This document shows, one piece after another, positions 1 through 26,947 of a stretch of DNA of 26,947 nucleotides (positions within the stretch are counted from its first letter, which is position 1; every line of letters starts with the position of its first letter). The notes under the pieces are model-generated. The model did not search any database and had not been told where the DNA came from. It saw only the letters and a list, made by a program, of their open reading frames with translations. A program made the position numbers and the translations under genes. The DNA lies in IMG/VR virus record IMGVR_UViG_2744054854_000001, positions 1 to 26,947 of that record, one strand, 5' to 3'. The DNA is from a virus (lineage: Duplodnaviria; Heunggongvirae; Uroviricota; Caudoviricetes).

Positions 1-167
1 CAGAGGCTTTTTCCTCTGCTGTAAATGTTCGTCTCATTCAAAAAACCTCCGCAACCCCATGTTTTCACATAACTGTTGCGTTGACCAATTGAATCTACAA
101 CCGCGCTCTTGATGTCAGACTCCCTGAACAATTCTCGTTAATCGGGAAACTCAGAGCGCAGTATCCT

Positions 168-716
168 GTGGTCACACTTTGCCACGTGTTCGGGGTTCAT
201 CGCAGCAGCTACAAATACTGGGGAAAAAGCCTCGAAAAGCCAGATGGCAGGCGAGCTGTGTTACGCAGTCAGGTTCTGGAGCTGCATAACATCAGTCATG
301 GTTCTGCTGGCGCAAGAAGTATCGCGATTATGGCAACCCTGAGAGGCTTTAAAATGGGACGCTGGCTTGCCGGAAAGCTCATGAAAGAACTGGGTCTGGT
401 GAGTTATCAGCAGCCTACCCACCGATATAAACGTGGTGGTCATGAACACATAGTTATCCCGAATCGCCTTGAGCGACAGTTCGCAGTGACTGCACTGGCT
501 CATCGCGACTGGACACGCTTTGTTGAGATAGAGATTGGCTTGTATAGCAATCGATTTGAAGTTATTAGCCCAGGGGCGCTGAATAATTCGATGTCGGTTG
601 AAAAGATGGTTGCAGGTCAGCGTTCACCACGTAATACGATTATCATGGAAGTCTTACGTGATTATGGTTACGTTGATTTCAGGGGATGGGAGTCAGGACA
701 AAGATTATTCCACTAA
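168..716 (+). pseudogene. IS3-family transposase OrfB-like remnant; only the N-terminal ~110 codons look transposase-like, the rest is degenerate
   Basis: Translation [17 protein letters not shown] ... [41 protein letters not shown] ... [20 protein letters not shown] fits the conserved N-terminal region of IS3-family OrfB; no DDE catalytic region follows; no intact upstream orfA frame. Confidence 0.45.
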
Positions 717-857
717 CACAGGCCATGAGTGGCCAATACCCTGAGTTTACTGCAACAGATGATTATTTGAAAACAATACTTTATCGCTCACCATCGTCTT
801 GATATATAAGGTCTGGCCTTTCCATCCATAAGAAAGGCCATTGCTGTAAAAAATAAA

Positions 858-1484
858 TTACCCGCGACTGCAGCCGAAATTACGGTCCCCATCACCGACT
901 ATTTTAGTTCTTACTTTGGTCATGTAATCCACCCTGTTCATCAAATCGCTATAAGTCTGCTCAAAGTTGTCCCTTTTACGATTTAGGAGATATTTTCCAT
1001 TTGATGGGTAATTAACTAGCTTCCCAGAGTCATCTATCGGGATGCCAAGTGCACTGTACCAGGCTGTTGTTATCATTGTACGTAACGTGTTACGCTTTAA
1101 GTCATAATCCCCCAAATGATAATAAGCATCCTGATTGAAACACAATATCAGATGGTAATGCCGTTTTCCATTTTTGGTATATTCTCGGACCCATGCGTAA
1201 CGTAAGGTTGAATGTCGGGTATCAGGCCAGTCTTTTCGTTGAGTTTTAATATGCTTATCGTGTTCAAGCTTTGCTTTTAACGCACTGGTAAAGCGAGATA
1301 TAGCACCAGAGTCAACTCTGGGTTGAAAGAATGGGTTATCCATATTTTCTGTATCAATTGGATCATGCAGATCAACACGAAGAATCATTGAGTTAGGATG
1401 TTCGTTGAGGGAGTCATCAATAACCTGTTGTATTCTATCCCGATATAGGGATACGTGTGATCCGAATTCACTATCGTATGTCAT
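858..1484 (-). CDS. YagK/YfjJ-family protein (inovirus Gp2-like), with an HUH-like motif
   Basis: 208-aa ORF; motif KRHYHLILCF (H-hydrophobic-H then hydrophobics) followed by Tyr-rich segment; position next to yfjI-like and alpA as in CP4-57/CP4-6 islands. Confidence 0.55.
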   Translation of the reverse strand: MTYDSEFGSHVSLYRDRIQQVIDDSLNEHPNSMILRVDLHDPIDTENMDNPFFQPRVDSGAISRFTSALKAKLEHDKHIKTQRKDWPDTRHSTLRYAWVREYTKNGKRHYHLILCFNQDAYYHLGDYDLKRNTLRTMITTAWYSALGIPIDDSGKLVNYPSNGKYLLNRKRDNFEQTYSDLMNRVDYMTKVRTKIVGDGDRNFGCSRG

Positions 1485-1614
1485 ATTGTATCCTATTTAT
1501 TGATATTGGTGTAGGTAATATATACAATATATATTACCTATCATGATAACAAACTATTAGCCGGACTGGGCTCGGTGTTTGTTTTTACTCCTGAATTAAA
1601 ATCATTTGTTATCA

Positions 1615-3030
1615 TCAAAGCACGGGGTTTAAACCAGCTATGGTTATCAATGTGGTTTTGCCTTTCTTTGCCACTAGTATTCTATTTTGAGAGTACAACA
1701 TACCGAGTAATTCATTTGCTTTACTACGCTTTCTAAATTTATTAGGACCATATTGGAGAACAGTATTTTTAGTAATGTAAGGTACAACAAGGCGGTTACA
1801 ATGATTTTTTATCCACCAATAAAGCTCATCCGCCTCCGAGATTGCGGGCGTTAATTCCTGAGGTTTAGAAAATATGTGGATGTACTCATTAACATACCAG
1901 GTAGTTATCTTCACAGCATCTTCGACTGCAGAAAGAGATATATCTCCATCATTGCCATTAAAATAATGCAGCAGAGAGGCCACTCTGGCCATATTTTCTG
2001 CGACCTTAGATGCATAGTCTCTAAAATCTGATAAGGTGCCGAGTAAGCCCATATCTGACTCCACCTTGTTATAAAATTCGATCCAGCGATTTTCTGCTTC
2101 TACAGAAAATCGCAGGCAAAGACGATCATTTTGATTATCTCTGGCAATACTTTCGTTAACTATCTCCATCAGTCGTTGATGGAATACCGGCAAATGTTCG
2201 CTTGAAACAACGGGGCTGGAGATTCTTCTGGAACCTTGCTTTGAATCAGGCTGGCATATGAGACATCGAGCGAAAAAACCGATCCCTTTGGCTGTATCGC
2301 CTTTACGTTGCAGATAACCTTTAAACACATCAGGCTGAACCATAAGTGCTAGCGTCAGTCTGGCATCTCTGATTAATTTCTCTGGCTCACTTTTCCTTTC
2401 CACTGAAAATGTTGCGCCATCCCACATTTTGTTGATGAAAGGCAGTTCGTTCAGCGTGTAACCGTTAAAAATAGTGCCAGCCTCATCAGACATGATACCG
2501 ATAGATCGCCAATAACCACAGAGGTAATCTTTAATAGCCGCAGGAGTGGCATCATTAAATATCTGCTTGAACCTGATCGGTGGTTGCTGGTGCGACGCCA
2601 ACAGCGCTTTAAGTTGTTCATTTGTCGCCAGATGATCTTTGTTACGGCGAATATCTGATTTGAGTTTTGACATCAGTGCTTTTCTTTCAAAATTAAAAAT
2701 TTCTTCATCACTTCGCCAGGTATTAAGAGCATGCGTGTACTTATCAAATAATTCTTCCTCCAGTTGATATAATGGCTTCATCAGCATTTTATCAACCGTA
2801 CTTTTCCGTTCGCCAGATTCTGCAAGTGTCAGCAAGTAAAGTGATACTGGGCTACGTAGATTAGTAAGTCGACAAACATCAATCCGGTTCTGACAGGCAA
2901 GAGATATTACCCCAAGAGCAGAAGCAGCAATCAAACCTTGAGGGGCCTGCGTATGCTGTTCCACTTCATAAATTGCATTTCTGATAATCTGAGGGAACGC
3001 ATTTACAGGAAAAGGATGACCGTTAAACAT
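1615..3030 (-). CDS. YfjI-like DUF3987-family protein (putative island replication/primase-associated protein)
   Basis: 471-aa ORF starting MFNGHPFPVNAFP; size and position directly downstream of alpA match recalled E. coli YfjI. Confidence 0.55.
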   Translation of the reverse strand: MFNGHPFPVNAFPQIIRNAIYEVEQHTQAPQGLIAASALGVISLACQNRIDVCRLTNLRSPVSLYLLTLAESGERKSTVDKMLMKPLYQLEEELFDKYTHALNTWRSDEEIFNFERKALMSKLKSDIRRNKDHLATNEQLKALLASHQQPPIRFKQIFNDATPAAIKDYLCGYWRSIGIMSDEAGTIFNGYTLNELPFINKMWDGATFSVERKSEPEKLIRDARLTLALMVQPDVFKGYLQRKGDTAKGIGFFARCLICQPDSKQGSRRISSPVVSSEHLPVFHQRLMEIVNESIARDNQNDRLCLRFSVEAENRWIEFYNKVESDMGLLGTLSDFRDYASKVAENMARVASLLHYFNGNDGDISLSAVEDAVKITTWYVNEYIHIFSKPQELTPAISEADELYWWIKNHCNRLVVPYITKNTVLQYGPNKFRKRSKANELLGMLYSQNRILVAKKGKTTLITIAGLNPVL

Positions 3031-3156
3031 ATAATACCTCTAATACAATTCACGTTAAAAAATTCTGCGCAAGTTGTTATTCCGCTATTAATAGCAGAAA
3101 TAGCAGGATGAAATAACTCTAATTACAACATTTTGAATGTATGTTAGGTAATTACT

Positions 3157-3369
3157 TCAAATAAGTTTGCTGCGTTGCAATAGCCATTCATCAATCTCTG
3201 ATTCAACCCATCCAACAGATTTCACTCCGAGCATTCGCTTTTTGGGGAAGGAAGCGTCGTAACGCGGTGATTTGGGGTTCAACCAGTCGTAGATTGTTGC
3301 CCTTGCCATACCAGTTTTTTGGATTACCGTAGGTAAGCGGAGTATCCTAACGGTTGATGGATTGTTCAT
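3157..3369 (-). CDS. alpA: AlpA-family transcriptional regulator (prophage regulatory protein)
   Basis: 70-aa ORF MNNPSTVRILRLPTVIQKTGMARATIYDWLNPKSPRYDASFPKKRMLGVKSVGWVESEIDEWL, near-identical in pattern to recalled AlpA of CP4-57; HTH in the N-terminal half. Confidence 0.85.
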   Translation of the reverse strand: MNNPSTVRILRLPTVIQKTGMARATIYDWLNPKSPRYDASFPKKRMLGVKSVGWVESEIDEWLLQRSKLI

Positions 3370-3494
3370 GCTTGATTGCCTCTCGTTAGTTCATTTTGGT
3401 TGTAGAAAGATTAGCGGCAAGCATTAATGCAAAAAATCCGCGTACCAAAAATACATTTTTTACAACACTTAACTAATTGATATTTGGTGTTTTT

Positions 3495-4373
3495 ATGTTG
3501 ACAGCGATTGAGTTTTGCGAAGAAATTAGTCAAAAATCGGTTTGTCTTTCTGGGCAGATGGTCGAATGTGATTGGGACATATACATTGATATGCTCAGCG
3601 AAAGTTATCCTGCGATACTGAAGGAACTAAGCGAAATGCGAGATCAGTTCTGGAATTCTGATAAGGTAGGAACACGTGTGGTTTTGTATAGTGCTCCATC
3701 TCATGAAGAGTATAAATATTATACTGGTGACAGAGTGGGTCAATTAATAGAGGAATATGCTGAATTATATGATCCAGTTCAGGAATGCTGGAAAGAGTTA
3801 AAGTCACGTATTTTCAGGGGAACATTTTCTCATCTTATTCAGGATCCTTTTTTAATTAATGATGTGTTTAAATCACATCTATTTTTTGCCTCGATGTCTT
3901 ATCAATGGGGAAAATCAGTTATGTCAGAGAATGAGTGTGTTGCTATTAAAGCATTCATTAAATCTTCTGAATTATTTGATAGATGTATTGGTATGTCATG
4001 GTTTCATGTTTCTGTATGTGCTCAAAAAAAATTATCCCATGTTAGAGCTAAAGCCGGAAAACAAGGTGGGAGCAGTAAAGCGGAAGTATATCGAGTAATT
4101 CAAGATAAACTTGTTTATTTGATCAATGAATCTGTTCCTGAAGGTGGGTGGAAAAGTAAAGCAGCTGCGGTAAATGCTCTCATTGATCCTTTGTGGGACT
4201 TTATTAAAGAGTCAAATTTTGACATTAATAATGAAAGTAAAAAATATCGTATCGCAACAATGAGCCAAGATGCTTTGGAAGATACCATTATTAAAAACTG
4301 GTCAAGAAATATTGAAAGTATCAAATTGGCTTTAGATAATACAGTTGCTAGAAAAAAGAAAGTCACAGGATAA
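3495..4373 (+). CDS. hypothetical protein, AT-rich cargo gene between integrase and alpA (YfjH-position)
   Basis: Long open frame (track 3477..4373; ATG at 3495 preferred over the TTG); no recognisable motif; markedly AT-rich relative to flanks; divergent from alpA. Confidence 0.5.
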   Translation: MLTAIEFCEEISQKSVCLSGQMVECDWDIYIDMLSESYPAILKELSEMRDQFWNSDKVGTRVVLYSAPSHEEYKYYTGDRVGQLIEEYAELYDPVQECWKELKSRIFRGTFSHLIQDPFLINDVFKSHLFFASMSYQWGKSVMSENECVAIKAFIKSSELFDRCIGMSWFHVSVCAQKKLSHVRAKAGKQGGSSKAEVYRVIQDKLVYLINESVPEGGWKSKAAAVNALIDPLWDFIKESNFDINNESKKYRIATMSQDALEDTIIKNWSRNIESIKLALDNTVARKKKVTG

Positions 4374-4399
4374 AAGCCCGTATTATTAATAGTTGAATT

Positions 4400-4424
4400 A
4401 TCAGCACCCATTATGGGTGCTGAT
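4400..4424. terminator. perfect hairpin between convergent genes (bidirectional terminator candidate)
   Basis: atcagcaccc / gggtgctgat inverted repeat with short loop lying between the 3' ends of the cargo ORF (+) and the integrase (-); flanks AT-rich but no clean U-tract. Confidence 0.4.
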
Positions 4425-4431
4425 AAAGGAT

Positions 4432-5673
4432 TCATCCCACAAGCCGTATTCCCCTAACCCCACTATTAACGATACTGCCGCTATCTGCTGCTTTTACAAA
4501 ATCAGCCCACCATTGCATCATCGGACGACGTTGCTCAAGATAATCACTGCGGTTATAAGCGCGACGCACCTCATTTTTGTCTACATGAGCAAGCGCTGCT
4601 TCAATGACATCAGGTGGAAATCCTTCCTCATTGAGTGCCGTACTGGCGATAGAACGCAAGCCGTGTGAAACAAGTACACCTCCTAAGCCAGCACGCTTGA
4701 GTGCTGCATTCACTGTTTGGCTATTCATTGGTTGGTTGGGCTTGATACGGCTAGGAAAGATAAATTCTCGGCCACCACTGAGAGGCTTCATCATTTCCAG
4801 AATAGCAAGAGCCCCATCAGATAGTGGAACCGTATGGTCCCGGTTCATCTTCATTCGAGCTGCAGGAATTTTCCATTCGCTAGCATTGAAATCGATCTCA
4901 TCCCATCGAGCCTCAGCAGCTTCGGCAGGGCGGGTGATGGTTAGAAGTTGCCACATGAACAGGCATCGTGTGGACAGGCTGATACTTGCCGTGCGCATAG
5001 TCTGCATTAATTGTGGAAGTTGATCCGGGCGGATACTAGGCATGTTTTTCTTCTGCGGTTTCTCGAATGCTTTCCCGATGTTAACGCTGGGAACAGCATC
5101 AATTAGGCCTGTGTTCTGAGCATAAATCATGACTTCGTTAATACGCTGACAAAGGCGGCGAACAGTCTCTAATGCACCTCTGGCCTGAACCGGCTGCACT
5201 GCTTTAACCAGAGTATGAGCCTTAATCTCGGTGACACTGATATCACCGATTGCTGGGAAAACATCTCTCTCAAGCGAGCGCCAGATATCATCGGCATAGT
5301 CCTCTGTTACGCTGGCTTTCTTCACATTCCACCAACGCTCGGCAACTAACAGGAAAGTGTTGGTTTTAGCCTCTTGAGAATTTCTAACCTGCTCTTTCTG
5401 ATGTTCCTGAGGATCAATGTCTTTCGCCAATAAAACTCGAGATTCAGCTCTGAGTTTACGCGCATCAGAAAGGGAGACAGCAGGGTAGGCTCCGAAGCTT
5501 TGCTTGGTTCGCTGTTTTGTCAGAGGTCGATAGTAACGGAATTGCCAGAGCTTACTACCACTGGACTTGATTAACAGAGTAAGCCCGTCACCATCATATA
5601 GCTGGTAATCGGCATCTTTAGGTTTGGCGGCTTTGATTTCCGTATCGGTTAACGGCTTGGTTTTTCTTGCCAT
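4432..5673 (-). CDS. intA: tyrosine integrase, CP4-57 IntA-like
   Basis: ORF track 4432..5709; preferred start ATG at 5673 giving MARKTKPLTDTEIKAAKPKD, the typical N-terminus of P4/CP4-57-type integrases, with GGAG RBS upstream; C-terminal HGLRS...Y catalytic region. Confidence 0.85.
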   Translation of the reverse strand: MARKTKPLTDTEIKAAKPKDADYQLYDGDGLTLLIKSSGSKLWQFRYYRPLTKQRTKQSFGAYPAVSLSDARKLRAESRVLLAKDIDPQEHQKEQVRNSQEAKTNTFLLVAERWWNVKKASVTEDYADDIWRSLERDVFPAIGDISVTEIKAHTLVKAVQPVQARGALETVRRLCQRINEVMIYAQNTGLIDAVPSVNIGKAFEKPQKKNMPSIRPDQLPQLMQTMRTASISLSTRCLFMWQLLTITRPAEAAEARWDEIDFNASEWKIPAARMKMNRDHTVPLSDGALAILEMMKPLSGGREFIFPSRIKPNQPMNSQTVNAALKRAGLGGVLVSHGLRSIASTALNEEGFPPDVIEAALAHVDKNEVRRAYNRSDYLEQRRPMMQWWADFVKAADSGSIVNSGVRGIRLVG

Positions 5674-5796
5674 GGGGAGTCTCCATGCGTTTAGGCCCAA
5701 CGAAAACAATAGAGCTTTTCGTTGGGCCTATCAATGGGCCTAAAAGGTTCGGATTTAATTAGTTCTCTTCGGACTTCGCGGGACAAAGTGAGGGCA

Positions 5797-5830
5797 CAAA
5801 AAAGCCCGCAGGGCTTGCGCCGTGCGGGCT
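5797..5830 (-). terminator. rho-independent terminator downstream of the ssrA 3' end copy
   Basis: On the minus strand: AGCCCGCA ... TGCGGGCT stem followed by TTTTTT. Confidence 0.55.
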
Positions 5831-5876
5831 CTTAGGACTTCATCGGATGACTCTGGTAATCACCGATGGAGAATTT

Positions 5877-5921
5877 TGGTGGAGCTGGCGGGAGTTGAAC
5901 CCGCGTCCGAAATTCCTACAT
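5877..5921 (-). other. attachment-site core: 45-nt copy of the tmRNA (ssrA) 3' end (attR-type remnant, not an intact tmRNA gene)
   Basis: TGGTGGAGCTGGCGGGAGTTGAACCCGCGTCCGAAATTCCTACAT is the reverse complement of the recalled 3' end of E. coli tmRNA (...GAUGUAGGAAUUUCGGACGCGGGUUCAACUCCCGCCAGCUCCACCA); the match stops at 5921 and the upstream sequence is unrelated AT-rich DNA followed by a phage integrase. Confidence 0.8.
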
Positions 5922-6038
5922 ACCATTTTTACACTAACGAAATCATATTTTTTCATTTTAAATCATGATGTTAGTGTTAATCTGTGTTTGCTTGTTTTAC
6001 TTGTTTTTAGTGCTCTGCCGCCAAAGTGCCGCCATTTA

Positions 6039-7064
6039 TTAGCGATGCCAGTTGAGGTTATGAAGTGGATTTTTGGTAACGGCATCTTCCAGATGATCCG
6101 GTGCAAAATGGGCATAAATCATGGTCATTTTAATATCAGCGTGCCCTAAAATATCCCTCAATACTAAAATGTTTCCGCCGTTCATCATAAAGTGGCTGGC
6201 GAAAGTGTGGCGCAGAACGTGGGTACATTGACCTTCAGGTAGTTCAATTCCAGCTCGTTTTACCGCACGCTCAAAAGCCTTTCGGCATGGTGTGAATAAC
6301 TTTCCTCTGTTTTTGGGTAATTCTTCATACAGTTCCTGAGAAATAGGAACAGTTCGGTTTTTCTTTCCTTTTGTTTTGGTATAGGTAATTCGATACTTTG
6401 ATATCTGGTTACCTTGCAGGTTTTCGGCTTCGCTCCATCTTGCCCCGGTTGCCAGACAAATCTTGGCAATCATTAGCAGACTGGGACTTTGAGATTCAGC
6501 ACAAGCGTCAAGCAGGCGTTTGATTTCATCAGCAGCAAGGAACGCCAGTTCACCCTCTGCAATTTTGAAAGTTGGCAGACCGGCGAGAGGGTTGGGTGCA
6601 GACCAATGTCCCAGCTTTTTCAGTGTGCCAAAAACTGAGGATAGGTTACGTTGTTCAAGGTTCACCGTTCTGGGCTTAACTGGTGACATGAGCACACCAT
6701 CTTCGTTTTTGACCTCACCTTTTAATCTGGCTTCCCGGTATTTTGTGAAATCACCTGCTGTCAATTCAGAAGCGATGGGATCGCCAAGCCCATTACAAAT
6801 GATTTTTAACTTAGCCATTAATCGCTTAGGGTCAGCGAGTGTCTGACCGTACAGGGAATACCATTGCTCAATCACTTCTGACAGTTGTCGCCGATCTTCC
6901 TTTTCTCCCAGCCAAGGTTTCTTGTTTACCTCGTCCATGGTGAAATTCTCAAACGCAATGGCTTCGCCTTTCGTCGCAAATTGTTTGCGTACGCGTTTGC
7001 CATCTCGCCCGTTTGGGTAGCATTCACATAACCACTTTCCGTTCGGCTGTTTTCTGATGGTCAT
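6039..7064 (-). CDS. int: prophage tyrosine integrase (P2/186 family)
   Basis: 341-aa ORF, catalytic HxLRHTFAS...Y region near C-terminus; start codon 1 nt from the stop of the upstream repressor gene (cI-int operon); 3' end adjacent to the att core. Confidence 0.9.
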   Translation of the reverse strand: MTIRKQPNGKWLCECYPNGRDGKRVRKQFATKGEAIAFENFTMDEVNKKPWLGEKEDRRQLSEVIEQWYSLYGQTLADPKRLMAKLKIICNGLGDPIASELTAGDFTKYREARLKGEVKNEDGVLMSPVKPRTVNLEQRNLSSVFGTLKKLGHWSAPNPLAGLPTFKIAEGELAFLAADEIKRLLDACAESQSPSLLMIAKICLATGARWSEAENLQGNQISKYRITYTKTKGKKNRTVPISQELYEELPKNRGKLFTPCRKAFERAVKRAGIELPEGQCTHVLRHTFASHFMMNGGNILVLRDILGHADIKMTMIYAHFAPDHLEDAVTKNPLHNLNWHR

Positions 7065-7065
7065 A

Positions 7066-7698
7066 TCAAAGGCTCTTAATGATTTTCAGTGCGCGGCCTA
7101 TTACCTTAATGTCATCCAGTTCGCACTCAAACGATGAATCATCCTGATGCACTACTAATCTGTTTCCCGGGAGTCGTGTCAATTTTACAATGCTTTTTAT
7201 CCCGTCGATGTCCACTAACCACGTACCATTTACTGGTGGTGTTTGGTTGCGATCTATTAAATAAGAATCACCAGAAGTAGTCACCAGCAGCAGGTTGCTT
7301 GAGTCTGAGGGGAGTATGCTGCTATCAATGATTGCTTTTCCAGCATCGACCAATAAACCACCGTTGAGAGTTGCCTTTTCAATTTCAGGAGATACAAGCT
7401 CAGAAAGAGGTTTAACCTTGCTGGGGTTCACGGAATTGATATTTTTTTTAGGGTCAATGTTTGAACCTGGCTCGCCCTGTCCGGTGGTTAGCCATAGTAA
7501 AGAAACTCCTGTTTCCAAGGCGCACTGAATCACCCATTCTGCGGGAAAGCTATCTCTTAAGTATCTGTTTGCCATAGTGCTTTTTGATGCACCTAAGTGA
7601 TCGCAAAGTTGCTGTCTGGACTTGAAATCATAGGCTGCCATTAGTCTATGGATAGCCTCTCTTCCCCCTGTATTCTCGCCAGCTTTTACCTGTATCAT
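7066..7698 (-). CDS. cI: 186-type CI immunity repressor
   Basis: 210-aa ORF; N-terminal HTH and C-terminal segment TWLVDIDGIKSIVKLTRLPGNRLVV...FECELDDIKVIGRA closely resembling recalled 186 CI (LWLVDIEGAISIRELTKLPGRKL...FECGIDDIKTLGRV). Confidence 0.8.
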   Translation of the reverse strand: MIQVKAGENTGGREAIHRLMAAYDFKSRQQLCDHLGASKSTMANRYLRDSFPAEWVIQCALETGVSLLWLTTGQGEPGSNIDPKKNINSVNPSKVKPLSELVSPEIEKATLNGGLLVDAGKAIIDSSILPSDSSNLLLVTTSGDSYLIDRNQTPPVNGTWLVDIDGIKSIVKLTRLPGNRLVVHQDDSSFECELDDIKVIGRALKIIKSL

Positions 7699-7710
7699 TT
7701 CTTAATCCTA

Positions 7711-7762
7711 TTGACGTATCAAATATTGGATCGTAGTATCTCGATGTATCAAATATTGAATC
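7711..7762 (+). promoter_or_regulatory. lytic promoter candidate (TTGACG-N17-TAGTAT) overlapped by two 17-bp direct repeats, probable repressor operators
   Basis: TTGACG at 7711-7716, TAGTAT at 7734-7739; repeats GTATCAAATATTGGATC (7716-7732) and GTATCAAATATTGAATC (7746-7762), 16/17 identical, 30 bp apart, between divergent cI and apl. Confidence 0.45.
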
Positions 7763-7817
7763 TAATAAAACAAGATAAAACTACATAAACCAAACCTTAA
7801 TCGAGAGATACTGCACT

Positions 7818-8066
7818 ATGAGCAACGACATTTCAATTCGTGTACCAAAAGTGATGGCGACACCTGCAGAGTTCGCGGAATGGGAAGGCCGCTCTCGCGG
7901 TTCGGTATATCAAATGATTCATAATGGTAAACTCGCTAAGTTTTTGGAAAGAAAGGAAAAACCGAAAGACAGAGTATGCATACGTTACCTTGAGTACAAA
8001 AAGGAACAAGTCAGGAAAAACATGGGCCAATCCAATTTCAACTTTAATGTCATCGTTGGTGACTAA
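7818..8066 (+). CDS. apl: Apl/Cox-like excisionase and transcriptional regulator
   Basis: 82-aa ORF first gene rightward of cI with HTH-like segment TPAEFAEWEGRSRGSVYQMIHNGKL; position identical to apl of 186 / cox of P2. Confidence 0.6.
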   Translation: MSNDISIRVPKVMATPAEFAEWEGRSRGSVYQMIHNGKLAKFLERKEKPKDRVCIRYLEYKKEQVRKNMGQSNFNFNVIVGD

Positions 8067-8098
8067 GTTCAATTATGAGAACTTTCTAAGGTGGCAGC

Positions 8099-8608
8099 AT
8101 GTTTGATTACAAAATTTCCAAACATCCGCATTTTGATGAAGCCTGTAGAACTTTTGCACTACGTCACAATATGGCGAAGCTGGCAGAACGTGCAGGAATG
8201 AATGTTCAGACACTGAGAAACAAACTCAACCCAGATCAACCGCATCAGCTCACCGCACCAGAAATCTGGCTGCTTACCGATCTGACTGAAGATTCAACGC
8301 TGGTAGATGGTTTTCTGGCTCAGATTCACTGCCTGCCATGCGTACCGATTAATGAGGTGGCAAAAGAGAAACTGCCACATTACGTCATGAGTGCAACCGC
8401 AGAGATCGGGCGTGTTGCTGCAGGTGCGGTATCTGGCGATGTAAAAACCAGTGCAGGTCGTCGTGATGCTATCAGCAGCATTAACTCTGTAACACGACTG
8501 ATGGCGTTGGCTGCTGTTTCATTGCAGGCCCGTTTACAGGCTAACCCTGCGATGGCGAGTGCAGTTGATACCGTGACTGGCCTCGGTGCTTCATTCGGTT
8601 TGCTGTGA
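8099..8608 (+). CDS. cII: CII-like lysogeny establishment regulator (186 type)
   Basis: 169-aa ORF MFDYKISKHPHFDEACRTFALRHNMAKLAERAGMNVQTLRNKLNP... closely matching recalled 186 CII; GGTGG RBS. Confidence 0.8.
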   Translation: MFDYKISKHPHFDEACRTFALRHNMAKLAERAGMNVQTLRNKLNPDQPHQLTAPEIWLLTDLTEDSTLVDGFLAQIHCLPCVPINEVAKEKLPHYVMSATAEIGRVAAGAVSGDVKTSAGRRDAISSINSVTRLMALAAVSLQARLQANPAMASAVDTVTGLGASFGLL

Positions 8609-8615
8609 GGTGCTT

Positions 8616-8816
8616 ATGCTGACGAAAGAACCATCATTTGCATCGCTGCTGGTAAAGCAAAGCCCGGCAATGCACTACGGTCACGGCTGGATCATGGGTG
8701 AGGATGGAAAACGCTGGCATCCGTGCCGTTCACAAGATGAATTGCTGGCAGAACTATCTACGAAGAAACGGGGGAACAAATGGCTATTGAAGGCGCTGCG
8801 GCGACTGTTCCATTAA
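8616..8816 (+). CDS. hypothetical early protein (fil-position)
   Basis: Open frame with GAGG RBS 6 nt upstream of ATG 8616 (ORF track gives an upstream in-frame start at 8586); no recognised motif. Confidence 0.35.
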   Translation: MLTKEPSFASLLVKQSPAMHYGHGWIMGEDGKRWHPCRSQDELLAELSTKKRGNKWLLKALRRLFH

Positions 8817-9121
8817 GCCCCGGTGAACGCCTGAATGGACTTAATCACATTGCGGAGTTAAGGGCGAAAGTATTTGGCCTGAATATTGAGTCAGAGCTTG
8901 AGCGGTTTATTAAAGATATGCGTGATCCACGGGATATCAATAACGAACAAAATAAACGAGCACTGGCTGCCATATTCTTTATGGCAAAAATTCCAGCTGA
9001 ACGTCATAGCATCAGCATTAATGAGCTGACCACTGACGAAAAGCGGGAGTTGATTAAAGCAATGAATCATTTTCGTGCAGTGGTGAGCTTATTTCCCAGA
9101 CGGCTAACCATGCCGAATTAA
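8780..9121 (+). CDS. hypothetical early protein
   Basis: 113-aa ORF with G-rich RBS; overlaps upstream ORF; function not recognisable. Confidence 0.4.
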   Translation: MAIEGAAATVPLSPGERLNGLNHIAELRAKVFGLNIESELERFIKDMRDPRDINNEQNKRALAAIFFMAKIPAERHSISINELTTDEKRELIKAMNHFRAVVSLFPRRLTMPN

Positions 9122-9188
9122 CCAACTAATGAAATTCATGGCGTAAACCCGCCGGGCATCCCTTTATCTAAATTCAGGAGAATTGACA

Positions 9189-9422
9189 ATGCGTAATATT
9201 GAAACCCGCGCCACTAAAACCGGACCGGATGATGCAGGGCTTAATCTTTTACTGACAGAGGCTCGTCTGGAAGAACGCCGGGCAAGGGCTGAAGCAATGG
9301 CTGCCCGCCTTGATAGTCTTGCGTGTCATATCACATCCCGCCAGCTAAACCACGTCGAAGCGGCAGAACTGCTGCGTGTGACCGCTGAAGCAATCCAGAA
9401 CGAAGCGCAGGAGATCCACTAA
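9189..9422 (+). CDS. hypothetical early protein
   Basis: ATG at 9189 preceded by AGGAG; stop overlaps the next start (TAATG). Confidence 0.4.
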   Translation: MRNIETRATKTGPDDAGLNLLLTEARLEERRARAEAMAARLDSLACHITSRQLNHVEAAELLRVTAEAIQNEAQEIH

Positions 9423-9547
9423 TGGCTGATGCAATGGATCTCGTACAGCAGCGCGTTGAAGAAGAACGCCAGCGCCATAAAAAATGCATTACCTGTCAGG
9501 AAATCGCAGAGCTGAAAGGCAAACATTACAACGGAGGTGCTGTATGA
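9422..9547 (+). CDS. small ORF (41 aa) resembling the C-terminal half of a TraR/DksA-type zinc-finger protein
   Basis: [41 protein letters not shown]; single CxxC followed by K-H-Y as at the C-terminus of TraR-type proteins; start overlaps upstream stop, stop overlaps dam start (ATGA). Not in the ORF track (short). Confidence 0.3.
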   Translation: MADAMDLVQQRVEEERQRHKKCITCQEIAELKGKHYNGGAV

Positions 9548-10398
9548 GCACCATCCTGAAATGGGCGGGAAATAAAACCGCCATAATGTCCGAACTGAAA
9601 AAGCATCTTCCTGCTGGCCCGCGACTGGTTGAACCTTTCGCGGGTTCCTGTGCAGTGATGATGGAGACGGATTACCCCAGCTATCTTGTTGCGGATATTA
9701 ATCCTGATTTAATCAACCTCTATAAAAAGGTTGCTGCTGATTGTGAGGCGTTTATATCTCGTGCCAGAGCTTTATTTGAGGAAGCAAACAGGGAGGTGGC
9801 TTATTACAACATAAGGCAGGAGTTTAATTACTCCACTGAAATTACTGATTTCATGAAAGCGGTATATTTCCTGTATCTCAATCGTCACGGTTACCGTGGT
9901 TTATGTCGCTATAACAAGAGCGGGCATTTCAACATTCCCTACGGTAATTATAAAAATCCGTATTTCCCTGAAAAAGAAATTCGCGCATTTGCAGAAAAAG
10001 CCCAGCGGGCAACGTTTATCTGCGCCAGCTTTGATGAAACGCTGGCGATGTTGAAGGCGGGGGATGTGGTGTATTGCGATCCGCCGTATGACGGTACGTT
10101 TTCCGGCTATCACACTGATGGTTTCACTGAAGATGACCAGTATCACCTGGCATCCGTTCTTGAACATCGAGCATCTGAAGGACATCCGGTCATTGTTTCT
10201 AACAGTGACACGTCTTTGACCCGGTCTCTTTATCGTAATTTCACTCACCACTACATCAGGGCGAAACGCAGCATCGGCGTTGCAGCGGGGGAGGGAAAAT
10301 TTGCAACAGAGATGATTGCCACTAAATCTGCTAATTGGTTTAGTGCCGATTTTAGTAGGGGACGTGACTCTACTGTTATTTTCGGGGTGCAAGTGTGA
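9544..10398 (+). CDS. dam: DNA adenine methyltransferase (Dam-like, predicted GATC N6-adenine MTase)
   Basis: Start ATG 9544 (track 9484); LKWAGNK, EPFAGS (AdoMet binding), [15 protein letters not shown] and DPPY motifs collinear with E. coli Dam. Confidence 0.9.
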
Positions 10399-11225
10399 AA
10401 GAAATGCACCACGGAATTCATCATTTCCATGGGACGCCTGTCTGGGGAAGTGCTGGCGACGTTCATCGTATTGCGGTGAGCGGAGCTGGCGCTTTCGTCT
10501 CCTATGTACGACCAGATCAGATTGCGGCGTCCATTCAGCACGCTCAGGTCGTCGGCATTGATAACGGCGCATTTTCTGCATGGGTGCGTGGGCTAAAAAT
10601 TAACTGGAGTGATTTTTATAAATGGCTCCTGAACTATTACCACCATCCTAAGGTCGCTTTTTTTGTCATTCCTGATGTTGTGGACGGCGGTGAACGTGAC
10701 AATGATGCCCTGATAAACGAAGTTCCGAAAATGTTCTACGGGAAGGCAACTCCCGTCTGGCATCTGCACGAGTCAATCGATCGGCTTATCGAGCTATGTC
10801 GTGAATGGCCTCGTGTCTGCTTTGGATCGTCTGGTGAATATGCGGCTATCAGAACTGCGCACTGGCATCGTCGTATGCAGGACGCTTTTGAAGCAATTTA
10901 TTGCCGACACAATTTCAAAACAGCTGTTCATGGTTTGCGCATGCTTGACGGTCGTGTGTTGGGAAATTACCCACTGGCGACTGCCGACAGTACAAATCTT
11001 GCCTGCAATGTCCCCAAATTTAATAGCAAATATCCTGAGCTTACGCGGGCTATTCAGGAGGCTGAGTATTCGCGCAATCTGACGGAAAAGGAGCTGAAAG
11101 CTGTCATTCTGAAAAACCGTTGCGCAATTTTAAAAGGTGCAATTGAAGCTGTTCGCCCACCTTCAGTTTCTGATTGGCTGTCGAATGGTTTGCAGCCTTC
11201 ACAGCTCGAACTGGAGATTGCGTAA
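10395..11225 (+). CDS. TGT-like (tRNA-guanine transglycosylase fold) protein, candidate DpdA-type DNA base-exchange enzyme
   Basis: 276-aa ORF overlapping dam stop and gene A start; ordered motifs GIDNGAF (cf. TGT DSGGFQ), FFVIPD, CFGSSGE (cf. GLAVGE), HGLRMLDG (cf. LMGVGKP) and ADST (cf. FDCVMPT nucleophile Asp); no C-terminal Zn-binding CxCxxC. CDS confidence is high; functional call is tentative. Confidence 0.55.
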
Positions 11226-13576
11226 TGAACTACAGCTATTCCTGGAATGCTGAGAAAAAAGCAATCAATCCTTACGTAGAGACAGAAGAGCAATCTTCAG
11301 TTTCTGCGCTTTCAAACCTGATCGCTCTGTACGCTGCCGATAACGAGCAGGAACACCTGCGCCGCGAGGTACTGAGTGATCAGGTCTGGGAGCGTTATTT
11401 CTTTAATGAATCCCGTGATCCTGTCCAGCGCGAAATGGAGCAGGATAAGCTCATTAGTCGGGCAAAGCTGGCGCATGAGCAGCAGCGTTTTAACCCGGAC
11501 ATGGTCATTCTGGCAGACGTCAGCGCCCAGCCCTCCCATATCAGCAAGCCGCTGATGCAACGTATTGAATACTTCAGCAGCCTGGGCAGGCCAAAGGCTT
11601 ATTCCCGCTATTTACGTGAGACGATTAAGCCATGTCTGGAACGACTGGAGCATGTACGCGACAGCCAGCTATCTGCATCTTTTCGTTTTATGGCAAGCCA
11701 TGTAGGGCTGGACGACCTGCTGATTCTGCCTGAAATGAGTCAGGATCAGGTGAAACGCCTGTCTACCCTTGTCGCTGCGCATATGAGCATGTGCCTTGAT
11801 GCAGCTTGTGGTGATTTGTATGCCACCGATGACGTTAAGCCAGAAGAAATCCGCAAGACATGGGAAAAGGTGGCAGCGGAAACCCTGCGTCTGGATGTCA
11901 TCCCGCCTGCGTTTGAGCAACTCCGCCGGAAAAGAAACCGCCGTAAACCCGTGCCCTATGAACTCATTCCGGGTTCGCTGGCGCGTATGTTGTGCGCCGA
12001 CTGGTGGTACCGGAAATTATGGAAGATGCGTTGCGAATGGCGGGAAGAGCAGTTGCGTGCTGTCTGCCTGGTCAGCAAAAAAGCATCTCCCTATGTCAGC
12101 TATGAAGCCGTGATGCATAAACGTGAGCAGCGCCGTAAGTCGCTGGAGTTTTTTCGTTCTCATGAACTGGTGAACGAAGACGGCGACACGCTGGACATGG
12201 AGGATGTGGTAAACGCCAGCAGCAGCAACCCTGCGCATCGCCGCAATGAGATGATGGCCTGTGTTAAAGGCCTGGAGCTTATCGCGGAAATGCGTGGTGA
12301 CTGCGCCGTTTTCTACACCATTACCTGTCCGTCACGTTTCCATTCCACGCTCAATAACGGCAGACCAAACCCAACCTGGACAAATGCGACGGTAAGACAA
12401 AGCAGCGATTATCTGGTCGGCATGTTTGCTGCATTTCGTAAGGCGATGCACAAAGCCGGGTTGCGCTGGTATGGCGTGCGGGTGGCTGAGCCGCATCATG
12501 ACGGTACGGTTCACTGGCACCTGTTGTGTTTCATGCGCAAAAAAGACCGCCGTGCCATTACTGCATTGTTGCGTAAGTTTGCCATCCGTGAAGACCGCGA
12601 GGAACTGGGTAATAACACTGGGCCGCGCTTTAAGTCTGAGTTGATTAACCCGCGCAAAGGTACGCCAACAAGCTACATCGCGAAATACATCAGTAAGAAC
12701 ATTGACGGGCGTGGTCTGGCTGGCGAGATCAGCAAGGAAACGGGGAAATCCCTTCGTGATAATGCTGAATACGTTAATGCCTGGGCGTCTCTGCATCGTG
12801 TTCAGCAATTCCGCTTCTTTGGCATTCCGGGGCGTCAGGCTTACCGTGAACTGCGATTGCTGGCTGGTCAGGCGGCAAGGCAACAGGGGGACAAAAAAGC
12901 AGGTGCGCCGGTACTGGATAACCCGCGCCTTGATGCCATCCTGGCTGCTGCTGATGCTGGTTGTTTTGCCACCTACATCATGAAGCAGGGCGGCGTACTG
13001 GTTCCCCGCAAATATCACTTGATCAGAACCGCTTATGAAATCAATGAAGAGCCGACCGCCTATGGCGATCACGGTATTCGTATTTATGGCATCTGGTCAC
13101 CCATTGCAGAGGGCAAGATCTGCACTCATGCAGTGAAGTGGAAAATGGTTCGTAAAGCCGTTGACGTTCAGGAGGCGGTAGCCGACCAGGGCGCTTGCGC
13201 CCCTTGGACTCGTGGCAATAACTGTCCCCCTGTTGAAAATCTGAACAAATCAGGGGGTGATTTGCCAGATATTAAAACCATGAATGAGCAGGAACTGCAC
13301 GATTACCTCCACAATATGGGCCAGAAGGAACGCCGGGAGCTGACAGCCAGGTTAAGACTGGTAAAACCGAAGCGGAAAAAAGCATTCAAACAGAGTATTT
13401 CGGAGCAGCAGCGCCTGCAGCTTGAGGCAGAACTGACTGCCAGAGGGTTTGAAGGTAGTGCATCTGAGATTGATTTGCTTCTGCGTGGTGGCAGCATTCC
13501 GTCAGGTGCCGGGCTACGGATTTTTTACCGCAACCATCGACTGCAGGAAGATGACAAATGGCGCCAGTGGTACTGA
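11225..13576 (+). CDS. A: replication initiation endonuclease gpA (rolling-circle initiator)
   Basis: Start ATG 11225 overlapping upstream stop (track start 11174); HUH motif HWHLLCF and tyrosine motif YIAKYISKN; size and position as P2/186 A. Confidence 0.9.
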
Positions 13577-13672
13577 CGGCAAGGCTTTAACAATTCATGC
13601 TCTTAACGACCATCGTAAGAACGTTCTCATTGACGGATAAAAAATATTTTACTTTTGGATATCAGGGGTATA

Positions 13673-13688
13673 CTGTATATATAAACAG
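13673..13688 (+). promoter_or_regulatory. LexA box (SOS operator) of the prophage SOS/antirepressor operon
   Basis: CTGTATATATAAACAG (CTGT-N8-ACAG, flanked TA...TG) overlapping TATACT -10-like hexamer at 13669-13674; TTGACG at 13630-13635 upstream. Confidence 0.75.
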
Positions 13689-13737
13689 TGGATATGCATA
13701 CAGTTAACGCATGTCCGGGGTCGTGATAGGAGGGAAG

Positions 13738-13926
13738 ATGCAGGACTATCTTTTGGAGTCGTTGAAGCTCCAGCGCATTGATTTTTTTATTAAGCTTGTA
13801 GCGGCTAGTGAGTGCAGCGACGAAGAAAAGCGGCTGGCTATCCAGTGGGTGTCTGAATTGACCGACGAGCTGATGGCGAAAATCCGCAGCCATGAATACT
13901 GCCGGTCAATGGACGTAACCAGTTAA
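13738..13926 (+). CDS. small SOS-operon protein, candidate Tum-type antirepressor N-terminal part
   Basis: ATG 13738 with strong AGGAGG RBS (track start 13711); first ORF downstream of LexA box; position equals tum of 186. Confidence 0.45.
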   Translation: MQDYLLESLKLQRIDFFIKLVAASECSDEEKRLAIQWVSELTDELMAKIRSHEYCRSMDVTS

Positions 13927-13937
13927 GGGAAATCTGT

Positions 13938-14171
13938 ATGCGCATTGAAATAATGATCGATAAAGAGCAGAAGATTAGCCAGGCTACACTGGACGCCCTT
14001 GAATCCGAGCTTTACCGTAATTTGCGCCCTCTGTATCCCAAAACAGCAATTCGTATCCGTAAGGGCAGTGCCAACGGCGTTGAGCTGAGCGGGTTAAAAC
14101 TGGATGAAGATAAAAAGCGAGTGATGGAAATAATGCAGCAGGTCTGGGAGGACGACAGCTGGTTACATTAG
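13938..14171 (+). CDS. DinI-family protein
   Basis: 77-aa ORF MRIEIMIDKEQKISQATLDALESELYRNLRPLYP...KRVMEIMQQVWEDDSW collinear with recalled E. coli DinI (MRIEVTI...ALAGELSRRIQ...QRISEILQETWESADDW). Confidence 0.75.
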   Translation: MRIEIMIDKEQKISQATLDALESELYRNLRPLYPKTAIRIRKGSANGVELSGLKLDEDKKRVMEIMQQVWEDDSWLH

Positions 14172-14305
14172 CGAACGTTGCGGACGATAAAACTGGTTTT
14201 TACCGTCCGCAAGGTTGAACAACGAGCCACGCGAGGCGTTAGTGCTGTTGTGCATGTCTATGCCGCATGAAATCGCATGATCGTTTGAGGATCGTTTTTG
14301 CTCAG

Positions 14306-14332
14306 GCCCGCCAGAACTGGCGGGCTTTTGCT
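14306..14332 (+). terminator. rho-independent terminator after the SOS operon
   Basis: GCCCGCCAG-AACT-CTGGCGGGC followed by TTTTG. Confidence 0.6.
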
Positions 14333-14374
14333 TATGTCATGCAGGTGCATGAAAACCACTACACAAAGCGGGCA

Positions 14375-14393
14375 GGCGTGGCGGGGATACGAG
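14375..14393. other. candidate cos site (cohesive end region)
   Basis: GGCGTGGCGGGGATACGAG resembles the 19-nt cohesive ends of P2/186 as recalled (GGCG-GGCGGGGA...); located in the non-coding region just beyond the 3' end of portal gene Q, as in P2. Exact ends not verifiable here. Confidence 0.4.
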
Positions 14394-14463
14394 CGCGCGC
14401 AACGGGGTAAAATGGCCAAAATCCGGCACAGCCTCTGGCCCGCTGGCGGCCTCATTTAGTGGA

Positions 14464-14473
14464 GGGGGGGGGG
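14464..14473. repeat. G10 homopolymer tract in the cos-proximal intergenic region
   Basis: Ten consecutive G read directly at 14464-14473. Confidence 0.9.
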
Positions 14474-14555
14474 AGATTCAGGGCAAAAAGAAACGCCCCG
14501 CAGAATGCTGCTGAGGCGTTGTGAGAGTTGGTCGGGTTTTGATGTTATGAGTATG

Positions 14556-15599
14556 TCAGCCTCGTTTGCCCTTAAGCCCTAAGTCATAAGCTTCAAAACG
14601 GATCACCTCTTCATTCAGCCAGTCATTCAGCTCCTGCAGTCGCTTTTGCAGTGGCATCAGTTCATTGCGGACGAAGACACGGCTCGCTTTTTCCACATCA
14701 CCAAAGCCGCCAGTGTTGTTGGGAATGATGCCCATCATTTGCGGCGGTACGCGGTGAGCCGCCATCATGTCATCGCGGCTGACGTTCTTGATGTTCAGAA
14801 ATTCATCCTTCGCCGCGACTTCCGACAACGGGATAATCTGAATGCCATCTTTTTTGCCGTTAGGCGAGTACATAAACAGGTTGCGGAAGTTGCCCGGCCC
14901 TTTAGCACTTTTCATTGCCTTGCGGATGTTGTTCACATCCTCCTGGTTCTGCGCGGCGTCGGTCATGTACATGATGAAGCCTGCGTGGCTGCCGTTAATG
15001 TAATACTTGCGGCGGAACAGCGTGGCGGATTCGTTGAGCAGAGCTGACGGAATGGCAGAAAGGTAACCCGGCAGACCATAAATCTCCTGGTTGATATCCG
15101 GCTCCATCAGGTGGAAGACGTTACCTTTTGTGAACTGATACGGCTGTGTCGTCAGGCTGTATTGCACAAACCAGTATGTTTCAAGGTCAAGCCCGCGCCG
15201 GGTGTATTTTGCCAGTGCAGGCTCCAGCGAAATAACTTCACCAAAGCGATTCGTGCGCTTCTCCAGATAGGCGTTACCAAAAACCAGATAGTCCTGCACA
15301 AAACGGGTAAATGCCTGCTGGCTGAGAAGGCGATGTGGAATATAGGTACTGCTGATGATGTCACGTTTAACACTGATCGGGGAGCTGTGGTGCACGGCGG
15401 CGCGGAAGGTTCGTGCCAGTCCGTCAAAACTGACGGGCGGCTCATACCAGCGATCCATCTGTACGCATTCCACATAGTCCAGCAGTTCGCGGCGGTCCAG
15501 TACAGGAATGGGATCACCAAAGCTGAAAGCCTCAGCAACGGGTTTTTTAGTTTCTTCTGCAGTTACGGTTTCGCCTGGCGCGATATGTTCTTTCATCAA
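14556..15599 (-). CDS. Q: portal protein gpQ
   Basis: 347-aa ORF, 4-nt overlap with terminase gene P; size and position as P2 Q next to cos. Confidence 0.85.
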   Translation of the reverse strand: MMKEHIAPGETVTAEETKKPVAEAFSFGDPIPVLDRRELLDYVECVQMDRWYEPPVSFDGLARTFRAAVHHSSPISVKRDIISSTYIPHRLLSQQAFTRFVQDYLVFGNAYLEKRTNRFGEVISLEPALAKYTRRGLDLETYWFVQYSLTTQPYQFTKGNVFHLMEPDINQEIYGLPGYLSAIPSALLNESATLFRRKYYINGSHAGFIMYMTDAAQNQEDVNNIRKAMKSAKGPGNFRNLFMYSPNGKKDGIQIIPLSEVAAKDEFLNIKNVSRDDMMAAHRVPPQMMGIIPNNTGGFGDVEKASRVFVRNELMPLQKRLQELNDWLNEEVIRFEAYDLGLKGKRG

Positions 15600-17362
15600 A
15601 AAATCTCCACAATATTGCTGGTATTGGCGGACTCGCCCTGCAGCGGTTCGTTAAACAGTGCGTGCATGGTTGCCCATGCCAGATCGGCATGGCTGGCTTC
15701 TTCGCTGCGGCTGGCTTCGTAGGTCGGGCGGTTGCCACTGGCGGTGGTGGCGCGACGGATTGCCATGAATGACTGCGCAATGTCGGTATGTCCGGCGTCA
15801 AACTCCAGACGGCGGTGGCTGATAATGTCGTAGGCCTTGAGTACCAGGGCGTTTTTAACGTTGGGGTTGTAGACAAACTCCCGGACGGCAGGAAAGAACG
15901 CTTTCACGTTCTCGTAAACCCCGTGACCGACGCCGGTTGAGTCGATACCGATATAGGTCACGTTGTACTGTTCAGTCAGTTTTTTGATGGCGTCCGCCTG
16001 GGCGCGGAAGTCCATCCCGCGCCACTGGTGACGCTCAAGAATGCGAAACTTACCGCCCGGCACGGCTGGCGGAGCCACCACCACGCATCCGGCGCTGTCG
16101 CCGTTCTGCGTACCTTTTGCCGGGTCATAACCGATCCACACTTCGCGCCAGCCAAACGGGCGCAGGGCCAGTGCATGAAAGTCGGTCCAGACTTCCCAAC
16201 TGTCCACCATGCACGCCTGCAGCTCGCTGAGCGGGAACACAGATGCGAGATCGTCAACGAACTCGCACATCAGCAGGTTCTGGTATTCGTCCGGGCTGTA
16301 CTCCATGCGCAACTGGTCGAGGTCGAACAGGTTACAGCCGCCGCGCACCGCATCTTCCACGGTGACTATCTGGCGGTATTGCCCGTCTGCGCACAGCAGG
16401 CCGGGGGCCAGATTGCTGTGGGACAGGTCGATGTCCACCTTGTCGGCTTTGTTGCGCCCACGGTTGAACAGCGCACCGGACCAGAACGGATAAGCACTGT
16501 GTGTCAGGCTGGATGGCGTGGAAAAATAGGTCTGTCGCCATTTCTTGTGAATAGCCATACCGGAAGCCACTTTGCGCAGCTCCTGGAATTTCGGTATCCA
16601 GAAATATTCATCCAGATACAGGTTGCCGTGGTAACTCTGGGCCGTGCGGGCATTGGTGCCGAGGAAATACAGTGTGGCCCCGTTGGGAAGCACCATCGGA
16701 TCGCCTTTCAGCTCCACCTCCACTTCTTTGGCGAAGTCGATGATGTACTGCTTAAAGACGTGAGCCTGTGCCTTACTGGCAGAAAGGAAAATCTGGTTAC
16801 GTCCGGTAAGCAGGGCGTCAATCAGGGCTTCACGGGCAAAGTAAAAGGTCGCACCGATCTGGCGTGACTTCAGCAGGTTGCGGATGCGGTTGGTTTTTCC
16901 GGCTTCCCACCAGTGGCGCTGATAGTTGAACATGGAGGAATGGAAGATTTCTTCCAGCTTCTCAATCTGTTCATCGGTGAAAACGTTCTTTTCCGGCTGA
17001 CGACGCGGGCCTTTGTTGCGGTTGGCGACGTTAGGGTTTAAGTCGGCTTCGTTGCCGCCATTGTTAAACTTGCCGATCCGCGCATGGCGCTCCGACTGGC
17101 GCGCCAGCAGGTCAATCTCTTTGAAATCTTTCCCTTCTTTGTGCTCCTTCATAATGAGCTGGCAGTAGCGTGCGGCGGTGGTGAGCTGCATCTGATCCAG
17201 CGGCCCATAGTCACCCCACTTGTCGCGTTTTTTCCAGCTGTGAACGGTTGCAACTTTCTCGCCCAGCATTTCAGCAATGCGGGCTACGCGGTATCCCTGA
17301 AAGTACAGCAGCATGGCCTGCCGACGGGGATCGAGATCTGCGGGTGTCAGTGTGGTGTTCAT
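15596..17362 (-). CDS. P: terminase large (ATPase) subunit gpP
   Basis: 588-aa ORF upstream of Q on the same strand; length and order as P2 P. Confidence 0.85.
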   Translation of the reverse strand: MNTTLTPADLDPRRQAMLLYFQGYRVARIAEMLGEKVATVHSWKKRDKWGDYGPLDQMQLTTAARYCQLIMKEHKEGKDFKEIDLLARQSERHARIGKFNNGGNEADLNPNVANRNKGPRRQPEKNVFTDEQIEKLEEIFHSSMFNYQRHWWEAGKTNRIRNLLKSRQIGATFYFAREALIDALLTGRNQIFLSASKAQAHVFKQYIIDFAKEVEVELKGDPMVLPNGATLYFLGTNARTAQSYHGNLYLDEYFWIPKFQELRKVASGMAIHKKWRQTYFSTPSSLTHSAYPFWSGALFNRGRNKADKVDIDLSHSNLAPGLLCADGQYRQIVTVEDAVRGGCNLFDLDQLRMEYSPDEYQNLLMCEFVDDLASVFPLSELQACMVDSWEVWTDFHALALRPFGWREVWIGYDPAKGTQNGDSAGCVVVAPPAVPGGKFRILERHQWRGMDFRAQADAIKKLTEQYNVTYIGIDSTGVGHGVYENVKAFFPAVREFVYNPNVKNALVLKAYDIISHRRLEFDAGHTDIAQSFMAIRRATTASGNRPTYEASRSEEASHADLAWATMHALFNEPLQGESANTSNIVEIF

Positions 17363-17407
17363 GGCACAAACCTACAGCCTTGAATGAAGGCTTTCCCCGC
17401 CTGCGGT

Positions 17408-17425
17408 TTGTGTGGCTGTCGGTAC
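17408..17425. promoter_or_regulatory. TGT-N12-ACA late-promoter activator (Ogr/B-type) site in the P/O divergent promoter region
   Basis: TGTGTGGCTGTCGGTACA in the 142-bp gap between divergent P and O. Confidence 0.45.
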
Positions 17426-17504
17426 AAATACCGCTCATTGTTTCACTGCCCCCATCACCGCAACCATAAGGCTCCAGTAAGTTTTTTCTAACGGAGCACG
17501 GCTC

Positions 17505-18338
17505 ATGACAGTGAAAGCAAAGCGTTTTCGCATCGGGGTGGAAGGTGCCACCACCGACGGACGCGAAATCCAGCGTGAATGGCTGGAACAGATGGCAGCC
17601 AGCTACAACCCGGCGGTGTATACCGCGCTGATTAACCTTGAGCACATCAAGTCTTATCTGCCGGACAGCATCTTTAACCGCTACGGCAAGGTGACGGCGC
17701 TGTTTGCTGAAGAAATCACGGAAGGTCCGCTGGCAGGCAAGATGGCGCTGTATGCCGACGTTGAGCCAACGGAGTCCCTGGTGGAACTGGTGAAAAAAGG
17801 CCAGAAATTATTCACCTCTATGGAAGTCAGCCCGAAGTTCGCTGATACGGGCAAAGCCTATCTGGTCGGCCTGGCTGCAACTGATGACCCTGCCAGTCTG
17901 GGTACGGAAATGCTGACATTCAGCGCCAGTGCAGCCCATAACCCGTTGGCAAACCGCAAGCAGAATCCTGCCAATCTCTTTACCGCTGCAGAGGAAACGG
18001 TGATCGAACTGGAAGAAATCCAGGACGACAAACCGTCCCTGTTTGCCCGCGTCACGGCGCTGTTTACCAAAAAAGAGCAGTCCGATGACGCCCGGTTCTC
18101 TGATGTGCATAAGGCCGTGGAGCTGGTCGCCACTGAGCAGCAGAACCTGAGCGCACGCACCGAAAAATCCCTGTCTGAGCAGGAAGAACGCCTGTCTGAG
18201 CTGGAGACTGCCCTGCAGGCACAGCAAACCGCCTTTAACGAACTGGTGGACAAGCTGAGTCATGAAGACAGTCGCCAGGACTACCGCCAGCGTGCAACAG
18301 GCGGTAACGCCCCCGCTGACACTCTGACCAATTGCTGA
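17505..18338 (+). CDS. O: capsid scaffolding protein gpO
   Basis: 277-aa ORF, first rightward late gene, GGAG RBS; order O-N-M-L as in P2. Confidence 0.85.
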   Translation: MTVKAKRFRIGVEGATTDGREIQREWLEQMAASYNPAVYTALINLEHIKSYLPDSIFNRYGKVTALFAEEITEGPLAGKMALYADVEPTESLVELVKKGQKLFTSMEVSPKFADTGKAYLVGLAATDDPASLGTEMLTFSASAAHNPLANRKQNPANLFTAAEETVIELEEIQDDKPSLFARVTALFTKKEQSDDARFSDVHKAVELVATEQQNLSARTEKSLSEQEERLSELETALQAQQTAFNELVDKLSHEDSRQDYRQRATGGNAPADTLTNC

Positions 18339-18354
18339 TGGAGCACAAAACCCG

Positions 18355-19413
18355 ATGAAGAAGAATACCCGCTTGGCTTTTAACGCTTACCTGCAGCAGC
18401 TGGCGCGTCTGAACGGTGTGGCAGTTGAAGAACTGTCCAGCAAGTTCACCGTAGAGCCGTCCGTGCAGCAGACATTGGAAGACCAGATCCAGCAGTCCGC
18501 CGCTTTCCTGACGCTGATTAACGTCACGCCAGTGACTGAGCAGTCCGGTCAGCTGCTGGGGTTGGGAGTTGGCAGCACCATTGCCGGAACCACTGATACC
18601 ACCGCGAAAGAGCGTGAACCTGTCGATCCGACGCTGATGGTCGATGTGGAATATAAATGCGAGCAGACCAACTTTGACACGGTGCTGACCTACGCGAAGC
18701 TGGACCTGTGGGCGAAGTTTCAGGATTTTCAGGTGCGTATCCGTGACGCCATCGTGAAACGTCAGGCACTGGACCGCATCATGATCGGCTTTAACGGCGT
18801 GAAGCGTGCGAAAACCTCCAACCGTAGCGAAAACCCGCTACTGCAGGATGTGAATAAAGGCTGGCTGCAGAAAATCCGTGAGGATGCACCGGATCACGTC
18901 ATGGGCAGCACCACCACGGGCGGTGAAACCACACCGGGCGCAGTGAAAGTCGGGAAAGGTGGCGAATATGCCAACCTGGACGCCGTGGTGATGGATGCCG
19001 TCAATGAGCTTATCGACGTGGTCTACCAGGACGATGACGATCTGGTGGTGATTTGCGGTCGTGAACTGCTGTCTGACAAGTATTTCCCGCTGGTCAACAA
19101 AGAGCAGGAAAACAGTGAAAAACTGGCTGCCGATATGATCATCAGCCAGAAACGCATGGGGGGCCTGCAGGCCGTGCGTGCGCCGTTCTTCCCGCCGAAT
19201 GCACTGCTGATTACCCGTCTGGATAACCTGTCCATCTACTGGCAGGAAGACACCCGCCGCCGTTCAGTTATCGACAACCCGAAACGTGACCGGATTGAAA
19301 ACTTTGAATCCGTTAACGAAGCCTATGTGGTTGAGGACTACCGCTGTGCCGCACTGGTGGAAAACATCCAGATTGGCGACTTCAGCGCCGCCGCAGCAGA
19401 AACCGGAGCGTAA
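18355..19413 (+). CDS. N: major capsid protein gpN
   Basis: 352-aa ORF following O; size and position as P2 N. Confidence 0.85.
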   Translation: MKKNTRLAFNAYLQQLARLNGVAVEELSSKFTVEPSVQQTLEDQIQQSAAFLTLINVTPVTEQSGQLLGLGVGSTIAGTTDTTAKEREPVDPTLMVDVEYKCEQTNFDTVLTYAKLDLWAKFQDFQVRIRDAIVKRQALDRIMIGFNGVKRAKTSNRSENPLLQDVNKGWLQKIREDAPDHVMGSTTTGGETTPGAVKVGKGGEYANLDAVVMDAVNELIDVVYQDDDDLVVICGRELLSDKYFPLVNKEQENSEKLAADMIISQKRMGGLQAVRAPFFPPNALLITRLDNLSIYWQEDTRRRSVIDNPKRDRIENFESVNEAYVVEDYRCAALVENIQIGDFSAAAAETGA

Positions 19414-19416
19414 TTC

Positions 19417-20067
19417 ATGAGCCTGAGTCCCGCACGGCAGCATCGCCTGCGCGTTCAGGCTGAACAGGCCGCCCGCGAGGGCGGCAGTGTTCGCCACGCG
19501 TCGGGCTATGACCTGATGCTGCTGCAACTGGCGGAAGACCGCCGCCGTCTCAAGGGCGTTCAGTCCACGGTCAAAAAAGCGGAAATCAAGGTGGAGCTGC
19601 TGCCGAAATACGCTGCCTGGGCAGAGGGTGTCCTGGCTGCCGGAGGCACTCAACAGGATGACGTGCTGATGTACGTGATGCTGTGGCGCATTGATGCCGG
19701 AGATTATGCCGGGGCGCTGGAGATCGGGCGTCATGCCCTACGTCATGGCTGGGTGATGCCACTGGGTAACCGCAATGTGCAGACCGTGCTGGCAGAGGAA
19801 ATGGCAGACGCCGCGCAGAGCGCAATGCTTGCCGCCACCGGCTTTGATGCCGATCTGTTGTTGCAGACGCTGGAGCTGACAGACGGTCTGGATATGCCGG
19901 ACCAGTCACGGGCGCGTCTGCATAAAGCGATTGGCGCTGTCCTGAGTGAAAGCAATCCGGCTTCCGCCCTTAATCATCTCAACCATGCGTTGCAGCTCGA
20001 TCCCCGCTGTGGCGTGAAAAAAGACAAACAGCAGCTGGAGCGCAGACTGCGCAATGACAGCCGCTGA
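19417..20067 (+). CDS. M: terminase small (endonuclease) subunit gpM
   Basis: 216-aa ORF; LLP..W...GVL..G..QDD.LM.VMLWR.D.GD.AGALEI motif pattern as in P2 M. Confidence 0.8.
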   Translation: MSLSPARQHRLRVQAEQAAREGGSVRHASGYDLMLLQLAEDRRRLKGVQSTVKKAEIKVELLPKYAAWAEGVLAAGGTQQDDVLMYVMLWRIDAGDYAGALEIGRHALRHGWVMPLGNRNVQTVLAEEMADAAQSAMLAATGFDADLLLQTLELTDGLDMPDQSRARLHKAIGAVLSESNPASALNHLNHALQLDPRCGVKKDKQQLERRLRNDSR

Positions 20068-20162
20068 CAGAACGTGCCCCCGCGCACGGGCGGCACGGGG
20101 TGGCGAAAGGCACTGCCACATCAAAACCCCGTCCACCGCCCTCTATTTCAGGAGAAAGCAGC

Positions 20163-20627
20163 ATGAAGTTTGTTGCGCCAGAACAGGCACCGGAACAGGC
20201 GGAAATCATCAGGAATACGCCGTTCTGGCCTGATGTGGACCTGTCGGAGTTTCGCAGTGTGATGCGCACTGACGGCACGGTGACTCAGCCGCGTTTAAAA
20301 CAGGTTGCCCTGTCGGCAATTTCGGAGGTCAACGCAGAGCTGTATGAGTTTCGCAGACGCCAGCAGATGCTGGGGTATGCCTCGCTGGCAGAAGTCCCGG
20401 CGGAGCAGCTGGACGGCAAAAGCGAGCGCATTCAGCACTATTTCAACGCGGTTTACTGCTGGGCACGCGCCATGCTCAACGAACGTTACCAGGACTATGA
20501 CGCCACGGCATCCGGTGCGAAGCGAGGCGAGGAACTGGCGGAAGCAAGCGGTGATTTATGGCGTGACGCCCGCTGGGCCATCAGCCGGGTGCAGGATGCG
20601 CCGCACTGCACAGTGGAGCTTATCTGA
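20163..20627 (+). CDS. L: head completion/stabilisation protein gpL
   Basis: ATG 20163 with AGGAG RBS (track start 20100); stop overlaps X start (TGATGA). Confidence 0.75.
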   Translation: MKFVAPEQAPEQAEIIRNTPFWPDVDLSEFRSVMRTDGTVTQPRLKQVALSAISEVNAELYEFRRRQQMLGYASLAEVPAEQLDGKSERIQHYFNAVYCWARAMLNERYQDYDATASGAKRGEELAEASGDLWRDARWAISRVQDAPHCTVELI

Positions 20628-20830
20628 TGAAAGTGCGTGCGCATCAGTATGACACGGTGGACGCACTTTGCTGGCGTCATTACGGGCGCACGCAGGGTGT
20701 CACGGAGCAGGTACTGAAGGCAAATCCGGGGCTTGCCGAATACGGCCCCTTTTTACCTCACGGGCTGCAGGTGGAGCTGCCGGACATTCCGACAACCACC
20801 ACCGTGCAGACCGTCCAGCTATGGGACTGA
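20627..20830 (+). CDS. X: tail protein X
   Basis: 67-aa ORF, same length and position as P2 gpX. Confidence 0.75.
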   Translation: MKVRAHQYDTVDALCWRHYGRTQGVTEQVLKANPGLAEYGPFLPHGLQVELPDIPTTTTVQTVQLWD

Positions 20831-20833
20831 ATT

Positions 20834-21049
20834 ATGACGCTTGAGCGAATCAGCGCCTTTATCACGTATTGCATCGCCGTCGTGCTGGCCTGGCTGGGCG
20901 ATTTGTCCATCAAGGATGCCTCAACGCTGGGCGGCCTGATGATTGGTGTGCTGATGCTGGCTATCAACTGGTACTACAAACACAAAGCCTACCAGCTTCT
21001 GCGCGACGGGCAGATCTCGCGGGAGGACTATGAATCCATCAATCGTTAA
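20834..21049 (+). CDS. holin
   Basis: 71-aa ORF with two hydrophobic segments and charged C-terminus, directly upstream of the endolysin. Confidence 0.7.
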   Translation: MTLERISAFITYCIAVVLAWLGDLSIKDASTLGGLMIGVLMLAINWYYKHKAYQLLRDGQISREDYESINR

Positions 21050-21542
21050 ACGCTGCCTTGTCGGGGCCGTGCTGGCTATTGCTGCCACGCTGCCGGGTTT
21101 TCAGCAGCTTCACACCTCCGTGGAGGGGCTGAAACTGATTGCCGATTACGAAGGCTGTCGTCTGCAGCCGTATCAGTGCAGCGCGGGTGTCTGGACCGAC
21201 GGCATTGGTAATACGTCTGGCGTCATTCCCGGCAAAACCATTACGGAACGACAGGCAGCGGAAGGGCTGATCTCTAACGTGCTGCGTGTGGAGCGGGCGC
21301 TGGAAAGGTGTGTGAAGCAACAGCCGCCGCAGAAGGTGTATGACGCTGCGGTGTCGTTTGCCTTCAACGTGGGAACGGGCAATGCCTGCAGTTCCACGCT
21401 GGTGAAATTACTCAACCAGCGGCGCTGGGCGGATGCGTGCCGACAGTTGCCGCGCTGGGTTTATGTGAAAGGTATTTTTAATCAGGGGCTGGATAACCGC
21501 CGTGCGCGGGAGATGGCCTGGTGCTTACAGGGAGCAAACTGA
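21030..21542 (+). CDS. endolysin, lysozyme family with N-terminal signal-anchor (SAR-type)
   Basis: 170-aa ORF; hydrophobic N-terminus CLVGAVLAIAATL followed by lysozyme-like E...D...T region (EGLKLIADYEGCRLQPYQCSAGVWTDGIGNT); strong GGAGG RBS. Confidence 0.8.
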   Translation: MNPSIVKRCLVGAVLAIAATLPGFQQLHTSVEGLKLIADYEGCRLQPYQCSAGVWTDGIGNTSGVIPGKTITERQAAEGLISNVLRVERALERCVKQQPPQKVYDAAVSFAFNVGTGNACSSTLVKLLNQRRWADACRQLPRWVYVKGIFNQGLDNRRAREMAWCLQGAN

Positions 21543-21543
21543 A

Positions 21544-21921
21544 ATGAAAAAGAAATTAATCAGCGGGCTGTTTCTGATGTTATGGATGGCGCTGTTGATC
21601 GCAGCAATGGTGTATCCGCAGGGGATTTTTCCGGTACTGGCAGCGTCCGGTGTCTGGGTAGCCTGTCTGCTGACATGGGTGGCAATTCCGGTAGCACTGG
21701 CTGCGTTAATTAAGAACGGCCCGCTCTGGCAGGAGTTGAGGGCATCTTTGCTGAAGACCATTACCCGAAAAGAAAACGTATTTATCAGCTGGGTGATGCG
21801 ATTGCTGATTGTTGTCAGTCTCGCCTGGACGGGGTGGACCATTACCCTGGTCCTTTATCTGCTGACCGTTATTGCCTTCTGGATCACCCGTAACCAGATG
21901 GCGCAACAGGTAGCAGCATGA
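21544..21921 (+). CDS. LysA-like multi-pass membrane protein (lysis timing)
   Basis: ATG 21544 overlapping endolysin stop; four hydrophobic segments; position as P2 lysA. Confidence 0.5.
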   Translation: MKKKLISGLFLMLWMALLIAAMVYPQGIFPVLAASGVWVACLLTWVAIPVALAALIKNGPLWQELRASLLKTITRKENVFISWVMRLLIVVSLAWTGWTITLVLYLLTVIAFWITRNQMAQQVAA

Positions 21922-22346
21922 ACCGGTTGCTGCTGGTTGTGCTGGCGTTATTACTGGTGGCGCTGGGCTGGCAGACGTGGCGGCTGGCTGATGCCAGCCG
22001 GACCATCAGCACGCAGGCGGACGAGCTGCAGAGCAAAAGCCAGGCACTGGCAAAGAGCAACAGCCAGCTTATCAGCCTGTCCATTCTGACTGAAACCAAT
22101 AACCGGGAGCAGGCGCGGCTCTATGCCGAAGCAGAACAGACCAGCGCACTGCTGAGACAACGACAACGCCGGATTGAGGAACTGAAACGTGAGAACGAGG
22201 ATTTACGCCACTGGGCTGATACTCCTTTGCCTGTTGACATTATCCGGCTGCGGGAACGTCCGGCACTCACCGGAGGTGCAGCTTACCGTCAGTGGTTGTC
22301 CGCGAGTGACGCCGTGCCGGCTGGAGCAGGCAGCACCGCGCACTAA
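21918..22346 (+). CDS. lysB: LysB, Rz-like inner-membrane spanin
   Basis: 142-aa ORF with N-terminal TM segment and coiled-coil-like body; ATGA overlap with upstream gene. Confidence 0.7.
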   Translation: MNRLLLVVLALLLVALGWQTWRLADASRTISTQADELQSKSQALAKSNSQLISLSILTETNNREQARLYAEAEQTSALLRQRQRRIEELKRENEDLRHWADTPLPVDIIRLRERPALTGGAAYRQWLSASDAVPAGAGSTAH

Positions 22347-22479
22347 CGGTGATCTGAATGCGTTGCTGGATGAAACTGAGGCCGCCTGGGCGGTCTGTGC
22401 AGACAAAGTGGACATGATTATTGCGTGTCAGGAGCGAAACAGTGAACAAACCACAATCCCTGCGCCACGCCCTCAATAA
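22189..22479 (+). CDS. lysC: LysC, Rz1-like outer-membrane lipoprotein spanin, partly embedded in lysB in another frame
   Basis: 96-aa ORF with lipobox LTLSGC after a short signal peptide; overlaps the 3' part of lysB as in P2. Confidence 0.6.
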   Translation: MRTRIYATGLILLCLLTLSGCGNVRHSPEVQLTVSGCPRVTPCRLEQAAPRTNGDLNALLDETEAAWAVCADKVDMIIACQERNSEQTTIPAPRPQ

Positions 22480-22873
22480 AGCGGTGCCTTATGTCCGCAA
22501 TAACCCGGACAAACTGCATCTGTTTGTGGATAACGGTTCGCTGGTTGCCACGGGGGCCAGCTCCATGTCATGGGAGTACCGCTACACCCTGAACGTGGTG
22601 ATTGAGGATTTCAGCGGCGACCAGAATCTGCTGATGGCCCCGGTTTTGCTGTGGCTGCGTGATAACCAGCCCGATGCCATCAATAACCCGGCGTTACGGG
22701 AAAAGCTATTCACCTTTGAGGTGGATATTCTGCGCAACGATGTCTGTGATATCAGCCTCAACCTGCAACTGACGGAGCGTGTGATGGTCAGCACTGACGG
22801 CAGTGTGTCGAGCGTTGAAGCTGTAGCAGAACCCGATGAACCTGAAGAAATGTGGACGGTGAAACGTGGCTGA
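22442..22873 (+). CDS. R: tail completion protein gpR
   Basis: GTG 22442 after AGGAG (track TTG 22421); N-terminus NKPQSLRHALNKAVPYVRNNPDKLHLFVDNGS follows the P2 R pattern. Confidence 0.75.
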   Translation: MNKPQSLRHALNKAVPYVRNNPDKLHLFVDNGSLVATGASSMSWEYRYTLNVVIEDFSGDQNLLMAPVLLWLRDNQPDAINNPALREKLFTFEVDILRNDVCDISLNLQLTERVMVSTDGSVSSVEAVAEPDEPEEMWTVKRG

Positions 22874-23312
22874 ACTGCAGAAGGTGGACGACTGGCTGAG
22901 TGCCTTGCTGGCGAATCTGGAACCAGCCACGAGAAGCCGCATGATGCGCCAGCTGGCGCAGGAACTGCGCCGGACACAGCAGCAGAATATCAGGATGCAG
23001 CGCAATCCAGATGGCAGCAGTTATGAACCCCGCAGGGTAACAGCACGCAGCAAGAAGGGGCGCATCAAACGTCAGATGTTTGCAAAGCTGCGCACCACAA
23101 AATACCTGAAAACTGCCGCCAGCGCCGACTCTGCCAGTGTACAGTTTGAAGGCAAGGTGCAGCGTATTGCCCGTGTTCACCATTACGGCCTGCGTGATCG
23201 CGTCAGTCGCAAAGGACCGGAGGTCCGTTACGCAGAGCGCCGCCTGCTGGGTGTAAATGATGATGTTGAGGCAATGACCCGCGACATGATTCTGCAATGG
23301 CTGGCGGGGTGA
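22866..23312 (+). CDS. S: tail completion protein gpS
   Basis: 148-aa ORF overlapping R stop; size and position as P2 S. Confidence 0.75.
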   Translation: MAELQKVDDWLSALLANLEPATRSRMMRQLAQELRRTQQQNIRMQRNPDGSSYEPRRVTARSKKGRIKRQMFAKLRTTKYLKTAASADSASVQFEGKVQRIARVHHYGLRDRVSRKGPEVRYAERRLLGVNDDVEAMTRDMILQWLAG

Positions 23313-23315
23313 TCT

Positions 23316-23333
23316 TTGTATCAGCACTGATAC
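23316..23333. promoter_or_regulatory. perfectly palindromic TGT-N12-ACA late-promoter activator site upstream of V
   Basis: TGTATCAGCACTGATACA, a perfect 18-bp palindrome, in the S-V intergenic gap. Confidence 0.5.
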
Positions 23334-23380
23334 AAGTTGCAGCACTGCCGCCTTTCTTCCCCTGATGGCAACCTTTCCCT

Positions 23381-23959
23381 ATGAACGCACAATTAACCGA
23401 AATCATGCGCCTTATCACCAATCTGATCCGCACTGGTGTAGTCACCGAAGTGGACCGGGAACACTGGCTTTGTCGGGTGAAAACGGGCGACCTTGAAACC
23501 AACTGGATTAACTGGCTGACGCTGCGCGCGGGTAATGCCCGCACATGGTGGAAACCATCGGAAGGTGAGCAGGTGGTGCTACTGAGTCTGGGCGGCAATC
23601 TGGAAACTGCCTTTGCGCTGCCCGCTGTCTATTCGAATCAGTTCGCACCACCGTCGACGTCGGCAGACGCCTGCGTGACAGAACATCCTGACGGTGGCTG
23701 GTTTGAATACGAACCCGCCACCGGGCGCTGGTATGTCAGGGGCATCAAATCAATGGTCATTGAGGCCGCTGACAACATCACCATGAAAACCAGTGAGTTT
23801 GTACTGGAGGCTGACCGCACGCGCATTAACAGCGAAGTGGTGATCAATGGTGGCGTTACCCAGGGCGGCGGAGCGATGAGTTCTAACGGGATCGTGGTTG
23901 ATGCGCATCAGCATACTGGCGTCCTGAAAGGCGGCGATACAACCGGAGGCCCGGTATGA
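23381..23959 (+). CDS. V: baseplate spike / assembly protein gpV
   Basis: 192-aa ORF; TWW.PS.GEQV and FEYEP segments as in P2 V. Confidence 0.8.
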   Translation: MNAQLTEIMRLITNLIRTGVVTEVDREHWLCRVKTGDLETNWINWLTLRAGNARTWWKPSEGEQVVLLSLGGNLETAFALPAVYSNQFAPPSTSADACVTEHPDGGWFEYEPATGRWYVRGIKSMVIEAADNITMKTSEFVLEADRTRINSEVVINGGVTQGGGAMSSNGIVVDAHQHTGVLKGGDTTGGPV

Positions 23960-24315
23960 CGCTTTATAGTGGGATGAACAATACCAGCGGCAAAGTCATT
24001 ACTGATATTGACCATCTGCGCCAGTCGGTGCGGGACATTCTGCTGACGCCGCAGGGTAGCCGCATTGCTCGTCGTGAATATGGTTCCCTGCTGTCGGCAC
24101 TGATAGACCAGCCACAAAATCCGGCATTACGCCTGCAGGTCATGTCGGCAGTGTATGTGGCGCTGAGTCGCTGGGAGCCACGGATGACGCTGGATTCCAT
24201 CACCATCAACAGCAATTTTGACGGTTCAATGGTGGTGGCGCTGAACGGGCGGCGTAATAACGGTGTGCCTGTTTCCCTTTCCGTATCAACAGGAGCAGAG
24301 AATGGCAGTGATTGA
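23956..24315 (+). CDS. W: baseplate protein gpW (GPW/gp25 family)
   Basis: 119-aa ORF overlapping V stop; size and order as P2 W. Confidence 0.8.
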   Translation: MTLYSGMNNTSGKVITDIDHLRQSVRDILLTPQGSRIARREYGSLLSALIDQPQNPALRLQVMSAVYVALSRWEPRMTLDSITINSNFDGSMVVALNGRRNNGVPVSLSVSTGAENGSD

Positions 24316-25210
24316 CCTTTCGCAGTTGCCTGCGCCGCAGATTGTGGATGTGCCGGACTTTGAGACGCTGCTTGCCGAACGCAAGGCCGAATTTGTTGCG
24401 CTTCATCCGAAAGATGAGCAGGAAGCAGTGATCCGCACGCTGGAACTGGAATCTGAACCCGTCACCAAATTGCTGCAGGAGAACGCTTACCGTGAGTTGC
24501 TTCTGCGCCAGCGCATTAACGAAGCCGCGCAGGCGGTGATGGTGGCTTACGCGATGGGCAGCGATCTTGACCAGCTCGCTGCCAACTACAACGTGAAACG
24601 CCTGACGGTAACGCCTGCTGATAATGACGCTGTGCCGCCCGTTGCTGCTGTGATGGAAAGCGATGAAGCGTTACGCCTGCGTGTGCCTGCAGCCTTTGAA
24701 GGGCTTTCAGTTGCGGGGCCAACTGCAGCTTATGAATTTCATGCCCGAAGCGCCGACGGTCGGGTGGCGGATGCCAGTGCAACCAGCCCGGCACCTGCAG
24801 AGGTGGTGCTGACTGTCCTTAGCCGCGAAGGCGATGGAACTGCAGAAAAAGACCTGCTGGACGTGGTGGAAAAAGCTCTGAACAGTGAGAACGTCCGCCC
24901 GGTGGCTGACCGTCTTACGGTTCGCAGCGCAGAAATCATCCCGTATCGCGTGGAAGCCACCATTTTTCTCTATCCGGGACCGGAAGCAGAGCCGGTAATG
25001 GCAGCGGCAAAAGCCAGCCTGCAGAAGTACATCGCCAGTCAGACGCGTCTTGGTCGGGATATTCGCCGTAGCGCCATCTTTGCCGCCCTGCATGTTGAGG
25101 GAGTGCAGCGTGTGGAGCTGGCTTCGCCGCTGGCGGATGTGGTCCTGAACAAAACACAGGCGGCATCATGTACGCAGTGGAGCGTAACCAACGGAGGAAC
25201 GGATGAATAG
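24302..25210 (+). CDS. J: baseplate protein gpJ
   Basis: ATG 24302 (track 24263) giving about 302 aa as P2 J. Confidence 0.8.
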   Translation: MAVIDLSQLPAPQIVDVPDFETLLAERKAEFVALHPKDEQEAVIRTLELESEPVTKLLQENAYRELLLRQRINEAAQAVMVAYAMGSDLDQLAANYNVKRLTVTPADNDAVPPVAAVMESDEALRLRVPAAFEGLSVAGPTAAYEFHARSADGRVADASATSPAPAEVVLTVLSREGDGTAEKDLLDVVEKALNSENVRPVADRLTVRSAEIIPYRVEATIFLYPGPEAEPVMAAAKASLQKYIASQTRLGRDIRRSAIFAALHVEGVQRVELASPLADVVLNKTQAASCTQWSVTNGGTDE

Positions 25211-25808
25211 TCTGCTGCCACCGGGTTCAACACCACTGGAGCGCCAACTGGCGCAAACCTGCAGCGGGATTTCTGATCTGCAGGTGCCGCTGCGTGACTT
25301 GTGGAATCCGGCAACCTGTCCGGTCAGTTTCCTGCCTTATCTCGCCTGGGCGTTCTCTGTGGATCGCTGGGACGAGGGCTGGACAGAAAGCGTCAAGCGC
25401 CAGGTGGTGAAGGATGCTTTTTATATTCATCAGCATAAAGGGACCACCAGTGCCGTGCGGCGGGTGGTGGAGCCGTTCGGCTTTCTGATCCGCATTATTG
25501 AGTGGTGGCAGACCGGAGAGGCACCGGGCACGTTTCGCCTGGATATCGGCGTGCAGGACCAGGGCATCACTGAAGATACCTATCTGGAACTTGAGCGACT
25601 GATAAGCGATGCCAAACCATGTAGCCGTCACATGATCGGCATGTCCATCAATCTGCAGACCAGCGGCCCGCATTGGGTGGGAGCCGCCAGCTATCTTGGC
25701 GAAGAAATCACGATCTATCCGTATATCAACGAAACAATTATTTCCGGCGGCACCGCGCATGAAGGCGGGGCGGTCCATGTTATTGACACAATGAGAGTGA
25801 ATCCATGA
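25203..25808 (+). CDS. I: tail protein gpI (baseplate)
   Basis: 201-aa ORF overlapping J stop and H start. Confidence 0.75.
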   Translation: MNSLLPPGSTPLERQLAQTCSGISDLQVPLRDLWNPATCPVSFLPYLAWAFSVDRWDEGWTESVKRQVVKDAFYIHQHKGTTSAVRRVVEPFGFLIRIIEWWQTGEAPGTFRLDIGVQDQGITEDTYLELERLISDAKPCSRHMIGMSINLQTSGPHWVGAASYLGEEITIYPYINETIISGGTAHEGGAVHVIDTMRVNP

Positions 25809-26947
25809 GCACAAAATTTTATACCCTGCTGACGGATATTGGCGCGGCGAAACTTGCCAGCGCCGCCGCGCTCGGTGTGCCTTTAAAAATTACCCATATG
25901 GCGGTCGGCGATGGCGGCGGAACATTACCAACGCCGGACGCAAAGCAGACAGCACTGGTAAATGAGAAACGCCGGGCTGCGCTGAATATGCTCTATATCG
26001 ACCCGCAGAACAGCAGCCAGATTATTGCTGAACAGGTGATCCCTGAAAACGAGGGCGGTTGGTGGATACGTGAAGTGGGCCTGTTTGATGAGTCCGGGGC
26101 ATTGATTGCCGTGGGCAACTGCCCGGAAAGCTATAAGCCGCAACTGGCTGAAGGCAGCGGGCGTACCCAGACCGTGCGTATGGTGTTGATTACCAGCAGC
26201 ACGGACAATATCACCCTGAAAATCGACCCTGCCGTAGTGCTGGCAACCCGCAAGTATGTGGATGATAAGGTACTGGAGCTGAAGGTGTACGCGGATGATC
26301 AGATGGCAAAACATCTTGCCGCACCGGACCCGCATTCACAGTACGCGCCAAAAGCCAGCCCGACATTTACCGGAACCCCCAAAGCGCCAACGCCAGCGGC
26401 GGGGAATAATACCACGCAGGTTGCGACCACTGCGTTTGTACAGGCGGCACTGACGGCCCTTATTAATGGTGCGCCAGCCACGCTGGACACGCTGAAAGAA
26501 ATAGCCGCAGCCATTAACAATGATCCGAATTTCAGTACCACCATTAACAATGCGCTGGCACTAAAAGCACCGTTGTCGAGTCCGGCACTCACCGGAACGC
26601 CAACAGCCCCCACGGCGGCGCAGTCGGTCAACAATACACAGATTGCCACTACGGCTTTTGTGAAATCGGCGATTGCAGGAATGGTGGGTTCTGCACCTGC
26701 TGCACTGGATACACTGAACGAACTGGCGGCGGCACTGGGGAATGATCCGAACTTTGCCACGACAATGCTTAATGCGCTGGCAGGTAAACAACCGCTGGAC
26801 AATACGCTTACCAATTTGAGTGGAAAGGATGTAGCTGGTCTTCTCACATACCTTGGTTTGGGAGAAGGCTCTGCATTACCTGTTGGTGTGCCTGTTCCGT
26901 GGCCCTCAGCCACTCCGCCAACAGGCTGGCTAAAATGCAACGGAGCA
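25805..26947 (+). CDS. H: tail fibre protein gpH, 5' partial (runs off window)
   Basis: Frame open from ATG 25805 (ATGA overlap with I) to window end; N-terminus MSTKFYTLLTDIGAAKLA...MAVGDGGG...ESYKP.LAEGSG matches the conserved P2 H N-terminal domain; absent from ORF track because it has no stop in window. Confidence 0.85.
   Translation, partial: MSTKFYTLLTDIGAAKLASAAALGVPLKITHMAVGDGGGTLPTPDAKQTALVNEKRRAALNMLYIDPQNSSQIIAEQVIPENEGGWWIREVGLFDESGALIAVGNCPESYKPQLAEGSGRTQTVRMVLITSSTDNITLKIDPAVVLATRKYVDDKVLELKVYADDQMAKHLAAPDPHSQYAPKASPTFTGTPKAPTPAAGNNTTQVATTAFVQAALTALINGAPATLDTLKEIAAAINNDPNFSTTINNALALKAPLSSPALTGTPTAPTAAQSVNNTQIATTAFVKSAIAGMVGSAPAALDTLNELAAALGNDPNFATTMLNALAGKQPLDNTLTNLSGKDVAGLLTYLGLGEGSALPVGVPVPWPSATPPTGWLKCNGA
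26357..26795 (+). repeat. imperfect tandem duplication (about 220 bp x2) inside tail fibre gene H
   Basis: Two consecutive protein segments share TGTP.AP....NNTQ.ATTAFV.....G.AP..LDTL.E.AAA..NDPNF.TT..NALA.K.P. Confidence 0.7.

Follow-up and report, generated by a model that had tools for sequence, protein, structure and literature searches.

The locus described here raises the question of whether a solitary AT-rich gene, lying between the integrase gene and alpA of an integrative element, is exchangeable cargo or a constituent of the element itself, and what such a gene would do in that place. It lies in a 26,947-nt stretch of viral DNA, called the window. An earlier note on this DNA had read the gene as an orphan in an integrase-proximal cargo slot, and had put it forward as a candidate for a phage-defence or toxin function.

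In order to answer this question, the limits of the gene should first be settled. The ORF list gives a frame of 298 aa at 3477-4373 (+) with a TTG start, and this in-frame TTG adds 6 aa to the product of the ATG at 3495. We consider the ATG, giving 292 aa, to be most likely the true start, because the RefSeq CDS has the same length (879 nt, WP_001618768.1, 'hypothetical protein', in an E. coli locus 99.9% identical), because the entire phrog_19089 profile (1-292) aligns with residues 7-298 of the TTG-start ORF (E = 3.8e-168), and because the M1 column of this ATG is common to 97% of 70 family members. The ORF of roughly 290 aa that had been pointed out is thus an intact one, and the layout described for it, divergent from alpA and convergent with the integrase gene across a perfect hairpin, was confirmed as well (Table 1).

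Table 1. Features of the island and its boundary, with positions in the window and the evidence for each.
Feature	Position	Strand	Evidence and remarks
yfjJ-like gene, YagK/YfjJ C-terminal domain, inovirus Gp2-like	858..1484	-	Pfam YagK_YfjJ_C, E = 8.1e-64; RefSeq 'inovirus Gp2 family protein'
yfjI-like DUF3987 gene, putative replication helicase/primase type	1615..3030	-	Downstream of alpA; Pfam DUF3987, E = 1.1e-98; phrog_2373 'DNA helicase', E = 1e-95
alpA, AlpA-family regulator/excisionase, 70 aa	3157..3369	-	Pfam Phage_AlpA, E = 7.6e-24; constant neighbour of the yfjH family
alpA-yfjH divergent intergenic (putative promoter) region, 125 bp	3370..3494		Length kept across loci
yfjH-family CDS, 292 aa	3495..4373	+	ORF list; RefSeq CDS of equal length; YfjH homology
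Perfect palindrome/hairpin between convergent yfjH and intA, 29 bp	4398..4426		13-bp stem, 3-nt loop
intA, CP4-57-type tyrosine integrase	4432..5709	-	Pfam Phage_integrase, Arm-DNA-bind_3 and Phage_int_M; ssrA-adjacent in related genomes
ssrA 3' fragment, 45 nt, attachment-site copy ending the island	5877..5921	-	Match to L001 (E. coli HL15)

The ORF was also described as AT-rich relative to both flanks, and its GC content is indeed 34.9% (GC3 0.263), compared to 0.451 for alpA, 0.484 for intA, 0.412 for yfjI and 0.507 for the whole window; the difference from int is strong, that from the alpA/yfjI side moderate. Since in 14 of 14 loci the yfjH-like gene has a lower GC content than both alpA and int, low GC is a trait of this gene family and no sign of a recent acquisition of the window copy.

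The surrounding element is a CP4-57-like island at ssrA, as had been proposed, with the same gene order and the same ssrA site as in E. coli HL15, I4 and K-12. Annotated E. coli copies read yfjJ, yfjI, alpA, ORF, intA, ssrA and smpB, which is the CP4-57 site. Positions 4301-5921 of the window are 100% identical to positions 13202-14822 of the HL15 locus, in which ssrA is annotated at 14778-15140, and ARAGORN found no complete tmRNA in the window. The island ends at the 45-nt ssrA fragment and is followed by a P2-like prophage, so the window shows a tandem insertion in ssrA. The window integrase shares 96.5% amino acid identity with K-12 IntA; in RefSeq its start is placed at 5673, giving 413 aa. 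Only the five genes of Table 1 are found within 858-5709, an interval with no capsid-size or psu-like P4 gene, and an IS fragment truncates the island at its left end. Of 5426 complete E. coli genomes, 36 have region 3100-4520, in every case on the chromosome. A type II toxin-antitoxin module was considered for the gene and rejected, as the gene stands alone, with alpA divergent, intA convergent and, according to the ORF list, no same-strand ORF of at least 50 aa in its flanks.

The gene is not an orphan as had been supposed. BLASTP aligned the window protein with YfjH of E. coli K-12 (b2623) at 57% identity and 74% positives over 289 of 292 aa without gaps (E = 5e-123). This alignment, together with that of phrog_19089, shows the ORF to encode what is by sequence a diverged allele of the YfjH family. 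Searching 1.84 billion cluster representatives with a profile raised the family to 91 members, so that it counts at least 91 representatives; most of them are 240-300 aa long and 20-30% identical to the window protein, and hardly any further members came from a second protein search, word-indexed and run with the remote alignment. A tblastn search of 50,697 phage records gave no YfjH homologue. The full-length match is a prophage gene, which the y-ome catalogue counts as an uncharacterised gene of CP4-57 (PMC11551758). The window gene is a further allele of this E. coli gene. Among E. coli genomes, the K-12 allele occurs in 364 and the window allele class in 36.

We then come to the position of the family. 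A tblastn search with five window proteins showed that the order and orientation yfjJ-yfjI-alpA / yfjH / intA are kept in six genera (Escherichia, Siccibacter, Citrobacter, Pseudescherichia, Mangrovibacter and Photorhabdus). The yfjH family fills the slot in 10 of 10 close loci, and one further locus, L010 of Photorhabdus, has only a broken copy. Within E. coli, the alpA-plus-spacer of the window type and the ORF were each found in 36 of 5426 genomes, and the ORF is present in all 36 genomes with the window alpA allele. For ten remote members the encoding contigs were fetched, of which nine gave informative contexts and the tenth (L019) was too short. alpA was directly divergent from the remote member in L012, L014, L015, L017, L018, L024 and L028, and within two genes of it in L025/L026 and L027; in three remote contexts the family gene lies near alpA yet is not divergent from it. 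This adjacency is seen in members of 20-30% identity, despite integrases only 31-34% identical to the window IntA, and the genes downstream of alpA differ in the remote loci. Taken together, these contexts show that the yfjH family is part of the backbone of CP4-57-type integrative islands, a fixed neighbour of alpA that is in most cases transcribed divergently from it across a spacer of about 125 bp, and not variable cargo. The cargo reading of the ORF therefore has to be given up. Some AlpA-type islands are without the family: in L020 and L022 the gene divergent from alpA is an unrelated one of 627-639 aa, and in EcCIMP1 the place between int and alpA is taken by a small unrelated gene. For this reason yfjH is not a universal requirement of such islands.

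The true defence cargo of the ssrA islands can now be mapped to two places, after yfjJ and between yfjH and int. Close relatives have their variable cargo after yfjJ, namely a type I restriction-modification system in E. coli HL15 (L001), a CBASS-like set of nucleotidyltransferase, ThiF, MPN and SAVED genes in E. coli I4 (L002), and abpAB in K-12. In L018, the space between the yfjH-like gene and int is taken by a Gabija system (GajA, E = 5e-272; GajB, E = 7.5e-244), and the alpA-yfjH pair is intact. In L023, a Lamassu system (LmuA, LmuB) adjoins the ssrA integrase, and only a 77-aa yfjH-like remnant is left. Thus, the view that the integrase-proximal position receives cargo was borne out by Gabija and Lamassu near int, and failed only for the ORF itself. 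As to the suggested check whether this slot holds known defence genes in related islands, Gabija does sit between the yfjH-like gene and int, having been inserted beside a gene that keeps its place at alpA.

The protein is under selection. Against four alleles at dS 0.31-0.38, yfjH has a dN/dS of 0.20-0.24, which shows an intact protein-coding gene under purifying selection. The corresponding values for intA are 0.02-0.04 at a dS of about 0.42; relative to synonymous change, YfjH evolves 5-10 times faster than the integrase. Compared with K-12, yfjH is saturated at synonymous sites (dS 1.6) and intA has a dS of 0.22, and alleles have thus been exchanged inside a conserved frame. Immunity regions show the same kind of exchange.

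Conservation of the family extends over the full length of the protein and reaches down to 20% identity. It is unevenly distributed: the N-terminal part (residues ~1-175) is acidic and variable, with a median pI of 5.1, and the C-terminal part (~176-292, about 115 residues) is basic and conserved, with a median pI of 9.8 and a positive charge in 97% of members. The acidic, variable N-terminal part and the basic, conserved C-terminal part were observed in 97% and 83% of 70 members. Residues G191, G192, L209, W219, A225 and W269 of the C-terminal part are nearly invariant.

The protein was said to have no recognisable motif, and this is correct for the libraries searched. Pfam and NCBIfam gave no match above threshold for the ORF (matches to DUF2585 and PRK00944, at E 0.02-0.04 and 14 bits where the cut-offs are 25 and 241, were discarded as noise), PADLOC-DB 2.0 gave no family match even at E <= 1, Pfam gave none for 10 remote family members, and a sequence profile search of the PDB returned chance matches only (E >= 0.17). 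A helix-turn-helix or other DNA-binding domain was not detected by Pfam, NCBIfam or the PDB profile search. Structure prediction, another check suggested beforehand, gave a confident AlphaFold model from 70 aligned sequences (pLDDT 91.8, pTM 0.79), predicted to be all-helical, the central helix being 66 residues long, with a small beta element at residues 61-91. The fold search with this model gave no specific match in the libraries searched, including none in BFVD at E <= 0.001.

The DNA on both sides of the gene was analysed as well. Close loci have a spacer to alpA of 124-125 bp, and in most remote loci its length is 110-147 bp. In an alignment of 7 loci that contains it, with the K-12 type and Photorhabdus among them, mean column identity is 89%, which is far above the conservation of the yfjH coding sequence, whose product has diverged to 57% identity. 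The spacer also contains short inverted repeats. A consensus scan called no promoter in it, and the alignment of remote-locus spacers showed patchy shared motifs only, too weak for defining operators. On the other side, the 29-bp palindrome has two exact half-sites and is invariant in 7 loci of the window yfjH clade; it is absent from K-12-type loci. Folding of its 76-nt context gives -22.6 kcal/mol (z = -3.8), and none of 200 shuffles was as good. Neither strand of the palindrome carries a T-run, and an intrinsic terminator was not called.

What, then, does a fixed neighbour of alpA do? Our best guess, inferred and held at a probability of roughly 0.4, is that YfjH serves the AlpA/Int excision-induction switch of the island as a regulator or sensor. 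We favour it because the only constant partners of the family over deep divergence are alpA and, usually, int; because the shared spacer shows far higher conservation than the gene does; because the exchange of alleles follows a pattern typical of immunity or specificity determinants; and because the protein joins a conserved basic part to a variable acidic one. By analogy, yfjH would occupy the usual place of the factor that checks a lytic or excision activator, as CI does for Cro and Stl/Rpr for Str/Xis. The basic C-terminal part may anchor YfjH to nucleic acid, or to AlpA or Int, and the fast-evolving acidic N-terminal part could bind a partner that varies, such as a protein of a helper phage or of the host. 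YfjH would thereby set the timing at which alpA is switched on, and hence of excision and replication.

Several observations count against a role in this switch. The protein has no recognisable DNA-binding fold, and the gene is convergent with int, unlike the co-directional Stl/Rpr. The islands without the family (L020, L022 and EcCIMP1) and the three remote contexts in which the gene is not divergent from alpA weigh in the same direction. So do the losses of the gene: it is broken in Photorhabdus L010, interrupted by ISKpn26 in one E. coli genome, and fell to deletions on three occasions during 1,200 days of K-12 culture (PMC7858067). These disrupted copies and repeated deletions indicate that yfjH is dispensable for the host. 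The sole published phenotype, described below, points to a different role.

Published data on expression and on related islands give some further hints. K-12 yfjH is transcribed without induction, with a preference for sigma-S RNA polymerase in vitro (PMC3141248), and acid induces it about two-fold (PMC2270276). In Gram-negative phage-inducible chromosomal islands (PICIs) of the AlpA type, a helper phage turns on the activator AlpA, and it was called unclear whether a global repressor exists (PMC6092414). The YfjH family is a candidate for the means by which AlpA islands and Gram-negative PICIs are silenced and sense a helper phage, and K-12 has a copy of the gene. A bolder proposal would make the family the missing regulator or sensor of Enterobacterales AlpA islands, a structurally new two-part protein whose C-terminal part would restrain the alpA promoter or AlpA/Int until a phage or host protein binding the N-terminal part releases it; we hold this fuller version to be doubtful.

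A serious rival, if on balance improbable, is that YfjH works outside the switch as an accessory factor in interactions with the host or with phages, either anti-defence or toxin-neutralising, with a fixed place and an alpA-coupled promoter. This would accord with the published phenotype: in a genome-wide screen, overexpression of K-12 yfjH blocked RcaT, the toxin of retron-Sen2 (bioRxiv 10.1101/2020.06.22.160242; restated in PMC11951105). yfjH appears among the listed RcaT blockers, of which 11 were individually re-tested, and as far as the accessible text of that source goes it is not stated to be one of these 11 (bioRxiv 10.1101/2020.06.22.160242); overexpression blockers can also act indirectly, and the window allele is only 57% identical to the allele screened. 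Beyond this retron screen, our search of the literature found no functional study of the family. The fast evolution relative to int and the exchanged alleles are what would be expected of arms-race proteins, the missing specific fold match agrees with an accessory role, and the unrelated large gene beside alpA in L020 and L022 suggests that at depth the slot does not belong to one family. On the other hand, so tight and deep a linkage to alpA, across unrelated cargo and distant integrases, would be unusual for an accessory gene, and the family is absent from the phage genomes searched.

The function first suggested for the gene, that of a single-gene anti-phage defence or an abortive-infection toxin in an integrase-proximal cargo slot, now appears unlikely. 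Its setting invites such a reading, as much defence cargo is found in CP4-57-type islands (AbpAB, type I restriction-modification, the CBASS-like set), Gabija and Lamassu lie next to the integrase in related ssrA islands, and the gene is AT-rich and of uncharacterised function. Yet the lack of a PADLOC match stands against strong matches of GajA/GajB and LmuA/LmuB from related loci, used as positive controls in the same library, and neither Pfam and NCBIfam nor the fold search revealed a nuclease, NTPase, TIR, HEPN or membrane-disrupting domain. The neighbours are the divergent alpA and the convergent int, so an antitoxin-like partner is not adjacent. Among related islands the gene is conserved and not swapped, staying by alpA when real cargo enters, and its low GC content, as a family trait, does not argue for recent arrival.

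Finally, it is very improbable that the gene is a decaying, functionless remnant whose AT-rich DNA serves as a spacer or as an H-NS silencing platform by the alpA promoter: the broken and IS-disrupted copies, the 77 aa retained in L023, the repeated deletion in culture and the binding and repression of the alpA promoter by H-NS in the related Shewanella island CP4So (PMC5148205) would suit it, but the reading frame is intact with a dN/dS of 0.2 at dS 0.3-0.4 and beyond, conservation is full-length with G191, G192, W219, A225 and W269 nearly invariant, the alignment yields a confidently predicted structure, and excision of CP4-57 in E. coli is reportedly not under H-NS control (PMC5148205).

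Compared with known systems, the nearest relative is K-12 yfjH, which occupies the same slot at ssrA, between intA and alpA, in the same orientation, and has the same low GC content and the conserved spacer to alpA. It differs in belonging to another allele class, saturated at synonymous sites though the flanking intA is 96.5% identical, in an annotated start 27 codons farther upstream that the family alignment does not support, and in K-12-type loci having no 29-bp palindrome and a 243-bp gap to intA. With the cargo of defence hotspots, as in P4-like satellites and ssrA islands, the ORF shares its AT-richness, its place near the integrase of an integrative element and the presence of Gabija, Lamassu or AbpAB close by in related islands; it differs in being conserved in place, in having no PADLOC match, and in that real cargo lies beside it rather than instead of it.

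A further comparison is that of YfjH, as a putative component of the AlpA/Int switch, with Stl/Rpr, the master repressors of Gram-positive PICIs and SaPIs. A repressor role for YfjH, relieved by a helper-phage protein, would be the putative analogue here. YfjH has no detected helix-turn-helix or DNA-binding domain and no sequence or fold similarity to anything solved, and SaPI Stl/Rpr is co-directional with int whereas yfjH is convergent with it (PMC6092414). Like yfjH, the stl/rpr gene lies between the integrase gene and the excision or activator gene and is divergent from the latter, and the two proteins have a similar size, about 250-300 aa, and the same strong divergence between otherwise similar islands (PMC6092414). 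The YfjH family, which has no Pfam family, is worth keeping in view as a protein tied to alpA across distant islands and fast-evolving inside a conserved frame, and its gene sits exactly where a component of the switch would be expected.

The 125 nt or so between alpA and yfjH are far better conserved than yfjH itself: columns of the alignment that includes the spacer (window 3370-3494) were on average 89% identical, well above the conservation of the yfjH coding sequence. The spacer motifs AGAAAG.TTA, AAAAAATACGG.TGC and ATTGAT recurred in remote loci, the last of them lying immediately 5′ of the yfjH start. On the other side of the gene, towards intA, a 29-bp perfect palindrome (window 4398-4426) was unchanged in 7 loci of this yfjH clade, while its flanks were variable. 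Since no T-run accompanies this palindrome, and it was not found in K-12-type loci, it may be a protein-binding site, not a terminator.

The yfjH family is in decay in some lineages. The Photorhabdus khanii gene (L010 6931-8390) is broken into three frames, yfjH of one E. coli genome (TUM14664, hit H5) carries an ISKpn26 insertion, and in a further related island (L023 740-970) the family is down to a 77-aa remnant. K-12 yfjH (L003 3645-4601) is annotated as 318 aa, with a start 27 codons upstream of the family-wide start, and the alignment supports a predicted product of about 291 aa beginning MISLNDF.

At the left end (window 1-858), a transposase fragment and the remnant of another gene lie directly beside yfjJ; here the island has been truncated or rearranged on its cargo side. 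The final 45 nt of ssrA (window 5877-5921) close the island and are directly followed by a P2-like prophage, to which Klebsiella phage Kp4849-2 is 94% identical over 94% of window 5930-26947. ARAGORN found no complete tmRNA gene in the window. The island and the prophage (window 5877-26947) are arranged in tandem within ssrA.

Coordinates of features in the window and in related islands (L-numbered loci)
Feature	Locus	Position	Strand	Context
IS3-family transposase fragment and remnant annotated 'ATP-binding protein'	window	1-858		abutting yfjJ
Integrase	window	6039-7064	-	P2-like prophage
CI-like gene	window	7066-7698	-	P2-like prophage
Unrelated gene divergent from alpA	L020	1563-3482	-	
Unrelated gene divergent from alpA	L022	2444-4327	-	
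Gabija	L018	8985-12742		between yfjH-like gene and int
Lamassu	L023	2895-6513		adjoins ssrA integrase
CBASS-like four-gene set (nucleotidyltransferase, ThiF, MPN, SAVED)	L002	5061-9404		after yfjJ

Other E. coli ssrA islands (L020 and L022) carry the alpA-DUF3987-Gp2 module in inverted orientation, and the divergent neighbour of alpA there encodes an unrelated protein of 627-639 aa, for which Pfam and PADLOC searches returned no match; in L020 this gene is followed by one for an 'ATP-dependent nuclease'. Known defence systems are present in islands related to that of the window, namely Gabija in L018, Lamassu in L023, and a CBASS-like set in the E. coli I4 locus (L002).

Follow-up and report, generated by a model that had tools for sequence, protein, structure and literature searches.

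Tandem arrays of integrative elements were reportedly described by Williams in 2003 under the title 'Traffic at the tmRNA gene'. The prophages Fels-2 and SopEΦ have been reported to integrate into the tmRNA gene ssrA (PMC3448106; PMC10107115 Table 1), and for ssrA of Salmonella LT2 both an element with a P4 integrase (Stm27X) and Fels-2 are listed (PMC10107115 Table 1). In E. coli K-12 ssrA loses T357 when IntA and AlpA excise the CP4-57 island, and tmRNA is thereby inactivated (PMC10107115). For tandem arrays, the Islander criterion assigns to each member its own integrase and its own tDNA fragment (PMC4383910). P4-like satellites are defined by the seven components int, psu, δ, sid, alpA, ε and α, of which at least five are co-localised, and δ is nearly always among them (PMC8628076).

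We analysed a stretch of 26,947 nt of DNA, referred to as the window, in which two integrase genes lie on either side of a short piece of ssrA. The features are listed in Table 1. We concluded with a probability of roughly 0.93 that positions 5875-5921 represent the attR of a Fels-2/SopEΦ-type prophage (Peduoviridae, with a 186-like switch), which is most probably integrated in the 3' end of E. coli ssrA.

Table 1. Positions of the island, junction and prophage features within the window.
Feature	Positions	Strand	Remarks
IS3 transposase remnant fused to ATPase remnant	168-716	plus	NCBIfam transpos_IS3
yfjJ	858-1484	minus	island proximal part (1-4431); Pfam, PHROGs
yfjI/DUF3987	1615-3030	minus	island proximal part; Pfam, PHROGs
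alpA	3157-3369	minus	island proximal part; Pfam, PHROGs
yfjH-like ORF	3477-4373	plus	island proximal part; Pfam, PHROGs
intA, P4-type tyrosine integrase of the CP4-57-like island	4432-5673	minus	413 aa, complete; Pfam Arm-DNA-bind_3, Phage_int_M, Phage_integrase
Terminator downstream of the ssrA 3' end, island-borne	5797-5829	minus	terminator-like match (hairpin and T-run); identical in K-12 downstream of ssrA
att core, Fels-2/SopEΦ-type prophage	5875-5921	.	47 bp (45 nt of ssrA plus AA); within the attR junction
Displaced 3'-terminal 45 nt of ssrA	5877-5921	minus	tmRNA T-arm and acceptor 3' strand with CCA; fragment, not gene
AT-rich phage arm of attR	5922-6038	.	32.5% G+C versus 53% for the whole prophage
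Prophage integrase, P2/186 class, Fels-2 type	6039-7064	minus	341 aa, complete; Pfam Int_N, Phage_integrase; reads towards the att junction
CI	7066-7698	minus	Pfam Phage_CI_repr, Phage_CI_C; 186-type lysis-lysogeny switch (7066-8816)
Apl/Cox excisionase	7818-8066	plus	PHROG excisionase/Cox-like
CII	8099-8608	plus	PHROG CII-like
Fil	8586-8816	plus	Pfam Phage_186_Fil
Remaining P2-family prophage in the window	8780-26947	.	early genes, replication gene A, DinI-like, portal, terminase, capsid, lysis, baseplate, tail-fibre start
cos-like site near 14373	14373-14385		GGCGTGGCGGGGA; in the prophage

The plus strand of the ssrA fragment reads TGGTGGAGCTGGCGGGAGTTGAACCCGCGTCCGAAATTCCTACAT, which corresponds to the 3'-terminal 45 nt of E. 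coli ssrA in reverse complement. As the preliminary description had stated, it is a copy of the tmRNA 3' end: the match was exact to the annotated ssrA 3' ends in K-12 and four further E. coli genomes, and a 25-nt part of it occurred once in the window (0.00 expected from shuffles). The claim that the tmRNA body is missing was also confirmed. The window departs from ssrA immediately upstream of the 45 nt, ARAGORN detected no tmRNA gene in it (0 genes), and a search of the window with the Rfam tmRNA model RF00023 gave nothing at the gathering score. In a permissive Rfam scan solely the 3' end of tmRNA (the last ~50 nt) was aligned, with 33.4 bits versus a cut-off of 47, and the full tRNA-like domain, the pseudoknots and the tag reading frame of RF00023 were not found in the window. 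An intact tmRNA gene contiguous with the fragment was looked for as well and was absent from the window. A second ssrA-like site, an inverted repeat formed by 5877-5898 and 9331-9352 (18/22 nt), was taken as a chance match, because 54 kb should by a rough estimate contain about 0.5 exact 11-mer seeds and because it lies inside a DUF2732 ORF. Rfam also proposed an IsrM sRNA at 5798-5886 (32 bits versus a cut-off of 376); since this match covers the terminator hairpin alone, we did not regard it as IsrM.

When the fragment was aligned with the regenerated ssrA of E. coli APEC-O117H42, the block of identity comprised exactly the 47 bp of the core. This core equals the 23+24 bp that the Fels-2 record annotates as attP, and all 47 bp recur at both ends of the SopEΦ record. 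In the window the core lies next to the 3' end of the prophage int gene and is followed by a phage arm that is conserved beside the core in both Fels-2 and SopEΦ (ACCATTTTTA... and CTGCCGCCAA..TGCCGCCA). The arm leads into the stop codon of the integrase gene, in agreement with the earlier statement that AT-rich DNA and the 3' end of int replace the tmRNA body. It contains two TGCCGCCA repeats (6016-6023 and 6027-6034), which are probable arm-type sites, to which Int would bind. In the 186 record arm-type sites with the consensus YAYCGCCAYTY are annotated, three on one side and two on the other.

The prophage integrase showed full-length identity of 95.3% to Fels-2 Int and of 93.0% to SopEΦ Int, and its protein sequence is 100% identical to WP_001547641.1 of E. 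coli APEC-O117H42. Its identity to 186 Int was 56%. The term "186-like", which had been used for this phage, is therefore appropriate for the class of the integrase and for the switch genes but not for Int itself. Coliphage 186 (Eganvirus) further resembles the prophage in its switch architecture, in the use of the 3' end of a small RNA gene as target, in a long core and in arm-type sites on both sides, but its core has 36 nt and its targets are tRNA-Ile genes (ileY), not ssrA. With Fels-2 and SopEΦ the prophage shares the ssrA-derived core, the conserved arm, the orientation of int towards att, the CI-Apl-CII-Fil switch and the P2-type late genes. It differs from them in its host, which is E. 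coli here and Salmonella there, and in the absence of sopE from the part seen here, where the early region carries a D12 methylase and a PHROG-887 Tgt/DpdA-like gene. The 186-type switch (CI, Apl, CII, Fil) was found together with P2-type replication and late genes; gene A matched Pfam Phage_GPA and the DinI-like gene matched PHROG DinI. When compared to P2-family prophages that are annotated at the ssrA locus of E. coli, the prophage part showed coverage of 94-100% and identity of 94-98.6%. It continues past the right end of the window, which is reached in the tail-fibre region (26947).

On the other side of the fragment the sequence corresponds to the CP4-57 island of K-12. IntA is 97% identical to K-12 CP4-57 IntA and 35% identical to P4 Int, and scored 922 bits with NCBIfam PRK09692. 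The intA start codon (ATG at 5673) is located 203 nt from the CCA end of the fragment, beyond the terminator, and the spacer with the terminator is ~99% identical to the K-12 sequence downstream of ssrA. A CP4-57-type integrase beyond a terminator had been predicted on the basis of its 5' end; the prediction held, and the whole gene turned out to lie within the window. The K-12 IntA orthologue directly follows the ssrA 3' end and is itself followed by yfjH-alpA-yfjI-yfjJ, so that the first five genes have the same order as in K-12. Two differences from K-12 CP4-57 were seen: the island follows a dead 45-nt fragment here and a functional ssrA there, and here it is cut by the IS3 remnant after yfjJ. 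The island leaves the window at its left end after this remnant, which leaves 5.9 kb of it visible; the distal att copy expected at its far end, a psaA-like remnant of ssrA, would lie beyond. Positions 100-5876 of the window are 100% identical to E. coli SL124, in which the island is located directly after an intact ssrA and no phage is present. In this strain, the closest island-only relative, the native distal flank of the island was absent from the 49.5 kb inspected.

The arrangement most probably arose by the known route of integration into a small RNA gene. The phage would bring, within its attP, 47 bp that copy the end of ssrA. When Int recombines attP with ssrA, the tmRNA gene would be made complete again beside ogr, at the prophage end ~31 kb further right and beyond the window, and the 3' end that ssrA had before would be shifted to the int end and remain there as a dead 45-nt fragment, still joined to the DNA formerly downstream of ssrA, namely the terminator and intA of the CP4-57-like island. 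The far core would be flanked on its other side by the predicted ogr-side phage arm (…CCTTGATTTATT). Since the fragment is still joined to the island, the tandem order is ssrA, prophage, fragment, island.

The complete architecture was present in close relatives. WP_001547641.1 is annotated in E. coli APEC-O117H42, T28R and 160-11H1, and the DNA of T28R and 160-11H1 is 99.9-100% identical over 5877-7064. Each of the three genomes has exactly two copies of the core: one next to int with the phage-arm flank, the other inside an annotated intact ssrA beside ogr, 30-31 kb away. The same attL as in these relatives was found in L014. Together with the type of Int and the match of core and arm, the intact ssrA ~31 kb away in relatives supported the earlier proposal that the fragment is the displaced 3' end of an ssrA occupied by a P2-family prophage and a CP4-57-like island. 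Since the window ends ~10 kb before the far end, we infer the intact ssrA of this genome from its relatives. No public contig that shares the exact gpI protein was identical to the window; the best one showed 60 mismatches in 11.7 kb.

The window shows the fragment alone, as would also be expected if ssrA had been destroyed here by a deletion or rearrangement and the fragment were not a product of prophage recombination. We consider such a remnant extremely improbable: the break lies exactly at the edge of the 47-bp Fels-2/SopEΦ core and adjoins the conserved phage arm, an intact ssrA stands at the opposite end of the prophage in every inspected relative that has this junction, and the ssrA 3' end is retained in all 5426 complete E. 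coli genomes, with an annotated intact ssrA in those inspected. With attR of an ssrA prophage as the preferred reading, the order of insertion has to be considered. The island was likely there first and the phage came second, although the order is unprovable, as either of the regenerated cores is open to a second element (PMC7192596). This property would also allow the reverse order, in which the prophage entered an island-free ssrA, as in T28R, and the island later entered the fragment at the prophage attR and not the regenerated gene. Phage-only genomes are known, and the core includes the T-loop-to-CCA segment that is used by CP4-57 IntA; the distal site of CP4-57 in K-12 resembles ssrA from TTCA to CCA. 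The 45-nt fragment holds this segment in full and is therefore a possible IntA target. Nevertheless, the reverse order appears unlikely to us. In SL124 the island segment, down to the IS3-truncated inner part, is 100% identical and sits directly on an intact ssrA without phage, many E. coli genomes that lack the phage share the intA-ssrA junction at 100% identity, and a recent integration is hardly to be expected of an island that is decayed and truncated by an IS. The island was thus presumably present before the phage.

The preliminary description had emphasized that a P2/186-type helper directly abuts a P4-related island. As in the P2-P4 system, a P2-family prophage adjoins an element with a P4-type integrase and an AlpA that resembles the P4 regulator ORF88/Vis, and the late-gene set of the prophage is full as far as the window shows. 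That the two form a functional pair, in which the island as a P4-type satellite is co-induced or co-packaged with the prophage, is nevertheless very improbable. When all 13 P4 proteins were compared to the window by tblastn, matches were obtained for Int and ORF88 only, and none for sid, δ, psu, ε, α and cI. When the ORFs in the visible 5.9 kb of the island were scanned with Pfam and PHROG, Psu, Sid and Delta were not detected; one unrelated ORF was found in the relevant island interval, and IS3 has truncated the island. No match to the 19-nt P2/186 cos consensus was obtained with up to three mismatches, no P2/P4 cos was found in the island, and the ends of P4 gave only chance matches of 11-13 nt, all within the prophage. 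In contrast to P4, the island in its visible part lacks sid, psu, δ, ε, α and cos and therefore falls outside the seven-component definition of a P4-like satellite (PMC8628076). The same negative outcome was obtained with the P4 proteins for CP4-57 of K-12. The notion of a helper-satellite pair was therefore not upheld, as the homologues of P4 are limited to Int and AlpA/Vis.

The tandem arrangement as such is ordinary and has already been described; the window adds another strain-specific combination. As in other tandem arrays at tRNA and tmRNA genes (Islander; TIGER), a regenerated target is followed by a first element with an integrase and a target fragment and by a second element with an integrase, and we see no difference of principle. 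By the Islander criterion, the prophage contributes int and the fragment, and the island contributes intA, while its distal fragment would fall outside the window. The reading is useful mainly for annotation: it fixes the prophage boundary on the attR side exactly, at the 47-bp core, shows where the CP4-57-like island begins and leads one to expect an intact ssrA ~31 kb away. Otherwise it has little reach and adds a further case to the heavy, varied traffic at the tmRNA gene.

A single aspect has some biological reach: the prophage lies between the CP4-57 island and the functional ssrA and could uncouple excision of the island from the inactivation of tmRNA. The left recombination site of the island lies in the dead 45-nt fragment, and excision of the island would therefore spare the functional ssrA. 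It may even be, as a rather doubtful suggestion derived from the sequence arrangement, that insertion of the prophage rewires the 'rescue switch' of CP4-57, and that tandem occupancy decides whether excision of the island is coupled to the loss of trans-translation. If this was true, the action of IntA on the regenerated ssrA would remove prophage and island as one composite circle and leave ssrA mutated.

Island-only, phage-only and tandem states were all found in E. coli, and the fragment, the arm and int occur together in ~147 of the 5426 complete genomes of this species. A search with the exact 27-mer of the core-arm junction in one genome per species retrieved Citrobacter sp. FP75 only, a pattern that is too strict to measure breadth. 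The same tandem was present in this Citrobacter strain and in a Klebsiella record.

The plus strand at 5877-5921 reads TGGTGGAGCTGGCGGGAGTTGAACCCGCGTCCGAAATTCCTACAT; its reverse complement is the final 45 nt of E. coli ssrA and is identical to the annotated ssrA 3' ends of K-12, SL124, APEC-O117H42, T28R and 160-11H1. A 25-nt part of this fragment occurred only once in the window, and the expectation from shuffled sequences was 0.00, even at 3 mismatches. ARAGORN found no tmRNA gene in the window, and no tmRNA reached the Rfam gathering score. In a permissive Rfam scan, the tmRNA model scored 33.4 bits, below its cut-off of 47, and truly aligned just the ~50 nt at the 3' terminus. Immediately upstream of the 45 nt (in tmRNA sense), the match to ssrA stops and AT-rich DNA (32.5% G+C versus 53% for the prophage) continues up to the stop codon of the 341-aa integrase. 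This confirmed the preliminary description, which had recognized an ssrA end with its body replaced by AT-rich DNA and the 3' end of int. It had also placed a CP4-57-type integrase beyond a terminator; this was correct, except that the gene is present as a whole and not only as a 5' end. Its ATG is 203 nt from the CCA end.

Coordinates of features in the window
Feature	Position	Strand	Remarks
IS3-family transposase fragment and HATPase_c_4 remnant	168-716	+	NCBIfam transpos_IS3, residues 3-112; HATPase_c_4, residues 120-173
Left integrase (intA)	4432-5673	-	413 aa, complete; Arm-DNA-bind_3, Phage_int_M and catalytic domain
Hairpin and T-run	5797-5829	-	downstream of CCA end
Partial IsrM match	5798-5886	-	RF02763
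ssrA 3'-end fragment	5877-5921	-	45 nt
AT-rich stretch	5922-6038		
Right integrase (int)	6039-7064	-	341 aa; Int_N and catalytic domain
TCACATCCCGCCAGCTAAACCA	9331-9352	+	inside DUF2732 ORF
D12-class N6-adenine DNA methyltransferase	9484-10398	+	PF02086
276-aa protein	10395-11225	+	PHROG 887
GGCGTGGCGGGGATACGAG	14373-14391		between DinI-like gene and portal gene

A partial Rfam match to the Salmonella island sRNA IsrM took in no more than a few initial nucleotides and the terminator hairpin that follows the ssrA end. With 32 bits versus a cut-off of 376 and partial coverage, identity to IsrM was rejected; the match suggests that the IsrM terminator originates from the same ssrA-downstream, integrase-proximal sequence. 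TCACATCCCGCCAGCTAAACCA matches the ssrA 3' end in 18/22 nt and was judged a chance match.

Both integrases are tyrosine recombinases (PF00589) with different domain architectures, and the two proteins share 27% identity over 146 residues only, in agreement with the proposed two families. The left integrase has 97% identity to K-12 IntA of CP4-57 and 35% to P4 Int. The right integrase has 95.3% identity to Fels-2 Int and 93% to SopEΦ Int, but only 56% to 186 Int. By sequence identity it is specifically of the Fels-2 type; the earlier term "186-like" suits the class of the phage. The genes following int show the order of a 186-type switch (CI, Apl/Cox-like excisionase, CII, Fil), and beyond it replication gene A, a DinI-like gene, a cos-like site and P2-type late genes are found. 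The right end of the window (26947) lies in the tail-fibre region, ~10 kb before the expected attL. The cos-like site GGCGTGGCGGGGATACGAG agrees with the 186-type cohesive end over the first 13 nt of the latter but not beyond, and it is probably the cos of this prophage. The full P2/186 cos 19-mer had no match in the window at up to 3 mismatches. The methyltransferase gene of the early region is followed by the gene for a 276-aa protein, which matched "queuine tRNA-ribosyltransferase" (Tgt/DpdA-like, E = 2e-96) in PHROG and had no Pfam match. This pair (9484-11225) may represent DNA-modification or anti-restriction cargo. At the same position, APEC-O117H42 and T28R carry only a methylase and 160-11H1 an unnamed ORF.

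ssrA is the reported integration target of Fels-2 and SopEΦ (PMC3448106; PMC10107115 Table 1). The Fels-2 record has an annotated attP of 23+24 bp split between its two ends, and the SopEΦ record starts and finishes with TTTGGTGGAG…CTACAT. These 47 bp recur in the window at 5875-5921, and the phage arm that follows them is also shared; it starts with ACCATTTTTA and finishes with CTGCCGCCAA..TGCCGCCA immediately ahead of the stop codon of int. Both copies of the TGCCGCCA repeat are similar to the annotated arm-type Int sites of phage 186 and are putative Int-binding sites.

The far prophage end was inspected in three complete E. coli genomes with the same Int, APEC-O117H42, T28R and 160-11H1. 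WP_001547641.1 is annotated in all three; the protein of APEC-O117H42 is 100% identical, and the DNA of T28R and 160-11H1 is 99.9-100% identical to 5877-7064. All three carry the whole element from int and CI to ogr, followed by one small ORF, an annotated intact ssrA 30-31 kb from int, and smpB. The 45 nt occur exactly twice per genome, once beside the phage arm ACCATTTTTA and once inside ssrA beside the ogr-side arm …CCTTGATTTATT, and the two core copies are identical over 47 bp. The second core copy predicted by the preliminary description was thus present in the relatives, and an intact ssrA is expected at the far prophage end of the window's own genome.

The DNA between the left integrase and the ssrA end is ~99% identical to K-12, and the genes past intA follow the K-12 CP4-57 order: a yfjH-like ORF, alpA, yfjI (DUF3987) and yfjJ. 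After yfjJ, an IS3 transposase fragment is fused to an ATPase remnant in one ORF, so the island is truncated by an IS at this point. SL124 has the segment 100-5876, truncation included, at 100% identity; its island lies directly at an intact ssrA, the phage being absent, and the IS junction is followed there by a heat-resistance locus (clpK and others).

These data fit the established model for tyrosine integrases at tRNA/tmRNA targets, in which the 3' end of the target is duplicated in attP (PMC4383910, PMC7192596); no addition to the model is needed. Recombination within this copy restores the gene at one end of the element and leaves its former 3' end at the other. The displaced piece stays attached to the old neighbour of ssrA, in this lineage the island-borne terminator and intA. 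Since the 45 nt include the T-loop-to-CCA segment resembling the CP4-57 distal site, the fragment is both the prophage attR and the left att site of the island. Tandem occupancy of ssrA, as proposed before, was upheld. The proposed order, with the island inserted first, appears the more likely one (probability roughly 0.8), because a decayed island is an unlikely recent integrant. Sequence does not prove this order, since both regenerated cores are open to a second element (PMC7192596) and a tandem from which the phage excised precisely would return to the state of SL124.

It had further been suggested that a P2/186-type helper lies beside a P4-related island. The definition of P4-like satellites comprises seven components (int, psu, δ, sid, alpA, ε, α), of which δ is almost never missing (PMC8628076). 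When all 13 P4 proteins were compared to the window by tblastn, only Int and ORF88/Vis (AlpA-like) matched, as was also the case for K-12 CP4-57. The P4 reference genome has psu, δ and sid between int and alpA, whereas this interval contains a single unrelated ORF in the window, and no P2/P4 cos was found in the visible island. A helper-satellite pairing was therefore rejected. The island is P4-related through its integration module alone, and both elements are adjacent because they target ssrA.

In K-12, ssrA loses T357 when IntA/AlpA excise CP4-57; tmRNA is thereby inactivated, and ArfA takes over ribosome rescue (PMC10107115). With its left site in the dead fragment, excision of the island alone should spare the functional ssrA. 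If recombination used the regenerated ssrA instead, prophage and island would be removed together. The island may no longer be excisable, since its distal end is beyond the window and missing from the 49.5 kb inspected in SL124.

Fragment, arm and int were found in 147/5426 complete E. coli genomes (at least 80% coverage of 5877-7064, many at 100% identity), and eight had the same intA-type neighbour. Every combination of the two elements occurs. SL124 and K-12 have only the island. T28R has only the phage, and its fragment borders on the native flank AATCATGATTGG… beside ypjA. APEC-O117H42 has the phage and a CP4-57-like island; in 160-11H1 the phage is accompanied by a 7-kb island of another kind, which encodes a different P4-type integrase. 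A Klebsiella "phage" record shows the same order of P4-type int, 45-nt fragment and Fels-2-type int; in Citrobacter sp. FP75 the fragment has the same spacer beside it, where a P4-type integrase gene with an ORF of only 119 codons begins. An element with a P4 integrase and Fels-2 are both entered for ssrA of Salmonella LT2 in Table 1 of PMC10107115, after Williams 2003. Elements arrayed in tandem at tRNA/tmRNA genes form a recognized class; a junction of this kind at ssrA is already described, and near-identical ones occur in ~3% of complete E. coli genomes. In APEC-O117H42 (NZ_CP172331.1 1150000-1197500), further integrase genes and remnants, a second YfjJ/DUF3987 gene set and a large NACHT-domain gene cluster follow the prophage-side intA, and the array at ssrA appears to be longer and mosaic there.

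Follow-up and report, generated by a model that had tools for sequence, protein, structure and literature searches.

In a 186/P2-like prophage of E. coli, the early lytic operon has a gene, flanked by dam and replication gene A, whose 276-aa product is a member of the phage DpdA family (PHROG 887). It carries the conserved active-site residues of this family, is modeled as a TGT-like barrel, and has been maintained under strong purifying selection. The Dam-DpdA-gpA arrangement is one mosaic variant among several. The protein family, its occurrence in the early operon of a P2-like phage, and a phage with both m6A and deazaguanine marks are already on record in the literature or in databases. 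The window, i.e., the whole stretch of DNA that was analyzed, is 26,947 nucleotides long; the features discussed are collected in Table 1.

Gene order in the early operon

The rightward early operon opens with genes for CII (CP76), Fil, and DUF5347. Further downstream, five consecutive genes (DUF2732, a 41-aa ORF, dam, the 276-aa ORF, and gene A) have overlapping or abutting codons. The junctions are TAATG at 9420-9424, ATGA at 9544-9547, GTGTGA at 10393-10398, and TAATG at 11223-11227. At the third junction, the dam stop codon TGA (10396-10398) overlaps the GTG start of the 276-aa ORF at 10395, giving a GTGA overlap. The unbroken chain described in an earlier sequence-only reading of this DNA is thus present at every coordinate claimed. 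Phage early operons commonly have start and stop codons that overlap by 1 or 4 nt, therefore the junctions by themselves are not special. A scan for promoters and terminators returned site counts no higher than in shuffled sequence, and no tRNA gene marks an attachment site within the window. [quoted passage not shown] Any deazaguanine base would therefore have to be supplied by the host.

Table 1. Features of the early region, with coordinates counted from the first nucleotide of the window
Feature	Coordinates	Strand	Evidence or remark
cI repressor gene, 186-type	7066-7698	-	CI repressor domains
Divergent promoter-like sites between cI and the rightward early operon	7694-7739	.	Consensus matches only; number not above shuffled expectation
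DUF2732 early-operon gene	9183-9422	+	Pfam PF10809, E = 2e-29; gene order shared with E. coli AR_0017 and Citrobacter
TraR/DksA-type zinc-finger gene remnant, 41 aa	9422-9547	+	PHROG 54 partial match; alignment
dam, Dam-family orphan N6-adenine DNA methyltransferase, 284 aa, DPPY	9544-10398	+	PF02086, TIGR00571, PADLOC
Mosaic cassette (dam 3' end, dpdA, gene A 5' end)	10320-11299	+	blastn vs. Cartapus
dpdA, stand-alone phage DpdA (DNA guanine transglycosylase family), 276 aa	10395-11225	+	
Replication initiator gene A (gpA)	11225-13576	+	Pfam Phage_GPA, E = 6e-128; start overlaps dpdA stop

The gene upstream of dpdA encodes a Dam-family orphan adenine methyltransferase of the D12 class, with the DPPY motif and without a cognate endonuclease. 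Its product matches Pfam D12 (PF02086, E = 1e-76) and TIGR00571 (319 bits against a cut-off of 115, E = 2.5e-95), falls below the equivalog cut-off for host Dam (290 vs. 441), and has an orphan MTase as its top PADLOC match (E = 1.6e-110). These profile matches and the overlapping codons confirm that a Dam methyltransferase adjoins the DpdA-like gene in the early operon, as had been read from the sequence. The phage Dam presumably methylates GATC.

The 41-aa ORF had been taken as a gene in its own right, which the data do not bear out. PHROG 54 (DksA-like zinc finger) covers only its C-terminal 19 residues, and alignment to the 75-aa gene of AR_0017, a 100%-identical E. coli prophage, reveals a 102-bp in-frame deletion, with loss of the first CxxC. 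The TraR/DksA gene is ~70-75 aa long in nearly all of the 68 loci that could be assessed among 80 related loci. An independent small gene was thus rejected: what remains here is a TraR/DksA zinc-finger gene that has lost an internal segment.

The 276-aa protein is a phage DpdA

The 276-aa protein matches PHROG 887, named "queuine tRNA-ribosyltransferase," with an E-value of 2.4e-96, and the experimentally validated DpdA of phage CAjan is assigned to the same family (E = 8e-96). When a profile built from 72 diverse family members was compared with CAjan DpdA, hhalign returned a probability of 98.8% (E = 4.9e-17) over 172 columns. The direct BLASTP alignment of the two proteins (E = 0.001, 22% identity) pairs GIDNGAFSA with FLDSGAFSA, FGSSGE with IGGMVG, VHGL with LHAF, and ADST with CDSS. 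The identity as a TGT-fold, DpdA-like protein is thus supported by PHROG 887 and the hhalign result, as well as by the structural matches to viral models described below. The profile search that had been proposed as a check gave a significant outcome. The 276-aa ORF has 4313 homolog clusters, and the stand-alone DpdAs form ~900 clusters at 50% identity in the present search. In RefSeq, the protein is annotated as hypothetical.

Searches with general-purpose resources were empty. The TGT profile PF01702 has no match at E <= 1 in the 276-aa protein, in 71 relatives, or in CAjan DpdA; the same profile scores 560 bits on E. coli TGT. Nothing was returned by the NCBIfam scan of the protein, by the Pfam scan of the protein and its 71 relatives, or by phmmer and profile hmmsearch against PDB sequences, and the PADLOC models of defense-system proteins left it unmatched. 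Comparison of the family profiles with the single E. coli TGT sequence by hhalign gave a probability below 1%, a failure explained by the lack of alignment depth in a single-sequence template.

Predicted fold, active site, and selection

The AlphaFold2 model of the 276-aa protein (pLDDT 88.3, pTM 0.86) is an eight-stranded beta/alpha barrel with eight strand-helix repeats, and on this model the protein is predicted to have the TGT-like (beta/alpha)8 barrel fold. Against the BFVD viral models, Foldseek found 30 matches at E <= 1e-3, the best at ~1e-8, many of which carry the name phage queuine tRNA-ribosyltransferase. Against the PDB, the result was marginal, with arcTGT at E = 3e-3 amid generic TIM barrels scoring close behind.

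The TGT-like motifs reported from the sequence are all present and in the right order: GIDNGAF (54-60), FFVIPD (89-94), CFGSSGE (142-148), HGLRMLDG (179-186), and ADST (197-200). The C-terminal zinc-binding cysteine cluster is missing, also as reported. The only cysteines are the scattered C135, C142, C170, C204, and C243, and inspection of their positions found no CxCxxC...H cluster. The corresponding zinc motif of E. coli TGT is CDCYTC. CAjan DpdA likewise has no such cluster, thus its absence from the 276-aa protein is no anomaly.

Across the 72-sequence alignment (26-74% identity), the sole invariant residues are D56, D94, H123, H179, D198, and S199. In the model, each of D56, D94, H179, and D198 lies at the C-terminal end of a barrel strand or immediately beyond it, and the predicted active site consists of D56, D94, H179, and D198-S199. 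Judging from motif order, D56, D94, H179, and D198 would be equivalent to D95, D130, H181, and D256 of bacterial DpdA, where these serve as acid/base Asp (D95), base-reading Asp and His (D130, H181), and nucleophile Asp (D256). The catalytic Asp pair is intact: D56 and D198 are invariant in all 72 sequences and align with the CAjan motifs.

The dN/dS of dpdA is ~0.04 (0.03-0.06 against its relatives), indicating strong purifying selection, and every homolog in this comparison is exactly 276 aa long. Relatives have GTG or ATG at the position of the GTG start at 10395. The alternative PGAP start, ATG at 10404, was rejected, as it is not conserved among the relatives.

dpdA lies in a mosaic cassette

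Gene content around dpdA was compared in the 80 closest IMG/VR loci (71-100% identity), which are redundant, so that the counts of neighbors are descriptive only. The gene directly downstream encodes gpA in 76 of these 80 loci. The gene upstream varies, encoding Dam in 48, DUF5405 in 23, and TraR in 7. Given a variable upstream gene and a constant gpA, the constant partner of dpdA in P2-like phages is the replication gene. Dam is a frequent and optional neighbor, and the two genes are not an obligate pair; Dam-DpdA as an obligate module was accordingly rejected.

Part of the region is matched in 1243 of 5426 complete E. coli genomes, and the version containing dpdA is present in 102 of them. 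The dam-A order without dpdA occurs in more than 1,100 E. coli genomes, i.e., it is ~10-fold more common than the dpdA version. These counts and the variable upstream gene indicate that the dual "module" of the sequence-only reading was overstated. In phages Cartapus and RE2010, dam directly abuts A. The blastn homology to Cartapus ends at 10319 and returns at 11300, which places dpdA in a 980-bp cassette that carries its own versions of the dam 3' end and the A 5' end; Cartapus and similar dam-A phages have 195 bp there instead. The Dam-DpdA-A order recurs in Citrobacter with the same 4-nt overlaps. Salmonella relatives, including SEN1, have DUF5405-DpdA-A and no Dam at that position. Homologs are also found in other settings: a lambdoid E. 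coli prophage has one, 67% identical, flanked by its holin and endolysin genes, and the BTP1 copy lies within a P22-like ea region.

Described relatives and the chemistry of their DNA

By tblastn, the 276-aa protein is 75% identical to a protein of SEN1 and SI22, two P2-like Salmonella phages in which the gene for that protein immediately precedes the replication gene. It is 55% identical to the DpdA of Pantoea phage MED16, ~41% identical to proteins of BTP1 and SfI, and 34% identical to the DpdA of Salmonella phage 7-11. SEN1 gp38, MED16 gp38, 7-11 gp032, BTP1 gp23, and the SI22 protein belong to the same family, all PHROG 887. SEN1 (as P2virus), 7-11, BTP1, and SfI were included in the list of DpdA-only phages (Hutinet 2019 and its Supplementary Data; PMC6884629), a group of 76 of the 182 viruses in that survey (PMC6884629). 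The closest viral relatives of MED16 DpdA named in its own description are SEN1 and SW9 (Šimoliūnienė et al. 2021; PMC8306585). Like the prophage, the stand-alone-DpdA phages have no preQ0 synthesis genes.

Singleton DpdAs fall in separate, fast-diverging network clusters specific to Mycobacterium and gamma-proteobacteria (PMC6884629); their modification status was considered hard to predict, and their function may have diverged (Hutinet 2019; PMC6884629). In phage 7-11 DNA, dADG amounts to 0.02% of G, and the DNA of Orion, which also has a stand-alone DpdA, contains none (PMC6884629). The stand-alone-DpdA phages with trace dADG are without a known preQ0-to-ADG enzyme (PMC6884629). In MED16 virion DNA, dADG makes up 0.13% of G and m6dA makes up 0.27% of A, and this DNA had no noticeable protection from restriction (PMC8306585). 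Judging from 7-11 and MED16, the modification in the present prophage is probably far below 1% of G. The protection from restriction that had been expected of a dual modification is not supported: the closest relatives tested have only 0.02-0.13% of G as dADG, which is not dPreQ0, and MED16 DNA was not noticeably protected.

Deletion of dpdA in CAjan abolishes dPreQ0 (PMC6884629). Loss of dPreQ0 in CAjan raises m6dA tenfold, which suggests that the two marks may compete and not add up. The DpdAs of 9g, nt-1, and VH7D, each produced in E. coli on its own, place preQ0 or preQ1 of host origin in plasmid DNA (PMC6884629), so that dependence on the host pathway is plausible. Bacterial DpdA modifies less than 0.1% of G, yet it is a true DNA enzyme.

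In the papers searched, we found no description of a Dam-DpdA pairing in P2-like or other temperate phages. For the papers searched, the suggestion that such a locus had not been described therefore holds for the tight Dam-DpdA-gpA arrangement. It does not hold more broadly, because the SEN1 ortholog was listed in 2019 and m6dA and dADG have both been measured in MED16.

Discussion

We consider it rather probable that dpdA encodes a stand-alone DNA transglycosylase of the TGT superfamily, which uses host 7-deazaguanine to place low-level marks on replicating phage DNA beside Dam methylation. What DpdA would do we infer along the following lines, as regards its activity, the base it inserts and in which sequence context, how much is modified, and any gain for the phage. 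A recombination cassette put dpdA between dam and gene A, in an early lytic operon repressed by CI. Upon induction or infection, DpdA would be translated along with Dam and gpA. It would flip guanine out of double-stranded DNA, the base would be read by D94 and H179, and the intermediate would be resolved by a host-made 7-deazaguanine. The base is likely to be preQ0 from FolE/QueD/QueE/QueC, with the modification of the relatives recovered as dADG. Rare 7-deazaguanine marks would thereby be added to phage DNA on top of Dam m6A.

Comparison with known systems helps to place this locus. With SEN1, it shares a dpdA that immediately precedes gene A in the early operon of a P2-like element; it differs in that SEN1 has DUF5405 upstream of dpdA, whereas here it is Dam, with its stop codon overlapping the dpdA start. 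With the DpdA1 proteins of Escherichia phage CAjan and Enterobacteria phage 9g, which are validated DNA preQ0 transglycosylases, the protein shares the DxGAFS, GG/SS-G, H, and DS(S/T) motifs and the lack of a C-terminal zinc cluster. Unlike the prophage, which encodes no such pathway, CAjan and 9g carry the whole preQ0 pathway beside dpdA and have 25-32% of G modified. The DpdA of bacterial Dpd systems (S. Montevideo, PDB 7ui4) needs the DpdB ATPase, contains a structural Zn site, and is encoded in a dpdA-K cluster, none of which is present here; beside the 276-aa gene there is no DpdB/DpdC cluster, its neighbors being dam and gpA. Relative to TGT (PF01702), the protein has no PF01702 match and no CxCxxC...H site, and it is ~100 residues shorter. 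It also differs from Cap10 of type IV CBASS in that neither a Cap9 (QueC-like) nor a CD-NTase partner is found around dpdA.

Other explanations differ in how much of this picture they would retain. In favor of a generic TIM barrel unrelated to TGT or DpdA, with its motifs there by coincidence, are the empty Pfam, NCBIfam, and PDB-sequence searches, the ordinary TIM barrels close behind the marginal PDB match in Foldseek, and the failed hhalign comparison with the single E. coli TGT sequence. This explanation is very improbable and is refuted by the PHROG 887 assignment (E ~ 1e-96) shared with the validated CAjan DpdA, by the 98.8% hhalign probability, and by BFVD phage matches down to E = 1e-8, many named queuine tRNA-ribosyltransferase. 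The 55%-identical MED16 protein, moreover, matches T. maritima TGT in HHpred at 99.2% (PMC8306585). An active enzyme whose substrate is not phage DNA is a more serious candidate, albeit an unlikely one. It might act on tRNA or protein, as in the Cap10-deazaguanylated protein N-terminus, and the trace dADG of the relatives would be a side reaction. Cap10 does retain the same Asp/His catalytic geometry, and the stand-alone-DpdA phages tested have only 0.02-0.13% of their G modified, or none. The sequence homology, however, points to phage DpdAs that act on DNA, neither a Cap9/QueC-like nor a CD-NTase partner lies nearby, and the PADLOC search was empty. Bacterial DpdA, too, has less than 0.1% of G modified and is nevertheless a genuine DNA enzyme.

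A co-evolved, interdependent dual-modification module, in which Dam and DpdA set paired marks against restriction, could be argued from the adjacency of the two genes, whose stop and start codons overlap both in this prophage and in Citrobacter and Enterobacter-type relatives (DpdA identity 72-100%). It could also be argued from the Dam-DpdA arrangement in 102 of 5426 complete E. coli genomes, from the presence of both marks in MED16, and from a ParB-MTase near the lambdoid homolog. We regard it as improbable. The upstream gene in the 80 loci alternates among Dam, DUF5405, and TraR, SEN1 and the Salmonella relatives lack Dam there, and dam-A without dpdA is ~10 times more common in E. coli. 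As the boundaries of the cassette show, dpdA entered a dam-A backbone by recombination. The tenfold lower m6dA in the presence of CAjan dPreQ0 suggests antagonism, and the adjacency may be due to chance as methylases are common in phages. It is likewise doubtful that, with the fold kept, the role has diverged, toward a few site-specific epigenetic marks in replication or packaging, or toward countering a host system that relies on deazaguanine. The fast-diverging clusters of singleton DpdAs, for which functional divergence was considered possible (Hutinet 2019; PMC6884629), the constant linkage to gpA, and the very low modification level in relatives are in its favor. However, every catalytic residue is invariant and subject to strong purifying selection, a pattern consistent with an ordinary transglycosylase, and homologs also lie outside replication modules, in the lambdoid lysis cassette and the P22-like ea region.

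A transglycosylase placing low-level marks on phage DNA thus remains our preferred reading. A more elaborate reading is speculative, and we give it little weight. Instead of acting as a bulk modifier against restriction, DpdA might write rare, site-specific 7-deazaguanine marks, possibly by inserting ADG directly. If its target were GA-like, as for the CAjan and iggy DpdAs, these marks might overlap or compete with Dam at GATC. DpdA, Dam, and gpA might then set a combinatorial epigenetic state on replicating DNA, e.g., at the origin that lies within gene A or where packaging takes place. If so, the trace dADG of 7-11 and MED16 would gain a function.

The Dam-DpdA-gpA locus is not a new kind of system, and its value is mainly as an E. 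coli model for the function of stand-alone DpdAs, the largest and least understood class of phage DpdA. The genetics of que and dam in the E. coli host are well established. The prophage lineage is a convenient test system, being inducible, resident in E. coli, and present in ~2% of its complete genomes, and natural elements for comparison are at hand in the dam-A, DUF5405-dpdA-A, and dam-dpdA-A arrangements. With inducibility, host genetics, and natural comparators combined, the lineage makes it possible to examine whether the deazaguanine and m6A marks cooperate or instead compete.

The dpdA cassette and its boundaries

Compared with Cartapus, a dam-A phage that does not carry dpdA, nucleotide homology is lost within the final ~26 codons of dam and regained ~25 codons into gene A. 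Hence dpdA came in as a recombination cassette, and this cassette rewrote the ends of both neighbors, dam and gene A. The intervals of the cassette and of other features are listed in the table.

Features in and around the early operon and the adjacent integrative element
Feature	Positions	Strand	Remark
YagK/YfjJ-family protein, second integrative element	858-1484		
DUF3987 protein, second integrative element	1615-3030		
Unassigned 298-aa ORF, second integrative element	3477-4373		
Tyrosine integrase, second integrative element	4432-5709	minus	
Prophage integrase	6039-7064		
TraR/DksA-type zinc-finger gene, shortened	9422-9547		41 aa instead of 75 aa
dpdA recombination cassette	10320-11299		nucleotide homology break vs dam-A phages (Cartapus)

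RefSeq/PGAP annotation begins DpdA at ATG 10404, giving a protein of 273 aa. Among relatives, the position equivalent to 10395 is occupied by GTG or ATG, and the internal ATG equivalent to 10404 is not conserved; judged by this pattern of codons, the 276-aa form, overlapping the dam stop codon, is therefore the likelier product. Just 5' of the dpdA start, the extreme end of dam (10353-10375) contains a weak stem-loop, and a T-rich run comes after it. This feature may be without significance, since terminator-like matches in the surrounding region do not exceed the count in shuffled sequence.

DpdA homologs and DNA methylases

A second, unrelated context of DpdA near a DNA methylase is found in a lambdoid prophage of E. 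coli CP057104, in which a 67% identical homolog (4001-4810 of that locus) is flanked by holin and endolysin genes, with a ParB_N-N6/N4 methyltransferase four genes downstream. A single Logan assembly also contains a 421-aa protein (P0011) in which a Dam D12 domain is joined to a 100% identical DpdA. Rather than a real fusion, this probably reflects a frameshift, or an error of assembly, where the two genes overlap at GTGA.

Variation in neighboring regions

The TraR/DksA-type gene upstream of dam carries a 102-bp in-frame deletion, its junction marked by a short AAAAA substitution, that removes the first CxxC, and both overlapping junctions (TAATG at 9420-9424 and ATGA at 9544-9547) are preserved despite it. 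This gene is ~70-75 aa in nearly all of the 68 assessable loci (of 80 related loci, a redundant set), and the complete E. coli genomes that match best have it in full length.

A second integrative element (168-5709) sits immediately to the left of the prophage integrase. This region has no match to the locus of the near-identical prophage in E. coli AR_0017, thus the integration context differs; no tRNA or tmRNA genes were found anywhere in the window. The slot after DinI is empty in the window (14171-14556), whereas in the Citrobacter relative it is filled by a HEPN_Toprim_N / HEPN_RiboL-PSP gene (7857-8831 of that locus), which is likely defence cargo.

Follow-up and report, generated by a model that had tools for sequence, protein, structure and literature searches.

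The segment between the replicase gene and cos in the window (the entire 26,947-nt stretch of viral DNA analyzed here) reads, with a probability of about 0.87, as the SOS operon, intact and in its natural two-gene tumA-tumB form, of a prophage of the 186/Fels-2 type (Peduoviridae), working through the mechanism proposed below. Its components are a putative LexA-controlled promoter, a 62-aa open reading frame (ORF1) that resembles the antirepressor half of the 186 Tum protein at the profile level, a 77-aa DinI-family reading frame (ORF2), and an intrinsic terminator. A preliminary description of the same DNA had proposed a split or bipartite tum and had listed a frameshifted gene, a sequencing error, and a genuine two-gene arrangement as its possible origins; it is the last of these that proves correct, in keeping with the layouts of PsP3 and Fels-2. 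Every sequence feature in that description is confirmed, each lying no more than a few bases from where it had been placed.

Prophage organization and position of the SOS module

The window is a 186/Fels-2-like (Peduoviridae) prophage in which the gene order of 186 is kept (int, cI, apl, cII, and farther along replicase A, the SOS module, cos, and portal), in agreement with the annotated 186 map. The integrase gene (6039-7064) and the gene for a 186-type CI immunity repressor (7066-7698), the presumed target of ORF1, are on the minus strand and are followed by apl/cox (7818-8066), cII (8099-8608), and a P2-A-type replicase gene (11174-13576), and the portal gene (14556-15599, minus strand) lies 3' of the SOS module. 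The cos site, GGCGTGGCGGGGATACGAG (14375-14393), matches the 19-nt cohesive end of 186, GGCGTGGCGGGGAAAGCAT, at 14 of 19 positions, the first 13 of which are identical, and the sequence just upstream of it also matches the 186 right end. With cos identified at 14375-14393, the SOS module is the last transcription unit before cos, as it is in 186. An Rfam search of 13400-14700 returned no RNA family.

The predicted SOS promoter and its LexA operator

By analogy with the geometry of the 186 promoter p95, the equivalent promoter in the window is assigned a -35 hexamer TTTACT (13648-13653, plus strand), which reads TTTACA in most of the 34 homologous loci, and, after a spacing of 17 bp, a -10 hexamer TACTGT (13671-13676, plus strand), with TATACT at 13669-13674 as an alternative. 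A strict sigma-70 consensus scan of the window called no promoter. In 186, p95 is annotated with a -35 TTCACA, a 17-bp spacing, and a -10 TACTGT that makes up the first 6 nt of the LexA site, the same geometry as in the window, with the -10 inside the LexA site.

LexA box 1, CTGTATATATAAACAG (13673-13688, plus strand), is one of two matches to CTGT-N8-ACAG in the window, where 0.45 would be expected by chance, and the 20-mer that contains it (13671-13690) agrees with the consensus TACTGTATATATATACAGTA at 18 of 20 positions. The preliminary description had placed a canonical LexA box over a -10-like hexamer upstream of the 62-aa ORF, and this holds; box 1 overlaps TACTGT, the overlap is kept across homologous loci, and CTG-N10-CAG stands at the box 1 position in 33 of 35 sequences (the 34 loci plus the window). 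The other CTGT-N8-ACAG match (14031-14046, inside ORF2) was considered as a LexA site and rejected; it survives in just 6 of 16 homologues, is lost through synonymous changes, and is taken to be incidental to the L-Y-P-K-T-A codons.

LexA box 2, GTGGATATGCATACAG (13688-13703, plus strand), shares one G with box 1 and is degenerate, with only 14 of the 20 positions of its 20-mer agreeing with the consensus. An ACAG stands in register with it in 23 of 33 loci, about a third of the loci lack the box, and ACAG at any other offset within the next 40 nt occurs only three times in these 33 loci. This second box is absent from the preliminary description. In their sequence and spacing, boxes 1 and 2 together qualify as a colicin-type double overlapping SOS operator, to which LexA is predicted to bind. 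Here the window and 186 differ, with two overlapping boxes in the former and a single LexA box in the latter; a MAFFT alignment in which box 2 was paired with the LexA box of 186 was set aside in favor of promoter geometry.

A BLAST comparison of the operator with plasmids matched 855 of them, mostly small mobilizable plasmids, and in pCol-let and a pCol-let-like plasmid the match is immediately upstream of the colicin Y gene. The operator and the boxes of the colicin Y promoter in pCol-let and pNGF1 align base for base, with TACTGTATATATAAACAGTGGATATGCATACAGT in the window facing the TGCTGTACATAAAACCAGTGGTTATGTATACAGT that precedes cya, the colicin Y gene. Double operators of the colicin type are bound by two LexA dimers, which repress tightly and delay induction. 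By analogy, the prophage may use a colicin-like device in which the antirepressor is kept tightly off until LexA is strongly depleted.

ORF1 and its relationship to Tum

ORF1 (13738-13926, plus strand) codes for a 62-aa protein, here considered a tumA-like antirepressor by virtue of its remote homology to the Tum N-terminal domain, and ends with a TAA stop codon at 13924-13926. The strong AGGAGG ribosome-binding site noted for this ORF in the preliminary description is confirmed at 13728-13733 (plus strand), 4 nt before the ATG at 13738, and TAGGAGGGAA at this site is kept in nearly all loci. Some ORF1 proteins in the databases have N-terminal extensions, which are variable and read through the promoter and operator.

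Pairwise comparison does not connect ORF1 with Tum; BLASTP of ORF1 against 186 Tum (including residues 1 to 70) and PsP3 TumA gave no alignment, a Pfam search found no family for it, and a PDB sequence search with ORF1 returned nothing meaningful and no solved structure. Profile comparisons do make the connection. Against PHROG, ORF1 matches its own family, phrog_698 (2.8e-36), followed by phrog_8554 (4e-8) and phrog_1993 (0.0014), the family defined by PsP3 TumA, and residues 1-70 of 186 Tum match phrog_1993 (1.5e-23), phrog_8554 (3e-12), and phrog_698 (5.9e-6), with Tum residues 6-44 falling on phrog_698 positions 6-44, in the same register. An hhalign comparison of a shallow ORF1-family profile with Tum is suggestive only (P 0.0015), and PsP3 TumA is a weak match to the ORF1-family profile (ORF1 to phrog_1993, E 0.0014; hhalign P 0.003). 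A broader ORF1 profile, built from 38 distant members together with the close relatives, aligns with the 186 Tum N-terminal family by hhalign (columns 3-44 to 3-44; 96.7% probability, E 3.2e-10), and hmmsearch with it gives 33 bits over residues 5-43 of 186 Tum, the homology being clear only once the distant members are added. Alignment to 186 Tum, a check suggested in the preliminary description, is thus negative for ORF1 by BLASTP and positive by profile, and these PHROG, hhalign, and hmmsearch links together support ORF1 as a remote homologue of the N-terminal, antirepressor half of Tum, at the profile level only.

ORF1 homologues make up 480 protein clusters, and when 1.84 billion representative proteins were searched exhaustively with the HMM of the ORF1 family, 86 matches were obtained, nearly all of which are standalone proteins of 44-100 aa with the pattern QRI-L--RLV----C---DK-LA--W--EL. 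In the AlphaFold2 model of ORF1 (pLDDT 89.7), two helices (2-23 and 28-61) form a hairpin whose turn contains the conserved Cys; Foldseek matched nothing in BFVD to this model at E<=0.001, and a 62-aa helical hairpin makes such a search uninformative. No experiment on the ORF1 family (phrog_698) was found in the literature, and the antirepressor role that we infer for it draws on remote homology, position, and regulation.

The CI repressor as the presumed target

The CI repressor (7066-7698) contains PF07022 and PF16452 domains and is 33% identical to 186 CI, and a domain search detected no LexA-like S24 self-cleavage domain in it; an antirepressor is therefore needed for SOS induction. ORF1 proteins that are 87-97% identical occur in phages whose CI proteins are only 37-57% identical overall, and such near-identical ORF1 proteins alongside divergent repressors require either a conserved target surface or broad specificity.

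A conserved target surface would be supplied by covariation of the CI N-terminal domain. In an alignment of 11 CI proteins, which is a small sample of phages that are not phylogenetically independent, the six phages with an ORF1-type antirepressor have CI N-terminal helix-turn-helix (HTH) domains that are 56-76% identical and share the motif SKSTMANR--RD-FPA-W-I-C-LETG. These domains are 30-46% identical to those of four phages with a 186-type Tum, which are 59-75% identical among themselves, and PsP3, with its own TumA type, has a third CI N-terminal type. For the CI C-terminal domain, identity within the ORF1 group is 24-35%, no higher than between groups. The N-terminal domain of CI therefore groups by antirepressor type and the C-terminal domain does not, which suggests that the antirepressor recognizes the DNA-binding domain, and we hypothesize that this would apply to ORF1 and the N-terminal DNA-binding domain of the CI encoded in the window.

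ORF2 and the downstream architecture

ORF2 (tumB; 13938-14171, plus strand) codes for a 77-aa protein of the DinI family, as the preliminary description had stated, and matches Pfam DinI (PF06183) at 84.1 bits (cut-off 24.2; 8.8e-24) over profile positions 2-63 of 63. It has a G-rich ribosome-binding site, AAGGGA (13925-13930, plus strand), in the 11-nt ORF1-ORF2 spacer. ORF2 is 91% identical to PsP3 TumB and 41% identical to residues 71-145 of 186 Tum, and it aligns over its full length with Escherichia coli DinI (PDB 1GHH and 7YWA; E 6.5e-9), with which it has in common an acidic C-terminal helix and a W-E-D/W motif; unlike E. coli DinI, ORF2 is phage encoded and adjoins a putative antirepressor gene. 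These similarities support ORF2 as equivalent to the C-terminal, DinI-like half of Tum, and its family membership suggests that it acts on RecA filaments and tunes the SOS signal.

Two structures are predicted 3' of ORF2. A stable hairpin that lacks a U-tract (14174-14216, plus strand; -21.6 kcal/mol, z = -4.4) sits within a conserved block (14172-14242), at the position of t95a, a partial terminator that is annotated directly after tum in 186. The intrinsic terminator proper, equivalent to t95b and ending the SOS operon (14304-14332, plus strand), has a G+C-rich stem (14304-14327; -22.2 kcal/mol, z = -4.8) followed by a U-run, in accord with the terminator reported in the preliminary description, and is contained together with cos in a second conserved block (~14247-14400). 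In many loci these two blocks are separated by unrelated cargo of roughly 0.3-1.5 kb. The site is occupied by orf97 in 186 and by two genes in Fels-2; in the window, by contrast, it is empty, and the stretch from the DinI gene to the terminator contains neither an orf97-like gene nor any other cargo. In loci without DinI, the equivalent of the first block directly follows ORF1, and DinI thus behaves as an optional cassette.

The two-gene arrangement and alternative readings

ORF1 and ORF2 are separated by the TAA stop codon at 13924, the 11-nt spacer, and a change of reading frame. The last upstream stop in the ORF2 frame is at 13893 and the ORF1 frame closes at 13924, and both frames are consequently open only between 13896 and 13923, exactly as noted in the preliminary description. 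The same pair of 189-nt and 234-nt genes is annotated likewise in Yersinia phage MLG42 and in Fels-2, and the PsP3 pair is annotated as tumA ("similar to 5' end 186 tum; UV induction of prophage") and tumB. Among phage records, 58 contain an ORF1 that is 80-100% identical to that of the window (100% in SopEPhi), and the split layout is common to about 60-66 phage records.

None of the 34 loci compared, which come from genomes of different species, has an interruption in ORF1 (62 aa in 29 loci, and otherwise 56-78 aa). DinI-like sequence is present 3' of ORF1 in 20 of the 34 and absent in the other 14; where present, the DinI ORF is intact (77 aa) in 16 of 20 and truncated or frameshifted in four. 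Of the 20 loci with DinI-like sequence, 19 have an ORF1-ORF2 spacer of 9-12 nt and a separate ATG for ORF2, and a GGGG/AGGG motif is conserved in the spacers. All three relative frames of ORF1 and ORF2 occur among the loci, and the stop codon is kept even when the two are in frame. Purifying selection acts strongly on both ORFs (dN/dS about 0.07), with median pairwise values of 0.068 for ORF1 and 0.063 for ORF2.

There is no true ORF1-DinI fusion among the 86 representatives from the 1.84 billion proteins, these being small standalone proteins, fragments, or artefacts. One database protein, P0054, was considered as a natural fusion and rejected; in its contig a TAG codon is followed, after a spacer of 9 nt, by an ATG in frame, and the fusion is a gene-calling artefact because the caller read TAG as Gln. 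Standalone 63-72 aa "Tum proteins" are also common in the 186-type N-terminal family. The combination of antirepressor and DinI in one polypeptide, the 146-aa form of 186 Tum, does not occur in the window, and the locus is assigned to the split tumA/tumB form rather than to fused Tum because the separation is kept across the ORF1 family. Programmed frameshifting at 13896-13923 is already unlikely, as the frame relation differs between species.

The split is the native state, and the two-gene tumA-tumB form is already known in the literature. Lemire 2011 (PMC3121763, citing Bunny 2002) describes tum of both Fels-2 and PSP3 as divided by a stop codon and the downstream PSP3 gene as a DinI homologue; the assignment of antirepressor activity to the upstream PSP3 gene is given there second-hand, as a personal communication. 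The same two-ORF layout in homologous phages, which the preliminary description had itself named, when joined to a functional antirepressor, as evidence against a broken tum, is found in PsP3 (tumA/tumB) and Fels-2. What stands of the split or bipartite tum originally proposed is that the two ORFs match the two halves of Tum (ORF1 by profile), and what does not stand is that they were broken from one gene, the split being conserved.

An ancestral single Tum ORF that was recently disrupted in this prophage by a frameshift or nonsense mutation, altering its inducibility, could be argued from 186 Tum, in which the counterparts of ORF1 and ORF2 are the two halves of one 146-aa protein, and from the overlapping frames at 13896-13923, where one indel could fuse the two. 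The comparative data refute this reading and leave it highly improbable; the split is the conserved norm, being common to about 66 phage records and to the 34 species-level loci, the spacer and relative frame vary between species with the stop codon nonetheless kept, ORF2 always has its own ATG and G-rich ribosome-binding site, both ORFs have the low dN/dS values given above, and ORF1 occurs without any DinI gene in 14 loci and in no true fusion of its type. An error of sequencing or assembly at 13890-13940 that artificially splits one gene is less probable still, to the point of being negligible. It has the short overlap of open frames in its favor and nothing beyond, and against it the junction AGTTAAGGGAAATCTGTATG is near-identical in independent assemblies (AGTTAAGGGGAATCTGTATG in loci L007 and L008 and AGTTAAAGGGAATCTGTATG in L014 and L015), with no homopolymer run longer than 3 at the ORF1-ORF2 junction.

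An alternative of a different kind is that ORF1 is an SOS-induced small protein with another job, such as host takeover, division inhibition, or anti-defense, and that prophage induction depends on something else. ORF1 has no Pfam family or solved structure, its fold search is uninformative, its likeness to the experimentally studied Tum is seen only with profiles, and its sequence does not follow overall CI identity, all of which would be compatible with such a role. Against these points are the profile homology to the Tum N-terminal domain in the same register, a position and LexA control that are the same as those of tum in 186 and tumA in PsP3, a CI without a self-cleavage domain and the need for an antirepressor that this creates, the constancy of ORF1, alone among the genes of the module, from locus to locus, and a CI N-terminal domain that varies together with the type of antirepressor. 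We consider another job for ORF1 unlikely, albeit less remote than either a disrupted gene or a sequencing error, and favor a LexA-controlled antirepressor.

Discussion

An intact two-gene tumA-tumB operon would act as follows. In an undamaged lysogen, LexA on the double operator would keep the promoter shut, with box 1 covering the -10 and the start site and box 2 being immediately downstream. Upon DNA damage, RecA-stimulated self-cleavage of LexA would open the promoter and give rise to one short mRNA ending at the terminator (14304-14332), from which two small proteins would be translated independently. The ORF1 helical hairpin would then bind the non-cleavable 186-type CI, probably through the N-terminal DNA-binding domain of the latter, and take it off its operators, with the prophage entering lytic growth. 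ORF2 would act on RecA filaments and tune the SOS signal, as an accessory cassette rather than as a part of the antirepressor.

Two aspects of this organization may not have been described before. These are a Fels-2/SopEPhi-type SOS promoter with a colicin-like double overlapping LexA operator, which, if true, makes the antirepressor a tightly repressed, late SOS function, and the division of Tum-like antirepressors into at least three sequence classes (186, PsP3, and Fels-2/window). Each antirepressor class may pair with its own CI N-terminal class, whatever the CI C-terminal domain, and this pairing, if true, implies that a helical-hairpin antirepressor recognizes the DNA-binding domain of CI. 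The DinI gene would in turn be a freely gained and lost accessory cassette that is fused to the antirepressor in 186. The combination of a double colicin-like operator, Tum classes paired with CI N-terminal classes, and a DinI accessory cassette is put forward tentatively, at somewhat less than even odds.

ORF1 is a "hypothetical protein" in nearly every record, and its annotation as a TumA-like LexA-controlled antirepressor is reasonable, as is that of ORF2 as TumB/DinI. The prophage in the window should be predicted to be SOS inducible and not defective, which bears on the mobility of cargo in this class of prophages, of which SopEPhi is a member. The arrangement has little importance beyond correct annotation, and the double operator and CI covariation lead to testable hypotheses on induction timing, antirepressor specificity, and cross-talk among P2/186-like prophages.

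Among known systems, the closest in layout are PsP3 tumA/tumB and Fels-2 STM2728/STM2726.1, both from 186-like Salmonella phages and each a pair of small ORFs (about 60 and 77 aa) located, as in the window, between replicase gene A and cos and behind a LexA box. ORF1 shares 87% identity with Fels-2 STM2728, has the same sequence as the SopEPhi ORF (100%), and belongs to this Fels-2/SopEPhi type (phrog_698), to which the PsP3 TumA type (phrog_1993) is only remotely similar. Phage 186 has tum at the same genome position as the SOS module of the window and a CI of the same family; the Tum N-terminal domain is a homologue of ORF1 and its DinI-like C-terminal domain of ORF2, and the two domains are fused in one 146-aa polypeptide in 186 and encoded by two ORFs in the window. 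The 186 record also annotates an internal GTG start that gives a DinI-only product, and because of this 186 too yields the two activities separately. The Salmonella Gifsy dinI-gfoA/gftA operons are LexA repressed and code for a DinI homologue and a small antirepressor that acts on a non-cleavable repressor (PMC3121763), the same pairing of functions under LexA control as in the window, and they differ in having dinI first, in belonging to lambdoid phages, and in having antirepressor and repressor families unrelated to those of the window. The operator itself has its counterpart in the colicin Y (pCol-let) and colicin E1 operons, in which two 16-nt LexA boxes likewise overlap by one base; those operators control a colicin, whereas that of the window would control a prophage antirepressor.

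Predicted SOS control upstream of the putative antirepressor gene

The canonical LexA box upstream of ORF1 (13673 to 13688) is followed by a second, degenerate LexA box predicted from the sequence at 13688 to 13703, such that the two overlap by a single base. Of 33 homologous loci, 23 have kept box 2 in the same register, and the pair aligns with the colicin Y promoters of pCol-let-type plasmids; together, the two boxes form a predicted colicin-type double SOS operator. Another exact CTGT-N8-ACAG sequence, CTGTATCCCAAAACAG (14031 to 14046), lies within the DinI-like ORF (ORF2, 13938 to 14171) and is retained in just 6 of 16 homologues, with the losses accounted for by synonymous changes. The codons for L-Y-P-K-T-A probably gave rise to this match by chance.

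The putative antirepressor family and the CI repressors

ORF1 (13738 to 13926) codes for the tumA-like putative antirepressor, and many distant standalone members of its family share a conserved glycine-rich C-terminal tail, KNPQ-GG---G-(L/F)Q, as in the representatives P0265, P0273, P0279, P0282, P0296, P0297, P0300, and P0307 to P0310; this tail is absent from the ORF1 protein of the window. Among L051 (an ENA metagenome contig), L006, L010, L023, and L038, several loci carry a DinI-like gene disrupted by truncation or a frameshift next to an intact upstream antirepressor ORF. An apparent fusion protein is false, because some metagenome gene calls took TAG for a sense codon.

Comparison of the window CI (7066 to 7698, minus strand) with other Peduoviridae CI repressors shows that classes of the N-terminal helix-turn-helix domain correspond to antirepressor classes, namely, the Fels-2/window, 186, and PsP3 types. 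The CI C-terminal domain has no such correspondence, and it differs greatly among phages with nearly identical ORF1 proteins.

The probable cos region and the cargo site

The sequence GGCGTGGCGGGGATACGAG (14375 to 14393) is a probable cos cohesive-end sequence, as judged from its identity to 186 cos at 14 of 19 positions, including the first 13, and from the match of the sequence just before it to the 186 right end. A 47-aa ORF (14267 to 14410) runs across the terminator and cos and is probably spurious; its equivalent in phage MLG42 is annotated as a hypothetical protein. A run of ∼10 G residues is located shortly past cos, at 14462 to 14473.

The DinI-like gene is directly followed by a hairpin of very high stability that lacks a U-tract (14174 to 14216). 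This hairpin sits where 186 has its partial terminator t95a, and it is also conserved in loci without a DinI gene. Between the conserved blocks at 14172 to 14242 and ∼14247 to 14400 is a cargo (moron) insertion hotspot (∼14243 to 14250), the equivalent of which in other species contains roughly 0.3 to 1.5 kbp of unrelated genes, including those for a putative DNA methyltransferase and predicted membrane proteins of 264 to 280 aa. The site is empty in the window, whereas 186 carries orf97 there and Fels-2 carries two genes.
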